NCBI GenBank assembly: GCA_021825805.1
Contig: JAKAGF010000001.1
Coordinates: forward strand, 1-38,904
Length of the DNA: 38,904 bases
Source: Nitrospirota bacterium
Lineage (GTDB): Bacteria; Nitrospirota; Thermodesulfovibrionia; Thermodesulfovibrionales; UBA6898
Direction: 5' to 3'
The position numbers were made by a program, and so were the translations under genes. Of this stretch, positions 1 through 38,904 are shown piece after piece. The first letter of the stretch is position 1. Each line of letters opens with the position of its first letter. The notes under the pieces are model-generated. The model made no database searches, was not told where the DNA came from, and worked only from the letters and a program-made list of their open reading frames with translations.

Positions 1-123
1 AGGACTGCACTGTATGCGAATTCTTCAGACAGGTAAAGAGGGAGGAGGGGGCCGACTACCAGACGTCTCTCGTCCTTCTGAAGAGACTGAGGGTGGTCAA
101 ATGACAGCCGCCCTGACGCGGCT

Positions 124-888
124 TTAAAGCTCCCGGTAAGGCTTCGCAAGAGGCCCCAGCACGGTATTTTCCACCATGCGGCAAACCTCGGCTGCGGTCT
201 TTCCCCGGTAATCCTCTATGGTAACGGGCTGATGCACGATCAGTTTCACGGGGATCTTTTTCTGGCCGCAGACCCTCGCAGCGTTTTCTCTCAGAGACTG
301 CGGCCTTACCCATGCTATCCCGGCATCGTCCCTGTAATAGAGTGTCACCGGCACGATGGTCAGCTTTGGGTTCAGTTCGATCACCTTGAAAATGCCTCGA
401 TGAAAAGAGAGGCGTTCAGAGATGCCGCCTGTTGTCCCCTGCGGAAAGACAGCCAGGACCCGGCCGGAATGACCCCTGGCTACGGAGTTGAGCACCCGCA
501 TCCTTTCCTTTGAAGAAGCCCGGTCAAAAAAGATGCTGCCCATGAGCCGGGCGATCTGCCCGATAACCGGATAAGTTCTCACTTCAGCCTTGCTGACAAA
601 GGCTGTCCCGAACCTGGCGGATAGCACGAAGATGTCGAGAAAACTCGCGTGGTTCGAGATTATCAGGAGACTGCCTTTGAGCTTCTTCAGGGAGCGGGAC
701 CCCTTTCCCTGCCTGATCTTCACCCGATAGATCGCAAGGCAGATACCTGAATAGAACCGGACAAGGCCTGGTCCGATAGAAAGCCGCCACGGGTAAAACA
801 AAAAAAGGATAAAGATGTACAGGGGCGAAAGGACAAGGGTGGTCAGGAGAAAGAGCGCTGTTTTTGCGCAGAACCTTAAGACATTCAT
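124..888 (-). CDS. plsC: Lysophospholipid (1-acyl-sn-glycerol-3-phosphate) acyltransferase, PlsC family
   Basis: 254-aa ORF. It has an N-terminal hydrophobic anchor, the HxxxxD acyltransferase motif (NHASFLD) and a downstream FPQGTT block typical of PlsC/LPLAT enzymes. Confidence 0.8.
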   Translation of the reverse strand: MNVLRFCAKTALFLLTTLVLSPLYIFILFLFYPWRLSIGPGLVRFYSGICLAIYRVKIRQGKGSRSLKKLKGSLLIISNHASFLDIFVLSARFGTAFVSKAEVRTYPVIGQIARLMGSIFFDRASSKERMRVLNSVARGHSGRVLAVFPQGTTGGISERLSFHRGIFKVIELNPKLTIVPVTLYYRDDAGIAWVRPQSLRENAARVCGQKKIPVKLIVHQPVTIEDYRGKTAAEVCRMVENTVLGPLAKPYREL

Positions 889-990
889 GTGCAGATAAGG
901 TAAGCGGGACGGTTTTATTTTGTCAATCCGGCGCCGGCTTTACCTAATGGTTTTTTTATGCATACCCGTCCTCTTCTAATGCAACAGGGT

Positions 991-3015
991 TTACTCTCCC
1001 AGCATCGCCTTTATATGGGCGAGGGATTTCCGCGCAAAACGTTCTTCGTCCTCAGCATCAGGGGCTTCGTTGTTGAGCCTTTTGAGCGCCTCGTCAGGTA
1101 TCTCATCAAGGAACCGCGACGGGTTCACGGCTGATTGCCTCCCGTATTTGGTCCTATGACCCGCATAGGTCATGTAGAGTTCCTTCATCGCCCTGGTTAT
1201 CCCGACATAGAAAAGCCTTCTTTCCTCTTCCACGGCATCAGCCGTGCCTGACGATTTTTTGTGGGGCAGGATGTCCTCCTCCACCCCGCAGATGAAAACC
1301 ACCGGGAATTCGAGCCCTTTGGCGGAATGAAAGGAGATAAGGGTGACGCCGCTTCCCGTCTTTTCCTCCTTTTCCTCAATGAAGTCGGAGAGTGCAAGAG
1401 TTTCGAGGAATCCCTGCAGCGTGGGGGCCGCCTCTTCAGCCGCATAGCCTGAGAGGGAAGAGATGAAGGCGTCAAGGTTCTCGATCTTCCTCATCGCAGC
1501 CTCGGGCGTCTTGTAAAGCTCGCGGATATAGTCCCTGTAGCGGATTTCTTCCACCAGGGCCGCGAAGGTTTCAGCCATGACCCTTCTTTTCTGAAAGGCG
1601 GATTGGTAGCGCCCGATCATCCCGGCAAACCCTTCGGCCGATCCGGCGGTCTTTGCGCCCAGTTCAGCGATCTCGCGCGCCCTTGAAAAGGCCTCAAGCA
1701 GGGATATCGAACGTTCCCGGGCAAAGACGGAAAGCCTGCCCAGGGCCGTTGTCCCGATCCCCCTTTTGGGTACGTTGGCAGCCCTCAGCAGGCTGAGGTC
1801 GTCGCGGCTGTTGGAGATGATCTTGAGATAGGCTGCAAGGTCCTTGATCTCCCTGTTCTCAAAATAGCTCGTCCCCCCGACCACGGAGTACGGGACCCTC
1901 AGTTTGCGGAGCGCCTCTTCAAAGGGCCTTGAAAAAAGGTTCGCCCGGTAGATGATTGCAAAGTCCTCCCACCGGAGATTCCTGTCAAGCCGTATCATGG
2001 ATATCCTGTCCGCAACCCACCGGGCCTCGTCTTCCGCGTTAGCCGCCCTGAAGATGCGCACCCTGGGTCCGGGGGCGCCCGCTGTCCAGAGCGTCTTTTC
2101 CATCCGCTTCTCATTGTTCTTTATCACCGCGTTGGCTGCCTGAAGGATATGGCCGGTTGAACGGTAATTCTGTTCGAGCCTGATGACCGCCGTGCCGGGG
2201 AAGTCCTTCTCAAAGTCAAGGATATTGCCTGGATGCGCTCCCCGCCAGCCGTAGATCGACTGGTCATCGTCGCCCACAACGCAGAGGTTTTTCCTTTCGC
2301 CCGCCAGCATGCCGACGAATTCATACTGCACGCGATTGGTGTCCTGGTATTCATCGACCATGAGATATCTGAACCGCTCCCGGTATCGCTGAAGCACCGC
2401 GGGGTGTTCCCTGAAGAGCTTCAGCGCAAAGAGCAGAAGGTCGTCGAAATCAAGGGCGTTGAGTGTCCTGAGGGCCTCGTGATACCTGGGATAGAGCCGC
2501 TCCGTCACCTCCTCGATCTTGTCGTCGTCAGAGGATGCCATTGCCGCCGCGGGGACGCAGTCGTTCTTCGACCTGCTGATCCTTTCGAGGACGGACTCTA
2601 TCCTGAAGGTCTTATCGTGGAAGCGGATGTCTGAAAGGATGTTTCGAAGCAGGGATATCTGCTCTCCGGTGTCGTAGACGGTGAAATCCTTCCGAAAGCC
2701 GAGGTGCTCTATCTCCCGCCGCAGGATATTCAGGCAGAGAGAATGAAAAGTGGAGATTACCGGGCTGCCGTTGCCTCCGCCTCTGACCATCGCAGCGACC
2801 CGTTCCCGCATCTCTCGCGCTGCCTTGTTCGTAAAGGTCACCGCCAGGACGGACCGGGGCGCAGCGCCACGGTGCAACAGATATGCCGCCCTCATGGTAA
2901 TGACCCGCGTCTTTCCAGACCCGGCGCCGGCCAGGATGAGCAGGGGGCCTTCCGTATGCAGGACAGCTTCCTTTTGGCGCGGGTTCAGCCGCGCTATTTT
3001 CCTCTCGATATCCAT
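991..3015 (-). CDS. ATP-dependent DNA helicase, UvrD/PcrA/Rep (SF1) family
   Basis: 674-aa ORF. It has Walker A AGAGSGKT, motif II MVDEYQDT, and the blocks VGDDDQSIYGWRGA, LEQNYRST, SFHSAKGLEFPVVF and RRLFYVGITRA, all characteristic of UvrD-like helicases. Confidence 0.9.
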   Translation of the reverse strand: MDIERKIARLNPRQKEAVLHTEGPLLILAGAGSGKTRVITMRAAYLLHRGAAPRSVLAVTFTNKAAREMRERVAAMVRGGGNGSPVISTFHSLCLNILRREIEHLGFRKDFTVYDTGEQISLLRNILSDIRFHDKTFRIESVLERISRSKNDCVPAAAMASSDDDKIEEVTERLYPRYHEALRTLNALDFDDLLLFALKLFREHPAVLQRYRERFRYLMVDEYQDTNRVQYEFVGMLAGERKNLCVVGDDDQSIYGWRGAHPGNILDFEKDFPGTAVIRLEQNYRSTGHILQAANAVIKNNEKRMEKTLWTAGAPGPRVRIFRAANAEDEARWVADRISMIRLDRNLRWEDFAIIYRANLFSRPFEEALRKLRVPYSVVGGTSYFENREIKDLAAYLKIISNSRDDLSLLRAANVPKRGIGTTALGRLSVFARERSISLLEAFSRAREIAELGAKTAGSAEGFAGMIGRYQSAFQKRRVMAETFAALVEEIRYRDYIRELYKTPEAAMRKIENLDAFISSLSGYAAEEAAPTLQGFLETLALSDFIEEKEEKTGSGVTLISFHSAKGLEFPVVFICGVEEDILPHKKSSGTADAVEEERRLFYVGITRAMKELYMTYAGHRTKYGRQSAVNPSRFLDEIPDEALKRLNNEAPDAEDEERFARKSLAHIKAMLGE

Positions 3016-3310
3016 GACCCTCTTCTTTTCGGCTATGAAGTCTTTCTTGATCGTCCGGGGCGTGACGTGAACCGGCCGGCCACAGCGATGAGGGGAATAT
3101 TGTAACGCGGCGGAATGCCGCTGTCAAAAGACAACAGCCGATCATCCCTCTTTTCGGAATCAGGCGGGAGCACGGCCGCGCAATTACGGGCACGCCCCTT
3201 AGCGTTTCAGTTTTTTTATTGAATTTTGGCTGTTCTCCATATTATCATTTTATAGCTGCTCATACGACAACAACCATAGAGACAGCAGCTTCAATCTCAG
3301 GACGGTCAAC

Positions 3311-6166
3311 ATAAAAAGTCTCAAAAGAAAGTTTTTCTGGATCCTCCTCGCCGGGGTTGTCTTCTTCTTCGGTATTCTGACCTTTCTGATACTTCATCGG
3401 GAAAAGAGGCTGATCCTCAACATCTACAAGCAGGAAGCCCTCATGACAGTTAACGTGATAGCCGACCAAATCATCCACCTGATGGCCGAGAAGAACCCCG
3501 GGGCAGCCGCCGAGAAGATCGACGCATACAACAAGGCAGGCAAAATAAAGATAGGCGTCGCAGGGCCGGACGGTCTGCCCGCGTTTCATACCGATATCGT
3601 CATCCCTGCTGCCTATTTCAAGGCGCATGAGGAGCGTTTTGTCGCATCAGACAGCGACTATGTCTTTTTCAAGCCTCTTGCCAATACGAAGAACTGCCAC
3701 GGATGTCACAGCGCCGCAGACAAAACCCGGGGTATGCTCGCCATCAAGGGCTCCCTGGCACAGGCCGACAAAGAGGTCGCCGATACCGCCAAGCGGCTAC
3801 TGATCCTTGCCGTCATCATCGGCCTGGCCAGCGAGGTCTTTCTCCTGGTGGTTTTGCGAAAAACAATCCTGAAGCCTGTTGAACAGCTCAACGAAGGGGC
3901 TGCGCTCCTGCAGGCAGGCAGGCTTGACCACCGAATACCCATCACCGGCGATGATGAGATCGGGTCCCTGGCAGCCTGTTTTAACAGGATGACGGAGAGC
4001 ATTCAGAAGTCCCACGTTCATCTGGAAGACGCCATGCGCCAGCGGACTACGGAACTCCGGGTGATAGCGGAACTTTCAATGAAAGTATTCAAGGGCAACC
4101 TCAGCGCAAACGCCATCATTGAGCAGTTTCTCGCCTCCATAACAGGAAGTTTCGGGTTCGGCTACGCTGCCCTCTGTCTCGTGGATAAAGAGACAGGGCT
4201 CCTGTCCCAGGAATTCAGCAAGGGGATAAGCCAGGGGTTCTGTTCCATGGAGGTATCCATGGCCAGCGAGCACATCCTCACCAGGACGATACGGGAGGCA
4301 AGGGCGGTCATCAGATCAGCCGGAGACATCGGCATACCCGATGTCTTTACGAACGTGGCTATCGTTCCCCTTCTTTCCCACCAGCGGCGGCGCTGCAGGG
4401 AGATCAACCTCTGCGCCCACGAGGATTGTCCTGCCCATGCTAATGAAGACGACCGATGCTGGCTCATCAGCGGCACGCTCTGCAGAAGCCCCCAGGCGGT
4501 TGCAGGGAAGGAGAAAATCTACGGCTGCCTCCACTGCGATGTCTTCCCGGTCCTCGGGGTCCTCATTGCGGGCCGAAAGGATGAGGTCCCGGACTCCTCC
4601 CTGCACTCACTCGAGATCATCGGATCAGAGATCGCCTCAGCCATCGAGAACCATCGGTTTATCGACGCCAAGAAAAACGACATAGCCAAGCTGATCAGGC
4701 TCCATGACATATCAGTCGAATCCCTGCAGAACCCGGGGAAGACGCTGACAACGTCGATCGTTTCGTCGGTAATGGCTTTTTCGAATGTCGACGCGGCTAT
4801 GCTCCTGCTTGCGGAAGACAACAGCACGCTGCGTCTCGCTGACGCCTCGGGCATTGACACGGACGGCCTTCCCTCCATTATCCCGTCCGCCGATTCCTTC
4901 GTCTGGACAGCCATCAGGGAGGACCGTCCCGTGGAGACCCTAAAGATGGCCGAGTTGTCCTGTTTCGAGGAGATCATCACACGCGAAAGTTTCCTCTACG
5001 CCGCCTCCGTGCCCCTTCGGTTCAAGGAAACGGTCTTCGGCTGCCTCGCCCTTTTCAGGAGGCGGGACTTCTTCATGACCGACTCTGAAAAGGCGGTTAC
5101 GCTGCTCTTCGCAAGCCAGGCGTCTGCTGCCCTCAATACGTCGAGGCTCTTTTCTTCGGTAAAGGCTGAACAGGAATTCTCCGACGCCATCTTCAATTGC
5201 GCGGCAAGCGGCATCATGGTCCTTGACCGCGAGGGGCGGATTCTCAAGATCAACGGCATGGGCGCGGAGATACTGCGCATCGACGCGATAGTCGCCCCTG
5301 GCTGGAAGATCACGGACCTGTTCCCGGAGCTTGAGGACGTACTCCTGTTCGGTCTCGGCATCGGCAGGGAGGTGAATATCTCCTGCCCCGACGGAACTAC
5401 GATACCCATCGGTTTCTCCAACTCCCCCCTCTTCGACGCGCCTGACGGAAAAATGGGGATCATCGTACTGTTCCGCGACCTCACCGAAATAAAAAAGCTG
5501 CAGGAGGAATTGAGAAGAAAGGAGCATTTCGAGGCGATGGGCATGGTCCTCTCCGGGGTGGCGCACGAGATAAGAAACCCGCTCTTCGGCATCTCCTCCA
5601 TCGGGCAGATCCTTGACCGGGAGATCGACATCCCCCAGTACAAGTCCCTTATCCAGGCGATGCTCAAGGAAACAGAACGGATGAAGCGGCTGCTGGAGGA
5701 GCTCCTCCTCTACACGCGGCCCGCGCGTCTTGATATCAAAGAGGTGGACCTCGGCAATCTCTTCGAGGATATGCGCCATTTTGTCAGCGGCAAGAGGGAC
5801 GACATCACCCTCACCGTTAAGATGCCCCCGCGTCTCGCTGTTTCCGCTGACAAAGACAAGCTAACCCAGGTCTTTCTGAACCTCCTGAACAACGCCATCG
5901 ACGCGGCGCGTCACGCCATCACCCTCTCCGCCTGGAAGCAGGGGAACAATGTGCGAGTGGAGATCGCGGACGACGGGACAGGCATACCCGAGGAAAATCT
6001 GCAGCGCATATTCGATCCCTTTTTCACGACAAAAAAGGGAGGGACGGGCCTCGGGCTCCCGATCTGCAGAAAGATCATCGAAGATCACGGCGGCGCCATC
6101 GAGGTCCGCAGCAACGCCGGCAGGGGGACTACGGTGATCGTGATCTGTGCGGCGCCGGAGGCCTGA
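3311..6166 (+). CDS. Multi-sensor histidine kinase (TM - periplasmic CxxCH haem-c-type domain - TM - HAMP - GAF with Cys-rich insert - GAF - PAS - HisKA - HATPase)
   Basis: The ORF track gives 3443..6166 (907 aa). Motifs seen: NCHGCH (CxxCH) between two hydrophobic helices, a HAMP-like segment after helix LLILAVIIGLASEVFLLVVL, a PAS-like FNCAASGIMVLDREGRILKING, H-box SGVAHEIRNPLFGI, N box LLNNAIDA, and G boxes DDGTGIP and GGTGLGL. The same frame stays open back to the TAG at 3200. Upstream of M3443 it encodes a signal-anchor helix (KRKFFWILLAGVVFFFGILTFLIL) with no ATG/GTG/TTG. ATA at 3311 preceded by AGGA (3299-3302) is the best start candidate. The start coordinate is therefore uncertain (3311 or 3443). 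Confidence 0.85.
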   Translation: MKSLKRKFFWILLAGVVFFFGILTFLILHREKRLILNIYKQEALMTVNVIADQIIHLMAEKNPGAAAEKIDAYNKAGKIKIGVAGPDGLPAFHTDIVIPAAYFKAHEERFVASDSDYVFFKPLANTKNCHGCHSAADKTRGMLAIKGSLAQADKEVADTAKRLLILAVIIGLASEVFLLVVLRKTILKPVEQLNEGAALLQAGRLDHRIPITGDDEIGSLAACFNRMTESIQKSHVHLEDAMRQRTTELRVIAELSMKVFKGNLSANAIIEQFLASITGSFGFGYAALCLVDKETGLLSQEFSKGISQGFCSMEVSMASEHILTRTIREARAVIRSAGDIGIPDVFTNVAIVPLLSHQRRRCREINLCAHEDCPAHANEDDRCWLISGTLCRSPQAVAGKEKIYGCLHCDVFPVLGVLIAGRKDEVPDSSLHSLEIIGSEIASAIENHRFIDAKKNDIAKLIRLHDISVESLQNPGKTLTTSIVSSVMAFSNVDAAMLLLAEDNSTLRLADASGIDTDGLPSIIPSADSFVWTAIREDRPVETLKMAELSCFEEIITRESFLYAASVPLRFKETVFGCLALFRRRDFFMTDSEKAVTLLFASQASAALNTSRLFSSVKAEQEFSDAIFNCAASGIMVLDREGRILKINGMGAEILRIDAIVAPGWKITDLFPELEDVLLFGLGIGREVNISCPDGTTIPIGFSNSPLFDAPDGKMGIIVLFRDLTEIKKLQEELRRKEHFEAMGMVLSGVAHEIRNPLFGISSIGQILDREIDIPQYKSLIQAMLKETERMKRLLEELLLYTRPARLDIKEVDLGNLFEDMRHFVSGKRDDITLTVKMPPRLAVSADKDKLTQVFLNLLNNAIDAARHAITLSAWKQGNNVRVEIADDGTGIPEENLQRIFDPFFTTKKGGTGLGLPICRKIIEDHGGAIEVRSNAGRGTTVIVICAAPEA

Positions 6167-7186
6167 CTACGCCCTCTTCAATACCTCGCCGGCGATGGAT
6201 GTGAGCGGGAGGACCATGTCAACAACGCCTCCTTCCGCGGCAGCCCGCGGCATGCCGTAGATTGCCGACGTCGCCTCGTCCTGGGCGATGGTGAATCCGC
6301 CCTGCTCTTTGATAACTCCCATTCCACGCGCTCCGTCAGAGCCCATTCCGGTTAAAAGCACGCCTATCGAGCGGCCTCCAGCGCGCTCGCCCACGGAGCG
6401 GAACAGCACGTTGACCGAGGGCCTGTGGATCTCGTCCATCGGTTCTATGTCCAGCCGCACTTTATAGCCGCTCCCTGTCGTTCTGACGGTCATGTGAAGG
6501 CCGGCAGGGGCTATGAGGGCTGTCCCGGGCTCGACTGCGTCACCTTCTTCAGCCTCTCTGACAGCGATTGAAGACGTCGCATCCAGCCTCTTCGCCAGTG
6601 GAGCGGTAAAGCCGCGCGGCATGTGTTGAACGATTAGAAGCCCGAAGGATATCTCATGCGGGAACTTCGGAAGGATCATATGAAGCGCCATCGGACCCCC
6701 TGTGGACGCTCCCATGGCCACGATATCAACAAGACCCTTTGTCCTCCCCCGGTAAAGCTCTGCTTCCCGCGTGGCGATCCGCAGCGGCCTGCCCCCGGCT
6801 ATGGACTTCACCTTCCCTATGATCTCCTTCGCAAGATCGAAGAAGTCCATCATGCCGGTCGAAGACTTGTCCACAAAATCCATCGCCCCCATCTCAAGGG
6901 CCTTGAGCGTCAGTTCCGCCCCATCCCGCGTAAGTTGCGACAGCATGAGAACCGGGGTGGGCAACTCATCCATAATCGCCCGGAGGGTCTCTATCCCGTC
7001 CATCTCAGGCATCATCACGTCAAGGGTAATGACATCCGGCTTCAGCGTTCGGACCTTTTCCAGCGCCTCCCTGCCCGAACAGGCAAGGCCGACGAGTTCG
7101 ATATCAGGATCAGACTGAAATATCCTCTGAAGGGCCTTGCGTACAAAGGCGGAATCATCAACAGCAAGAACTCTTATTCTGCGCAT
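6167..7186 (-). CDS. cheB: Chemotaxis response regulator protein-glutamate methylesterase CheB
   Basis: It has a REC domain (RVLAVDDSAFVRKAL, DVMMPEMDG) and a methylesterase domain (GASTGGP, LTGMGSDGA, IAQDEATSAIYGMP). I moved the start to ATG 7186 (MRRIRVLAVDD). The track start at 7435 would overlap the upstream gene by ~190 nt. Confidence 0.92.
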   Translation of the reverse strand: MRRIRVLAVDDSAFVRKALQRIFQSDPDIELVGLACSGREALEKVRTLKPDVITLDVMMPEMDGIETLRAIMDELPTPVLMLSQLTRDGAELTLKALEMGAMDFVDKSSTGMMDFFDLAKEIIGKVKSIAGGRPLRIATREAELYRGRTKGLVDIVAMGASTGGPMALHMILPKFPHEISFGLLIVQHMPRGFTAPLAKRLDATSSIAVREAEEGDAVEPGTALIAPAGLHMTVRTTGSGYKVRLDIEPMDEIHRPSVNVLFRSVGERAGGRSIGVLLTGMGSDGARGMGVIKEQGGFTIAQDEATSAIYGMPRAAAEGGVVDMVLPLTSIAGEVLKRA

Positions 7187-7241
7187 GCGGTCGCATATCC
7201 TTTCAGGAACAGACTGTCGTCGCCAGGGGACCTCTCTTCCG

Positions 7242-8396
7242 TCACTCCCGCGGCCCGCGCCTCTCCATCTCAGCCAGCCCGAGACGAGCAGCCTGCCGCA
7301 CTTCCTCCTCGGGATCAGACTGCATCTTTGCGAGCGCGGCGCGGGCCCGAGCCATGTCCAGCGCTCCGAGAGAAAGAGCGACCTCTGTCCGCACCTCAGG
7401 ATCTTCATCTTCAGCAAACTGCAGAAGGGCCACATTCTGTCCCGTCATGCTGAGCAGCTTCGCCAGGACAACCCGGTGCGGTCCCGCCGACGCCCTGAGT
7501 TCATCCACAATGCTGCAGAGGGCCCTCCTTCCCATGCCCCACAGCCCTTCGATGGCATACTCCTGAAGCTCATCATCCTTGAGCCCGTCAATCATATAGG
7601 GGATAACCGCAAAGTCCCGCGACCAGCAGAGCGCCACGAAGGCATATTTTTTTATATCAGGGTCCGGGTTTTTGAGCATCTCGATCATCGTCGTCACGAG
7701 GCTGGCAAAATACTCCGGGTTCGGCCTGATGCGCTCCCTGCCGGCGATGGTGACAATCGCCCTGAGAGCGGCTTCCCTGAACCGCGGTTTGCGGACACAC
7801 GCGGCAAGATGCCCGATGGACTCCCGGTTGCCGGCCCGTTCGATCGCCTGAAGCGCCGGCGCATCGAGGCCCTCCCGGTCGAGACATTGGTAGAGTATAT
7901 CAAGCGCCTCCGGGCCGCCCATCTCCCCAAGGGCGTGGACAGCCGCCATGGCAACCCACGGATCATCCTGAAGCGCTTCCCAAAACACGCCCAGGGCAGC
8001 GCTGTCGCCGATCTTTCCCAGGGCCTCCACGCAGGCTGCGCGCACATTGATATCCTCGTCTGCAAAAGCGGCGATGAGGAGGGAGACGCTGCCTGTATCC
8101 CTGATTGCGCAGAGCATATTCGCCGCAAACAGCCGCACCTCCCGGTCCTCGTCCCGGATGAGCGCCTCAAGATGCGGCAGCGCCCTGGGTCCCAATGAAA
8201 CAAAGACCTCCATCGCCGCTGTGCGCGCATCGGCATTATCGTGATTCCGCACGCCCTCCGCAAGACAGGCGACATAGGAATACTCGTCATAGGACTGCAG
8301 GGCCGCGGAAGCCCGCCTCCTGGCCCACCAGTCCCGGCCCGCCAGACCCTCTATGATTTCCCGGACCCTTTCACCCGCATCCCTCATGGGTCGCAA
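7242..8396 (-). CDS. HEAT-repeat (PBS-lyase HEAT-like) protein, paralog 1
   Basis: 384-aa ORF built from repeated D-x-D/E-x-x-VR-x-x-A-x-x-ALG-x-IG units (e.g. DEDREVRLFAANMLCAI, DEDINVRAACVEALGKIG, DPEVRTEVALSLGAL, EEEVRQAARLGLAEM). It is collinear with ORF 9265..10407. The start is either TTG 8396, abutting the cheR stop, or ATG 8387. Confidence 0.8.
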   Translation of the reverse strand: MRPMRDAGERVREIIEGLAGRDWWARRRASAALQSYDEYSYVACLAEGVRNHDNADARTAAMEVFVSLGPRALPHLEALIRDEDREVRLFAANMLCAIRDTGSVSLLIAAFADEDINVRAACVEALGKIGDSAALGVFWEALQDDPWVAMAAVHALGEMGGPEALDILYQCLDREGLDAPALQAIERAGNRESIGHLAACVRKPRFREAALRAIVTIAGRERIRPNPEYFASLVTTMIEMLKNPDPDIKKYAFVALCWSRDFAVIPYMIDGLKDDELQEYAIEGLWGMGRRALCSIVDELRASAGPHRVVLAKLLSMTGQNVALLQFAEDEDPEVRTEVALSLGALDMARARAALAKMQSDPEEEVRQAARLGLAEMERRGPRE

Positions 8397-9284
8397 TCAG
8401 GTTCGCTGCTGTCCCGCATCCGCCTGCGCTTCACTGTTCTTCCGGTATACGATCACCTTCTCGCGGTACTCGGGGGTGAACAGGTTCGTCTTCTGGATGA
8501 GGCTCTCCGCCGACCCGATGAACAGGTAGCCCGTTTCCGTGAGTGCGCTGCTGAAGTTACTGACGAGCCTCTCCGTAGCCGGATCGCTCATATAGATCAG
8601 GACATTCCTGCAGAAGATGACATCCACGGGCGCAAGGCCGGCGTAGAGGCCGCTGTCCAGGATATTTGCGTGCCTGAATTCCACATTCTTCGCGTACGCC
8701 CTCTTCAACTCGTAGCGGCCGTCTTCCACGGTAAAGTATCTTTGGATTCTGCTCATGTCGCCATTGAGGCTTCTGAAGGAGTTTGCCGTATAGGTTGCGG
8801 CATGCGCCTTGCTGACCGCCGTGCGATCGATGTCAATGCCGATGATCTCCACATCCCAGTTCCAGGCGAAGAGCCCGCTTTCGTGGATGAGGATGTTAAG
8901 GGAATAGGCCTCTTCGCCGCTTGAGGAAGCGAGAGACAGAATCCTGAGTCGCTGTTCTCCGCCCTGTTTCTCCCTCTTTATGTCCTGCAGTATCTCCGCC
9001 AGGGCGTCCAGTTGTGGACGCTCGCGAAAGAAATAGGTCTCGTTGTTGGTAATGTGAGACGCGAGAATGAAGAGTTCCTCGCGCGTCGGGTCCGCGACAA
9101 TAAAGTCATAGTATTCCTTGTATGTTGAGAGTCCCAGGATGCTCAGCCGATGGGAGACCTTTGTATGGAGGGTGAGCCTCCGGTCTCCCCGCAGCAGGAT
9201 GCCGAATTCCCGCTCGATGAGATCGCGAAGGGACGAAAACTCCTCCGCGCTCATTATTGTTTTTTTATCGGGAAAGGCCGTCAT
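8397..9284 (-). CDS. cheR: Chemotaxis protein-glutamate O-methyltransferase CheR
   Basis: 295 aa. It has the CheR N-terminal helical region (EEFSSLRDLIEREFGILL), a SAM-binding region (RILSLASSSGEEAYSLNILI) and VIFCRNVLIYM. It overlaps the upstream HEAT gene by 20 nt. Confidence 0.9.
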   Translation of the reverse strand: MTAFPDKKTIMSAEEFSSLRDLIEREFGILLRGDRRLTLHTKVSHRLSILGLSTYKEYYDFIVADPTREELFILASHITNNETYFFRERPQLDALAEILQDIKREKQGGEQRLRILSLASSSGEEAYSLNILIHESGLFAWNWDVEIIGIDIDRTAVSKAHAATYTANSFRSLNGDMSRIQRYFTVEDGRYELKRAYAKNVEFRHANILDSGLYAGLAPVDVIFCRNVLIYMSDPATERLVSNFSSALTETGYLFIGSAESLIQKTNLFTPEYREKVIVYRKNSEAQADAGQQRT

Positions 9285-10407
9285 TGCCGGCGCCCCCTTT
9301 CATCAACTGCAGGGAAAGCACTGCCGCTGCCTTCACCTCGTCAACAGGGTCCGCGGACAGCTTCACGAGGAGGGCCTTGGCCTCCGGCGTATTTACAGTC
9401 CCCAGGGCAAGGGCAGCCTCGGTCCTCACCTCGGAATCCGCATCGCCGGCAAACTCCGGAAAGGCATGGACTTCACCGGTCATGGAAAGAATTTTGGCCA
9501 ATATCCCCCTCTGCCCTCCCCGGCCCCTCAGCGCCCCGATAATGTCAGGAACAGCATCCCTGCCCAGAGCCATAAGACCGTTAATGGCATGTTCCTGTAG
9601 CCCGTCATCGCCGAGCGCCGCGATCAGGCATGGCGCTGCATCCGCCTTCCCGGCCCAACTGAGGGCGATGAGAGCGGCCCTGCGGACAGCAGCGTCGGGT
9701 GACTGCACAAGGTCCTTAAGGACCGGCAGCGTCTCCGCGATAAATAAGGGGGATGGCATCACGCATTCCCTTTCCGCGATGGTCACAAGCGCCCTGAGGG
9801 CCAGCCCGCCGATCTCGCCCCGGCCCACATACTGCATGAGTTGTTCCACGGAGGCGCGGTCTCCGGCCCGTTCAAGGGCCTCGCAGGTCATGCCCCGGTA
9901 TTCCCCACGGACGAGGAACCGGTGGAGGACCGTCCGCGCCTCATCCCCTCCTATCCTGCCAAGGGCGTCGACAGCCGCCATAACAGACCATGGGGAATCC
10001 TCAAGCCTTCGGGCGAGGACGCCGACCGCCCTCGCGTCGCCCATCTTCCCGAGGGCCTCGATTGCGGCTATACGCACGTTCACATCCGTATCCTCGAGGG
10101 CCTCGATGAGGGCCGTCAGGGCGTCCTTGTCCCCGATATCTCCGATCAGATTCGCTGCAAAAATCCTGATGTCAGCATCACTGTCCGAAAGGAGTGACAC
10201 CAGGAAGGCCGTTGCCCCGGAACCCAGGGCCCTGAATACCTCCATGGCGATATTCCTCGACAGATGATCCTCACCCTTCCTGAGCCATGATTCGAGGACA
10301 GCGAGGTGCCGCTCCTCATGGCCCGCTGCAAGCTCTTCGATCTCCTTCTTCCGCGACCACCAGTCTTTCGTCCTGAGCCTGTTCAGCCTGTCCTGGTTCT
10401 CGTCCAT
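9265..10407 (-). CDS. HEAT-repeat (PBS-lyase HEAT-like) protein, paralog 2
   Basis: 380-aa ORF with the same repeat grammar (DSDADIRIFAANLIGDIG, DTDVNVRIAAIEALGKMG, DSEVRTEAALALGTV, DPVDEVKAAAVLSL) and the same N-terminal KDWW/RDWW motif as paralog 1. The ATG at 10407 is preceded by GGGGGAGGA. Confidence 0.8.
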   Translation of the reverse strand: MDENQDRLNRLRTKDWWSRKKEIEELAAGHEERHLAVLESWLRKGEDHLSRNIAMEVFRALGSGATAFLVSLLSDSDADIRIFAANLIGDIGDKDALTALIEALEDTDVNVRIAAIEALGKMGDARAVGVLARRLEDSPWSVMAAVDALGRIGGDEARTVLHRFLVRGEYRGMTCEALERAGDRASVEQLMQYVGRGEIGGLALRALVTIAERECVMPSPLFIAETLPVLKDLVQSPDAAVRRAALIALSWAGKADAAPCLIAALGDDGLQEHAINGLMALGRDAVPDIIGALRGRGGQRGILAKILSMTGEVHAFPEFAGDADSEVRTEAALALGTVNTPEAKALLVKLSADPVDEVKAAAVLSLQLMKGGAGNDGLSR

Positions 10408-10428
10408 TCCTCCCCCGTTCCCCGCCGA

Positions 10429-12939
10429 CTACGCCTCTATGCCCTGAATCGCCTTGAAGGCCTCACAGGTCATGCAGTTCCTGAGCTTTGAGCGGAAATC
10501 TCCCTGCTGGCTGCCCTGGCACCACGTTCCTGCTATCTGCCAGCAGCGATGTTCCCCGACATTATATGCCGGGCATTTATGCCGGGAGCTGGTCGGACAG
10601 TTCATGATATCCCAGCACCTCTTGTTGCCGTTGGAATGTATGATAAAGGAGCTGATGGAGTATTGGAGGTTTTCTATCTGAAAGAGAGTCTCCTCCGACA
10701 TGCCCACCATGTCCTTTGACAGATTGAGGTTCTGGCTGGATATGTTGCTCATGCCCTCCATGGCCTTTACTATCGTCTCGCCGCCGAGCTTCTGTTCGGC
10801 GGTCGAGTTGGCGACCCCCTGCGTCATGGTGCTCATGATCTCCACCGCCTGGACGATCTGCCTGGCGCCGCCTACCTGTTCCTTGACCGCGGTCCCGACT
10901 TCGTGGACCAGGGTCTTCATGCGTTCAATCACCTCGCGCATCTGCCTTCCGCCGATAGCCTGCTCCCGGGTGGCGGTGTTCACTTCCTGCACCATTTTGT
11001 TCATCCTGTCGATTGACTGCCGAACGCTGCCGGCTCCCTTTGCCTGGGCCTGAGCCGCGGCCGCGACCTCATCCGACGACGTATTCATATCAACCACATA
11101 CTTCATCACCTGCTCAATGGCCGTGTTCAGTTCTCCGGCGGACTTCGCGATCCCCTGTATCACGTCGGAACTCTCCTTCATGGACGTGATGATCGACGAG
11201 AAGGCGTCCCTGCTGTTCTCCGCAAGGGTTATGCCGTCCTTGCCCTCGCGGTATGTTTCTTCGGTCGCCTTGATCGCAGTCACTGTTTCCTGCTGCACCT
11301 TCTTGATCACCCCGCCGATCTCTTTCGTCGCCTCCATGGAACGCTCCGCCAGCTTCCGTATCTCCTCCGCAACAACGGCGAAGCCCCTGCCGGCGTCACC
11401 AGCCCGCGCCGCTTCTATGGCCGCATTCAGCGCCAGAAGGTTCGTCTGGTCGGCGATCTCGTCGATCACCTCCACAATCGATCCTATCTCCTCTGAGCGT
11501 TTCCCGAGGTTCTGGATGATCTCCATCGTCTTTTCCGTTGTCTTGCCGATGTTCTGAAGGCTTTCCATACTCCGGTATATAGCCTTGCCTCCCTCCTCGG
11601 CCTCGCTGAATGCGTCCCGGCTCAGCTTGTTGGCGCCGCCGATCCTTCCCACAACCTCCTTGACGGTCCGCGTCATCTCCTCGATCGTCCCCGAGGTCTC
11701 CACTACCATGCTCTTCAGGGAATCAGCGCTCCTGGCAATCTGCTCAATGGACGACAGGAGGTTCTCAACAGTCATCGATGTGTCACTTACCGAATCGGTC
11801 ATCGACGACGTATTCCTCGCCGTCTGGTCCACGGACACCAGCATCTGTTCAATCGTCGCCGAGGTCTCCTCCACCGAAGCGGCCATGCTGTCGGCGCTCT
11901 TGCCGACCTGCGCGATGGATGCGGCCATCTCATTAATGGTCGCGGATGTTTCGTCCACGTTCGTTGCCAGCGCCTCGGCGTTTTTTGCCGCCTTGGAGAT
12001 GGAGACCGACATCTCTTCCACCGACGACGTCGTCTCATCCGTTACCGCCGCCTCCTCCTGCGCCGCCTTCGAGAGCTGGGTCGAGCCCCTGGAAACCTTG
12101 TCGGCATTCAGGGCGACATGGTACGAGGAGGCCACCGCATTCTTCACCATGCCCTGGAGGTTCTTCACCATATCGTTGAAGTAACCCGCAAGCATCCCGA
12201 CCTCATCCTTGCTCTTCATGTCCAGCTCCTGCGTCAGGTCTCCCGCGCTTATCTTCTTCGTCGTCTCGGCCAGCTTCATCAGCGGCCGGGTGATGCTCCG
12301 GCTGATAATGAGTCCGGCGGCAACGGTGAGCAGCGCCGCGACTATCAGGACCCCTGCCATCACTCGGATGGTCTGTCCGATTACCGCATGGGCCTTTCCC
12401 TCCATGGCGTCAATCCGCTTGTTGCCCTCATCAGCAAAGTCTTTTGCGGTTGTTTCGAGGCGGTGTATCTCGTCCTTGTATTCCGTTATCGCGGCATTGC
12501 CCTCCTGCGGCGTCTTTATCTTCTTTTCCTCAACCTGTCTGAAGACCTTGAGGAACCCAGCTTCATAATTAGCGCCCTCAGTCCTCATCGTCTTGACTAC
12601 CGCTTTGTCCTGCTCGGTAATCGCTGCCTTGTCTATGTCATCGAGCCGTTTCTTTAAATGGTCGAGCTGCTCGTCCCATTTCTTGCGGTACTCAGCGACC
12701 TTCTCCGGCTTTTCGATGTTCAGGAATATGTCCTTTTCGTACCGCCGCAGGCCGAGGACATTCGCGCGTGCGCGCGCGGAATGCTCCGCGATATTCCCGT
12801 CTATTTTCAGCATCCTTGTCATCTGCCTCGAAACCGTATCTACGCCCCAGTAAGCGGTGCCGCCCAGGACGAGCAGCAACAACAGCAACAGCGTGAACGC
12901 GATACCCAGCCTGACCCCTATTTTCACATTCTCAAGCAT
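10429..12939 (-). CDS. Methyl-accepting chemotaxis protein (4-helix-bundle sensor, HAMP, extra-long signalling domain, C-terminal 7-Cys module)
   Basis: The track ORF is 10429..13041. I moved the start to ATG 12939, which has AAGGAGG just upstream and is followed by TM1 ([27 protein letters not shown]). The periplasmic region is 4HB-like ([11 protein letters not shown]), followed by TM2 and HAMP. The MCP hairpin tip reads [41 protein letters not shown]. The C-terminus is [10 protein letters not shown]...NCMTCEAF. Confidence 0.93.
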
Positions 12940-12995
12940 CCTGACCTCCTTGCAAAATATCACCGAATTTCGTAATGGACCGCCGGCTCGGAATG

Positions 12996-15356
12996 TCACC
13001 CCACTCCCTGGATGACCCGATAAGCCTGACACGTCATGCAATTTTTAAGCTTCGAACGGGCATCGCCCTGCTTCAATCCCTTGCACCAGGTCCCGCTGAT
13101 GCGCCAGCAGCGGTCTTCTTCGGCATTGAAGGCCGGGCACTGCTGCCGCGAGCCCGTCGGACAGTTGAGGATGTCCCAGCAGCGGTGGCCGCCGTTCGCG
13201 CTGATCCTGAAGTTGCTCATTGTATACTGGAGGTTCTCAATCTGGAAGAGGGTGTCCTGGGCAAGATCAACCATGCCTTTTGAAAGCCTGAGGTTCTCGG
13301 TGGATATCTGGTTCATGCCTTCCATGGCCCGGGTGATATTCTCGCCGCCGTGTCGCTGCTCTGCCGTCGCGTTGGCCACTCCCTGCGTCATGGCGCTCAT
13401 CGTCTCCATCGCCTGCGCGATCTGCTTTGCCCCCCCAACCTGTTCCTTCACCGCAAGGCCTACCTCATGCACGATCGACCTCAGGCGGTGCACCATCTGA
13501 CGTATTTCATGACCGCCCTTTGACTGCTCCGCGGCGGCGATGTTCACCTCCTGGACCATGCGGTTCATCTTGTCGAGCGAACCGCGGATCGAGGCCGCGC
13601 CGTTTGCCTGCTCCTTAACGGAGACCGTCACCTCGTCGGCGGACGCGTTCATGTCCATCACATACTTCAGCGCCTGTTCAATCGCCGTGTTCAGCTCTCC
13701 GGCTGACCTGGCTATCCCCTCTATCACCTCGGAACTCTGCTTTACAGACGTAATAATCGCCGAAAAGGCGTCGCGGCTGTTTTCCGCGAGCAGGATGCCT
13801 CCCTTGCCTTCGCGGTAGGTCTCTTCCGTTGCCTTGATCGCAACCCCGGTCTCCTCCTGCACCTTCTTGATCACCCCGCCGATCTCTTTCGTCGCCTCCA
13901 TGGAACGCTCTGCCAGCTTCCGTATCTCCTCCGCAACAACCGCGAAGCCCCTGCCGGCGTCACCAGCCCGCGCCGCTTCTATGGCCGCATTCAGCGCCAG
14001 AAGGTTCGTCTGGTCGGCGATCTCGTCGATCACCTCCACGATCGATCCTATCTCCTCTGAGCGTTTCCCCAGCCCCTGGATTATCCCCATCGTTTTTTCG
14101 GTCGTCTGTCCGATATGCTGCAGGCTCTCCATGCCCCGATAGATCGCCTTGCCGCCCTCTTCAGCTTCCTGGTACGCCTCCTGCCCGAGCCGGCTCGCGC
14201 CCCCTATCCTGCCCACGACCTCCTTGACGGTCCGGGTCATCTCCTCGATAGTCGACGTCGTGTCGCCCACCATGTTCTTGAGCGAGTCGGCGCTCCGCGC
14301 TATCTGTTCGACCGACGCCAGCAGGTTCTCGACCGTCAGCGACGTTTCGCTCACAGCGTCGGTCATCTGCGCCGAGTGCTTCGCCGTCTGCTGTACCGAC
14401 GCAATCATCCCTTCGACCGTCGCCGTAGTCATCTCTACCGACGCCGCCATCTGTTCGGCGCTCACGCCCACCTGCTCGATAGAGGCGGCCATCTCGGCGA
14501 CCGTCGAGGAGGTCACCTCGACGTTCTCCGAAACCGCCTCAGCGCCCTTCGCCACCTGCCCGATAGACACTGCCATCTGTTCCATGGAGGACGTCGTCTC
14601 GTCCGTAGCGGCCGCTTCCTTCTGCGACGCAGCGGCTATGGCATTTGAGTTGTCCGAGACCCGGCCGGCAACGTCCACCACCCTGAAGGCCGACTCGAGC
14701 GTCTGGCCGACCGTGCTCCTGAAACTCCCGATCATCCTGTCGATGTCCCGGCTCAACTCGCCGATCTCGTCGCCGGCGCCGGTGTCCAGAGTGCGGGAGA
14801 GGTCGCCTGCGGCCACCTTCTCCATCCCCTGCTTGAGCCGCTGAATAGGCCGATGGGCGAGCACCCTGAAGAGGACATAGACTATCAGGGAAACCGACAG
14901 GATCGTGCCGGCGGAAAGGAGCAGGACGATGAGCTGGGACCTGCGCAGCGCCCGATTGATATTATCGGTAGTGAAGACGATCCTGGCGGCGCCGACCTGC
15001 TCGCCGCCCTGCATGATCGGACTCGCGTACTCCCTGAGCTCCACGGCCCCCTCCTTCTGCTTCAATTGCGTGAGGGGCTTTCCGTCTTTGTCGAGAATCA
15101 CCGCATGGACGATATCGGCGTCACGGGACGTGATGTCAGCCACGTAATTTTCGAGGTAGGCGAAATTATAGCTCAGGATCGGCTCGGCAGAGATACCCGC
15201 GAGAAACTTTACCAGATTGTCGCCCCTCTTGTTCAGTTCGGAAAGGAAAAGACGACGCTCGTGCATCCCTATGCTCACGATCGTCACCACCGATATCAGG
15301 GCCATCGCAAGCAGGATGCCGGAAAGAAATTTTTTCGTTAATTTCCAGTTTTTCAT
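12996..15356 (-). CDS. Methyl-accepting chemotaxis protein (small periplasmic sensor, HAMP, extra-long signalling domain, C-terminal 7-Cys module)
   Basis: 786-aa ORF. It has TM1 ([20 protein letters not shown]), a ~120-aa periplasmic domain, TM2, HAMP ([40 protein letters not shown]), the same hairpin tip as the neighbouring MCP, and the C-terminus [10 protein letters not shown]...NCMTCQAY. Confidence 0.93.
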
Positions 15357-15421
15357 GTTGTATCTCCTCGCCCGTTTTTCCGGGGAACCCTAATCAGGCA
15401 AAACAGCCGCGCAGCCGCAAA

Positions 15422-16282
15422 TCAGAGAGCGCCCGCCAGTCTGGCCGCCTGGCGGAGGTGATCATAGTCCCTGTCCGACACCGGAGAAAAAGCGGTAAGC
15501 TTCGCCGACCCCAGGACTTTCTCGGTCGCGGCTTCACCATGTTTGAGCTTGAGCAGCGCGGCCCTTACCTTCTCGGCTGTTGCTTTATTCAGCTTGTTCG
15601 TCGCAAATACCGGCCAGTTGGGAAAATAGTCGGTATACGAGACGATCTTGAGCTGATTCACATCCACCTTGTCCTTCATCTTTTCGAGATCGTCCTCGCG
15701 GATGCCGCCCGCATCAGCCGATCTGTTAAAGACCGCCATCGTGACGTTGTCATGCTTTTTCGCAAAGGGGAGTTTGATGAAATCCTTGTTGACATCGAGC
15801 CCCGCCTTGCTCAGCAGGAGCATCTGAAAGATATACCCGGCCGCTGAATCCTTTTCCACAAAGATGAGCTTCTTGCCCTTCAACTGCTGGATCTTGTCGA
15901 TGCCGCTGTCCTTGCGTGCGATGATGACGCCCCTGAACTTCGTCCCGCCTTTTTTTTCAGCGGAAAGGGCGAGCGGCTCGATCGCCGCATCCTTCTTCAG
16001 CTGCACATAGATAAGCGAATTGGCAAACCCCAGTTCCACCTGCCCCGCCTTCACCATGGCCTTGAACGTGTCAAAGTCCTTGGGCACGACGAGGGTCACC
16101 TGCTCGCCCGTCTCCTTGGACAAATACTCCGCAAGGGGTCTGAACATGGCGTTGAGTTCCACCGCGCCCAGGCGCGGGAGTATCCCCAGTTTGACTTCGG
16201 CCGACGAAAGTCCCTGCGCCGCCAAGAGCACGAACACAATAATAAGAGCACGAATAAGTCTGCTTCCAACTGCGTTGATCAT
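15422..16282 (-). CDS. Periplasmic solute-binding protein, PhnD-like (phosphate/phosphonate-binding fold); no cognate ABC transporter genes nearby
   Basis: I moved the start to ATG 16282, which has AGGAG upstream. The signal peptide is MINAVGSRLIRALIIVFVLLAAQGLSSA. The mature part (KLGILP...FRPLAEYLSKETG...ELGFANSLIYV...FRGVIIARKDSGI...AAGYIF) looks like the PhnD/Phosphonate-bd family as I remember it. Confidence 0.7.
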   Translation of the reverse strand: MINAVGSRLIRALIIVFVLLAAQGLSSAEVKLGILPRLGAVELNAMFRPLAEYLSKETGEQVTLVVPKDFDTFKAMVKAGQVELGFANSLIYVQLKKDAAIEPLALSAEKKGGTKFRGVIIARKDSGIDKIQQLKGKKLIFVEKDSAAGYIFQMLLLSKAGLDVNKDFIKLPFAKKHDNVTMAVFNRSADAGGIREDDLEKMKDKVDVNQLKIVSYTDYFPNWPVFATNKLNKATAEKVRAALLKLKHGEAATEKVLGSAKLTAFSPVSDRDYDHLRQAARLAGAL

Positions 16283-16322
16283 GTGATCTCCTTTCGGGTG
16301 TGACAAAATAACGGCAGTTTCT

Positions 16323-16841
16323 TTACCCCTGTTCCACATCACTCGTCTCGAATTTTTCGCGCCGCAGAAGCTTTTCGAGATCGAGCAGAATGACAAGACG
16401 CTCCTTCAGCTTGCAGACTCCAGTCAGGTAGTCGGTGTCCACTTCGAGCACCTCCTCGGGCGGCGCCTCCACAACGCCCGCCGGGACCCGGATAACGTGC
16501 GAGACGGCATCTACAAGCAGTCCGATCACCTTGCTGCCCACCTCCGTGACGATGATCCGCGAACTCTTGCTCAGGCCGCAATCCTCCAGTTTCAGCCGCT
16601 TCCTGAGATTCAAAACAGGGAGCACCCTTCCGCGAAGGTTGATGACGCCTTCCATATAGGCCGGCGAGTTCGGCACCCTCGTTATGCCCGCAACGCGGAC
16701 GATCTCCCTGACCTGGCTGATGGGGACTCCGTATTCTTCCCCCAGGTTGAAGGTGATGATCTGGGATTCCTTTAACTCTTCCTTGTAATCGGCCAGGATC
16801 TCCTCGGCAAGCCCCGCCGCGGGCAATTTCATGTTAGACAT
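16323..16841 (-). CDS. cheW: Chemotaxis coupling protein CheW
   Basis: The CheW-like domain reads IITFNLGEEYGVPISQVREIV...VINLRGRVLPVLNLRKRL...RIIV...GLLVDAVSHV. The start is set at ATG 16841 with GGAGG 9 nt upstream. The track start (TTG 16871) is also possible. Confidence 0.9.
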   Translation of the reverse strand: MSNMKLPAAGLAEEILADYKEELKESQIITFNLGEEYGVPISQVREIVRVAGITRVPNSPAYMEGVINLRGRVLPVLNLRKRLKLEDCGLSKSSRIIVTEVGSKVIGLLVDAVSHVIRVPAGVVEAPPEEVLEVDTDYLTGVCKLKERLVILLDLEKLLRREKFETSDVEQG

Positions 16842-16874
16842 GTTCACGTCCCTCCTTATCGTTGCAGTCAAGGA

Positions 16875-18503
16875 CTACTCGCACGCGTTCACCTTTTCCT
16901 GACAGTTCACTTTGCCGTTCCAGAACGAAGTGACATCTATGATCAAGACGACCCTTCCGTCTCCGAGTATGGAAGCCCCCGCTATGCCGAATGATTTCCC
17001 AAAGGTATCGTCAAGGGGCTTGATGACGATCTCCTGCTGCCCCCTGAGCCTGCTGACGGCAAGGGCAACGCGTTTTTCTCCACTGCCGAGTATCACAAGA
17101 TATAACCGCCGCGGCCGTTTGCCGGAAAGGCCGAAAAACTCATCCAGCCTGATGACCGGCATGACGCGGTTTCTGAACCGGATGACCTCCCGGTTGTTGA
17201 TGATATGGATCGCCTCGTCGCGGACCTTGATGCTCTCGTCCACGGCGCTCAGGGGGATCGCGAATACCTCGCCCCCGGCCTCTGTCATGAGGGCCGGAAT
17301 GATGGCAAGACTGAGGGGGAGCTTTATGGTGAACAGCGTCCCCTTCCCGGGAACGCTGTCAGCGGAGACCTGCCCGTTGAGGTTTGAAATGTTCCTGCTG
17401 ACCACATCAAGGCCGATACCCCGGCCCGAGACATCGGTCGCCTCCTGTTTAGTCGTAAACCCGGCGGAAAAGATGAGGGAAAGGGCCGCCTCCTTGCTGA
17501 GCTGATCATCGGGCCCGATCAGCCCTTTCCTTGCCGCGGCCTCCCGTATCCGCCCAACGTCCATTCCCCTGCCGTCATCCATGACTTTTATGATCACGTA
17601 GTTGGATTCCTGTCCCGCTGAAAGGGTGATCGTGGCTGAGTGGGGTTTGCCGAGACCGGATCTCTCGCGGGGCGGCTCTATGCCGTGATCCACCGCATTT
17701 CTGATGATATGCAGCAGCGGCTCTTCCAGTTCGTCGATTATCGTCTTGTCGAGTTCGGTGTCTTCCCCCTCGAATGCAAGTCTGATTTCCTTGCCCTGTG
17801 CCTTGGCGAGGTCCCGCACCATCCGGGGGAACTTGTGAAATACCGTGCTCACGGGAAGCATGCGGGCCCTCATGATGCCCTCCTGAAGGCCCGCGATCAT
17901 CTTCCCCATCGCATCGAGCCCGTCCTTCAGCTCTTTCGTCGTCGCCTTGTTGCGAACCTCTCCCCGTATCTGGGTTTCGATCTGGTTCAGCCTTGTCTTG
18001 TAGATGACCAACTCCCCGACCAGGTTGAGAAGGTCATTGAGTTTCTTGAAGTCAACTTTAATGGTATCCGTCTTCGTGCCGAGATATGCAGCCGGGTCCG
18101 CCGGTTGTATGTCGAGGCCGGACGCGCCTCCGTTGAGACATTCCCTGATCAACCCGATGCCCTCAGTCAGTTCGGGTTTTGAACGGGGGTTCTCCCCGAT
18201 CTCGCGGAGGGTGTTCCGGATGATGTGGGCGCTGTCAAACAAAAGCCCCATCGCCTGTCCCAGCTCAAGATCATTGTCGAGCACCTTTTTCAGGATGCCC
18301 TCAACCTCGTGCACAAAGGCCTTCAGGGACTCATATCCCATCATCCCGGCATTGCCCTTGAGCGTGTGGAGCGACCCCAACGTACCGGTGACGGTGTCCC
18401 TGTTGAAGCCGTTTTGCTCCAGCGACATCAGGGCTCCGTCGAAGGCCGCAAGATGGCCGTCGGCGTCATCAAGGAAGTCTTTTATGAGCTCTGAGAATTC
18501 CAC
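16875..18503 (-). CDS. cheA: Chemotaxis histidine kinase CheA (P1-P3-P4-P5; no P2 domain)
   Basis: The Hpt/P1 domain carries the phospho-His context GSLHTLKGNAGMMG. P3 is IKVDFKKLNDLLNLVGELVI. The P4 HATPase has HIIRNAVDHGIE, DDGRGMD and GRGIGLD. A CheW-like P5 domain sits at the C-terminus. I set the start at GTG 18503 (VEFSELIKDFLDD), 10 nt after the cheY stop. The track start at 18611 would overlap cheY by ~100 nt. Confidence 0.92.
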   Translation of the reverse strand: MEFSELIKDFLDDADGHLAAFDGALMSLEQNGFNRDTVTGTLGSLHTLKGNAGMMGYESLKAFVHEVEGILKKVLDNDLELGQAMGLLFDSAHIIRNTLREIGENPRSKPELTEGIGLIRECLNGGASGLDIQPADPAAYLGTKTDTIKVDFKKLNDLLNLVGELVIYKTRLNQIETQIRGEVRNKATTKELKDGLDAMGKMIAGLQEGIMRARMLPVSTVFHKFPRMVRDLAKAQGKEIRLAFEGEDTELDKTIIDELEEPLLHIIRNAVDHGIEPPRERSGLGKPHSATITLSAGQESNYVIIKVMDDGRGMDVGRIREAAARKGLIGPDDQLSKEAALSLIFSAGFTTKQEATDVSGRGIGLDVVSRNISNLNGQVSADSVPGKGTLFTIKLPLSLAIIPALMTEAGGEVFAIPLSAVDESIKVRDEAIHIINNREVIRFRNRVMPVIRLDEFFGLSGKRPRRLYLVILGSGEKRVALAVSRLRGQQEIVIKPLDDTFGKSFGIAGASILGDGRVVLIIDVTSFWNGKVNCQEKVNACE

Positions 18504-18513
18504 GCGCCGGCTG

Positions 18514-18927
18514 CTATGCGCTACCCAGTTTTTCGAGGAACGGCGACTTCTTGATGATAACCTTCTCGATGATCTCGTAGAGCACGTGGGGCTTGAACGG
18601 TTTGACCACATAACCCCATGCCCCGAGCTTCAATGCCCTGAGGGTGTCCTCCTCCTTGCCCTCGGTGCTGATGACAATGATCGGGATCTGCCGGTAGAGA
18701 TTCTCGGCCTTGAGCTTTTCCATGAACTGCAGACCGTTCATCACCGGCATATTGATGTCGAGGAGGATAAGATTGAAATCGCTCTCCCTCGACAGGACGT
18801 CGAGGGCCTCCAGGCCGTTCATGGCGTCGACTATGCGGCAGCCGTTGTACCGGTTAAGCACGAGCCGGTACATGGAGTGTATGAGCTGAGAGTCATCAAC
18901 GATCAGCACTTTGCCTAATGTATTCAT
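18514..18927 (-). CDS. cheY: Single-domain response regulator CheY
   Basis: 137 aa. Motifs are VLIVDDSQLIH, the phospho-acceptor context LLDINMPVMNG, ISTEG and VVKPF. Confidence 0.88.
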   Translation of the reverse strand: MNTLGKVLIVDDSQLIHSMYRLVLNRYNGCRIVDAMNGLEALDVLSRESDFNLILLDINMPVMNGLQFMEKLKAENLYRQIPIIVISTEGKEEDTLRALKLGAWGYVVKPFKPHVLYEIIEKVIIKKSPFLEKLGSA

Positions 18928-18960
18928 ATTCCGCTCCTATGAGTTGCTGTCATGCAGTTT

Positions 18961-19350
18961 CTATACCTTTTGCGCCGGCGGGACGGGAATGCCGAGCGTC
19001 CTGACCTTCGAGATCAGGTGTGAGATGTCTATGGGCTTCTCATAATAATGAAACGCCCCCCGCCGGTATGCATCCTCCTCCATCTCCGCGGAACCGTATG
19101 CCGTCATGATGATCACCTCGGTCCGCGGGCTTGCCTTCTTCACATAGCTCAGAAGCTCAAGCCCCTCGATACCGTACATGCCGCTTAAACGTATGTCCGC
19201 GATAACGAGATCGAATGTATACCGTAAAAGCGCCTCTTCAGCCTCCTCAATCTTGTCGCTGGTGATGACCATTGTATCCTTGCTGCTCAGAATGTGCGAG
19301 AGCGTCATCAGGATAGTCTCCTCGTCATCAACGATGAGAATCTTTTTCAT
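18961..19350 (-). CDS. Stand-alone receiver (REC) domain protein
   Basis: 129 aa. Motifs are ILIVDDEETI, VIADIRLSGMYG, IIMTAYGS and YYEKP. It is the first gene after the sigma-54 promoter. Confidence 0.85.
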   Translation of the reverse strand: MKKILIVDDEETILMTLSHILSSKDTMVITSDKIEEAEEALLRYTFDLVIADIRLSGMYGIEGLELLSYVKKASPRTEVIIMTAYGSAEMEEDAYRRGAFHYYEKPIDISHLISKVRTLGIPVPPAQKV

Positions 19351-19389
19351 CCGTCGTACCCCCCTGAATGTAATGTCCGGCTTGAGAGA

Positions 19390-19404
19390 GCAAACGCGGT
19401 GCCA
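19390..19404 (-). promoter_or_regulatory. Sigma-54 (RpoN) -24/-12 promoter
   Basis: The minus strand reads TGGCAC-CGCGT-TTGCT, an exact match to the TGGCAC-N5-TTGCW consensus. The expected TSS is ~19378, 28 nt upstream of the REC start codon (19350). The leader contains AGGGGGG as a Shine-Dalgarno element. Confidence 0.75.
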
Positions 19405-19529
19405 CCGACCACCACGACCCGGCCTATGCAGGCACGGAAAGCCGCCAAGCGGGGGATCGACTGAAAAGTCTTTTATTCACGGGCGTTATCCGGGTGATCA
19501 CGGAGAAGGGCTGCTGACAAGACATGCGC

Positions 19530-19599
19530 GGACAGAAAAATCAGAGAAACAGGGGCATTGCATGCCGGCCGGTTTCCGGACATGCCGTCCGGAAACCGG
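19530..19599 (-). terminator. Tandem hairpins directly after the bEBP stop codon (candidate terminator, or an activator-binding palindrome)
   Basis: There is a perfect 13-bp inverted repeat: CCGGTTTCCGGAC (19569-19581) and GTCCGGAAACCGG (19587-19599), with a 5-nt spacer. It abuts the TGA at 19600-19602. A second 5-bp hairpin follows (GGCAT/ATGCC, 19554-19566), then a U-rich stretch on the minus strand (CCUGUUUCUCUGAUUUUUCUG). No canonical U-tract touches the first stem. Confidence 0.4.
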
Positions 19600-20922
19600 T
19601 CAACCGATGTTGTAGTTCTTCAACTTCTCGTTCAACGTGGAGCGGGCCACGCCGAGCGCCTGGGCCGCCCTGGTCCGGTTACCGCCGGTCAGTTCGAGGA
19701 CCCGTCGGATATGGGCCTCCTCGACTTCCGTAAGCAACAGCGCCGAGGCCTTCACTTCCGCAGCAAGCGGCAGATGCAGATGCTTCAGCCCGATGGTCTC
19801 GTCCTGGCAGAGGATAAGAGAACGCTCGATGACATTTCGCAGTTCCCTGACATTCCCCGGCCATGCATACGAACTCAGGGCATCCGCTGCCTCGGGGGAA
19901 AAATCGGAGACCTGCTTCTTGCCCATCGCCTTTTTCATCTCGTCCAGATAATACTCGGCTATGAGGGGTATATCTTCGGGCCTCTCCCTCAGCGGCAGCA
20001 GCGCCAGCGGCATGACGTTGAGGCGGTAATAGAGGTCCTCCCTGAAGGCCCCCTGCCTGATCAGAGCCACGAGGTCCCTGTTGGTTGCGGCAACAACGCG
20101 CACATCCACAGAGATGTCCCTCGTGCCGCCGAGCCGCTTCAGGGTCCGTGATTCCAGGACCCTCAGGACCTTGGCCTGCGCGCCGAGAGGCATGTCGCCG
20201 ATCTCATCGAGGAAAAGCGTGCCGCCGTCGGCAAGCTCGACGAGCCCTTTCTTGGTCTTCCTGGCATCCGTGAAGGCGCCCACTTCATAGCCGAACAGTT
20301 CACTCTCGAGTATCTGCTCAGGGATGGCGGCGCAGTTGATCTCGACAAAGGGCTTGTCGCGCCGCATGCTTAAGACATGTATGTTCCGGGCAACGATCTC
20401 TTTTCCGGTCCCGGTGTCTCCCCGGATCAGGACGGTCGTCGTCGCATTTGAGGCAAGGAGGTTGATCATGTGAATGAGCCCCTGGATGTGCGTGCTCCTG
20501 CCGACAAGGGGATACGCAGACCCCCTGAGGAGTCCCGCGCCCTGGCGCATCCTCCGCAGACCCACGCCTTTTTCGACGATCACCGCAAGCTCATCCAGAT
20601 CAATGGGCTTCTGGAAATAATACTCTGCGCCCAGCTTCATCGCCCTGACCGCGTCGCTGATCTCGCTATAGCCTGTCATCACGACGACCGAAATCTCGGG
20701 GTAATCCTTCTTGATCCCCTGAAGCACCTCGAACCCATGCCGGTCCGGAAGACGGAGATCGAGGATGACGATGTCTGGAAGCTCCCGCAGAGCCACGGCA
20801 AGGCCGTCGTTTCCGTTCATTGCCGTAATGACGCCGCAGCCCCTGCCTTCAAAGAATGCCCTGAGACTCTGAGAGATCGTCTCATCGTCCTCGATAATGA
20901 GGATGAGAGGCTCGCTCATCAC
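19600..20922 (-). CDS. Sigma-54-dependent response regulator (NtrC family: REC - AAA+ - Fis-type HTH)
   Basis: The REC domain has LILIIEDDETI and VILDLRLPDRHG. The AAA+ domain has Walker A GDTGTGKE, a GAFTGA-type loop written ESELFGYEVGAFTDA, Walker B GTLFLDEIG, and RVVAATNRDL / FREDLYYRL. The C-terminal HTH reads GGNRTRAAQALGVARSTLNEKLK. The start is GTG 20922 or ATG 20919; both overlap the nrdR stop. Confidence 0.9.
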   Translation of the reverse strand: MMSEPLILIIEDDETISQSLRAFFEGRGCGVITAMNGNDGLAVALRELPDIVILDLRLPDRHGFEVLQGIKKDYPEISVVVMTGYSEISDAVRAMKLGAEYYFQKPIDLDELAVIVEKGVGLRRMRQGAGLLRGSAYPLVGRSTHIQGLIHMINLLASNATTTVLIRGDTGTGKEIVARNIHVLSMRRDKPFVEINCAAIPEQILESELFGYEVGAFTDARKTKKGLVELADGGTLFLDEIGDMPLGAQAKVLRVLESRTLKRLGGTRDISVDVRVVAATNRDLVALIRQGAFREDLYYRLNVMPLALLPLRERPEDIPLIAEYYLDEMKKAMGKKQVSDFSPEAADALSSYAWPGNVRELRNVIERSLILCQDETIGLKHLHLPLAAEVKASALLLTEVEEAHIRRVLELTGGNRTRAAQALGVARSTLNEKLKNYNIG

Positions 20923-21383
20923 CTTCGGTCGCGGTTCTCGAAGAGGGTCCGGACCTCCTCCATCAACTCGTTGAGGTCCTTGAATTCGTGGTACACAGAG
21001 GCAAACCGCACGTAGGCAACCTGGTCGAGGTGCTTGAGCTCGGACATGATCTGTTCGCCGACCCAGGTGCTCTGTATCTCTTTCACGCCCATGCCGAGGA
21101 GACGCTTCTCAATGCCCTCGACGATTTCGTCAAGGCGGTCGGTCCCGATAGGCCGTTTTTTGCACGCCAGGAGTAGTCCATGCTTGAGCTTTCCGACATC
21201 GAACGGCTCGCGGCGGCCGTCCTTCTTGACTACGAGAGGGACGAGGTCTTCGACACGTTCATAGGAGGTGAACCGCTTGCTGCAGCCGAGGCACTCCCGC
21301 CTGCGGCGTATGGCGTCCCCTTCCTTGCTGGTCCGCGAATCGATGACCTTGTCCTCGGGATTGCCGCAGAAGGGGCACTTCAT
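20919..21383 (-). CDS. nrdR: Transcriptional repressor NrdR (zinc ribbon + ATP-cone)
   Basis: The N-terminus is MKCPFCGNPEDKVIDSR...RRRRECLGCSKRFTSYE, followed by an ATP-cone (VVKKDGRREPFD...AYVRFASVY). Confidence 0.93.
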   Translation of the reverse strand: MKCPFCGNPEDKVIDSRTSKEGDAIRRRRECLGCSKRFTSYERVEDLVPLVVKKDGRREPFDVGKLKHGLLLACKKRPIGTDRLDEIVEGIEKRLLGMGVKEIQSTWVGEQIMSELKHLDQVAYVRFASVYHEFKDLNELMEEVRTLFENRDRR

Positions 21384-21407
21384 ATCTCATTTCCTTTTTT
21401 TCAAAAT

Positions 21408-22646
21408 TCACCGGTAGATGGGAAACCGGTCGCAGAGGTTTTTCACCCTGGCAGAAATGGCGGCAATCGCCTCAGGCTCCTTGCTGTTATTAATGACCTC
21501 GGAAATAATCTCTGCGATCTCCTCCATCTCCTCCCTGCCCATGCCTCGCGTGGTGACGCTCGGAGTCCCGAGCCTCATGCCGCTCGTCACTGCAGGGGGT
21601 CTCTGGTCATAGGGGATCGCATTTTTATTGACGGTGATGCCCGCCTTGTCCAGCGCGGTTTCCGCGTCCTTGCCGGTTATGCCCTTGCCTGTGAGATCCA
21701 CAAGCATCAGGTGGTTGTCCGTGCCTCCTGAGATGATGCGGAACCCCCTCCTGATGAGCACATCCGCCATGGTCCGGGCATTTACGACAACGTTCTGCTG
21801 GTACTTCCTGAACTCCTCGGTCATCGCCTCCCTGAGGGCAACCGCCTTTGCGGCGATGACATGGACAAGGGGTCCTCCCTGGATGCCCGGAAATATCATC
21901 TTGTCCACAGCCCTGGCGAACTCGGCCTTGCAGAAGATCATGCCTCCACGCGGGCCCCGGAGCGTCTTATGCGTAGTCGTTGTGACGAAATCAGCATACG
22001 GTACGGGTGACGGATGGAGCCCTGCTGCAACCAGACCGGCTATATGGGCGATGTCTGCAAGGAGATAGGCCCCGACCTCTTTGGATATCTCTGAAAACAT
22101 CTTGAAGTCTATGATCCGCGAATACGCGCTTGCGCCGACAACAACCATTTTCGGACGGTGCTCGCGTGCGAGCCTCCTCACCTCGTCATAGTCGATATAT
22201 CCTTCCTTGTTGACCCCATATGCAAAATTCTGGTAGAGCATGCCGGAGAAGTTGACCGATGCGCCGTGCGAGAGATGGCCGCCGTGGTTGAGACTCATGC
22301 CGAGAATCTTATCCCCGGGTTTCAGCACCGCAAAATATACAGCCATGTTCGCCTGCGAACCGGAATGCGGCTGGACATTGACATGCTCCGCACCGAAGAT
22401 CTTCTTTGCGCGCTCGATGGAGAGGGTCTCTACGGTGTCAGCGTATTCGCAGCCGCCGTAGTAGCGTCTGCCGGGATATCCTTCCGCGTACTTGTTGGTG
22501 AAGATGGAACCCTGGGCCTCCAGCACGGCGGGGCTCACATAATTCTCTGAAGCGATAAGGACGATCTTGTGGTGTTCGCGGTCCCGCTCCCGCTCTATGG
22601 CGTCGAATACTTCCGGATCGTCGAGCCGGAGGTTACTGAGTTCCAT
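21408..22646 (-). CDS. glyA: Serine hydroxymethyltransferase
   Basis: 412 aa. Matching blocks are [36 protein letters not shown], the PLP-Lys context [15 protein letters not shown], and GIQGGPL. Confidence 0.95.
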
Positions 22647-23100
22647 GGGAGTTCAGGCCTTCCTCAATTTTCTTTATCTTATCCAGTCTCCTTATGTGTC
22701 TCGCCCCTTCAAAGGCGGTCGTGGACCATACCTTCACGATCTCGGCAGCCAGGTCTTTTCCGATGATCCGGCCTCCCATGACAAGGATATTGGCATCGTT
22801 GTGCAGCCTGCTCATTCTGGCTGAAAAGAGGTCGTTGCAGAGGGACGCCCGAACGCCGGGAAACTTGTTCGCCACCATCGACATGCCAATGCCGGTGCCG
22901 CAGATGAGGATGCCGCGTTCAACGCCGCCTGAGGAGACGAGTTGCGACACCTTCCGCCCGAAATCAGGATAATCGACGGATTCCGTGCCGTTGGTTCCGC
23001 AGTCAACGATCTCCGCCTGCATGCCTCTGAGAAGGGGGATGATCTCTTCCTTCAGGCCGAATCCTGCATGGTCACAGCCAATAGCGATCTTCACCTGCAC
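22633..23100 (-). CDS. rpiB: Ribose-5-phosphate isomerase B
   Basis: Matching blocks are [17 protein letters not shown]...[16 protein letters not shown]...[18 protein letters not shown]. The start is GTG 23100 or GTG 23094, the latter giving the typical MKIAIG N-terminus. Confidence 0.9.
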
Positions 23101-23300
23101 TTACCTTTCGAACAACCCCGCAGGCCCCGTATTTACGGGGATTCTTGGGGAGGGATTCACTTAACCCAGCATATTATCTTATCCGAGGTCCGAATTCCAA
23201 GTCAAGAAATGAGGGGGTTCGGACAGGAGTCTTCTCAGGGCGTTTTTTGAGGTACAATAAAGGTGCGGCCGGTCCGCATGACTATGCGCGAGGGAGTGCC

Positions 23301-24917
23301 ATGACAAAGAAAAAAAGGGAAGTCCTGATCCAGGAAGATTCGCGCAAGGTCCTCAGAGGCGACTTCGCCCAACTGTCGGATCCGGTCGCGCTGCTGCTCT
23401 TTACCGACGACTCTGAAAACAAACCGTTCAATGTCTTTGTCCGTAAACTCGTCTCTGAACTGGTCGAGATATCCGATAAGGTCAAACCCGTTTTTGAAGA
23501 CCTCGGCGGAGCTGCAGCCGCGAAACACGGGATCACCAGAACGCCCACGCTGCTGCTCCAGCCGGAGAAGTACCGGATCAGGTTTATCGGCGCGCCTGCC
23601 GGCGAAGAGGCCCGCACCCTTGTCCTCTCTCTCATCATGGCCTCCACCGGAAAGACGATCCTTTCGGATCAGGCAAAGGCGCGGCTGGCCGATCTGAAGG
23701 AGCCGAGGAACGTAAAGATATTCGTCAGTCCCACCTGCCCCTATTGTCCGCAGCAGGCCGCCCTCGCCGTGGCTGCCGCAATTGAAAGGCCGGGACTGGT
23801 TACGGCGGAGATTATCGAGATATTCGAAAACAAGGAGATCGCCTCGCGGTTCAATGTATCCTCTGTCCCGCAGGTCTTCATCGATGACCACCTTGTCGGC
23901 CTCGGTCTCCAGTTGGAGGAGGTCTTTATCGAAGAGCTTCTCACCGCGGTCCCCGTCACCCCCAGGCCGGCGGAATACGGAAAGAAGATCGAAAAGGACC
24001 TCGTCATCGTCGGGGCCGGACCTGCCGGCTTGACCGCCGCAATCTACGCCGCCCGAAGCGGCCTCAGGACCGTTGTACTCGAAAAGGCGAATATCGGCGG
24101 CCAGGTTGCGATAACGCCCGTTGTGGAGAACTATCCGGGGTTCTCGAGGATCGCCGGCAGGAGCCTCATGGACATGATGGCGCAGCAGGCGATCAGCTAC
24201 AGCGATATACACGAAGGGGAAGACGTCGTTGATGTTGTAAAGACGGCTACCCTTTTTGAGGTCTCAACCACGAGGACAACGTATGTGACAAAGGCCATCC
24301 TGCTGGCTACCGGAGCAGAGAGCAGGAAACTGGGTGTCCCGGGGGAAATGCAATTCCAGGGACGCGGCGTCAGTTATTGCGCCGCCTGCGACGGCTACTT
24401 CTTCAAAGACGGCAAAAAGGTCATTGTTGTGGGCGGAGGCAACACAGCGGCCACCGAGGCCCTCTATCTGAAGAACATCGGGGTCGATGTCACTATCGTG
24501 CATCGGCGCGATCAGCTTCGGGCTGAGAAATATCTCCGGCAGAGCCTTGAAAATAACAATATTCCGATTATCTTCAACTCGACGGTCAAAGAGATACGCG
24601 GAGAAAAACTCGTGACCGGCGTTGTGATCGAGAACACCGCGGACCGGACCACTCGACCGCTGCCGGTTGACGGAGTATTCTTCGCCATCGGCTATGCGCC
24701 GAACAACGAGCTGGCCCGAAAACTCGGCGTGGGCTTGGATGCGGAAGGCTACGTCACGGTGGACGCGCAACACCGCACCACGGTGAAAGGCATCTATGCC
24801 GCAGGGGATATTACCGGCGGCGAAAAGCAGATCGTCACGGCAGTCGGGCAGGCTGCGGTCGCCGCAACAACAATCTTCGAAGACATCGCCAACCCCTACT
24901 GGAAAGAAAAGACCTGA
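23301..24917 (+). CDS. AhpF-like fusion: N-terminal glutaredoxin/thioredoxin-fold domain (CPYC) + thioredoxin-disulfide reductase (CAAC)
   Basis: I set the start at ATG 23301, with GGGAG upstream. The N-terminal ~220 aa carry FVSPTCPYCPQQ. The C-terminal part carries FAD site DLVIVGAGPAGLTAAIYAAR, the redox CAACDG, NADPH site VIVVGGGNTAATEA, and GIYAAGD. Confidence 0.85.
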   Translation: MTKKKREVLIQEDSRKVLRGDFAQLSDPVALLLFTDDSENKPFNVFVRKLVSELVEISDKVKPVFEDLGGAAAAKHGITRTPTLLLQPEKYRIRFIGAPAGEEARTLVLSLIMASTGKTILSDQAKARLADLKEPRNVKIFVSPTCPYCPQQAALAVAAAIERPGLVTAEIIEIFENKEIASRFNVSSVPQVFIDDHLVGLGLQLEEVFIEELLTAVPVTPRPAEYGKKIEKDLVIVGAGPAGLTAAIYAARSGLRTVVLEKANIGGQVAITPVVENYPGFSRIAGRSLMDMMAQQAISYSDIHEGEDVVDVVKTATLFEVSTTRTTYVTKAILLATGAESRKLGVPGEMQFQGRGVSYCAACDGYFFKDGKKVIVVGGGNTAATEALYLKNIGVDVTIVHRRDQLRAEKYLRQSLENNNIPIIFNSTVKEIRGEKLVTGVVIENTADRTTRPLPVDGVFFAIGYAPNNELARKLGVGLDAEGYVTVDAQHRTTVKGIYAAGDITGGEKQIVTAVGQAAVAATTIFEDIANPYWKEKT

Positions 24918-24937
24918 TCAGGCTTCCGCCTGATCAG
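24914..24937 (-). terminator. 10-bp-stem hairpin containing the stop codons of both convergent genes
   Basis: The arms are CTGATCAGGC (24914-24923) and GCCTGATCAG (28-37 of line 24901, i.e. 24928-24937), with loop TTCC. The TGA of the + gene (24915-17) and the TGA of the - gene (24934-36) lie inside the arms. On the minus strand a T-rich tract (GTCTTTTCTTTCC) follows the stem. There is none on the plus strand. Confidence 0.45.
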
Positions 24938-25980
24938 CCGATGACCTGTACGGAACCTTTCAGGACTGATTTCTTTTCTATTTTGAGCCTCCCTATAAGG
25001 TCGTCAGCAGCAGGCGGCGCTTCGATGCTGTATTCACGGCCGTCGCGAACCACCTTCACTGTCGCCCCGGAGAGGTTGCGCGCGTCCGAGTACCGGACGC
25101 AGATCGACGCGGCCGCGGCGATAACATCCTCCTGCGCGTCGCCCCGTACCAGGGTTATGGGACTGCCGTATCCTATCACCCCCAGCATCAGCCCTGCGCC
25201 ATCGTAACGCTTCAGGAGGGTTTCGTTTTCCTCCCTGTCCCTGCCGACGATGATCTTGCTGCGCGACGAAAACCTGAAATGCCTTCCCAGCCTGAGCAGA
25301 TGCAGGTCCGGCAGAGACGGATCAGGGTCATGATCAAGCAGTTCCCTCAGGCGGAATGCATAGTTCGGTTCCGTAAGGAGACAGCCCCCGGCAGGCGCTG
25401 GATATTCGGTAAGGCCAAGCTCGGCGGCAAGCGCCATCTGGGGCTTCCGGGACCTGCCGCTGAAGCCGTGGAGGAGTTGTCTGTCAACGAGCCCGGCTTC
25501 CTCAGCAAGCGTGGGTTTCAGTACCCTGGCGCTCAGAGGCCGCAGGACAGCCCCCCGCAATCCAGCCTCCCGGTCGATGATGTTGAGCGCATCACGCCGC
25601 TGGCTCATCGGCCTCTGGCCCAGGACTTCGCCGGTTATAATGAAGCTCGCTCCGGTCATCTCCATGAACTCCCGGGCCTCCCTGAGCATGAGTATTCTGC
25701 AGTCCATGCACGGGTTCATGTTCTTCCCGTGACCGAACTTGGGGTTCTTGACGATATCGATAAACTTATCGGAAAGGTGGCAGAGCTTCACCTCGAACCC
25801 GAACCGGCTGGCAGCGGCAAAGGGGTTCTTGGAACAGGACGATTGATCCGAGATTTCACAGCCGAAGTGGTTGAGGAAGGTGATCGCCTTAACCTCTATT
25901 CCCTGCCGCATGACCGTAAGAACGGCCAGGGCGCTGTCGAGGCCTCCGGAGTAAAGGGCGACTGCGCGCACCGCGCTCAT
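24934..25980 (-). CDS. PP-loop superfamily ATP pyrophosphatase (ThiI/MnmA-like, probable tRNA sulfurtransferase)
   Basis: It has the N-terminal PP-loop AVALYSGGLDSALA, plus a Cys-containing block NPCMDCRILM and ITGEVLGQRPMSQ. I cannot assign the exact subfamily by eye. Confidence 0.6.
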   Translation of the reverse strand: MSAVRAVALYSGGLDSALAVLTVMRQGIEVKAITFLNHFGCEISDQSSCSKNPFAAASRFGFEVKLCHLSDKFIDIVKNPKFGHGKNMNPCMDCRILMLREAREFMEMTGASFIITGEVLGQRPMSQRRDALNIIDREAGLRGAVLRPLSARVLKPTLAEEAGLVDRQLLHGFSGRSRKPQMALAAELGLTEYPAPAGGCLLTEPNYAFRLRELLDHDPDPSLPDLHLLRLGRHFRFSSRSKIIVGRDREENETLLKRYDGAGLMLGVIGYGSPITLVRGDAQEDVIAAAASICVRYSDARNLSGATVKVVRDGREYSIEAPPAADDLIGRLKIEKKSVLKGSVQVIG

Positions 25981-26936
25981 GAGAAGGACTCGATGATCTG
26001 CTCCGGGCTCGCCACGGCGGTGCCGACTTCTCCGACAACAACGCCGGCAGCATGATTGGCTATGACCGCGGCGTCTTCCATGCCTGCGCCCGAAATGTGG
26101 GCCAGGGTGAAGGCGGAGATGACCGTATCCCCGGCGCCCGTGACGTCATAGACTTTACGCGCCGCGGTCGGGATATGGGCAACCCTCTTTCGCTCAAAGA
26201 GACTCATCCCCTTTTCGCCCCGCGTGATAAGAACGGCCTTGCATCCGAGTTTTTTCAGGAGGATCCTGCCGGCCTGAAGCAGGGTCTTTTCGTCCCTGAT
26301 CTCGATATGCGCCCCGCTCGACGCCTCAAGGACATTCGGCGTGACAAGAGAGACCCCCCGGTAAAAATCGAAGTGCCCGACCTTGGGATCTACGGCGATG
26401 AACATTTTCCTCACCTTCGGATGCCTGAGCAGTCTGCTGATGATCTCGGCCGAGATCATCCCTTTCTTGTAATCGGATATGATCACCGCGTCATAGCGGT
26501 CATGCACGGAAATTATATAATCAACGATACCGGTGAGTATCCGGCCTCCCACGTACTTGCTGTCCTCCCGGTCAAACCTCACCACCTGCTGATTGTGGGC
26601 GATGACCCGCGTCTTGACTGTTGTCGGCCGGTTCTCGAGAAAAATACCGTCACAGTTGACCCCCCTCTTCAGGAGCATTTCGACCAGGGCCTCGCCGGCC
26701 ATGTCCTTCCCGTTGATTCCGACAACAGCCGCCTTTGCCCCCAATGCCATGACGTTGTGGGCAACGTTGGCGGCGCCTCCGAGCATGAAACTTTCCCGCG
26801 TGACTTCCACAACCGGGACCGGCGCCTCAGGCGATATCCGGTTCACCCTGCCCCATATATAGTGGTCGAGGATGAGATCGCCGATAACAAGGATATTTTT
26901 TTTTCGAAAGGAGTTGAGTATCTTCCTGTAATCCAT
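25977..26936 (-). CDS. rfaE: D-glycero-beta-D-manno-heptose-7-phosphate kinase (RfaE domain I / HldA-like, PfkB family)
   Basis: The N-terminus ILVIGDLILDHYIWGRVNRISPEAPVPVV is typical of RfaE domain I. The C-terminal PfkB motif is DVTGAGDTVI. It overlaps the downstream gene by 4 nt (ATGA). Confidence 0.85.
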   Translation of the reverse strand: MDYRKILNSFRKKNILVIGDLILDHYIWGRVNRISPEAPVPVVEVTRESFMLGGAANVAHNVMALGAKAAVVGINGKDMAGEALVEMLLKRGVNCDGIFLENRPTTVKTRVIAHNQQVVRFDREDSKYVGGRILTGIVDYIISVHDRYDAVIISDYKKGMISAEIISRLLRHPKVRKMFIAVDPKVGHFDFYRGVSLVTPNVLEASSGAHIEIRDEKTLLQAGRILLKKLGCKAVLITRGEKGMSLFERKRVAHIPTAARKVYDVTGAGDTVISAFTLAHISGAGMEDAAVIANHAAGVVVGEVGTAVASPEQIIESFS

Positions 26937-26978
26937 AGTCTTACTATACCCTACGGGTGATGCAATGCGAAAGCATTC

Positions 26979-27015
26979 AAAAAAAAGAGGCGGGTCGCTA
27001 TGACCCGCCTCTTTT
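26979..27015 (-). terminator. Rho-independent terminator of the porin gene
   Basis: There is a perfect 11-bp GC-rich stem: AGAGGCGGGTC (26986-26996) and GACCCGCCTCT (27002-27012), with a 5-nt loop. On the minus strand it is followed by a run of 8 T (the A-run at 26979-26986 on plus). It lies ~30 nt after the porin stop. Confidence 0.85.
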
Positions 27016-27042
27016 GTCGCGCATGTGCGCGCTCAGCTTTAT

Positions 27043-28332
27043 TTAGAAGCTGAGGGTAAGCATGTGCCTGAGGACAGTTATGCCCTTCTTGGCATCGCCG
27101 TAGAACTTACCGGTCTTGAGGTAGCCTGCGTCAACCTGGTAAACCAGGTTCTTCGCGACGTTGTAGGCAACCTTGCCGTCAAGTTCCCAGCCTGCATCCT
27201 TGGAGACGCCGGCCGCGGTCTTTGAGGCGCGGATGATGTAACCATCAACAGACGCCTTGACCTCGGGGCTCACCTTGTAGTCGAGGCCGAGGTTGTAATA
27301 AGTGGTGTTGGCAAGACCGGTGAACCTGCTGCCGGAAGTAGTGGCAACCTGATATTCGTACACCAGGGTGTAGTGCTGGTCAGCAGTGGTGGTGGCGTCA
27401 ACATACGGGATGAACGCCTTGTTCTTGGTCTTGTCGGAACCGTTATCGCCGCTGCCGTAGCCGAAGGTGGCCCTGATGTTGGCAGGATCCATCGCGTAGT
27501 TCAGACCGAGCAGGAAGGCCCAGCCCTTTGCCTTAACGGTGTCGCTCAGCTTGCCGAACTGGATGTCGAGCTCTGTCCTGTAACCGAGGCCCGATACATT
27601 ACCATTTGCATGGAGCCCGAGGTCCTGGTGGCTGAAACGGTTCATGGACTGATTGAGGTATGTGTAGTTGATGCCGACGGTGTTCTTGGCATCCAGCTTG
27701 TAGGTCATGAGGCCGACATAACCATCGAGGTCGTCGCCGTTGACCTTCTTGTTACCCTCTGCAAACTTGACGGCAAGCAGGCCGATGTGCATTTCCTTGG
27801 TGGGATCCATAAAGAAAACGATAGCGTCATCGCCGAACTTGGTGTGATCAAAGAACTGCTTCTCGCCGAGAGCAAGCGGCATATGGCCGATCTTCAGGCC
27901 TGAGTTGAAGCCGAAGAGGCCCGTGCCCCTGTAGAGGATCCACGCCTGGAGGACCGACACGCCGGTCGGCTTGCTGTTGAAATTACCCCAGGTGTAAATG
28001 TCGCTCTGGCCGCTGCCGGACTCGAGCTGAACAAAGCCCTGGACATTCGGGGAGACCTTTGCGTCAACGGAAAGCCTGATTCTCTCGTCATACCATGCGC
28101 CTGAGCCGGTTCCGACGGACTTGCCGCCGACGATGTCATTCTTCTCGTACCAGCCTCTGGTCCTCAATTCACCATCGATGGTGATCTGGGTTGCGCCTTT
28201 TGCTACGACCGCCTGCGTCTCTGACGGGATTTCGGCGTGGATAGCAAAAGCACTTGCTGCAAAACTGAAAACAAAGAGTGCGCCTAAGAGTATCGCTAAA
28301 AGCTTCTTCAATTTGCTAACCCTCCTTCTCAT
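27043..28332 (-). CDS. Outer-membrane beta-barrel porin
   Basis: It has a signal peptide (KKLLAILLGALFVFSFAASAFA), alternating beta-strand-like sequence rich in G/Y/D/N, and the C-terminal LTLSF with a terminal Phe typical of OMPs. The alternative start TTG 28311 has AGGAGG 9 nt upstream. ATG 28332 has no Shine-Dalgarno element. Confidence 0.75.
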   Translation of the reverse strand: MRRRVSKLKKLLAILLGALFVFSFAASAFAIHAEIPSETQAVVAKGATQITIDGELRTRGWYEKNDIVGGKSVGTGSGAWYDERIRLSVDAKVSPNVQGFVQLESGSGQSDIYTWGNFNSKPTGVSVLQAWILYRGTGLFGFNSGLKIGHMPLALGEKQFFDHTKFGDDAIVFFMDPTKEMHIGLLAVKFAEGNKKVNGDDLDGYVGLMTYKLDAKNTVGINYTYLNQSMNRFSHQDLGLHANGNVSGLGYRTELDIQFGKLSDTVKAKGWAFLLGLNYAMDPANIRATFGYGSGDNGSDKTKNKAFIPYVDATTTADQHYTLVYEYQVATTSGSRFTGLANTTYYNLGLDYKVSPEVKASVDGYIIRASKTAAGVSKDAGWELDGKVAYNVAKNLVYQVDAGYLKTGKFYGDAKKGITVLRHMLTLSF

Positions 28333-28851
28333 GAAGTTAGAAGTTAGAATTAGGAGTTAAATGTGTTAACCGCTAATAACTAACTAAAGATATTGCATCC
28401 GCCAAGGGCGGATTTACCATACGTACTGCATTATGCGGTGCGCTTTAACTTCCGGTTTTGTATCACCTCCCCTTAAAAGGTTACGCTTCCCATGGAAGCT
28501 GTGTGCAAATAATCCAGTTATATAAGACACATCCGGCATGTTTTGGCTGCAAAATTTATATCATTCTCCCGGTCACTTTGTCAAGATTTTTCGTGTTGAC
28601 GCCGGGGATATGTCATACTGTAGGCATAACTAAAGCAAAAAGAAGGCCAATATCCCAACGTCCACCGCTCCATGGGCGATTTGTCCGATATATCATTTGT
28701 TTACAAGGTGTTATTTGCGAGCCTGTTCCCGCATTCAACGCCATTAAAACAGCTTTTGTATCCAATTTTCAACAGTCCTTTGCAAATATGAGACAATCGC
28801 AAATGCTCATATTGTTGCATATATCTATGTAGATAAGAGGAGTATGGTACA

Positions 28852-29934
28852 ATGTGTTTCATGTCTAAAATCATCCACAAGGCCATATTCAGAGAACTCG
28901 TTATAGCCTTTTTTCTGACACTGGCATTTCTGAATTCAATACTCATGATGGAAAAAATGCTGAGGCTCAGCAAGCTCCTCTCGGGCCTCGGGGCAACGGC
29001 AGCCGACCTGACAAGGATTATCTTATACCTCCAGCCCCAGCTCCTGCTGCTCACTATCCCTATGTCCCTCCTGCTCTCCACCCTCATTGTATACGGGAGG
29101 ATGAACCTCGACAGCGAAACGGTCATTCTCAGGGCAAGCGGCATGCATTTCACCGGCATCTCATTCCCCGTGATGGCCCTGGGTGTCGCTGGGTTCCTGG
29201 CAAGCTGCTGCGTCAGCTTCTATGTCGGCCCCAAAAGCAGCATACGGCTCAGGGATGAAATAACGAGGATCATCACGGCGCGCTCAATCCTCGCCATTGA
29301 AGAGGGAACGTTCAACACCTCCTTCAAGGACATCGTGATCATCGCGAAGGGGAAGAAGTCGCCTGAAACCCTTGAGGATCTATTCATTTATGACAACCGC
29401 AGCAAGGGGGAGCCCAAGGTGCTCATGGCCAGGGAAGGGACGATCATCCCGCGGGACGGCTTCAACATCGACCTCTACCTGACAAACGGATATATCAACA
29501 TCGCAAGGGACCAGACGTCGACCGAACTCTTTTTTGACCGGTACAAACTCGCTCTTGCCCTTGATCTGCAGACCGCGGCGCCGAAAAAGATTGAGTCCAC
29601 GCCTCTTGAACTCCTGCGGCAGGCTGCCCAGCCCCTCGGGGAGAGGGAAAAGGCCGGCCTCTATCTCGAATTCGACCGCCGCCTGTCGCTGCCGGCGGTC
29701 TGCCTTATCCTCGTCTTTCTCGGCCCGCCCCTTTCAGTGATGTCAGGGAAATCGGGGAGGCTGGGAGGGCTGGCGATCGGGCTGCTGGTATTTACCGCCT
29801 ACTACATGATCCTCATCTACGGGGAAAACCTTGTCATGGCGTCACGCCTTCCCCATCTTGTCGGCGCGTGGTTGTCAACGGCCGTGCTCGGTCTTGCGGC
29901 GGCGTTCCTGTTCCGAAGGGAATGCAACCGATGA
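28852..29934 (+). CDS. lptF: LPS export ABC transporter permease LptF (YjgP/YjgQ family)
   Basis: 360 aa. The N-terminus IIHKAIFRELVIAFFLTLAFL resembles LptF/G family starts. It has multiple TM helices with a central periplasmic domain, and GAGGAG lies 9 nt upstream of the ATG. It is paired with lptG through an ATGA overlap. Confidence 0.8.
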   Translation: MCFMSKIIHKAIFRELVIAFFLTLAFLNSILMMEKMLRLSKLLSGLGATAADLTRIILYLQPQLLLLTIPMSLLLSTLIVYGRMNLDSETVILRASGMHFTGISFPVMALGVAGFLASCCVSFYVGPKSSIRLRDEITRIITARSILAIEEGTFNTSFKDIVIIAKGKKSPETLEDLFIYDNRSKGEPKVLMAREGTIIPRDGFNIDLYLTNGYINIARDQTSTELFFDRYKLALALDLQTAAPKKIESTPLELLRQAAQPLGEREKAGLYLEFDRRLSLPAVCLILVFLGPPLSVMSGKSGRLGGLAIGLLVFTAYYMILIYGENLVMASRLPHLVGAWLSTAVLGLAAAFLFRRECNR

Positions 29935-30995
29935 GAATCATGCAGCGCGCGTACATGAAGGATTTCCTGAAACTCCTCTTCCTGCTCGCGCTGGGACTCT
30001 CGGTCGTCTTCAGCCTCCTGGACCTCATAGACAAGATAGGCGGCTTCATGCCCGGTCGGCCGTCGGCAGCGCACCTGACGCTGTATGCGCTCTTCAGCCT
30101 GCCGAAATTTTTCACATACCTCCTTCCCATGTCAGTCCTTATCTGCAGCCTCTTCACCTTCAGCCAGGCATCGCGCAGGGGGGAAATAACCGCCATCAAG
30201 ACCGCAGGCGGACGGGTGCGCTCCCTCTTTGTCCCCTTCATCGCGGCTGGCGCTCTGATCAGCGCCGCAGCGTTCATGACGGCAGAGGTGATTGCGCCGG
30301 ACTTTTCGAGCCGGGCGATGCTCCTCCGGAATTATCTCGAAGGCAAGACAAAGCGCTTCGCCTCGGGCGACGGCGGCCTCTGGCTCAAGTCGAAGAACGG
30401 GTCGCCGGTCAAGATCGACCTCTACGTCCCCGAACAGAAGCTCGCAAAGGGGGTCACCATCTTCATCACCGGCCCGGATTTTCTGAAGGAGGAGATAACC
30501 GCAGACTATGCGGCATGGAATGGAAGTTCGTGGGTCCTGAGCGCGGTGAAGCGCTACGATGTTGCAACCGGAAAGATGTCCTTCATGAAAACGATGGAGT
30601 ATGCGGAGCTTGAATCCCCTGACCTCTTCGGCGAGGAGATCAAGGGAACCGACGAAATGGGGATCGCGGAGTTGTACCGCTACATGCAGAGGCTCAGAAA
30701 GGCGGGGTTCAAAAACACAAAACTCGCGGTGAGCCTGAATTCGAAGATGTCATTCCCGCTGATCAATTTTTTCATGATGCTGCTGGGTCTTTCGCTTTCC
30801 GCCACAATCCGCATCGGCGGCGGCATATTCAGCGCCGGTATCGGGCTGTTCATCAGCCTCCTGTACTGGCTCGGCTACGCGGCCGCCCTTTCCCTTGGTT
30901 TTGCGGGGATCCTCCCGCCGGCAGTGTCGGCATGGACCGTGCCGGTCGTCTTCAGTTCCCTTGCAACCTATCTCTACGCGAACATCCCCGAGTAG
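29931..30995 (+). CDS. lptG: LPS export ABC transporter permease LptG (YjgP/YjgQ family)
   Basis: The start is ATG 29931, overlapping the lptF stop (ATGA). MRIMQRAYMKDFLKLLFLLALGLSVVFSLLDLI has the same architecture as lptF. Confidence 0.8.
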   Translation: MRIMQRAYMKDFLKLLFLLALGLSVVFSLLDLIDKIGGFMPGRPSAAHLTLYALFSLPKFFTYLLPMSVLICSLFTFSQASRRGEITAIKTAGGRVRSLFVPFIAAGALISAAAFMTAEVIAPDFSSRAMLLRNYLEGKTKRFASGDGGLWLKSKNGSPVKIDLYVPEQKLAKGVTIFITGPDFLKEEITADYAAWNGSSWVLSAVKRYDVATGKMSFMKTMEYAELESPDLFGEEIKGTDEMGIAELYRYMQRLRKAGFKNTKLAVSLNSKMSFPLINFFMMLLGLSLSATIRIGGGIFSAGIGLFISLLYWLGYAAALSLGFAGILPPAVSAWTVPVVFSSLATYLYANIPE

Positions 30996-31012
30996 AGTCC
31001 TTGCCGGCGCCC

Positions 31013-31876
31013 TTACCGGCGGGAAGCCTCAACGTACTTGACAACCTCTTCACGGTAGAGCCGGTGCAGAAACCGCGTCGCCTCTCCGACAATAAACGGC
31101 CGCTGATCAACCATGGAGACCGGCATGATCTCAGACGTCGTATTGGTATAGAAGACCTCTGTGGCTTCCAGCAGGTCTTGCGGCAGGAAAAGTCCTTCTT
31201 CGACCTTTACCCCGTTGCGACGGGCAAGGCTGATCACCAGATCACGGGTAATGCCGTCCAGGATGCCCGCCTCAAGAGACGGCGTCCTGAGCAGTTCGTC
31301 TTTCATAAAGAAGATGTTGCTGATAGTGCCTTCGGCGATATAGCCGCCTTCGTTCAGCATGACCGCTTCCTGTGCGCCGCGGTCTTTTGCCTCGATCTTG
31401 GCGAGGATGTTGTTGAGGAAGTTGAGGGACTTGATCCTCGGGTTGACGGCATCCACAGGGTTTCGCCGCGTCCCGGCGAGGATCAGCCGCACTCCGTCCC
31501 TGTACCAGGACTCGGGATAGCGCCTGAACTCCTGAGCGAACACCACGAAGGTCGGTTCAGGGCAGAGGTCCGGATCAAGACCTATGGGTCCTTTCCCCCT
31601 TGAGACCGTTATCCTGATGTAGGCGTCAGCAAGACCATTGGCCGCGAGGGTCTGCCGGACAGCCTCCTCGACGAATTTTTCCGACGGCGCCTTCAGCCGG
31701 ATAAAGGCCGCGGAACGGGACAGACGCTCCAGATGCTGTTCACGCATGAACACCACCCCGTCATAAGACCTCATGGTCTCATAAATACCGTCTCCGTAAA
31801 GAAATCCATGATCATAGACTGATATCATGGCCTCCGAATCCGGCACTGTTTTGTCGTTGATGAAAATGTACGCCAT
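31013..31876 (-). CDS. Class IV (fold-type IV) aminotransferase, branched-chain amino acid aminotransferase-like
   Basis: I set the start at ATG 31876 (MAYIFINDK...). The block VYDHGFLYGDGIYET and later EGTISNIFF are typical of the BCAT / D-aminotransferase / ADC-lyase family. I cannot resolve the subfamily by eye. Confidence 0.75.
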   Translation of the reverse strand: MAYIFINDKTVPDSEAMISVYDHGFLYGDGIYETMRSYDGVVFMREQHLERLSRSAAFIRLKAPSEKFVEEAVRQTLAANGLADAYIRITVSRGKGPIGLDPDLCPEPTFVVFAQEFRRYPESWYRDGVRLILAGTRRNPVDAVNPRIKSLNFLNNILAKIEAKDRGAQEAVMLNEGGYIAEGTISNIFFMKDELLRTPSLEAGILDGITRDLVISLARRNGVKVEEGLFLPQDLLEATEVFYTNTTSEIMPVSMVDQRPFIVGEATRFLHRLYREEVVKYVEASRR

Positions 31877-31985
31877 CGGCTCCCTGCGCTTGAGATACTG
31901 CTTTACATTGTGCACCGCGGATTTTTTTTTTGCAATGGAAACATCGAGCACTTGCCCCGGTCGTCCGCGTAGAGTATCATGTCTC

Positions 31986-33602
31986 ATGAACGCATGTCCG
32001 TCGAAAAACGGGAAGGGCTTTGTCATGCTCGTGCTCCATGCCCACCTGCCCTACGTGCGGTATCCCGGACACAGCCATCACCTGGAGGAGCGGTGGCTCT
32101 TCGAGGCGATAACCGAAACGTATCTTCCCCTGCTTGACACCTTCGAACAACTCCTCAATGACCGTATTGACTTCAGGCTCACCCTTTCGCTCACGCCGAC
32201 GCTTGTAGAGATGCTCAGAGACCGCCTCCTCATGGAGCGCTACCAGAGATACCTTGCCGGCCTCATGGAACTCTCCGGGAAGGAGATCAGGAGAACGCGC
32301 GGGGACGGGAGATTCCATGAACTGGCGAGGATGTACTGGAAGCGGTGCTCCGTCGCGCAGCGGCTTTTCCAGGATGTCTACCGGAAGGACCTTGTCGCCG
32401 CCTTTGCTGCTCTTGCGCGGACTGGAAAGGTGGAGCTCATCACCAGCGCCGCGACGCACGCCTTTCTCCCGGCGATATCCGCCGTCCCTTCGGCCGCGCG
32501 GGCCCAGGTCCTCCTGGGCGCACGCCATCATCAGGCGACATTCGGCAGGAAGGCCCGGGGGATGTGGCTTCCGGAATGCGGGTACGTCCCGGAGCTGGAA
32601 CCGGTGTTGCGTGAAGCGGGGATGCGCTTTTTCTTTCTCGAAGACCACGGGCTCATGCGCGGCTCACCCAGGCCGCGCTATGGGATCTATCTCCCGGTGA
32701 AAACGCCGCTCGGCATATTCGCTTTTGCGCGGGATACGGCCTCTTCGCGGCAGGTCTGGTCCGCCTCGGAGGGATACCCCGGCGACTTCGACTACAGGGA
32801 TTTTTACCGCGACATCGGGTTTGATCTGGATTTAGCTTATCTGCGGCCCCATCTCCCTGAAGGCGTGCGGACCTTTACCGGGCTGAAATATTTTCGGATC
32901 ACAGGAGCGACGCCCTCAAAAAAGCCCTATATCCCCGAGAAGGCCCTGCGGAAGGCGCGGATCCATGCAGGCGACTTCACCCGGAAGAGAGTCGCCCAGA
33001 TCCAGGGCCTCGCCGATATGCTGAAGATCAGGCCTGTGGTCACAGCTGCCTACGATGCCGAACTCTTCGGCCACTGGTGGCATGAAGGCCCAGCGTGGCT
33101 CAACTATTTTTTCAGGGCAGCAGCCGCGAAGGGACAAAAGACCTTTACCCTGACAACGCCCTCCGAGTATCTTGCGGAAGGCGGTCCGTCCGAGCCAGCC
33201 AGCTTGTCGATGTCAAGCTGGGGCAACAGGGGCTACAGCGCCACCTGGGTTGACGAGACAAACGGGTGGATCTACCGGCACCTCGCAAGGGCGTCCCGGC
33301 TCATGACCGCCGTCGCCTCCGAAAGAAAACGCCGCGGCGGATTGATCAAAAGGGGGCTCTGCCAGGCAGGCCGGGAACTGCTTCTCGCCCAGTCCAGCGA
33401 CTGGGCCTTCATGATGAATACTGATCATGCTTCCGCGTTTGCAAGAAACAAATTCATCAAACACCTCGGGAATTTTCTGGAGTTGCACCGGCAGATCTCG
33501 GCTGGAGCGATCAACGGGGAATACCTCGCTCAACTCGAAGCTGAAAACAACCTCTTCGCTGACCTGGATTTCAGGATCTTTGCCGATCCGATGAAACCTT
33601 AG
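31986..33602 (+). CDS. Glycoside hydrolase family 57 protein (1,4-alpha-glucan branching enzyme-like)
   Basis: The N-terminus KGFVMLVLHAHLPYVRYPGH...ERWLFEAITETYLPLL is the GH57 branching-enzyme signature as I recall it. Later blocks are WLPECGY and AAYDAELFGHWWHEG. The start is ATG 31986 or ATG 32025. Confidence 0.8.
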   Translation: MNACPSKNGKGFVMLVLHAHLPYVRYPGHSHHLEERWLFEAITETYLPLLDTFEQLLNDRIDFRLTLSLTPTLVEMLRDRLLMERYQRYLAGLMELSGKEIRRTRGDGRFHELARMYWKRCSVAQRLFQDVYRKDLVAAFAALARTGKVELITSAATHAFLPAISAVPSAARAQVLLGARHHQATFGRKARGMWLPECGYVPELEPVLREAGMRFFFLEDHGLMRGSPRPRYGIYLPVKTPLGIFAFARDTASSRQVWSASEGYPGDFDYRDFYRDIGFDLDLAYLRPHLPEGVRTFTGLKYFRITGATPSKKPYIPEKALRKARIHAGDFTRKRVAQIQGLADMLKIRPVVTAAYDAELFGHWWHEGPAWLNYFFRAAAAKGQKTFTLTTPSEYLAEGGPSEPASLSMSSWGNRGYSATWVDETNGWIYRHLARASRLMTAVASERKRRGGLIKRGLCQAGRELLLAQSSDWAFMMNTDHASAFARNKFIKHLGNFLELHRQISAGAINGEYLAQLEAENNLFADLDFRIFADPMKP

Positions 33603-34507
33603 CCCAGCAGCTTGTCGAACGGATACGACTTCAGGTATGTCAGGAACTCATCCACCGCGTGGGAGGAGACCGAGTTCCTGTTGATGATCAGGGAAAACTC
33701 GCGAAGCATCTTTTCTTCCTTGATCCTCAGGAGATGGAGACTGCCGTATTTGAGCTCCTTCCTCGCTGCCCAGCGCGAGATGATGGATACTCCGAGACCA
33801 TTTTCAACCGCCTCTTTAATAGCCTCTGTGCTGCCGAGGACCATGGATATCTTCATGTCCTGCGGCGTAATGCCGTGGCGGGCGAGGAACTTCTCGATCA
33901 TCTGGCGCGTGCCCGATCCGCCCTCCCTGAAGATAAAGGGCTCTTTCGTCAGCTCGCTGATGGAGATCTCCTTCTTTTTTGCCCAGGGATGATGCGTCGG
34001 GACCACGAGAAGGAGTTCATCCGGAATGAGCCTTTCAATGACCATCTTCTGCCGCGTCACCTCTCCCTCCACCAGACCGAGATCGATATTCCCGGAGTTG
34101 AGCAACTCGATGACGCGTTTGGTGTTGCCTACCAGAAGATGGCACTTGATCTTGAGATGTGTCTTCTTGAAGTCGGTGATGACCCCGGGGAGCAGATAAT
34201 TGCCGATCGTGGAACTCGCGCCGATGCTGATGCTGCCCTTGACAAGTCCGGTAATCTCGCCGATCACCTTTTCGGTGGCCGCATAGAGGGCGAGTATCTC
34301 TTTCGCGTATTTATAGAGGATCTCACCGGCGGGCGTAAGCGTAACCGTGCTGCTCGAACGGTCGAAGAGCTTTGTCTCATATATCTCCTCGAGGGCCTGG
34401 ACCTGCAGGCTCACCGCGGGCTGCGTAAGATGGATAATCTCCGAGGTCTTGGAGAAACTCTTCGTCTCCGCGACAGTGCAGAACACCTTCAGTTTATGGT
34501 CTTCCAT
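33599..34507 (-). CDS. LysR-family transcriptional regulator
   Basis: It has the N-terminal wHTH LKVFCTVAETKSFSKTSEIIHLTQPAVSLQVQALEE and a C-terminal LysR substrate-binding fold. Its stop overlaps the GH57 stop by 3 nt; the two CDS share 4 nt (33599-33602). Confidence 0.9.
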   Translation of the reverse strand: MEDHKLKVFCTVAETKSFSKTSEIIHLTQPAVSLQVQALEEIYETKLFDRSSSTVTLTPAGEILYKYAKEILALYAATEKVIGEITGLVKGSISIGASSTIGNYLLPGVITDFKKTHLKIKCHLLVGNTKRVIELLNSGNIDLGLVEGEVTRQKMVIERLIPDELLLVVPTHHPWAKKKEISISELTKEPFIFREGGSGTRQMIEKFLARHGITPQDMKISMVLGSTEAIKEAVENGLGVSIISRWAARKELKYGSLHLLRIKEEKMLREFSLIINRNSVSSHAVDEFLTYLKSYPFDKLLG

Positions 34508-34552
34508 ACCTTCCTTCCCGGGATCCCCGGCTATCCCTCCATAAAAAAATAC

Positions 34553-34977
34553 AGCTGGAGCAGCCCATAAGCCGAGTTCTGTACTCCCCGGAGGGAGCCG
34601 TGGTCATTCATCTGTGTCCCTGCCTTCCGGAAGGGATCATGCGACCCAACCCGTTCCGCCTCCCCGCCGAGGCGAGGATTCGAAGAGGCGCCTCTCAAGG
34701 CGGAACCTATTTGGCCTTGCTCCAGGCGGGGTTTTCCAAGCTGCCCGGTCACCCGTGGCACTGGTGAGCTTTTACCTGCCGCCGGTATCCCGACGGCGCC
34801 GCCGAGGCGGCCACCTTTTCACCCGTTCCCCGAATCATCGGGGTGGTTTCCCTTTCTGTGGCACTTTCCTTCCCGTTGCCGGGACTCCGCGTTACGGAGC
34901 GCCTTGCCTTGTGGAGCTCGGACTTTCCTCCCGTCCCGTTTCTGCCGGACCGGGCGACCACCTGTGCTGCTCCAGCT
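34553..34977 (-). ncRNA. rnpB: RNase P RNA, bacterial type A
   Basis: The reverse complement contains the universally conserved blocks GGAGGAAAGTCCGAGCTCCA, GAGCAAGGCCAAATAGG, CAGATGAATGACC and ACAGAACTCGGCTTATGG in the E. coli M1 RNA order. The termini AGCTGGAGCAGC...GCTGCTCCAGCT form a 12-bp P1 helix. A T-run follows the 3' end. The region has no credible ORF. Confidence 0.92.
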
Positions 34978-34993
34978 ATAAAAAATTTAAATC

Positions 34994-35022
34994 ATTATAT
35001 AATATTCCCTGCATTTTGGGAA
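34994..35022 (-). promoter_or_regulatory. Putative sigma-70 promoter for rnpB
   Basis: The minus strand reads TTCCCA (35022-35017), a 17-nt spacer, then TATAAT (34999-34994). It sits in a strikingly AT-rich 45-nt gap between the zinc-ribbon gene stop and the 5' end of rnpB. Confidence 0.4.
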
Positions 35023-35026
35023 GGGA

Positions 35027-35737
35027 TTACTGTTCTTCTGAATAGTACAGGATGCGCCGGCACTGGGGGCATTGGATAAGCTCCTCGCCCTTCCTGAGTT
35101 CCACAAAAAGCTGCGGGGGCATATTCATGTTGCATCCGGTGCATATCTCGTTCCTGGCGCTCGTCACAGCGAGGCCGCTCCCTGTGGCGAGAAGCGCCAT
35201 ATAGGCGTTATAGGCGTCCCTGTCAACAGATGCGGCAAGCCCGCCTCGCTCCGCCTTGAGGCCTTCCAGCTCCTTCTCGTACTGTGCAACCTCTTCCTCG
35301 AGCCCTCTTCGGAACGCATTCAGTTTATCTTCCTCGGACTTGACCCTGCCTTCGATCTGTTTCTGATTCTGCAGGGACTTTTCCATCTCCTCCATGATTG
35401 CGAGTATCTGGTCTTCGATGGATCTGATCTCCCGTTCCGACGCTTCTATCTCTTTGAGGTGGGCCTGATATTCCTTATTGGTCTTGAGGTCGGAGATGCG
35501 GCCTTTCGCCTTCTTTATCTTGTCGTTGATGTCCTCGAGGAGTCGCTCTTTTTCCTTTTTCTTCTTCGCCGAGGCGTCGTTTCTCTGCCTCACCAGCTCC
35601 AACTCGGCCCTGGCCGCCTTCAGGGGCTCGTCCACCTCATTGATGCGGCCGGGGACCCTGTCTATAAACGCCCGTTTTTCGAGGATGCGCGTATCTACCT
35701 GTTGCAGCGTAACCAGACGTTTGATCAGATCCTTCAC
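35027..35737 (-). CDS. Coiled-coil protein with C-terminal C4 zinc ribbon (COG1579 / zf-RING_7-like)
   Basis: 236 aa, GTG start. It has a long heptad-rich, K/E-rich body and ends with CTGCNMNMPPQL...CPQCRRILY. Confidence 0.75.
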   Translation of the reverse strand: MKDLIKRLVTLQQVDTRILEKRAFIDRVPGRINEVDEPLKAARAELELVRQRNDASAKKKKEKERLLEDINDKIKKAKGRISDLKTNKEYQAHLKEIEASEREIRSIEDQILAIMEEMEKSLQNQKQIEGRVKSEEDKLNAFRRGLEEEVAQYEKELEGLKAERGGLAASVDRDAYNAYMALLATGSGLAVTSARNEICTGCNMNMPPQLFVELRKGEELIQCPQCRRILYYSEEQ

Positions 35738-35753
35738 AACCCCTCCCGGAATA

Positions 35754-35829
35754 TGGTGGGCCCACCAGGACTCGAACCTGGGACCAACCGGTTATGAGCC
35801 GGTAGCTCTACCAACTGAGCTATGGGCCC
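35754..35829 (-). tRNA. tRNA with anticodon CAT (elongator Met or lysidine-modified Ile2), CCA encoded
   Basis: The reverse complement folds as a 76-nt cloverleaf: GGGCCCA TA GCTC AGTTGGTA GAGC T ACCGG CTCATAA CCGGT TGGTC CCAGG TTCGAGT CCTGG TGGGCCC A CCA. All four stems are perfectly paired. Confidence 0.93.
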
Positions 35830-35877
35830 CCGACATAGCGCGGGCATGTGCGACACGAAACCAACCCGTAACTTGTT

Positions 35878-35907
35878 ACTATAATTGTCGCCGCCTCCTT
35901 AAGTCAA
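35878..35907 (-). promoter_or_regulatory. Putative sigma-70 promoter for the tRNA (and downstream genes)
   Basis: The minus strand reads TTGACT (35907-35902, overlapping the rpoD stop codon), an 18-nt spacer, then TATAGT (35883-35878). It lies ~45 nt upstream of the mature tRNA 5' end. Confidence 0.45.
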
Positions 35908-37391
35908 GGACCTTCGATGAACTCGCGAAGCCATTTGGAGCGGGACGGGTGTCTCAATTTCCTGATCGCCTTGACCTCGATCTGACGGACCCGCTCCCTG
36001 GTGACTTCGAATTCGAGACCCACCTCTTCAAGGGTATGGGGGACATCATCTCCGAGCCCGAACCGCTTCATGATAATAGACCTCTCCCGTTCGGTCAGGG
36101 ACGAGAGCGCCTTGTCGATGGACCGTTTCATGTCATCGCGCATGGCGAGGTCGAGAGGGGAGAGGGTGTTTTTATCCTCGATGAAGTCCCGGATCTGGCT
36201 GTCCTCGTCTTCTCCAACCGGGGTCTCCAGAGAAACCGGCTCCCGCGAGAGCTTCAGCATGGCCCGCACCTTCTCTACCGGCAGTTTCATACTGTCCGCT
36301 ATCTCCTCCGGAGACGGCTCCCGCCCTTTTTCCTGCACAAACTCCCGCACGTTCCTGGTCATGCGGTTGACCGCCTCGACCATATGGACCGGTATCCTTA
36401 TAGTCCTCGACTGTTCCGCTATGGCGCGCGTGATCGCCTGCCGTATCCACCAGGTGGCATACGTGCTGAACTTGTAGCCGCGCCGGTACTCAAACTTGTC
36501 CACCGCTCGCATCAGCCCCACGTTGCCCTCCTGGATGAGATCGGAAAAACTGAGGCCCCTGCCGATGTATTTCTTGACAACGCTGATAACCAGCCTAAGA
36601 TTCGCCTCGATCAGGGCGTCTTTTGCTTCCCTGATCGCCCTTTCCCCCTCCTCCAGAACCTTCGACACCCCGAGCAGCTCCTCTCGACCGACGCCGTAAT
36701 ACTCTTCCTTCCCGAGGATTTCGTCGCGGTTGTCGCCGCTGAGCGGAAGGGGTCCGCGGGTTTCCCCCGCTCCGCCGCCGAGTTGTTCTATTTCAGCGGC
36801 AGCCCTCTTGATCTCCTCGGAAAAAGCGATGACAACGTCATCCTTGAGGTTAAGCCGGCGGATAAGCCCTGTGACGGCATCGAGATTCTCCTCCAGGGAC
36901 TTCCCCGTCTTGTTCCCCTTCCCGGCTATGCGTTTGGCCAGCAGGGCCTTCCGCTTCTCAAGAAGCTTCTCCACCTGAACGGTGATGCGTGAAAACTTCT
37001 CGCGTTCGTAAACAAGGTCCGCCTCCGCTCCTTCATCCTCCCAGAGCTGGACTATCTCTTCCAGGGGGGCATCCCCCCTCTCCACCATGTCGCCCAGGGC
37101 CGCGATTTTCCGCAGGGCAAAGGGGACCGCAAAAACCGTTCTGATCACCTTTTCTTTTTCGTGCTCTATCCGGCGGGCGATCTCCACTTCTCCCTCTTTG
37201 GTCAGCAGCGGGACCCCGCCCATCTCCTTCAGATAGATCCGGATGGGGTCCTGTTCGCCTTCGAGCATGAAGCCGCCTGTCGGCGCTTCCGTCTCCTCCC
37301 CGGATTCGGAGTCCTCTTCATCAAACTCCGCCTGTTCTTTTTCAGGCTGCTCTTCGTAATCGTCAAAATACTCTTCTTCGTCTTTTCTCAT
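35904..37391 (-). CDS. rpoD: RNA polymerase primary sigma factor RpoD (sigma-70)
   Basis: It has an acidic N-terminus. Region 2 reads [63 protein letters not shown]. Region 3 and region 4 ([15 protein letters not shown]...[30 protein letters not shown]) are also present. Confidence 0.96.
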
Positions 37392-38904
37392 CCCGCTTCC
37401 TTCACAAAGCGACGCTTCTCATCGAGGAACTCATTAAGGTCGGCCGTATCTCCGGACTGCTGGGCCCGCTGATGCCGTTCTTCAAGCTTGCGCCTTTCGA
37501 TCGTCCGCACGCAGTCTTCGATTATACGGTCCACATTCTCCGTATCGAAGCCCGGTTCAACGGAAAGCTTCGTTGCCAGCGCCCGCTCCTCTTCGGCGGC
37601 TCCTTCCAGGACAGCGGTCATATCGTCGCCGGCGCCCGCGGCAGCGAAACGCCGGAGGAGGGACCCCACGATCTTGTCCTTGATCTCATCCATGTCGATC
37701 CGCGAAAGCACAAAGCCCGTCCTGTCGGGAAAGGCTACGATAGCGCTGAGGAGAAGCCGCTCCGCCCGTTGGATTATCACCAGCTCCCTGCCGTGGGCCG
37801 TTGCGGACGGCGCGGCAGCCGCTTTCTTCACCTTCAGGAATTCCCTGCGGATCGTCGCCTCATCGATCTTCGATCCAGCGGCCAGCTCGCCGAGCAACTC
37901 GTCCGCCAGAAGGGCGTCATCCATTACGGCAAGCACGCCAAGGGCCTCTCTCACCGTTTCGGCCTTGCCGCCGCGTGACGCGCTGAGGAGGAACCCCACC
38001 ATCGACCCCGCCCCCTTCAGGAGCCGCGCAAAGGCATCCTTCCCCTGTTTCCTCAGGAAACTGTCAGGGTCTTCGTCAGAGGGAAGCATCAGCACACGGG
38101 TGCGGAAGTTTCGCCCGCTGACTATGGGAAGCACCCGCCGGGCCGCGGCCTTCCCAGCGTCGTCGCCGTCAAATACGAGGAGCGCGTTGCCGGTCATGGT
38201 TCTCAGCTTTTGGATTTGTCCCGCTGTAAGCGCAGTGCCCAGAGGGGCGACGGCGTTAGGGAAGCCATACTGATGACAGATGATGACATCCATGTATCCT
38301 TCCACGATGACAACGCGGTCTTCGCGGCGGATCGCTTCCTTGGCGGTGTGGAGTCCGAAGAGGGTGTCCGATTTCTTGAAGACCGCTGTCTCGGGCGAAT
38401 TGATATATTTCGGCGTCGCGTCATCCATCGCGCGTCCGCCGAATGCCAGCACAGCGCCGCCGGTCCCCGCGATGGGGAACATGATCCTGTTTCTGAACAT
38501 GTCATAAAGTCCCTTTGCGCCGGTGACCGCAAGCCCTGCCTCCCGTATGATGTCGTCGCCGAATCCGGCCTTGCGCAGATGGCGCAGGAGATTGTCCCAT
38601 CCCTGCGGGGCATAGCCGATCCTGAACTGTTCGAGGGATGCGTCGCTGACGCCGCGCCGTCTCACATACTCCAGGGCCGTGTCGGACTCCCGGAGTTTCC
38701 CGGCGTAGAATTCCGCGGCATTGCGAAGGGCATCCCGTATCCGCTCCTGCTTCTCATATGCCCGGGAAGCGGGCTTTCCCCGGTCAAGGGGGATCCCGGC
38801 CCTTTTCGCAAGAAGCGTCAGGGCCTCGTTGAAGGTGATATTTTCGTACTTTGATGCGAAGGCGATGACATCACCGCCCGCGCTGCACCCGAAGCAGTGG
38901 AATA
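37388..38904 (-). CDS. dnaG: DNA primase DnaG (5' end lies beyond the window)
   Basis: The track lists 37388..38665, but the frame is open to the window edge. There it encodes the zinc-finger end [15 protein letters not shown]. The TOPRIM region has [11 protein letters not shown] and [12 protein letters not shown]. It overlaps the rpoD start by 4 nt (ATGA). Confidence 0.93.

Follow-up and report, generated by a model that had tools for sequence, protein, structure and literature searches.

A two-CW cysteine module nested in a GAF domain of a Nitrospirota histidine kinase and related to the tails of two adjacent chemoreceptors

Input domains set what bacterial signalling perceives, and many of them remain uncharacterised. 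The 38,904-nt stretch of Nitrospirota DNA analysed here (contig JAKAGF010000001.1, positions 1 to 38,904; referred to as the window) raises the question of whether a cysteine-rich segment inside a sensor histidine kinase and the cysteine-rich tails of two adjacent chemoreceptors are copies of one module, and of what such a module might sense.

A cysteine segment shared by the kinase and two chemoreceptors

The kinase is encoded on the forward strand by an open reading frame of 907 codons, counted from the first canonical ATG (3443–6166). Pfam searches identified a HisKA and HATPase_c kinase core at 5537–6142 (PF00512, residues 699–759, E 3.3e-11; PF02518, residues 803–900, E 3.8e-29), preceded by a HAMP domain (3854–4006; PF00672, residues 138–188, E 1e-12), a GAF domain without insert, GAF2 (4745–5134; GAF_2, residues 435–564, E 1.8e-10), and a PAS domain (5183–5488; PAS_9/PAS, residues 581–682). 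The true N-terminus probably lies upstream of this ATG, as translation of 3203–3502 revealed an in-frame transmembrane helix, FFWILLAGVVFFFGILTFLIL (3332–3394, forward strand), ahead of the first canonical start codon; in the orthologue L010, an ATG precedes this helix, which is also found in the related proteins P0005 and P0006. The periplasmic sensor domain carries the sequence CHGCH (3695–3709, forward strand), a CxxCH motif as used for c-type haem attachment, and matches the profile PF21563 (Mcp40H-20_sensor) weakly (E 0.014); a related kinase, P0149, scores 36 bits against this profile. The layout of the protein is very probably TM1, periplasmic CxxCH domain, TM2, HAMP, GAF1 with a nested two-CW domain, GAF2, PAS, HisKA and HATPase_c.

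The cysteine segment itself lies at 4394–4537 on the forward strand, which translates to exactly CREINLCAHEDCPAHANEDDRCWLISGTLCRSPQAVAGKEKIYGCLHC, i.e., 48 residues (318–365 of the protein) running from the first to the last of seven cysteines (C1 to C7). Related tails are found at the C-termini of both chemoreceptors, which are encoded on the reverse strand and were annotated by Pfam, the NCBIfam model NF045718 and a pattern search: MCP1 (10429–13041) with a 4HB_MCP sensor, HAMP and MCPsignal domains and a Cys module at 10465–10617, and MCP2 (12996–15356) with HAMP and MCPsignal domains and a Cys module at 13029–13181. The spacing is C-x5-C-x4-C-x9-C-x7-C-x14-C-x2-C in the kinase and C-x5-C-x7-C-x9-C-x7-C-x14-C-x2-C in both tails, so that the C2–C3 spacer is the sole difference, and all three segments share CP after C3, RCW at C4 and GT before C5. 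Translation and alignment bear out the preliminary description of this locus on the spacing, on the restriction of the difference to the C2–C3 spacer, and on the replacement of the first Cys-Trp pair by CR in the kinase. In the kinase segment, CW is thus present at C4 alone, with CR at C1; the two tails have CW at both positions.

All three segments resemble the two-CW family, NF045718, in the seven-Cys pattern, CP after C3, CW at C4, GT before C5 and the terminal CxxC, and the kinase copy keeps the complete seven-Cys register together with CP and CxxC. When searched alone, the tails of MCP1 and MCP2 score 47.7 and 42.6 bits, both above the curated cutoff of 35 bits; the kinase insert reaches 29.5 bits (E 7.1e-7, profile positions 20–74 of 80) and stays below it, and its alignment begins only at C3. 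It also differs from the family in its 4-residue C2–C3 spacer, in the arginine in place of the first tryptophan, and in being nested in a GAF domain, whereas most matches of the module profile are stand-alone proteins of 63–107 amino acids. BLASTP of the insert against the MCP1 tail gave 32% identity at E 1e-11 in a single comparison. Judged by E-value, the kinase segment is a diverged relative of the two-CW family rather than a member at cutoff level, in agreement with the homology to the tails that had been proposed. Considering identity and domain anatomy jointly, there is little doubt that it and the C-terminal tails of both adjacent chemoreceptors are members of one family. Given the 32% identity and the different spacer, the three sequences are old paralogues from different subfamilies and not as products of a recent local duplication. 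A six-frame HMM scan of the whole window found exactly three copies of the module, and none of the three matched any Pfam family at E<=10.

The insertion site within GAF1 and its conservation

Two parts of a GAF domain flank the insert: an N-terminal part up to the strand VAIVPL and the residues SHQRRR (4115–4393, forward strand), and a C-terminal part comprising the strand GVLIAG and the C-terminal helix (4538–4648, forward strand). In the intact protein, the GAF_2 match is limited to profile positions 102–136 (E 0.046), directly after the insert. Excision of the insert extends it to positions 7–136 of 136 (E 2.7e-5), at 24.8 bits versus a Pfam gathering score of 28.6 (PF13185 / PF01590). Since the nested copy falls below the NCBIfam cutoff and the GAF scaffold with its insert below the Pfam gathering score, cutoff-based annotation would miss both.

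An AlphaFold2 (AF2) model predicts the GAF1 scaffold with pLDDT values of 70–87 and places the insert between strands 113–118 (VAIVPL) and 180–185 (GVLIAG) of the modelled segment, with the C-terminal helix starting at residue 192. The predicted scaffold has the antiparallel sheet and the N- and C-terminal helices of a GAF fold, and a Foldseek search of the PDB with it returned 34 hits at E<=1e-3, all of GAF type, with probability 1.0 and TM-scores on the target of up to 0.76. These include DosS GAF-A, the PDE5/PDE2 GAFs, the NifA GAF and the NLH1 GAF, which share the same fold. Residues 305–310 and 372–377 would accordingly be adjacent strands of one GAF sheet; the chain enters the insert from VAIVPL, leaves it into GVLIAG and continues into the C-terminal GAF helix. 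The insertion point is thus, with high probability, the tip of the beta-hairpin that the final two GAF1 strands form, at about position 101/102 of the GAF_2 profile. Both the nested insertion and the beta-strand-like character of its flanks had been proposed from the sequence; the excision result and a modelled scaffold that resembles GAF structures only now support the former, and the two AF2 strands the latter.

Conservation was analysed in 13 orthologous kinases from Nitrospirota/Thermodesulfovibrionales MAGs, which are 40–77% identical overall. In all 13 the insert is 48 residues long and its Cys spacing is the same. Averaged over pairs, identity within the insert is 0.71 (0.66 without the cysteines), compared with 0.47 in the N-terminal and 0.64 in the C-terminal flank; the insert is, at the level of sequence, the best conserved part of GAF1 and not a variable or dispensable one. 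The position following C1 is R, K or S throughout this clade. In an alignment of kinase inserts, MCP tails and stand-alone proteins, all seven cysteines and the P and A after C3 are invariant. Absence or variability of the insert in close relatives, which the preliminary description had raised as a possibility, was not observed: the insert is kept in the 13 orthologues and in every GAF-spanning relative inspected. No insert-free orthologue was found among the 13 loci or the 150 best representatives, in a search biased by its query, of which the insert is the best-scoring part, so that a single origin does not follow from the lack of insert-free forms.

The likeness of the kinase segment to the MCP tails could in principle reflect chance Cys spacing, or the segment could be the decaying remnant of an old insertion, as might be read from its score of 29.5 versus 35 bits, the alignment to NF045718 from C3 onwards only and the loss of the first CW. 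This is exceedingly improbable in view of the E-value against an independent curated model (7.1e-7), the BLASTP match (1e-11), the invariant cysteines, length and spacing among orthologues only 40–77% identical overall, and the recurrence of this nesting in distant proteins whose first CW is intact. At the sequence level, we consider a chance resemblance or functionless remnant refuted by the two E-values and the 13 of 13 orthologues.

Distribution of the two-CW family and its genomic context

The module had been described as rare. The two-CW domain is, however, an already catalogued and widespread NCBIfam family. Among multi-domain signalling proteins it is present in no fewer than 148 representative clusters, and over 100 small proteins carry it as a stand-alone domain; what stands of the idea of one rare module in three receptors is its presence in three copies within the window, and not its rarity or lack of a name. 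Some of the database matches are named 'two-CW domain-containing protein', from Methanosphaerula palustris, Nitrospirota and Thermodesulfovibrionales. The methanogen M. palustris is the only named host among the matches, and the others are uncultured MAGs of several phyla.

Of 150 listed representatives, 148 carry the module, at least 38 of them with the flank signature of a GAF-nested copy; P0181, which was missed by the module HMM, has a diverged nested module as well. Excision restored full-length GAF matches in P0196 (40.5 bits), P0149 (36.7 bits) and P0152 (22.8 bits), the first two above the GAF gathering score. The outputs of these three proteins are HisKA/HATPase or GGDEF, and P0008 combines the nested GAF/two-CW unit with GGDEF. 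On these sequence comparisons, a GAF domain with a nested two-CW domain forms a composite input module that is established and strongly conserved, and that is reused in other histidine kinases and in GGDEF cyclases.

Across 154 module instances from multi-domain proteins aligned with hmmalign, C1–C4, C6 and C7 are present in 100% and C5 in 95%; a tryptophan follows C4 in 99% and C1 in only 68%. The domains co-occurring with the module in 89 multi-domain representatives are HisKA (30), GGDEF (21), HAMP (15), MCPsignal (5), CheW (4), Sigma54_activat (3), HD (2) and STAS (2). Since it combines with HisKA, GGDEF, MCP, CheW and sigma-54 outputs, the two-CW domain behaves like an input domain. The gene neighbourhoods of stand-alone two-CW proteins are mixed, two lying beside kinases or a sigma-54 regulator and two without signalling neighbours, and they do not favour any one of the functional readings considered below.

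In the window, the two chemoreceptor genes are part of a che cluster on the reverse strand, the synteny of which with the kinase gene is conserved in 12 loci. It comprises cheB, a HEAT-repeat protein, cheR and a second HEAT-repeat protein (6167–10407; CheB_methylest with Response_reg, HEAT_2, CheR and HEAT_2 in Pfam), the two MCP genes, genes for a PhnD-like binding protein, CheW, CheA and two single-domain response regulators (15422–19350; assigned by Pfam and synteny), and an NtrC-type sigma-54 activator response regulator (19600–20922; Response_reg, Sigma54_activat and HTH_8). The block of cheB, cheR and the two HEAT-repeat genes is convergent with the kinase gene, and its order is kept in loci L001–L012. 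The end of the cluster with the NtrC-type regulator was recovered only in L006, where the regulator lies at the same end as in the window. By position and family only, this regulator is a candidate partner of the kinase, the best partial NCBIfam matches of which are AtoS/ZraS-type kinases; the known partners of such kinases are sigma-54 activators. The sister loci L006, L007, L009 and L012 encode a stand-alone two-CW protein of 69–75 amino acids within the che cluster.

Possible functions of the module

The explanation we favour combines this family membership and anatomy with a mechanism in which the nested two-CW domain would hold a Cys-ligated metal centre and act as a cytoplasmic redox sensor; taken as a whole, we regard it as reasonably probable. 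A sensory input role of any kind seems rather probable; Fe-S or redox sensing specifically is a tentative assignment, somewhat short of an even chance. The seven near-invariant cysteines and a conserved acidic residue after C1 would provide the ligands of the centre, for which one or two Fe-S clusters seem most likely and zinc is the alternative. Redox state, O2, NO or reactive sulfur would act by oxidation, loss or ligation of the centre, upon which the small domain would rearrange; this change could travel via the two central strands of the GAF domain to its C-terminal helix and on to GAF2, PAS and DHp, and so set autophosphorylation. As the hairpin tip lies at the strand end distal from the signalling helix, this coupling path is speculative. 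Contextual points in favour of this explanation are the hosts (a methanogen and uncultured MAGs), the periplasmic CxxCH motif, the conserved arrangement of kinase and che genes and the AtoS/ZraS-like kinase core; points against it are the sub-cutoff score and missing first tryptophan of the insert, and the stand-alone two-CW genes that lack signalling neighbours. The kinase would probably act on the NtrC-type sigma-54 regulator encoded at the other end of the cluster, and the two-CW domains on the cytoplasmic C-termini of the MCPs may bias the control of CheA, so that related cytoplasmic information could reach a transcriptional and a chemosensory branch. A single cue shared by both branches, as suggested in the preliminary description, is plausible; at 32% identity and from different subfamilies, the insert and the MCP tails need not sense the same thing.

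The proposed logic, in which cluster integrity reports O2, NO or redox state, is analogous to that of Fe-S sensors such as FNR, the NreB PAS domain, WhiB-like proteins and the Rrf2-type regulators NsrR and IscR. In contrast to the three or four cysteines of these sensors, the two-CW domain has seven, and it shows no detectable homology to them in Pfam (E<=10) or PDB sequences. The C-x5-C-x4/5-C spacing and the Cys-Pro are reminiscent of some Fe-S motifs, which can serve as a lead only. The GAF domains that bind haem (DosS/DosT), cyclic nucleotides or bilins occupy a similar position upstream of a DHp/CA core, but hold their ligand in the GAF pocket, whereas here a separate Cys-rich mini-domain sits in the last beta-hairpin.

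Alternatively, the domain might be a sensor without an Fe-S cluster that binds transition metals (Zn, Cu, Fe, Ni) directly or uses thiol chemistry, with oxidants or reactive sulfur species switching disulfides or persulfides. We consider this quite unlikely, although the dense, invariant cysteines would suit it and the data fit it as well as they fit an Fe-S cluster. The closest relatives come from Thermodesulfovibrionales/Nitrospirota MAGs, an order whose name suggests sulfur-cycling organisms, and if they do cycle sulfur, reactive sulfur would be a plausible cue. A further analogy is offered by the CZB domain, a metal-binding domain on MCP C-termini and on DgcZ that senses Zn/HOCl through Cys. 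The likeness to CZB is one of outline only, that of a small cytoplasmic domain on MCP C-termini and diguanylate cyclases: CZB folds into a four-helix bundle and has a 3His/1Cys site, and the seven-Cys two-CW module, which has no Pfam match at E<=10, is not a member. The conserved proline after C3 and the aromatic residues after C1 and C4 may weakly favour a folded, rigid metal site over a flexible thiol switch.

Another possibility is that the two-CW domain is no sensor but a structural zinc-binding module for protein–protein contacts, serving as a tether or in oligomerisation. Its partners could be the stand-alone two-CW protein, the HEAT-repeat proteins or CheR/CheB, and the kinase copy would co-localise the kinase with the chemoreceptor array. 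The MCP copies lie at the extreme C-terminus, where other MCPs carry the pentapeptides that tether the adaptation enzymes CheR/CheB; the stand-alone protein lies inside the che cluster in L006, L007, L009 and L012; the cluster has a conserved pair of HEAT-repeat proteins; some single proteins contain two-CW repeats in tandem; and two tetrahedral Zn sites could be built from the seven cysteines and one acidic residue. Nevertheless, we regard a tether as unlikely. The module has a single CxxC pair, whereas two such pairs are usual in classical Zn ribbons and knuckles, and it is joined to many output types, often as the sole non-output domain at the N-terminus, which is the usual pattern of an input domain. 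Moreover, nesting within the hairpin of a GAF sensor is hard to explain by tethering, and the analysis turned up no partner.

Structure predictions gave no confident fold for the insert, with pLDDT of about 40 in AF2 runs on 8 sequences and 54–65 per 10-residue block with a hybrid alignment of 127 sequences. In the latter model the GAF part was degraded because stand-alone C-terminal tails were aligned onto the last GAF strand, and Foldseek returned weak GAF matches and none for the insert. The module profile matched no PDB sequence at E<=10, and a larger profile matched only HAMP domains, via its flanking columns. Literature searches found no paper on the two-CW domain, and nothing relevant for combinations of Cys-rich, Fe-S, GAF and chemoreceptor terms.

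The seven-Cys domain is carried by histidine kinases, diguanylate cyclases, chemoreceptors, CheW-domain proteins and sigma-54 activators. Should it hold an Fe-S cluster or some other metal, it would represent a new class of sensor and explain a possible coupling of redox state to motility and gene expression in Nitrospirota of the Thermodesulfovibrionales type. In its full form, the proposal is that of a new class of cytoplasmic sensors that respond to redox state or gas through a Cys-ligated (Fe-S) centre and are used as a free protein, an MCP tail and a GAF-hairpin cassette, and through which, in this conserved Nitrospirota locus, a single redox cue from inside the cell would feed both sigma-54-dependent transcription and chemotaxis; we consider it possible but doubtful. 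This locus supplies the module in three natural forms, nested in a GAF domain, attached to the MCPs as a tail and, in sister genomes, as a free protein, and sensors of such a class would apparently be common in uncultured and methanogenic lineages.

Homology of the kinase insert to the two-CW family

Translation of window positions 4394–4537 (plus strand) yields CREINLCAHEDCPAHANEDDRCWLISGTLCRSPQAVAGKEKIYGCLHC, which corresponds to residues 318–365 of a 907-aa histidine kinase (ORF 3443–6166, plus strand) and has the cysteine spacing C-x5-C-x4-C-x9-C-x7-C-x14-C-x2-C. Two chemoreceptor genes downstream of the kinase, MCP1 (10429–13041, minus strand) and MCP2 (12996–15356, minus strand), each end in a seven-Cys tail with the spacing C-x5-C-x7-C-x9-C-x7-C-x14-C-x2-C, and the spacings of the preliminary description are thus borne out for all three proteins. 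A six-frame HMM scan detected exactly three copies in the window, a result that is informative for the count alone, since the HMM was built partly from the window's own copies.

NF045718, a curated NCBIfam model of 80 positions named 'two-CW domain-containing protein' with a cutoff of 35 bits, is independent of the window and matches the MCP1 tail with 47.7 bits (E 1.5e-12), the MCP2 tail with 42.6 bits (E 6e-11) and the kinase insert alone with 29.5 bits (E 7.1e-7, profile positions 20–74), the last being below the cutoff. In a single BLASTP comparison, the insert and the MCP1 tail share 32% identity (E 1e-11). The model match and the BLASTP comparison together argue that the insert is a real but diverged two-CW domain, and chance resemblance or a relic was rejected as its origin. 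The insert lacks the first Trp, and its spacer between the second and third of the seven cysteines (C1–C7) is shorter than in the MCP tails; a 4-residue C2–C3 spacer is the usual form among multi-domain proteins with the module. The three copies belong to different subfamilies (32% identity) and are ancient paralogues that did not arise by local duplication. The module, initially described as rare, is real, but its rarity was overstated, because the two-CW family is both catalogued and widespread.

Nesting of the module inside the first GAF domain

Pfam assigns HAMP (residues 138–188), a second GAF domain (435–564), PAS (581–682), HisKA (699–759) and HATPase_c (803–900) to the kinase, and no match was found for residues 200–430 of the intact ORF. 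The intact segment of the first GAF domain, GAF1, matches GAF_2 only at profile positions 102–136, the last third, directly after the insert. Upon in silico excision of the 48 residues, the flanks match positions 7–136 of 136 (E 2.7e-5), at a score of 24.8 bits, which stays below the gathering threshold of 28.6. An AlphaFold2 model of kinase residues 193–430 has a GAF1 scaffold with pLDDT 70–87 and places the insert between the strands VAIVPL (model positions 113–118) and GVLIAG (180–185), which are followed by a long C-terminal helix; the insertion lies at the turn of the last GAF beta-hairpin. Foldseek searches of the PDB returned 34 matches at E≤1e-3, all 34 to GAF domains (among them PDE5A, NLH1, PtsP, NifA and a dual-sensor kinase), with target TM-scores up to 0.76. 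The nested insertion proposed from the sequence is therefore confirmed by the GAF_2 match after excision, the modelled scaffold and the Foldseek matches. AlphaFold gave no usable model of the insert itself (pLDDT about 40, then 54–65 per block when a hybrid alignment of 127 sequences was used), and in a Foldseek search with this second model nothing matched the insert.

Distribution and putative function of the module

With GAF1 and its insert as the query, an exhaustive HMMER search gave 208 representative proteins at E≤1e-3 (clusters of 50% identity). A module HMM detected the module in 148 of the best 150 of these, and P0181, one of the two missed representatives, carries a diverged nested copy. 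Judged by the flank signature, at least 38 representatives among these 150 are GAF-nested, and other placements among them are N-terminal (24), internal (58), C-terminal (8) and tandem (9). Two complete modules in tandem are found in the signalling proteins P0159, P0161, P0165, P0166, P0168, P0184 and P0259, and one full plus one truncated module in P0167 and P0231. Excision of the module from nine nested-type proteins restored a full-length GAF match in four, P0196 (40.5 bits), P0149 (36.7 bits), P0152 (22.8 bits) and P0157 (19.0 bits); the outputs of the excised GAF-nested proteins are HisKA/HATPase or GGDEF. The first CW is intact in P0008, which combines a GAF-nested two-CW domain with GGDEF.

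A census of Pfam families in 89 multi-domain representatives yielded HisKA (30), HATPase_c (28), GGDEF (21), PAS families (up to 19), HAMP (15), GAF (9), MCPsignal and Response_reg (5 each), CheW (4), Sigma54_activat (3), and HD and STAS (2 each). The module recurs as a cassette in other proteins and behaves like an input domain in combining with many outputs. When the module alone served as the query, 214 matches were obtained; of the 120 listed, almost all are stand-alone proteins of 63–107 aa, and a few carry the name 'two-CW domain-containing protein'. In Methanosphaerula palustris, two adjacent 106-aa genes (L016:5253–5573 and 6001–6321) lie between histidine-kinase genes; the product of one is annotated as a two-CW protein, and its neighbour, of identical length, is likely a tandem paralogue. 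No Pfam family covers the module, no related sequence was found in the PDB, and our literature search found no paper on the two-CW domain. The kinase insert is a GAF-nested, sub-cutoff form of this family, and as such it is a clean starting point for work on an uncharacterised family of probable sensors, not a system of a new kind.

Among 154 copies of the module in multi-domain proteins, C1–C4, C6 and C7 are conserved in 100% and C5 in 95%; the corresponding figures are 99% for the W after C4, 90% for the P after C3 and 68% for the W after C1. The invariant cysteines most likely bind a metal centre. Rival readings are a structural Zn or tethering module and a direct sensor of metal ions or thiol chemistry; we favour an Fe-S centre on weak arguments, namely the Cys-Pro and C-x5-C-x4-C spacing, the single CxxC pair, and the fact that the only named hosts among the matches listed are one methanogen and uncultured MAGs. 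Changes at such a putative metal centre would reach the kinase by way of the two central strands of GAF and then its C-terminal helix, and in the chemoreceptors a two-CW domain at the C-terminus would bias CheA control. The periplasmic domain of the kinase contains a c-type haem attachment motif, CHGCH (CxxCH), at 3695–3709 (plus strand) and a weak match (E 0.014) to the haem-sensor family PF21563 (Mcp40H-20_sensor), which is clear in the relative P0149 (36 bits). Motif and match are consistent with redox state being sensed on both faces of the membrane. That one cue feeds a transcriptional and a chemosensory branch is a reasonable, putative reading.

Orthologous loci and gene starts

A genome scan revealed orthologous kinases at 13 loci, 40–77% identical and all from Nitrospirota or Thermodesulfovibrionales MAGs. 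Insert-free orthologues had been suggested as a check; in all 13 kinases, an insert of 48 residues with identical Cys spacing occupies the same position. Mean pairwise identity is 0.71 for the insert (0.66 without Cys), 0.47 for the N-terminal and 0.64 for the C-terminal GAF flank; constraint on the insert is at least equal to that on its host domain. The kinase ORFs of L011, L012 and L013 (1250, 1091 and 1268 aa) are 180–360 residues longer than that of the window and presumably encode hybrid kinases with extra C-terminal domains.

As far as contigs reach, gene order is kept in L001–L012: the kinase is followed by convergent cheB, a HEAT protein, cheR, a HEAT protein, an MCP that ends in a two-CW domain, cheW, cheA and two single-domain regulators, and an NtrC-type sigma-54 regulator ends the cluster in the window and in L006. 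The two paralogous HEAT-repeat (PBS-lyase-like) genes (7242–8396 and 9265–10407, minus strand), interleaved with cheB and cheR, are both kept across the orthologous loci. Between MCP and cheW, four sister loci encode a stand-alone two-CW protein of 69–75 aa, CWEFKKCG...CPAYPKGGRVCYLVAGTMCGG...C..C (L006:18346–18498, L007:13237–13389, L009:7949–8101 and L012:10262–10414, all minus strand). This gene is absent from the window, which at this position encodes MCP2 together with a PhnD-like binding protein (15422–16396). In its core, the kinase most closely resembles AtoS and ZraS, whose known partners are sigma-54 activators, which fits the NtrC-type regulator at 19600–20922 as the inferred kinase partner.

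Before its first ATG at 3443, the kinase reading frame stays open for 80 codons (3200–3445, plus strand); this stretch encodes the first transmembrane helix (3332–3394) and contains no ATG, GTG or TTG. Since an ATG precedes the matching helix in the orthologue L010, the window kinase gene either begins at a rare start codon or has been altered at its start by a mutation or an assembly error. For cheB (6167–7435, minus strand) and MCP1, the mechanical ORFs begin far upstream of the domains that are conserved and run into the genes before them: the receiver domain of cheB starts at residue 88, and the MCP1 ORF overlaps the MCP2 end by 46 nt. The true cheB and MCP1 starts are probably internal, at MRRIRVLAVDD... 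and MLENVKIG..., respectively.

Follow-up and report, generated by a model that had tools for sequence, protein, structure and literature searches.

Several described chemosensory systems share parts with the locus analysed here. Class F16 of the Wuichet-Zhulin scheme is tabulated with the gene order 'OYYAWMR...RB', and exactly this order is found in Geomonas azotofigens, where a gene for a sigma-54 enhancer-binding response regulator (bEBP) and a sigma-54 promoter are followed by Y-Y-A-W-M-R-HEAT-R-B. In the Che3 system of Myxococcus xanthus, a che cluster is inserted beside the NtrB/NtrC-type pair CrdS/CrdA; Che3 has no CheY, and CheA3 acts on its output, CrdA~P (PMC3147164). HEAT or HEAT_PBS solenoids encoded in che regions are required for or linked to signalling in M. 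xanthus Che7, where CheY7 and the HEAT protein Cpc7 act together (according to the account cited in PMC9040617), and in Halobacterium (OE2401F, PMC2666748). In both descriptions the HEAT protein acts with CheY, CheD or the motor side, or downstream, and not with CheR. CheR-TPR fusions such as WspC (PMC3447774) attach another alpha-solenoid to the receptor methyltransferase; their short TPR part, with about 2 repeats, is at the C-terminus and is characteristic of 'alternative cellular function' (ACF) clusters. PstS-loaded CtpL in P. aeruginosa is a precedent for chemoreception mediated by a solute-binding protein, SBP (PMC4926252).

The operon, its conservation and its class

The window, by which we mean the whole stretch of 38,904 nucleotides analysed, comes from a Nitrospirota bacterium. 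Its ORFs and domain searches identify an 11-gene chemosensory operon on the minus strand, with every element that an earlier sequence-only reading had listed. With gene starts refined by trimming off those ORF extensions that run into the gene upstream, the order from 5' to 3' is REC, CheY, CheA, CheW, PhnD-like SBP, MCP1, MCP2, HEAT1, CheR, HEAT2 and CheB. The intergenic distances are, in that order, 33, 10, 33, 40, 65, 56, 21, -20, 0 and 55 nt, in agreement with the range of -20 to 65 given earlier. The first gene encodes REC, a stand-alone NtrC-type receiver (18961-19350). CheY, a single receiver domain (18514-18927), keeps the canonical GYVVKP motif (within GAWGYVVKP). CheA (about 16875-18503) consists of P1 (Hpt, residues ~5-101) and P3-P5 (dimerisation domain, HATPase and CheW-like domain, residues 146-526). 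P3-P5 aligns to residues 290-671 of T. maritima CheA and 260-640 of E. coli CheA, which confirms the earlier claim that P2 is missing; CheA has no REC domain either. CheA would phosphorylate CheY. CheW is at about 16323-16841, and the last gene encodes the 339-aa CheB methylesterase (about 6167-7186; REC and CheB_methylest, PRK00742 at 394 bits). None of the window ORFs scanned against Pfam is a CheZ, CheC, CheD, CheX or CheV gene, or a flagellar or pilus gene, just as had been noted.

When genomes are scanned with the HEAT alignment, the locus turns up in about 30 Nitrospirota/Thermodesulfovibrionales species, in the order bEBP-REC-CheY-CheA-CheW-(SBP)-MCP-HEAT-CheR-(HEAT)-CheB, and a kinase gene converges on it. 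Essentially all loci have a HEAT gene, and the SBP slot is occupied in roughly one third. The CheA clade includes 120 or more clusters that are at least 59% identical, and those named by taxon are all Nitrospirota but one, labelled candidate division WS2. The sequence-only reading had treated these genes as one unit and proposed examining the synteny of the whole block in related genomes. The recurrence of the block, HEAT and SBP genes included, upholds that idea, and these comparisons support the operon plus its regulators as one conserved unit.

Like the operon in the window, the Geomonas locus is preceded by the gene of a sigma-54 activator and by a -24/-12 promoter, and it has two receivers, a P2-less CheA (46% identical), CheW, a very long transmembrane MCP (tip at residue 509 in Geomonas), and a HEAT gene that adjoins CheR and is followed by CheB. 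The two differ in that the window has one CheR between two HEAT proteins, each about 380 aa long, whereas Geomonas has two CheRs around one HEAT protein of 787 aa. The first receiver in the window is NtrC-like rather than CheY-like, and it is not an ortholog of the first CheY of Geomonas. The window receptors carry a cysteine-rich two-CW tail, whereas the Geomonas MCP has no Cys at all, and the SBP slot and the convergent haem/two-CW kinase belong to the Nitrospirota version only. By these sequence comparisons the operon is a lineage-specific form of a rare, catalogued and unstudied class, not a new kind of system, with the kinship to F16 assigned from gene order only. Overall, we consider it somewhat probable that this region encodes a self-contained chemosensory module that is inducible, particular to Thermodesulfovibrionales-type Nitrospirota and kin to F16 of Desulfuromonadota, and that works by the layered mechanism described below.

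As for type, the earlier view that this is not a well-studied flagellar class is supported. The ACF-type label given with it is not. CheA has no REC, CheR has no TPR, the receptor core aligns with a 44H receptor and far exceeds 40H in length, and CheY keeps its motif. The label is further unsupported because the relative with a 46% identical CheA has the exact F16 order. We therefore leave the output between motor and other, rather than 'not flagellar'.

Activator, promoter and kinase

The bEBP gene (19600-20922, minus strand; REC, Sigma54_activat, AAA_lid and HTH_8) encodes a GAFTDA loop where GAFTGA is canonical. Its start overlaps the nrdR stop, and it would be co-transcribed with rpiB-glyA-nrdR. 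A perfect 13-bp hairpin directly after its stop codon (19569-19599, minus) is likely the transcript end of this upstream unit. The -24/-12 element TGGCACcgcgtTTGCT (19389-19404, minus) is the sole exact occurrence of TGGCAC-N5-TTGC in the window, 39 nt before the REC ATG. Judged within the window alone the element is weak evidence; yet each of some 20 orthologous loci has an equivalent one at the conserved position, 30-50 nt ahead of REC. REC shares 35% identity with the bEBP receiver (E 4e-17) and 27% with CheY.

The sensor histidine kinase (3311-6166, plus strand; Pfam and NCBIfam matches) converges on the 3' end of the operon, its stop abutting the CheB stop (6166/6167). The ATG-started ORF runs from 3443, and the gene probably starts instead at an ATA, position 3311, so that the protein gains a first TM helix; this in-frame TM1 matches the kinase orthologs. 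The domain order is TM1, periplasmic domain, TM2, HAMP, 7-Cys two-CW-like module (4376-4558), GAF, PAS, HisKA and HATPase. The periplasmic domain includes CHGCH (3695-3709), a CxxCH motif to which haem c may be attached; the motif is kept in all 18 aligned kinases, with its cysteines (C85/C88) invariant. The kinase matches AtoS/ZraS-type models, and its NtrB/AtoS-type H-box, AHE[IV]RNPL, is conserved. Apart from L003 and L035, all loci that reach far enough have a convergent kinase.

Judging by co-occurrence and family type, the membrane kinase would phosphorylate the NtrC-type activator, which would then open the conserved sigma-54 promoter and drive the 11-gene operon. The NtrC-like REC would be part of the same control layer, probably as a competing phosphoacceptor that provides feedback. 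The regulatory model from kinase to bEBP to promoter, with receptors and kinase sharing a cue, was proposed in the sequence-only reading and now has comparative support, because 17 fully covered loci have bEBP, REC, kinase and -24/-12 element together and one lacks all four (RBG_13_39_12, with an AT-rich upstream region instead), because the H-box is of NtrB/AtoS type, and because a 7-Cys module of two-CW type is found both on the receptor tails and in the kinase.

The same bracketing of che genes by bEBP and kinase in 17 loci would also fit a Che pathway whose output is the bEBP. In that case bEBP~P would be set by CheA and by the neighbouring kinase alike, as a gene-regulation device with autoregulation, with the NtrC-like REC as a possible bridge between the two systems. 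The precedent is Che3/CrdS/CrdA (PMC3147164), in which a che cluster is linked physically and functionally to a kinase of NtrB type and a sigma-54 activator of NtrC type, as would be the case here. We find this arrangement improbable: Che3 has no CheY and uses CrdA as its output, whereas a canonical CheY is always encoded in the operon here. RBG_13_39_12 has a Che core without bEBP and kinase, so the core can presumably function alone. Among sigma-54 targets, the che operon's own promoter is the only one seen to be conserved, a further difference from Che3.

Receptors, two-CW modules and the binding-protein slot

MCP1 (12996-15356, 786 aa) has a short periplasmic domain, two TM helices, HAMP, a long hairpin and a C-terminal two-CW domain (12999-13211). 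MCP2 (about 10429-12939, 836 aa) has a 4HB sensor, two TM helices, HAMP, a very long helical hairpin and its own C-terminal two-CW domain (10432-10647). Heptad periodicity in MCP1 is unbroken from residue ~211 to 714. From the tip motif to the C-terminus there are 328 aa in MCP2 and in most of 27 MCP orthologs, and 327-331 aa in nearly all others. The receptor core aligns nearly gap-free to the 44H receptor TM1143 and is much longer than 40H. Together with CheW, the two transmembrane receptors, whose helical hairpins are unusually long at about 35 heptads per arm, would control the P2-less CheA.

The "Cys modules" of the earlier reading are two-CW domains (NCBIfam NF045718), a named family without a described function; no paper in the literature library that we searched uses the term "two-CW". 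Both MCP tails clear the family cut-off (36.5 bits for MCP1, 42.2 bits for MCP2). The kinase copy differs in that it lacks the first Trp and scores under the 35-bit cut-off (29.5 bits, E 7e-7); it aligns Cys-for-Cys with the MCP tails, and its seven Cys are invariant in 18 kinase orthologs. At least one MCP has a two-CW tail in nearly every locus. A profile search with the domain finds 1332 representative clusters, and the best 81 proteins include 44 MCPs, 16 histidine kinases, 5 GGDEF and 2 HD-GYP proteins, a range that points to an input domain. The AF2 model of the domain is unreliable (pLDDT 64.7). Since a hairpin receptor folds its tail back near HAMP and the membrane, the two-CW tail would be a second, cytoplasmic input, and its seven invariant Cys make a metal or Fe-S/redox signal probable.

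The secreted PhnD-like SBP (about 15422-16282; signal peptide, Phosphonate-bd 1e-65) scores above the cut-off for TIGR01098 (145 bits) and below the 261-bit cut-off of the PhnD equivalog model (151 bits). The slot, directly upstream of an MCP, is occupied by Phosphonate-bd, PBP_like_2 or Peripla_BP_6 depending on the species, and the adjacent MCPs have a related short periplasmic domain in common. We propose that the SBP is a ligand-binding partner docking on the periplasmic domain of MCP1, and not a transport component. As for PstS-CtpL (PMC4926252), a periplasmic PstS/PhnD-type protein would present its ligand to a chemoreceptor. The differences are that the SBP gene here is inside the che operon beside its receptor and that the SBP family is exchanged between species. 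In an unrelated che cluster, we observe an MCP fused to a Phosphonate-bd domain.

HEAT proteins and the output of the pathway

The alpha-solenoid proteins HEAT1 (9265-10407) and HEAT2 (7242-8396) are paralogs with 40% identity, encoded on either side of the CheR methyltransferase (8397-9284). The end of HEAT1 and the beginning of CheR share 20 nt, and the HEAT2 start abuts the CheR stop. The AF2 model of HEAT1 (pLDDT 89.9, 22 helices) retrieves only generic HEAT/ARM scaffolds with Foldseek. Only seven close full-length relatives (45-99% identical) are found, the top seven in 5.8 billion proteins searched, and HEAT1 orthologs occur solely inside these che loci. HEAT also adjoins CheR in Geomonas and in locus L065, and in L026 the two are fused in frame with HEAT at the N-terminus (a single case, on a MAG contig). 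Gene arrangement thus indicates that the HEAT proteins belong to the core of the system and are linked to CheR. The two solenoids would be scaffolds working with CheR and CheB; the receptors have no pentapeptide tether. This differs from OE2401F and, as far as PMC9040617 cites it, Che7, to which the only sequence kinship is that of generic HEAT repeats. It also differs from the CheR-TPR fusions, in that the solenoid here is a separate 380-aa protein, N-terminal in the sole fusion.

The distribution of the HEAT family also bears on whether SBP, HEAT, kinase and bEBP could be unrelated neighbours of an ordinary che operon, the SBP serving an ABC transporter and the HEAT genes hitch-hiking. HEAT repeats are indeed widespread and non-specific, and PhnD-like proteins are transport components as a rule. 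Synteny already contradicts such an assembly, to which we give very little credence: the operon's HEAT family was found in these che loci only, three different SBP families use one slot, the regulators co-occur with the operon, and no phnC/phnE-type ABC-transporter partner genes are found in the window.

We propose that CheY most probably acts on motility, the least certain step of the mechanism. An ACF pathway, in which CheY~P or REC~P acts on HEAT or another non-motor target and controls a response in physiology or development instead of movement, is a less likely reading that we take seriously. It would fit a cluster with only one or two dedicated receptors per locus, two single-domain receivers, dedicated transcriptional control and motility genes absent from the window, and the account cited in PMC9040617 connects HEAT-repeat proteins with Che7 of M. 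xanthus. Here the HEAT genes are linked by overlap and fusion to CheR and not to CheY. The CheA-REC fusion, CheR-TPR fusion and 40H receptors tabulated for ACF are all missing, and both the GYVVKP motif and the match in gene order to an F class argue against this reading.

Gene order, conservation and class

Pfam and NCBIfam scans, together with the translations, bear out the gene list of the sequence-only reading. On the minus strand (6167-19350) the operon runs REC, CheY, CheA, CheW, a secreted Phosphonate-bd protein (the PhnD-like SBP), MCP1 of 786 aa, MCP2 of 836 aa, HEAT1, CheR, HEAT2 and CheB. Upstream, across an intergenic region of 249 nt, lies the gene for the bEBP, an NtrC-type sigma-54 activator (20922-19600, minus strand; REC, Sigma54_activat, AAA_lid and HTH_8). 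Several mechanical ORFs ran over the upstream gene; with these extensions trimmed, the gaps within the operon are 33, 10, 33, 40, 65, 56, 21, -20, 0 and 55 nt, as tight as had been claimed. Terminator and sigma-70 consensus scans of the operon give weak internal sites only. All six components of a Che-type core are identified by Pfam and NCBIfam: CheA (Hpt, dimerisation, HATPase and CheW-like domains), CheW, MCP, CheY, CheR and CheB. The P1 domain of CheA (residues about 5-101) runs directly into P3-P5 (146-526), so CheA has no P2, in agreement with the earlier proposal. CheZ/C/D/X/V, flagellar and pilus genes are likewise absent among the scanned ORFs of the window, as had been noted; the other scanned ORFs are housekeeping or unassigned, among them UvrD, NrdR, SHMT, RpiB, a thioredoxin-reductase-like protein, LptF/G, GH57, LysR, RpoD and DnaG. 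A class A RNase P RNA (34553-34973, minus strand, 216 bits) and a tRNA-Met (35754-35829, minus strand) adjoin rpoD (35904-37391) and dnaG (37388-38665). The gene for a 590-aa protein with Thioredoxin_3 and Pyr_redox_2 domains (23145-24917, plus strand) is divergent from rpiB, and a similar gene is found at the same position in L004, one of the related loci.

The block is conserved as a whole. HEAT1 and HEAT2 are paralogs of one family of about 375 aa, and a collection of 5.8 billion proteins yields no more than about seven close full-length relatives of HEAT1; three of them, whose context we inspected, sit in the same block, including the upstream activator and the convergent kinase. A scan with the HEAT alignment, covering one genome per GTDB species, finds the synteny that the sequence-only reading had asked for at about 30 loci, in Nitrospirota/Thermodesulfovibrionales MAGs and in one MAG named Ca. 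Lithacetigena. Annotated by BLAST, these loci yield the consensus order [RpiB-SHMT-NrdR]-bEBP-REC-CheY-CheA-CheW-(SBP)-MCP(1-2)-HEAT-CheR-(HEAT)-CheB and a convergent kinase. The clade of CheA numbers at least 120 clusters with an identity of 59% or above. Among the matches listed, all the clusters with a taxon name are Nitrospirota except one labelled candidate division WS2, and the CheA search gives no outgroup to the Nitrospirota clade. The carriers are groundwater and sediment Nitrospirota, mostly uncultured.

We compared the operon with the class features in the S1 Table of PMC9321776, an update of the Wuichet-Zhulin scheme. The alternative cellular function (ACF) label given to the system earlier finds no support: ACF is characterised by CheA-REC, CheR-TPR and 40H receptors (PMC9321776 S1 Table), but here CheA ends with a CheW-like domain and has no Response_reg match, CheR consists only of CheR_N and CheR, and the receptors are not 40H (44H alignment, arms of about 250 aa). 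That the output is nevertheless of ACF type we consider rather unlikely. The F13 class ('YAWM...RB', long MCPs without TM helices; PMC9321776 S1 Table) has a compatible order, but two TM helices are predicted in nearly all of the 27 orthologous MCPs. F16 is 'OYYAWMR...RB' (PMC9321776 S1 Table), and the window order O-Y-Y-A-W-(SBP)-M-M-HEAT-R-HEAT-B matches its first six positions, with one CheR only. Geomonas azotofigens (L044) has exactly the F16 order, with HEAT in the '...' position: bEBP, a CTGGCACGGCGCTTGCCA promoter, CheY, CheY, CheA, CheW, MCP, CheR, a 787-aa HEAT protein, CheR and CheB. Its CheA is 46% identical to the window CheA, and its MCP has 768 aa, the tip at 509 and no Cys tail. 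The best reading, made by gene order, is therefore that the window holds an F16-like system in a Nitrospirota version. Compared with Geomonas, the window has a single CheR, with a HEAT protein of half length on either side, a first receiver that is NtrC-like, two-CW receptor tails (a Cys-rich domain), a convergent kinase with putative haem and two-CW modules, and an SBP slot. A Geobacter che paper makes no mention of HEAT or 64H. F16 and its relatives are rare and experimentally untouched; the comparison supplies a concrete, testable list of their parts and extends them to a second phylum.

Which parts are present, what domains they contain, how they are conserved and how they co-occur can be read directly from the loci; the output is the least certain step. 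We put control of motility at about even. The CheY motif GYVVKP, kept in nearly all orthologs, and the class relationship, which points to an F class, both argue for it; the encoding of only one or two receptors and the lack of motility genes nearby, among the scanned ORFs of the window, argue against it. Judged from sequence, the system appears to be of a kind that is known but unstudied, with comparative backing for its proposed regulation and none for the ACF label.

A proposed sigma-54 control layer and the convergent kinase

The sole exact TGGCAC-N5-TTGC in the window, TGGCACcgcgtTTGCT (19404-19389, minus strand), precedes the REC start by 39 nt. Wherever the intergenic region is intact (about 20 loci), a -24/-12 element, TGGCAY-N5-TTGCW, stands 30-50 nt upstream of REC, three loci deviating slightly from this consensus. 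As evidence for a candidate promoter, such a phylogenetic footprint carries far more weight than the lone match in the window. The bEBP has the features of the NtrC family: REC, sigma-54 AAA+ and HTH_8, and an element with -24 GG and -12 GC upstream of its putative target. Its sigma-54 contact loop reads GAFTDA rather than GAFTGA, in 19 of 19 orthologs. Of the loci with enough flanking sequence, 17 carry the element together with the bEBP, REC and the kinase; the sole exception is Nitrospirae bacterium RBG_13_39_12 (L003/L035), where all four are absent and the upstream region is AT-rich. RBG_13_39_12 retains the Che core, along with HEAT and an SBP of the Peripla_BP_6 family. The co-occurrence and the conserved element lend comparative support to the regulatory model proposed earlier, by which the kinase would act on the bEBP and the bEBP on the sigma-54 promoter of the operon. 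A reading in which the bEBP is itself the output seems to us very improbable. A characterised che cluster coupled to an NtrB/NtrC pair is Myxococcus Che3-CrdS-CrdA (PMC3147164); Che3 is without CheY, whereas the window operon has one.

REC is 35% identical to the bEBP receiver and 27% to CheY, and we place it in the control layer because it is closer to the former; it is probably a competing phosphoacceptor, acting as a feedback element. L009, L011 and L013 carry an extra CheY-like gene upstream of REC, whose product has 134-138 aa and 42-45% identity with the operon CheY; in L009 and L011 this gene is flanked by the bEBP gene on one side and the sigma-54 promoter on the other. At its start the bEBP gene overlaps the stop of nrdR (region 20919-23100, minus strand), and no fewer than 10 loci keep the order rpiB-glyA-nrdR-bEBP, which suggests co-transcription of the activator with these housekeeping genes. 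A perfect 13-bp hairpin directly after the bEBP stop is the only inverted repeat in the intergenic region of the window. From the overlap and the hairpin, the activator is probably made constitutively with the housekeeping genes. No convincing activator binding sites are found upstream of the window promoter. The Geomonas locus has repeated palindromes upstream of its sigma-54 promoter (L044:3160-3280; TCAAGAAATCTTG / TCAAGATTTCTTG), candidate activator sites of which we recognise no equivalent in the window.

The kinase does converge on the 3' end of the operon, its stop adjacent to that of CheB. As called, it has 907 aa (ATG 3443-6166, plus strand), with HAMP, GAF, PAS, HisKA and HATPase domains. 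The two stop codons abut at 6166/6167 with 0 nt between them, likewise in L001, and a 31-nt gap separates them in L004. The kinase and cheB transcripts may overlap, as abutting stops leave no room for terminators between them. Models of the AtoS/ZraS/NtrB type match the kinase, and the H-box AHE[IV]RNPL is retained; kinases of this type normally partner NtrC-family regulators. The ORF from ATG 3443 is without the first TM helix. The in-frame stretch 3311-3442 (plus strand) encodes KSLKRKFFWILLAGVVFFFGILTFLIL, a helix as in the orthologs. There being no ATG/GTG/TTG start upstream, the kinase probably starts at ATA 3311, or else the ATA is an error for ATG. A start at 3311 would place the CxxCH domain between TM1 and TM2 and therefore in the periplasm; CxxCH, a putative haem-c attachment motif, is invariant in 18 orthologs.

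Receptors, Cys modules and binding proteins

The receptors are extremely long, as the sequence-only reading had it, at about 35 heptads per arm. From the tip motif to the C-terminus, most of the 27 MCP orthologs span 328 aa and nearly all others 327-331 aa, and the MCP core aligns almost gap-free to the 44H receptor TM1143. In the receptors, HAMP to tip measures about 254 aa and tip to two-CW about 250-258 aa, from which we estimate about 35-36 heptads for each arm. Both distances are about 250 aa in MCP1, where heptad periodicity is unbroken from about residue 211 to 714. Of the 12 receptor classes catalogued, 64H is the longest (PMC6943060) and is reported in Desulfuromonas (PMC8235581); counted in heptads, the arms of the window receptors would lie at or beyond it. 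Both arms of MCP1 (gene 12996-15356, residues about 250-700) are made of 28-residue (4-heptad) tandem repeats, with 'EQxxGGxxI' recurring every 28 residues in the C-terminal arm, which suggests that the arms were lengthened by paired duplications.

The Cys modules noticed on the receptors are the two-CW domain NF045718, and both tails score above its 35-bit cut-off (MCP1 36.5, MCP2 42.2). A module in the kinase (residues about 312-372) scores below it (29.5 bits, E 7e-7), aligns Cys-for-Cys with the MCP tails and keeps all seven Cys in 18 kinases. Almost every locus has a two-CW tail on at least one MCP. As the C-terminal arm returns toward the membrane in known receptor architecture, the tail should sit near HAMP. 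A homolog search with the 85-aa tail was uninformative, returning four near-identical fragments only, and the AF2 model is unreliable (pLDDT 64.7). A profile built from the three window modules and searched against representatives of 1.84 billion proteins matches 1332 representative clusters; the best 81 proteins include 44 MCPs, 16 histidine kinases, 5 GGDEF and 2 HD-GYP proteins, a spread that looks like that of a sensory input domain. We infer that two-CW is a metal or redox sensor common to the control and signalling layers. No paper in the literature library searched uses the term 'two-CW domain'. This unstudied domain gains a likely sensory role; it is present in more than 1000 representative clusters, among them MCPs, kinases and c-di-GMP enzymes.

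The SBP slot, directly upstream of an MCP, is occupied in roughly a third of the loci, by Phosphonate-bd, PBP_like_2 or Peripla_BP_6 proteins. The SBP-adjacent MCPs have in common a short periplasmic domain, and this domain is related to the one in MCP1. The window SBP is not read as a PhnD transporter component: it scores 150.8 bits against the TIGR03431 cut-off of 261, and no ABC-transporter genes (phnC/phnE) lie beside it in the window. It passes the broader subfamily TIGR01098 (145 bits, cut-off 112). We take the SBP to be a plug-in partner that binds the ligand for the receptor, to which it would dock; an established case of this kind is CtpL, whose sensing depends on PstS (PMC4926252). 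A 962-aa MCP with a fused Phosphonate-bd domain (L065:2919-5807) is encoded in an unrelated che cluster.

HEAT proteins and a joint reading

AF2 models HEAT1 with confidence (pLDDT 89.9) as an all-helical solenoid, for which Foldseek finds generic solenoids only (alphaRep, PP2A-A, importin, CpcE/F) and no functional clue. HEAT genes overlap or abut cheR in the window and in orthologs, HEAT adjoins CheR also in Geomonas and in L065, and in L026:5925-7784 the two form a 619-aa in-frame fusion (HEAT, residues 1-330, then CheR). This fusion is not a simple frameshift at the gene overlap, because the last HEAT repeat is missing. The L026 locus also has a shorter MCP, of 599 aa and without a two-CW tail. 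By analogy with CheR-TPR (PMC3447774), the HEAT proteins may be scaffolds for the adaptation enzymes CheR and CheB. Characterised Che-linked HEAT proteins (Che7 HEAT protein / OE2401F type) act with CheY or the motor (PMC9040617, PMC2666748); the partner there is CheY, CheD or the motor, whereas gene context points to CheR for the window HEAT. In our view the family is a conserved accessory of the Che machinery, with a probable link to CheR and CheB.

Taken jointly, the parts allow a reading that we hold tentatively, as possible and somewhat doubtful. Two-CW would be a previously uncharacterised metal or Fe-S redox sensor that sets both the synthesis of the Che machine, through the kinase and the sigma-54 activator, and its firing, through the receptor tail by HAMP. 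HEAT solenoids would take the place of the pentapeptide or TPR tether and recruit CheR and CheB to receptors about twice the E. coli length; the pentapeptide tether is absent from the window receptors. The whole would be a distinct, lineage-wide design for energy or redox taxis with plug-in periplasmic binding proteins. Three features merit note: a sensor module that is shared, a link between HEAT and CheR, and receptors of very great length. Such a design, with one sensor module for transcriptional and post-translational control, a swappable SBP slot and long receptors, makes clear predictions for biochemistry and cryo-tomography.

Outside the block, the looser HEAT matches (L036-L064) are mostly not che-linked. 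The next-ranked HEAT proteins in the search, of about 630 aa, are mixed, one lying between unrelated genes and one in the che cluster of L065. The arrangement in that cluster is HEAT (664 aa), CheR and CheB, and its CheA is followed by an AAA/ParA-like gene.

What the first reader, a model, noticed from the sequence alone, without database searches (positions are those of the whole stretch)
7242..10407. Two paralogous HEAT-repeat proteins sandwich cheR with coupled or overlapping reading frames
ORFs 7242..8396 (384 aa) and 9265..10407 (380 aa) are collinear paralogs. They share the N-terminal [KR]DWW motif, the same order of D-x-D-x-x-VR...ALG-x-[IM]G repeats, and a shared internal block ALRA[IL]VTIA[GE]RE. 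cheR overlaps the upstream paralog by 20 nt. Its stop is followed immediately by TTG 8396 (or ATG 8387) of the downstream paralog. That spacing implies co-translation and probably matched stoichiometry with the methyltransferase. As I recall, the only precedent for HEAT proteins in chemosensory signalling is the Myxococcus xanthus Che7 system, where CheY7 was reported to act through the HEAT-repeat protein Cpc7. A duplicated pair flanking CheR is not something I know to be described. They could be pathway outputs, CheR/CheB scaffolds for pentapeptide-less receptors, or array components.
Basis: partly seen in the sequence, partly recalled or inferred. Interest (0 to 1): 0.68.

Follow-up and report, generated by a model that had tools for sequence, protein, structure and literature searches.

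The report
Paired HEAT adaptor genes flanking cheR
Two related helical-repeat (HEAT) scaffold proteins are encoded on either side of the receptor methyltransferase gene cheR in a chemosensory operon of a Nitrospirota bacterium; this is a lineage-specific duplication of a widespread but barely described HEAT–CheR gene pair that also occurs as single fused proteins, which points to HEAT proteins as partners of CheR.

Summary
On the minus strand, ORFs 9265-10407 (HEAT-A) and 7242-8396 (HEAT-B) are collinear paralogs: 42% identity over 358 aa, E 9e-90. Both are all-HEAT solenoids. cheR lies between them, overlapping HEAT-A by 20 nt and abutting HEAT-B, and cheB follows.

The HEAT-cheR-HEAT-cheB block is conserved in at least five other Nitrospirota lineages, and A and B form separate clades, so the duplication is old.

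More broadly, 58 of 80 related genome loci from about eight phyla-level groups have a HEAT gene directly next to cheR, usually as one protein of about 660 aa with a 0-4 nt junction. At least three lineages encode HEAT-CheR fusion proteins. Their HEAT module aligns end to end with HEAT-A and HEAT-B.

Best reading: these are non-enzymatic adaptor subunits of the methylation branch. They would be a split analogue of CheR-TPR, for receptors and a CheR that both lack the pentapeptide tether. They may also bind CheY, as reported for M. xanthus Cpc7. No interaction was tested.

A haloarchaeal HEAT_PBS taxis protein is published, and the Myxococcus Che8-type and a Geomonas MCP-less che cluster carry unremarked homologues. 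I rate this a new variant of a known kind, of moderate interest.

The parts
9265..10407 (-). HEAT-A: 380-aa all-HEAT alpha-solenoid, placed between the receptor gene and cheR
   Evidence: - ORF; Pfam HEAT_2 E 1.3e-42.
- AlphaFold2 gives pLDDT 90.4, pTM 0.81 and 22 helices. The Foldseek best hits are alphaRep, the PP2A A subunit and importins.
- A-type orthologues at 46-78% identity sit in the same position in L001/L008, L003/L016, L004, L006, L009 and L010.
- It aligns end to end with the HEAT module of the fusion protein P0143 (32% identity, E 2e-38).
8397..9284 (-). cheR: receptor glutamate methyltransferase of the pentapeptide-independent type
   Evidence: - Pfam CheR_N plus CheR. PDB relatives are 5XLY, 1AF7 and 5FTW.
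- In the beta-subdomain loop it reads RYFTVEDGRYE----LKRAY where Salmonella CheR has RYFMRGTGPHEGLVRVRQE. G188 and G190 are replaced, and a 4-residue gap covers G194-R197. The residue list comes from PMC2577667.
- It overlaps HEAT-A by 20 nt and abuts HEAT-B.
7242..8396 (-). HEAT-B: 384-aa paralog of HEAT-A (381 aa if started at ATG 8387), placed between cheR and cheB
   Evidence: - ORF; Pfam HEAT_2 E 1.7e-41; 42% identical to HEAT-A.
- B-type orthologues at 53-87% identity sit in the same position in L001/L008, L004, L006, L009 and L010.
- B-like copies at 47-49% follow cheR in L012 and L039.
- It aligns with the HEAT module of the fusion protein P0143 at 31% identity, E 2e-42.
6167..7186 (-). 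cheB: REC plus methylesterase, 55 nt downstream of HEAT-B
   Evidence: Pfam Response_reg plus CheB_methylest. The start was read from the sequence. Orthologues follow HEAT-B in L001, L004, L006, L008, L009 and L010 at 63-76% identity.
10429..12939 (-). MCP2: 4HB-HAMP-MCPsignal receptor that ends in a Cys-rich two-CW domain, with no pentapeptide; its stop is 21 nt upstream of HEAT-A
   Evidence: Pfam; NCBIfam two_CW_domain NF045718 at residues 808-866. The two-CW tail is conserved at 56-84% identity in the receptor upstream of every short-HEAT locus that has one, and is absent from long-HEAT loci. The gene model of 836 aa comes from the public contig.
12996..15356 (-). MCP1: second receptor with the same two-CW C-terminus
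   Evidence: Pfam HAMP plus MCPsignal; the C-terminal sequence is.
15422..16396 (-). PhnD-type periplasmic binding protein inside the operon (the true start is probably later)
   Evidence: Pfam Phosphonate-bd E 1.1e-65.
16323..18611 (-). cheW (16323-16871) and cheA (16875-about 18530; Hpt-dimerisation-HATPase-CheW)
   Evidence: Pfam. The orthologous layout is seen in L001, L004 and L006.
18514..19350 (-). Two single-domain receiver proteins: CheY (18514-18927) and REC (18961-19350)
   Evidence: Pfam Response_reg. They are conserved at 74-87% identity in L001, L004, L006, L010, L012, L013 and L039. In L013-L015 a short HEAT gene follows this pair directly.
19600..20922 (-). NtrC-type sigma-54 activator (REC-AAA-HTH) at the head of the cluster
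   Evidence: Pfam. The position is conserved in L001, L004, L006, L012, L013 and L039.
3443..6166 (+). Convergent sensor histidine kinase (HAMP-GAF-PAS-HisKA-HATPase) with an internal two-CW-like Cys motif. It is a conserved neighbour and a possible partner of the sigma-54 regulator.
   Evidence: Translation; NCBIfam. The same neighbour occurs in L001, L004, L006 and L015, and two-CW hits fall in those genes.

Best explanation
HEAT-A and HEAT-B are non-enzymatic alpha-solenoid adaptor subunits of the adaptation (methylation) branch of a chemosensory pathway that probably does not control flagella. They descend from a single HEAT gene that, across many phyla, sits immediately upstream of cheR and is translationally coupled to it. 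In a Nitrospirota lineage the protein is a short form of about 380 aa, and it duplicated so that one copy precedes cheR (A) and one lies between cheR and cheB (B).

The proposed mechanism is inferred, not shown:
- The solenoid binds CheR as a separate polypeptide. This would do what the TPR domain does in CheR-TPR enzymes such as FrzF, or what the receptor pentapeptide does in E. coli: it places CheR on its receptors or restricts it.
- HEAT-B does the same for CheR or CheB.
- By analogy with Cpc7-CheY7, one or both copies may also bind a phosphorylated single-domain receiver. That would couple kinase output to methylation.
For: Shown:
1. The genes are real, paralogous and under selection. They share 42% identity. 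The A and B clades each hold orthologues from the same six lineages. The AlphaFold2 model is a confident solenoid.
2. The operon junctions are tight here and in orthologues. A-to-cheR spacing is -20 to +12 nt. Long-HEAT-to-cheR spacing is 0 to +3 nt in 12 Nitrospirota loci, and the genes overlap by 1 nt in Geomonas.
3. The gene pair is conserved while the rest of the cluster varies. Of 80 genome loci, 58 have cheR adjacent (54 as HEAT then cheR), one is a fusion, and five more are cut off right after HEAT. The groups covered are Nitrospirota, Myxococcota, Geobacteraceae-type, Acidobacteriota, Planctomycetota, Chlorobiota/Bacteroidota, Schekmanbacteria and Victivallales.
4. There is gene-fusion evidence. 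L072 and P0121 encode a single HEAT-CheR protein. P0140, P0143 and P0148 come from three different data sources, and the P0140 cluster has 12 members. P0151 is a further case. All have HEAT at about residues 1-400 followed by CheR_N and CheR.
5. The HEAT modules of those fusions are collinear with HEAT-A and HEAT-B over their full length. In L090 and L094 the layout is cheR-[HEAT.CheR]-cheB, the mirror image of this window.
6. The pentapeptide tether is missing on both sides. The MCPs end in a two-CW domain, and the CheR beta-subdomain lacks the Gly/Arg determinants.
7. The closest solved folds are protein-binding scaffolds (alphaRep, PP2A A subunit, importins), and no catalytic domain is present.

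From the literature:
- TPR domains fused to CheR control site-specific methylation (PMC2535941) and mark ACF (alternative cellular function) pathways (PMC3447774).
- Cpc7 binds CheY7 (Darnell 2014, as cited in PMC11514114 and PMC9040617).
Against: - No interaction was tested.
- The AlphaFold2 model of the natural fusion P0143 has confident domains (pLDDT 86.6) but pTM of only 0.54 and a disordered linker. It gives no confident HEAT-CheR docking.
- Gene adjacency and fusion show functional linkage, not which surface binds what.
- The only experimental datum for a bacterial che-cluster HEAT protein points to CheY, not CheR.
- In L013-L015 a short HEAT gene follows REC-CheY with no cheR next to it.
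- One fusion (P0122) lies on a 2.33x-coverage contig with a split cheA and may be an artefact.
- Similarity to the Myxococcus HEAT protein is only local (42% over 101 aa, E 1e-15), so part of the broad 'family' could be repeat-level resemblance held together by gene context.
Confidence: 0.55

Rival explanations
1. Cpc7-type output or effector. The HEAT proteins are the targets of the two single-domain receivers (CheY and REC). They relay the signal downstream as reported for CheY7-Cpc7 in M. xanthus. Their position next to cheR is only operon history.
For: - Cpc7 is reported to bind CheY7 in a phosphorylation-sensitive way (Darnell 2014, cited).
- By locus-tag order MXAN_6961 lies between mcp7 (6962) and cheR7 (6960), the same slot as HEAT-A.
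- This cluster has two HEAT genes and two single-domain receivers.
- L013-L015 have REC-CheY-HEAT without cheR.
- L003/L016 lacks HEAT-B and also lacks REC and the sigma-54 regulator.
- The haloarchaeal OE2401F acts at the output end of taxis signalling.
Against: - Across phyla the HEAT gene tracks cheR, with a 0-4 nt junction, and not cheY. The cheY genes sit at the cluster ends.
- There are repeated HEAT-CheR fusions but no HEAT-REC fusion among 240 listed relatives.
- The two readings are not exclusive. CheY binding could regulate CheR through HEAT.
Confidence: 0.25
2. Structural array component or assembly factor. The solenoids bind the Cys-rich two-CW tail of the receptors. They either build a special receptor array or, like E/F-type bilin lyases (also HEAT-only proteins), help load a metal or cofactor onto its cysteines.
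For: - The short 380-aa HEAT form and the two-CW receptor tail co-occur in every short-HEAT locus that has a receptor, and the tail is 56-84% conserved. Long-HEAT loci lack it.
- There are weak sub-threshold matches to NblB, CpcE and CpcF.
- HEAT-A follows the receptor gene by 21 nt.
Against: - NCBIfam scores are far below the equivalog cut-offs: 60-71 bits against 300 for NblB, and 29-42 against 330 for CpcE.
- The HEAT-cheR pair exists widely without two-CW receptors, and in clusters with no MCP at all.
- The co-occurrence is confined to one clade and may be shared ancestry.
Confidence: 0.1
3. No specific role. The genes are generic HEAT-repeat proteins that merely share an operon, or HEAT-B is a decaying duplicate.
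For: HEAT repeats are promiscuous. The profile search returned 147,307 proteins at E<=0.001, led by giant multi-repeat proteins. One lineage (L003/L016) has lost HEAT-B.
Against: - Both copies are intact. B is the better conserved of the two (87% and 53-55% identity against 78% and 46-51% for A).
- 44 columns are invariant across both clades.
- Position and coupling are conserved across phyla.
- The hits without che context are the weak tail of the ranking.
Confidence: 0.05

Closest known systems
Cpc7 (MXAN_6961) of the Myxococcus xanthus Che7 system
   Same: It is a HEAT-only protein encoded inside a che operon. By locus-tag order it lies between the receptor gene (mcp7, 6962) and cheR7 (6960), with cheB7 (6959) next. 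That is the slot HEAT-A occupies here. The pathway is non-flagellar.
   Different: - It is a single gene rather than a pair. It is described as having 27 helices, which is longer than the 22 helices of HEAT-A.
- Its only reported partner is CheY7.
- Its sequence could not be retrieved here, so homology is inferred from position only.
- Che7 has a desaturase gene and no two-CW receptor (own knowledge for the desaturase).
Unannotated HEAT gene of the Myxococcus Che8-type cluster and of an MCP-less Geomonas che cluster that fits the description of the Geobacter 'beta-group'
   Same: A HEAT protein lies immediately upstream of cheR-cheB. The layout in Myxococcus sp. CA056 is CheY-CheA-CheW-CheW-[129 aa]-HEAT658-CheR-CheB-CheY, which matches the gene sizes of MXAN_4759-4751. 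Geomonas has HEAT658-CheR-CheB-GAF-REC in a cluster with no MCP. Sequence similarity to HEAT-A is detectable.
   Different: - The protein is one long form of about 660 aa. HEAT-A and HEAT-B correspond to its N-terminal 390 aa or so.
- These clusters carry no MCP in the operon and have a conserved coiled-coil/GAF gene after cheB.
- Similarity to the Myxococcus protein is only local.
- The published cluster descriptions do not mention HEAT, and I did not check the Geobacter beta-group clusters themselves.
Natural HEAT-CheR fusion proteins (P0121/L072, P0140, P0143, P0148, P0151; uncharacterised)
   Same: Their HEAT module of about 380-400 aa is collinear with HEAT-A and HEAT-B over the full length (31-32% identity, E 2e-38 and 2e-42). 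It is followed by CheR_N and CheR. HEAT-A plus CheR is the split form of this architecture.
   Different: They are one polypeptide with a linker of about 40 aa. In L090 and L094 the fusion is preceded by a separate cheR rather than followed by a second HEAT gene. There are no experimental data.
CheR-TPR methyltransferases (FrzF, WspC)
   Same: An alpha-helical repeat module is attached to CheR in non-flagellar (ACF) pathways. In FrzF the repeats restrict which receptor glutamates are methylated. This is the closest functional analogue for 'repeat module plus CheR'.
   Different: The repeats are TPR rather than HEAT. They are short (2-3 repeats), fused at the C-terminus of CheR, and not a separate gene. 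There is no sequence relationship.
OE2401F, the HEAT_PBS protein of the Halobacterium salinarum che/fla region
   Same: It is a HEAT-only protein encoded with che genes, and it is essential for taxis. It binds a receptor-modifying enzyme (CheD) and CheF1.
   Different: It is archaeal. It always lies adjacent to a DUF439/CheF gene and not to cheR, and it acts between CheY and the archaellum switch.
E/F-type bilin lyases and NblB (PBS lyase HEAT-like repeat proteins)
   Same: They share the repeat type, and several public records name relatives 'PBS lyase'.
   Different: Scores fall far below the family cut-offs. The context is Nitrospirota with no phycobiliprotein genes. The window proteins are not members.

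Membership tests
HEAT / HEAT_PBS repeat alpha-solenoids (Pfam clan) | Tandem helix-turn-helix repeats of about 30 residues that match HEAT-type profiles above the curated cut-off | tested here: met
   HEAT_2 scores 140.8 and 144.4 bits against a cut-off of 27.7. HEAT and HEAT_PBS are also above cut-off.
HEAT / HEAT_PBS repeat alpha-solenoids (Pfam clan) | All-helical solenoid fold with no other domain | tested here: met
   AlphaFold2 gives pLDDT 90.4, pTM 0.81 and 22 helices. The top Foldseek hits are alphaRep, the PP2A A subunit and importin/armadillo proteins.
Che-cluster HEAT proteins of the Cpc7 type | HEAT-only protein encoded inside a che operon directly upstream of cheR | tested here: met
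   Window layout. The Che7 gene order comes from the locus tags in PMC3945109.
Che-cluster HEAT proteins of the Cpc7 type | Sequence homology to Cpc7 (MXAN_6961) itself | not testable with these tools
   The Darnell 2014 paper is not held. Cpc7 did not appear among the named hits of the three protein searches. Only the Che8-type Myxococcus paralogue was reached, and it gives a local match (E 1e-15).
Che-cluster HEAT proteins of the Cpc7 type | Direct, phosphorylation-sensitive binding to the cluster's single-domain CheY | not testable with these tools
   This needs biochemistry or a multimer prediction. Only monomer AlphaFold2 is available.
HEAT-CheR module (adjacent pair or fusion) | Immediate, translationally coupled adjacency of HEAT and cheR, conserved across lineages | tested here: met
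   - Here the junctions are a 20-nt overlap and a 0-nt gap.
- A-type orthologues show -20 to +12 nt, and long-type loci show 0 to +3 nt.
- 58 of 80 loci have the pair adjacent.
HEAT-CheR module (adjacent pair or fusion) | Full-length collinear homology of the free HEAT protein to the HEAT part of fused HEAT-CheR proteins | tested here: met
   HEAT-A residues 1-380 align with P0143 residues 1-361 (32% identity, E 2e-38). HEAT-B gives 31% identity, E 2e-42.
HEAT-CheR module (adjacent pair or fusion) | Physical HEAT-CheR contact | tested here: inconclusive
   The AlphaFold2 model of the fusion P0143 has confident domains but pTM 0.54 and a low-confidence linker at residues 385-389. No PAE or multimer output is available.
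CheR-TPR (FrzF/WspC) | TPR repeats fused to the C-terminus of CheR in one polypeptide | tested here: not met
   CheR here is 295 aa with only CheR_N and CheR domains. The repeat proteins are separate genes and are HEAT, not TPR. This is an analogy only.
Pentapeptide-tethered CheR system (E. coli / Salmonella type) | Receptor C-terminal NWETF-like pentapeptide, plus CheR beta-subdomain residues G188, G190, G194 and R197 | tested here: not met
   The MCPs end in ...[12 protein letters not shown] and ...[11 protein letters not shown] after a two-CW domain. CheR has RYFTVEDGRYE----LKRAY against the Salmonella RYFMRGTGPHEGLVRVRQE.
E/F-type phycobilin lyases / NblB | Score above the NCBIfam equivalog cut-off, and a phycobiliprotein context | tested here: not met
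   NblB scores 60 and 71 bits against a cut-off of 300. CpcE scores 29 and 42 against 330. CpcF scores 37 and 32 against 220. The neighbours are che and housekeeping genes.
Haloarchaeal OE2401F-type HEAT_PBS taxis protein | Adjacency to a DUF439/CheF gene in an archaeal che/fla region | tested here: not met
   No DUF439 appears in the window's Pfam scans. The cluster is bacterial. The feature is taken from PMC2666748.

The most novel reading that the evidence does not exclude
HEAT solenoids may be a widespread, so far unrecognised class of CheR partner subunits, either as a separate gene or fused. They would replace the receptor pentapeptide tether in non-flagellar chemosensory systems. Because they can also bind phosphorylated CheY-type receivers (as Cpc7 does), they would give the methylation side a phospho-feedback input comparable to the REC domain of CheB.

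In this Nitrospirota lineage the subunit duplicated and specialised. HEAT-A would serve CheR. HEAT-B would serve CheB or the second receiver. Both might dock on the conserved Cys-rich two-CW tail of the receptors.
Probability: 0.25. Interest if true: 0.72.

Novelty: new variant of a known kind. Interest (0 to 1): 0.5.

Why it matters
How CheR and CheB find pentapeptide-less receptors is still poorly understood. Such receptors are the great majority, especially in the many non-flagellar 'alternative function' chemosensory pathways.

A conserved, translationally coupled and sometimes fused HEAT-CheR pair offers a concrete candidate for an adaptor or regulator of methylation. It occurs in Nitrospirota, Myxococcota, Geobacteraceae and several other phyla.

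It also reframes the one studied bacterial example (Cpc7, seen as a CheY target) and gives a first functional handle on the M. xanthus Che8 cluster, and possibly on the Geobacter beta-group clusters if they are laid out like the Geomonas one.

The duplicated pair around cheR is a natural experiment. The two paralogs sit next to different enzymes, so they are well suited to asking which partner each binds. If HEAT proteins prove to be only CheY targets, the finding reduces to a lineage-specific duplication of a known accessory gene.

Tried and rejected
1. Retrieving Cpc7. The Darnell 2014 paper is not held by DOI or PMC id. A full-text search for 'Cpc7' gave only a review mention. A protein search seeded with a Myxococcaceae HEAT protein reached the Che8-type paralogue, not Cpc7. 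Cpc7 homology therefore remains untested.

2. Exhaustive profile search against 1.84 billion representatives. It was swamped by giant multi-repeat HEAT proteins: 147,307 hits, with the top hits 1,200-8,000 aa long. It cannot size the family. Only about a dozen short full-length representatives stand out. The 631-797-aa hits I examined are simply longer HEAT proteins, not HEAT-HEAT or HEAT-CheR fusions.

3. AlphaFold2 on a natural fusion (P0143), used as a surrogate for a complex. The domains are confident, but pTM is 0.54 and the linker is disordered, so it is uninformative about docking.

4. PBS-lyase or NblB identity. Rejected on scores and context.

5. Clade-specific residues that might reveal different partners for A and B. 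Only one column is fixed differently (D79 versus E86). Both proteins are acidic with a pI of about 5, so there is no signal.

6. Desaturase test for Che7-likeness of the long-HEAT clusters. The gene after cheB is a coiled-coil/GAF protein, not a desaturase.

7. Promoter and terminator scan, and tandem-repeat scan. Nothing lies inside the HEAT-cheR-HEAT block, and counts are near shuffle expectation.

8. Literature on the Geobacter che clusters, CheR-TPR and two-CW. None mentions HEAT next to cheR, and nothing is published on two-CW in the searchable library.

9. My first CheB query was one base out of frame. I redid it correctly.

10. The fusion P0122 is discounted as a possible assembly artefact.

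Full report
**What is in the window**

All genes of interest lie on the minus strand and form one tightly packed chemosensory cluster. In order of transcription:

| Gene | Coordinates | Notes |
|---|---|---|
| NtrC-type sigma-54 activator | 19600-20922 | REC-AAA-HTH |
| REC | 18961-19350 | single-domain receiver |
| CheY | 18514-18927 | single-domain receiver |
| cheA | 16875-about 18530 | |
| cheW | 16323-16871 | |
| periplasmic binding protein | 15422-16396 | PhnD type |
| MCP1 | 12996-15356 | receptor |
| MCP2 | 10429-12939 | receptor |
| HEAT-A | 9265-10407 | |
| cheR | 8397-9284 | |
| HEAT-B | 7242-8396 | |
| cheB | 6167-7186 | |

A sensor kinase (3443-6166, plus strand) converges on the end of the cluster. 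The rest of the window is housekeeping: glyA, nrdR, rpoD, dnaG, lptFG and uvrD. No flagellar or pilus genes are present. The identical sequence occurs in a public metagenome-assembled genome (GCA_027340985.1). All close relatives are Nitrospirota MAGs.

- HEAT-A and HEAT-B share 42% identity over 358 collinear residues with one gap (E 9e-90).
- Both are HEAT-only proteins (Pfam HEAT_2, E about 1e-42).
- HEAT-A is predicted with high confidence as a 22-helix solenoid (pLDDT 90.4, pTM 0.81). Its nearest solved folds are generic protein-binding scaffolds: alphaRep, the PP2A A subunit and importins.
- The quoted motifs are present.
- cheR starts 20 nt inside HEAT-A, behind a GGGGG Shine-Dalgarno-like run.
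- The cheR TGA is followed at once by a TTG, with an ATG 9 nt further on. That ATG is the start chosen by a public annotation.
- The MCP2-to-HEAT-A gap is 21 nt, and the HEAT-B-to-cheB gap is 55 nt.
- No promoter-like or terminator-like site falls inside the block.

**The triplet is conserved, and the duplication is old**

HEAT-cheR-HEAT-cheB recurs in L001/L008, L004, L006, L009 and L010. In those loci A is 47-78% identical and B is 53-87% identical to the window copies.

In a neighbour-joining tree the A copies and the B copies form separate clades, each holding one copy per genome. Bootstrap support is 100/100 for A and 100/100 for B plus B-like. The N-terminal parts of long HEAT proteins serve as outgroup.

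B is the better conserved copy. Some lineages differ:
- Nitrospirae RBG_13_39_12 (L003/L016) has only A-cheR-cheB. It also lacks the REC and sigma-54 genes at that place.
- L012 and L039 have sigma54-REC-CheY-cheR-B-like, with a 4-nt cheR/HEAT overlap.
- L013-L015 have REC-CheY-HEAT with no cheR alongside.

**The pair is a special case of a much wider HEAT-cheR module**

I scanned one genome per species with a family-derived pattern. Of the 80 best loci:
- 58 have cheR immediately adjacent to the HEAT gene, 54 of them as HEAT then cheR;
- one is a fusion;
- five more end at the contig edge right after CheA-CheW-HEAT;
- 13 have no che gene at all, and they sit among the weaker hits of the ranking.

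The linked loci come from Nitrospirota, Myxococcota, 'Deltaproteobacteria', Acidobacteriota, Planctomycetota, Chlorobiota/Bacteroidota/Kapaibacteria, Schekmanbacteria and Victivallales.

In most of them the HEAT protein is a single long form of about 660 aa. HEAT-A and HEAT-B each align end to end with its N-terminal 390 aa or so. In twelve Nitrospirota loci the gap between the long HEAT gene and the cheR start is 0 to +3 nt. In the cultured Geomonas diazotrophica the two genes overlap by one base.

The surrounding genes vary while the pair persists. The variable features are the presence of an MCP, the number of cheW genes, the positions of cheY, and a coiled-coil/GAF gene after cheB.

**Fusion proteins**

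A Polyangia MAG encodes one 674-aa protein with a 400-aa HEAT module followed by CheR_N and CheR. A 93%-identical copy was assembled independently elsewhere (P0121).

Further fusion clusters exist: P0140 (12 member sequences), P0143 and P0148, which come from three different data sources, and P0151. All have the same N-to-C architecture.

The HEAT module of P0143 aligns with the whole of HEAT-A (32% identity, E 2e-38) and of HEAT-B (31% identity, E 2e-42). HEAT-A plus CheR is therefore the split form of these enzymes.

In L090 and L094 the layout is cheR-[HEAT.CheR]-cheB. There the HEAT module is flanked by CheR on both sides, the mirror image of this window. One further fusion (P0122) lies on a low-coverage contig with a broken cheA, and I discount it.

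**What this suggests mechanistically**

The receptors end in a Cys-rich two-CW domain rather than a CheR-binding pentapeptide. CheR lacks the beta-subdomain glycines and arginine that bind the pentapeptide in Salmonella CheR (residue list from PMC2577667). Some other way of bringing CheR to its substrate, or of regulating it, is therefore needed.

A non-catalytic solenoid that is co-translated with CheR across phyla, and sometimes fused to it, is a strong candidate. The nearest functional precedent is the TPR module of CheR-TPR enzymes. That module marks non-flagellar pathways (PMC3447774). In FrzF it restricts which glutamates are methylated (PMC2535941).

The steps shown here are paralogy, conservation, coupling, fusion and the absence of the pentapeptide system. 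The binding itself, and which partner each paralog prefers, are inference. An AlphaFold2 model of a natural fusion did not fix the two domains relative to each other (pTM 0.54), so structural support is lacking.

**The CheY alternative**

The only experimentally studied bacterial relative by context is Cpc7 of M. xanthus Che7. It is reported to bind CheY7 (cited; the primary paper is not held).

The locus tags in PMC3945109 place MXAN_6961 between mcp7 and cheR7, with cheB7 next. That is exactly the HEAT-A slot. I could not obtain the Cpc7 sequence, so homology is untested.

Three observations keep a CheY/REC link alive:
- two receivers accompany two HEAT genes here;
- L013-L015 have REC-CheY-HEAT;
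- L003 has lost REC and HEAT-B together.

The two models are compatible. A HEAT subunit that binds both CheR and CheY~P would feed kinase output back onto methylation.

**Other precedents**

- The haloarchaeal HEAT_PBS protein OE2401F is essential for taxis and binds CheD and CheF1 (PMC2666748).
- A Myxococcus locus matches the gene sizes and order of M. xanthus Che8: CheY124, CheA, CheW188, CheW174, a 129-aa gene, HEAT658, CheR293, CheB345, CheY126. Che8, whose function is unknown, therefore also carries this HEAT gene.
- The MCP-less Geomonas cluster fits the published description of the Geobacter 'beta-group' clusters. That paper does not mention HEAT, and I did not examine the beta-group clusters themselves.
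- I found no paper in the searchable library that describes a general HEAT-cheR linkage or HEAT-CheR fusions. Subscription literature is not covered, so this absence is weak evidence.

**Verdict**

The finding is real, conserved and more than chance. It is best filed as a new variant (a duplicated, short-form pair flanking cheR) of a known kind (HEAT accessory proteins of chemosensory clusters).

The broader and more useful result is that HEAT and CheR form a conserved, sometimes fused, module. Interest is moderate (0.5). A specialist would not be astonished, but the result gives a testable candidate for how pentapeptide-independent CheR enzymes are targeted or regulated.

Noticed in passing
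window 10429-10650 and 12996-13220 (minus strand; the MCP C-termini) and 3443-6166 (plus strand; HK residues about 325-375): Both receptors end in a Cys-rich 'two-CW' domain (NCBIfam NF045718; motif CWDI.NCP...CPA...CW.I.GTWC...C..C). The convergent histidine kinase carries a similar motif internally. The receptor tail is 56-84% conserved in every short-HEAT locus that has a receptor, and it is absent from long-HEAT loci. Small stand-alone two-CW ORFs also occur (L006 7241-7402, L011, L017). I found no literature on this domain.
   Followed up: partly
window 7242-9284 (minus strand); also L001 11124-13169: cheR and HEAT-B are contiguous in the same reading frame, separated only by a TGA (…QQRT*LRPMRD…). 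Read-through or loss of one codon would give a CheR-HEAT fusion in the opposite order to the natural HEAT-CheR fusions. The arrangement holds in the 78%-identity relative. L004 is also in frame but has a 24-nt spacer, and L006 is not in frame.
   Followed up: partly
window 20919-22646; L004 and L006 837-2762; L088 1-1266; L095 211-3410: glyA (SHMT) and nrdR lie directly upstream of the che cluster here and in other Nitrospirota. In Myxococcus the same glyA-nrdR pair lies upstream of the Che8-type HEAT cluster, with rib genes, nusB and an M17_N gene in between. This could be an old shared location or a coincidence.
   Followed up: no
L090 299-4364; L094 229-5267: Clusters with the HEAT-CheR fusion carry extra stand-alone cheR genes: cheR-[HEAT.CheR]-cheB, and in L094 a third cheR and then an MCP. 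That makes two or three CheR catalytic domains per cluster.
   Followed up: partly
L020 10226-11050, L022, L054, L055, L093 11938-12756, L095 12605-13504: Long-HEAT clusters in Nitrospirota, Myxococcota and Geomonas always carry a conserved protein of about 275 aa (coiled coil plus GAF; motif NNLANLYVASYQLHSTLD) between cheB and a terminal cheY. The window's cluster has no such gene.
   Followed up: partly
window 10429-15356 (minus strand): The cytoplasmic part of both receptors, from HAMP to the two-CW domain, is about 500 aa and is rich in ETSxTIEEM-like periodic segments. That seems longer than usual chemoreceptor signalling domains. The heptad class was not determined.
   Followed up: no
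window 15422-16396 (minus strand); L001 3693-4460; L003 5057-6193: A periplasmic solute-binding protein gene sits inside the che operon next to the receptors, but its family differs between relatives: PhnD-type here, PBP_like_2 in L001, Peripla_BP_6 in L003. This suggests swappable indirect ligand sensing.
   Followed up: no
L095 4610-6823 and 9001-11427: The 808-aa HEAT-CheR 'fusion' P0122 lies on a 2.33x-coverage contig in which cheA is split into two ORFs. This particular fusion may be an assembly or frameshift artefact.
   Followed up: yes
L088 8615-9004: In the Myxococcus Che8-type cluster a 129-aa ORF with no Pfam match sits between cheW and the HEAT gene, overlapping it by 4 nt. By numbering it would be MXAN_4755.
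   Followed up: no

Follow-up and report, generated by a model that had tools for sequence, protein, structure and literature searches.

The locus described here raises the question of what a chemoreceptor might perceive through a cysteine-rich domain at the cytoplasmic end of its signalling helix. A first-pass annotation of the window, by which we mean the whole 38,904-nucleotide stretch of Nitrospirota DNA analysed, had claimed that two chemoreceptors end in the same seven-cysteine module. Judging from sequence features of the module and its homologues, we read this tail as a cytoplasmic input domain built on a cysteine-ligated metal centre, probably iron-sulfur, that would report redox, O2 or NO; taken as a whole, we give this reading an even chance.

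Chemoreceptor genes and their tails

Both receptor genes lie on the minus strand. MCP-A (10429..12939; 836 amino acids plus stop) comprises TM1 (residues 7-25), a periplasmic 4HB_MCP_1 domain, TM2 (194-212), HAMP (212-262), a long MCP signalling domain and the tail. Its start was placed at the ATG at 12939, because extending the open reading frame to the possible TTG at 13041 would overlap MCP-B. MCP-B (12996..15356; 786 amino acids plus stop), the exact sequence of which returned no record in a sequence look-up, comprises TM1 (11-29), a periplasmic domain of ~110 amino acids with no Pfam match, TM2 (143-161), HAMP, an MCP signalling domain and the tail. We took both as MCPs on the basis of two TM segments together with MCPsignal (PF00015; 172.5 bits for MCP-A, 170.5 bits for MCP-B) and HAMP (60.9 and 42.4 bits, respectively). 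By heptad class, the long cytoplasmic domain may be 40+24H, as in Geobacter.

Translation of the minus strand at 10432-10620 and 12999-13184 gave 63 residues of the MCP-A tail and 62 residues of the MCP-B tail; the plus-strand frame at the tail coordinates was rejected as meaningless, both genes being on the minus strand. The ~60-amino-acid module occupies 10444..10623 in MCP-A (minus strand; residues 773-832; C1 to C7 at 10465-10617) and 13008..13187 in MCP-B (minus strand; residues 724-783; C1 to C7 at 13029-13181). Both copies show the spacing C-x5-C-x7-C-x9-C-x7-C-x14-C-x2-C and have in common all seven cysteines, both CW dipeptides and the CP, in agreement with the original description. 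A regular expression for the spacing matched the six-frame translation three times (the two MCP tails and a copy in a neighbouring histidine kinase), compared with a mean of 0.0 matches in 200 residue shuffles. The first-pass annotation had thus described the module correctly, but had given no strand and had not mentioned the kinase copy; in each gene its coordinates were bounded by the first Cys codon and the last sense codon, and the peptides quoted with them began one residue earlier, at Arg.

Cysteines are confined to the module in both receptors (7 of 836 residues in MCP-A and 7 of 786 in MCP-B). Identity between these paralogues is 65% in the tail and 53-68% in the flanking coiled coil; the tail is no better conserved than its surroundings, so the pair alone shows no special constraint, and this comparison was dropped as evidence. 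Because the paralogue pair is not informative, the evidence of constraint comes from distant homologues. The last heptad-spaced hydrophobics (L-x6-L-x6-F) reach 8-9 residues before C1, leaving a linker of ~9 residues to the module, which is cytoplasmic; MCP-A ends 11 residues past C7. The C-termini read QGIEA and IQGVG, and neither contains an xWxxF pentapeptide; the annotated absence of an NWETF-type motif thus holds.

A third copy and the operon setting

The sensor histidine kinase (3443..6166, plus strand; 907 amino acids) is convergent with the 3' end of the che operon. It consists of a TM segment (119-137), HAMP (138-188), an internal two-CW-like module, GAF (435-564), PAS (581-682), HisKA and HATPase_c. 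This third, divergent module (4388..4549, plus strand; kinase residues 316-369; C1 to C7 at 4394-4537) has the spacing C-x5-C-x4-C-x9-C-x7-C-x14-C-x2-C, with CR in place of the first CW and the second CW kept. It scored 33.5 bits against an HMM of the three tails and 53.3 bits (E 6e-18, full-length match) against a family HMM of 139 sequences, which gave 85.2 bits for the MCP-A module and 81.2 bits for the MCP-B module. Against the NCBI model NF045718 it reached 29.4 bits (E 7.7e-7), below the cutoff of 35, in an alignment limited to profile positions 26-75. We therefore regard the kinase copy, with its full-length match to the family HMM, as a divergent relative and not as a member by NCBI's cutoff.

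Downstream of MCP-A, the operon continues on the minus strand (6167..10407) with genes for a HEAT-repeat protein (9265-10407), CheR (8397-9284), a second HEAT-repeat protein (7242-8396) and CheB (6167-7171). Upstream of MCP-B (15422..19350, minus strand) are two CheY-like receivers (18961-19350 and 18514-18927), CheA (16875-18611), CheW (16323-16871) and a periplasmic binding protein of the Phosphonate-bd family (15422-16396). The order CheW, tailed MCP, HEAT, CheR, CheB is kept across related Nitrospirota loci, which we count as support for a putatively dedicated receptor. In 13 Nitrospirota loci, the gene just upstream of the MCP is a small one encoding a stand-alone two-CW protein, and in one archaeal locus such a gene adjoins the MCP; this proximity suggests that modules may pair with one another. 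One stand-alone copy is part of a DsrMK/NrfD/4Fe-4S respiratory cluster.

Family assignment

The NCBI label "two-CW domain" proposed in the first-pass annotation proved to be apt. Both receptors exceeded the curated cutoff of 35 bits of NF045718 ("two_CW_domain") as full proteins (MCP-A 42.2 bits, MCP-B 36.5 bits) and as tails alone (47.8 and 42.6 bits), and all 139 collected family modules matched this and no other NCBIfam model. By these profile scores, the tails belong to a catalogued but uncharacterised family: the model carries a name only, with no assigned function, and NCBI names a stand-alone homologue "two-CW domain-containing protein". In the alignment to NF045718, 59 tail residues cover profile positions 2-78 with a gap; the model therefore seems to derive from proteins whose C2-C3 loop is longer.

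Searches for other relatives were negative, in line with the earlier view of the module as uncharacterised and as neither a CZB domain nor a ferredoxin motif. No Pfam family covers the module: the 139 modules at E <= 1 gave no more than scattered noise and weak matches to DUF2769 (PF10967). CZB (PF13682) did not match the tails at E <= 0.1 and was absent among the families matched by the 139 modules at E <= 1; neither tails nor modules matched a Fer4-clan profile, the module having a single CxxC, and the eukaryotic zf-CW (PF07496) was absent from all matches of both at E <= 1. The tails matched no hemerythrin family, and no zinc-finger family recurred among the 139 modules. DUF2769, itself uncharacterised, was matched weakly by 5 of the 139 modules, all under the gathering score, and not by the window tails; for one stand-alone member the alignment spanned the C3-C7 core (E = 8.5e-4; 20.3 bits versus a gathering score of 22.8). 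Shallow and deep profile searches of PDB sequences returned nothing or noise (importin Arm repeats, E > 1). The module was not described in the literature found on the domain name, on Fe-S, cysteine-rich or metal-binding chemoreceptors or on C-terminal receptor domains, nor in a Geobacter chemotaxis paper.

Conservation, architectures and hosts

We defined the family by the spacing C-x5-C-x(4-7+)-C-x(8-10+)-C-x7-C-x~14-C-x2-C, which all three window copies show, and by Cys-Trp dipeptides at C1 and C4, which both MCP tails show. Against an Fe-S or other metal centre, seven is an odd number of ligands that fits no canonical site, and the spacing matches no known Fe-S motif. The family contains at least 900 clusters at 50% identity; these were obtained by exhaustive profile search, a word-index homologue search being insensitive for so short a domain (1 match with the 67-amino-acid tail, 11 with the 139-sequence alignment).

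Across 153 modules, drawn from clusters that share less than 50% identity, all seven cysteines were 100% conserved, an invariance that is partly circular in the top 150 matches because the search profile rewards Cys. In less biased samples, the complete set of seven was present in 57 of 58 tails from genomes and in all 14 stand-alone neighbours. Other positions in the 153 modules were also strongly conserved (W7 93%, W31 96%, P21 92%, T36 99%, K49 97%), the invariant non-Cys residues further including G and Q; E or D follows two residues past C1 in 88%, and a conserved C-P and aromatic residues flank the Cys positions. The second Trp is replaced by Tyr in 13 of the 14 stand-alone neighbours, which indicates that it is not essential.

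Among the top 150 proteins, the fusion partners are signalling modules only: MCPsignal in 65, HisKA/HATPase in ~20 and GGDEF in 11, together with HAMP, PAS, GAF and Cache. In every kinase (20 of 20) and every GGDEF protein (10 of 10) surveyed, the module comes before the output domain. Among the MCPs, 48 have it at the C-terminus and the other 14 carry it ahead of the signalling domain, directly behind TM2 or N-terminal to TM1; every position surveyed is cytoplasmic. Tandem copies occur in 14 proteins, and the stand-alone proteins are 62-100 amino acids long. Two members carry CZB as well, which shows that the module is not simply a CZB substitute.

The named hosts are Thermodesulfovibrionales and other Nitrospirota, Methanoperedens, Thermincola, Syntrophothermus, Desulfovirgula and Thermodesulfobacteriota, and span three distant phyla, archaea included. 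Every one belongs to a strict-anaerobe lineage (~15 named proteins and one subfamily-specific genome scan), with the taxonomy biased towards the "GTWC" subfamily that seeded the scan. This restriction could come from shared lineage or habitat instead of cofactor chemistry. Some host MAGs bear the label "Nitrospira sp.", and that genus has aerobic members. By tblastn, 72,556 plasmids contained no two-CW match.

Predicted structure

With 139 sequences, AF2 modelled the module at pLDDT 90.4 and pTM 0.75 (pLDDT 42 with 3 sequences). The model contains a beta-hairpin around C38, and its CxxC lies at the N-terminus of a helix. Foldseek searches of the PDB and BFVD gave no match with E < 4, and found neither a ferredoxin nor a zinc-finger fold (WT1 matches had E = 10 and TM 0.17-0.18). 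The model suggests that the module may be an autonomous folded unit without a known fold relative.

A candidate metal-centre input domain and its alternatives

Cysteines invariant in distant homologues, partners drawn from signalling alone, an input position and hosts confined to anaerobes together strengthen the reading of the tail as a metal or Fe-S input. We consider it very probable that the module binds metal, and likely that its role is sensory rather than structural; between Fe-S and Zn, our judgement is evenly balanced. The single CxxC pair, the C-P and aromatics near the putative ligands, the anaerobic hosts, the lack of plasmid matches and the stand-alone copy in a respiratory cluster may be counted towards an oxygen-labile cofactor.

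Under the preferred reading, the seven cysteines of an autonomous module of ~55 amino acids would hold a metal centre, most likely iron-sulfur, possibly as a four-Cys cluster with a second three-Cys site or as two clusters. O2, NO, oxidants, cellular redox or Fe-S status would set the oxidation state or integrity of this centre, and its state would alter the folding or packing of the module. A linker of only ~9 residues joins the module to the C-terminal receptor helix, whose end lies beside the HAMP junction, so that repacking would displace the four-helix bundle and hence alter CheA control; this coupling is what we infer. Such an internal signal would act in addition to the periplasmic ligand input, in the manner proposed for Desulfovibrio DcrH and its C-terminal hemerythrin, and the same module would feed the neighbouring histidine kinase, as well as kinases and diguanylate cyclases elsewhere. 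The stand-alone two-CW protein possibly works as a partner of such an Fe-S sensor.

Zinc is a less favoured occupant, which we hold to be rather unlikely: two Zn would be bound by the seven Cys and another ligand or a bridging Cys, and the domain could be a structural cap or dimeriser of the receptor bundle end, or a thiolate-Zn sensor of oxidants or Zn like CZB. Small Cys-rich domains are often Zn modules, and Zn knuckles and treble clefs commonly show the modelled features, a beta-hairpin and a CxxC where a helix begins. In addition, AF2 needs no cluster to reach a confident fold, and the acidic residue past C1 could be an eighth ligand. However, Zn ribbons and knuckles usually have two CxxC pairs, against one here; neither Pfam nor Foldseek pointed to a zinc finger; a restriction to strict anaerobes would be unusual for structural Zn modules; and a purely structural role leaves the input position in kinases and cyclases and the stand-alone forms unexplained.

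We find two further explanations improbable. As a docking site for CheR/CheB in place of the pentapeptide, for the HEAT-repeat proteins or for the stand-alone two-CW protein, the tail would make sense of its place at the NWETF tether position and of the syntenic HEAT, CheR, CheB and stand-alone genes. Yet the module also precedes HisKA and GGDEF outputs or stands at the N-terminus of an MCP, settings in which a tether for CheR would be pointless, and probes for the HEAT and CheR proteins of the window had no match in the Methanoperedens and Firmicutes loci. The linker is also short for a flexible tether (roughly 30 residues in E. coli receptors), and a docking peptide has no need of seven invariant cysteines. 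The dense cysteines, and the metal-reducing or metal-exposed habit of several anaerobic hosts (Thermincola, Methanoperedens), would suit a metal-free thiol/disulfide switch or a metallothionein-like sensor of soft metals (Cu+, Cd2+, Fe2+, As), a proposal that seems to us just as doubtful: the fixed spacing, the confident single fold and the invariant W, P, T, G, Q and K point to a preformed site, and for a thiol switch two Cys usually suffice.

Comparison with known sensors

The layout of the receptors (periplasmic domain, HAMP, MCP signalling domain, small C-terminal domain, here a putative metal domain) is that of DcrH from Desulfovibrio vulgaris, also a strict anaerobe, whose C-terminal hemerythrin has been proposed to mediate O2 avoidance (PMC13401364). 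The two are unrelated in sequence and fold: in DcrH, His and carboxylates ligate the diiron site of a four-helix bundle, in contrast to the seven Cys of two-CW. CZB (e.g. in Helicobacter TlpD) is a cytoplasmic metal domain, often placed behind the MCP signalling domain and present on GGDEF proteins too, but is a His3Cys Zn four-helix bundle and not a Cys7 module. In the NreB PAS [4Fe-4S], FNR, WhiB-like proteins and AirS, oxidation or loss of a Cys-ligated cluster switches the signalling output; these are unrelated to two-CW in sequence and fold and have different Cys spacings, so that the likeness is one of working principle only. We know of none of these clusters on a chemoreceptor. A 2026 aerotaxis review gives PAS, globin, PilZ and hemerythrin as the known receptor modules, and makes no mention of iron-sulfur, Fe-S or cysteine (PMC13401364).

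Significance

Little is understood of how strict anaerobes, sulfate reducers, Methanoperedens and metal reducers among them, detect oxygen or their internal redox state in taxis and signalling. The two-CW module occurs with each of the three major bacterial signalling outputs, yet no Pfam entry, structure or paper is devoted to it. It is conceivable, at somewhat less than an even chance, that it represents the first Fe-S input on chemoreceptors, with a new fold, and a common O2/NO/redox sensor of strict-anaerobe MCPs, kinases and c-di-GMP cyclases. The window offers a natural test bed, with two receptors that combine different periplasmic inputs with the same tail and a kinase with an internal copy. 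If a cofactor were shown, hundreds of sensors would be annotated at once.

Seven-cysteine tails of the two chemoreceptors

We analyzed MCP-A (10429–12939, minus strand; 836 aa from ATG) and MCP-B (12996–15356, minus strand; 786 aa), the two chemoreceptor genes of the window, as called in the ORF listing. Each product has the architecture of a classical transmembrane MCP (two TM segments, HAMP and MCPsignal); Pfam assigned the periplasmic domain of MCP-A to 4HB_MCP_1, and returned no match for the short periplasmic domain of MCP-B (within 14700–15356, minus strand). The mechanical ORF of MCP-A reaches a TTG at 13041 (minus strand; extension 12940–13041) and would overlap MCP-B at its 3′ end; the ATG at 12939 is the likelier start, because it leaves a 56-bp intergenic gap and just precedes TM1.

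Translation revealed that both tails are read on the minus strand, the plus-strand frame at the coordinates of the first-pass annotation being nonsense; the peptides quoted there are identical to the minus-strand translations, and the spacing that it described, C-x5-C-x7-C-x9-C-x7-C-x14-C-x2-C, is present in both tails (C1 to C7, the cysteines in order, at 10465–10617 in MCP-A and 13029–13181 in MCP-B, both minus strand). This spacing was matched at 3 places in the six-frame translation of the window versus 0 in 200 shuffles, and the seven residues are the sole cysteines of either protein. MCP-A and MCP-B are approximately 27% identical in their periplasmic parts, up to 100% at the signalling tip and 65% in the tail, and are paralogues. 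Since the tail is no more alike than the adjoining coiled coil, which shows the same level of identity, this pair alone says little about constraint. The cytoplasmic coiled coil itself (MCP-A aa 265–770 and the matching region of MCP-B) is unusually long at ~500 aa, with internally repetitive segments and weak matches to tape-measure and SMC models; its heptad class is possibly 40+24H, as in Geobacter.

Family assignment and a third copy in a histidine kinase

Both tails exceeded the curated cutoff (35 bits) of the NCBIfam model NF045718, 'two_CW_domain', with scores of 42.2 bits in the full protein and 47.8 bits alone for MCP-A, and 36.5 and 42.6 bits for MCP-B. The 'two-CW domain' label given in the first-pass annotation is correct, and every other checkable part of its interpretation held. 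All 139 aligned family modules (139/139) matched NF045718 and no other NCBIfam model. Pfam returned no family for either tail; the sole Pfam echo is a below-threshold resemblance of the C3–C7 core to DUF2769, itself uncharacterised.

An HMM built from the tails and run on the six-frame translation located a third module at 4388–4549 (plus strand), inside a sensor histidine kinase (3443–6166, plus strand) between HAMP and GAF. This copy keeps all seven cysteines, with the C2–C3 spacer shortened to x4 and 'CR' replacing the first 'CW'. NF045718 scored it at 29.4 bits, under the cutoff, and our own family HMM of 139 sequences at 53.3 bits (E 6e-18); these matches identify it as a divergent two-CW module. 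The same kinase carries a CHGCH motif (CxxCH, c-type heme) at aa 85–89 (3695–3709, plus strand), in the 118-aa stretch ahead of its single strong TM segment; the called ORF shows neither an N-terminal signal nor a TM1, which leaves a periplasmic location and heme binding of this stretch tentative.

Conservation and predicted structure

When 1.84 billion cluster representatives were searched exhaustively with the profile, 900 proteins reached E ≤ 1e-3, of which 68 reached E ≤ 1e-10. The best 150 proteins and the family protein P0001 supplied 153 full-length modules. In these, all seven cysteines were 100% conserved, and W7 (93%), W31 (96%), P21 (92%), T36 (99%) and K49 (97%) were highly conserved; the C2–C3 and C3–C4 loops vary in length across the family. 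This sample is biased, as the search profile itself rewards cysteine, and two less biased samples were therefore counted. The first comprised 58 tail modules from genomic loci retrieved with a pattern whose only cysteine is C5; all seven cysteines were kept in 57, the sole exception being a Methanoperedens-type paralogue with C3 replaced by F. That variant, the second of two tandem tail-bearing MCPs at locus L042 (ORF from 1201), is the only natural one seen without one of the seven cysteines, and could be a paralogue in decay. The second sample was 14 small stand-alone genes picked up solely by their adjacency; all seven cysteines were kept in 14/14, with the second Trp changed to Tyr in 13. 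These counts indicate that the constrained feature is the cysteines, not the 'CW' dipeptides.

AF2 with 139 sequences gave a model of four short helices and a hairpin around C38 (pLDDT 90.4, pTM 0.75); with 3 sequences the pLDDT was 42. Foldseek found no neighbours of the model in the PDB (best E 4.3, TM ~0.2) or BFVD, and profile searches of PDB sequences gave no match. The predicted fold may be termed novel only provisionally, because Foldseek is weak on domains this small.

Partner domains and position

Pfam scans of the best 150 full-length family proteins revealed only signalling domains as partners: MCPsignal in 65, HisKA/HATPase in ~20 and GGDEF in 11, together with HAMP, PAS, GAF, Cache, CHASE3, two CZB, one HD-GYP and two receiver domains. 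The module lies N-terminal to the output domain in 20/20 kinases and 10/10 GGDEF proteins; of the MCPs, 48 carry it behind the signalling domain and the other 14 ahead of that domain, either directly behind TM2 or at the very N-terminus, ahead of TM1. It is cytoplasmic in every MCP, kinase and GGDEF position surveyed. Two copies occur in 14 proteins, and stand-alone proteins of 62–100 aa also exist. Such a distribution marks an autonomous input domain. Where the module forms the C-terminus of an MCP, heptad-spaced L-x6-L-x6-F continues to 8–9 residues before C1, so the module is tightly joined to the bundle end, with no flexible tether.

Hosts and gene neighborhoods

The subfamily pattern TWC[GK]GxxQGD matched 58 loci among 185,579 species-representative genomes: ~37 in Nitrospirota or Thermodesulfovibrionales MAGs, ~11 in Methanoperedens or Methanosarcinales archaea and ~9 in Firmicutes (Thermincola, Syntrophothermus, Clostridia). 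Other named family members add Thermodesulfobacteriota, Deltaproteobacteria and Eubacteriales, and include the cultured sulfate reducer Desulfovirgula thermocuniculi. All these hosts belong to strict-anaerobe lineages; 'Nitrospira' is a loose label on a few of the MAGs. The module was absent from all 72,556 plasmids searched.

The window operon (minus strand) reads CheY, CheY, CheA, CheW, binding protein, MCP-B, MCP-A, HEAT, CheR, HEAT, CheB, and across Nitrospirota loci the order CheW, tail-bearing MCP, HEAT, CheR, optional second HEAT, CheB is kept; a conserved Che pathway thus has the tail-bearing MCP as its dedicated receptor. The two HEAT/PBS-lyase-repeat proteins (7242–8396 and 9265–10407, both minus strand; ~380 aa each) are interleaved with CheR and CheB, as in related Nitrospirota loci; no such arrangement was detected near archaeal or Firmicutes tail-bearing MCPs. 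Between CheW and MCP-B lies a periplasmic binding protein of the Phosphonate-bd/NMT1 family (15422–16396, minus strand), through which ligand could be sensed indirectly. The closest locus, in a Nitrospirae MAG (L001; neighbouring proteins 78–88% identical), is without the MCP-B and binding-protein insert.

In 13 Nitrospirota loci (L002, L003, L006, L009, L010, L013, L014, L018, L021, L022, L023, L025 and L026; ~370–1000 in each), a small stand-alone two-CW gene of 75–96 codons, with CY in place of the second CW, immediately precedes the gene for the tail-bearing MCP and shares its strand. At the archaeal locus L053, a stand-alone copy at 3207 lies just downstream of the MCP; the window has no such gene. 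Such pairing hints that the tail has a partner protein. Another stand-alone Nitrospirae protein, P0073 (L060 5001–5276; 91 aa, one full and one partial module), is encoded beside an RsbRD_N protein gene, in a cluster with multiheme cytochrome c, Fer4_11, NrfD, DsrM-like and DsrK-like genes.

Proposed cofactor and signalling role

Seven invariant cysteines in a confidently folded ~55-aa cytoplasmic unit suggest that the module holds a metal centre. A Zn site is a serious rival; we lean towards iron-sulfur, because the hosts are exclusively strict anaerobes across three distant phyla, the module contains a single CxxC pair together with a conserved Cys-Pro and flanking aromatic residues, and the gene for one stand-alone copy is clustered with respiratory Fe-S and cytochrome genes. 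The tail might possibly serve instead for docking, with CheR, the HEAT proteins or a stand-alone two-CW protein binding it in the window operon, but this cannot explain the two-CW kinase and cyclase architectures, whose consistent upstream placement of the module argues for a sensory, not merely structural, role. If the metal centre is sensory, a switch in the state of the cofactor would change how the C-terminal receptor helix packs at its membrane-proximal end, beside the HAMP junction, and would thereby bias CheA control; the same signalling logic has been proposed for the C-terminal hemerythrin of DcrH (PMC13401364).

In the literature searched, no paper contains the name 'two-CW domain', and queries for Fe-S or cysteine-rich chemoreceptor modules returned nothing relevant. 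A Geobacter chemotaxis genomics paper never mentions cysteine; a July 2026 aerotaxis review covers PAS, globin, PilZ and hemerythrin modules, and iron-sulfur, Fe-S and cysteine are absent from its text (PMC13401364). The window instance belongs to a family already catalogued, and hence adds no new sequence family; that family is functionally and structurally unexplored, widespread in the signalling proteins of anaerobes, and directly testable.
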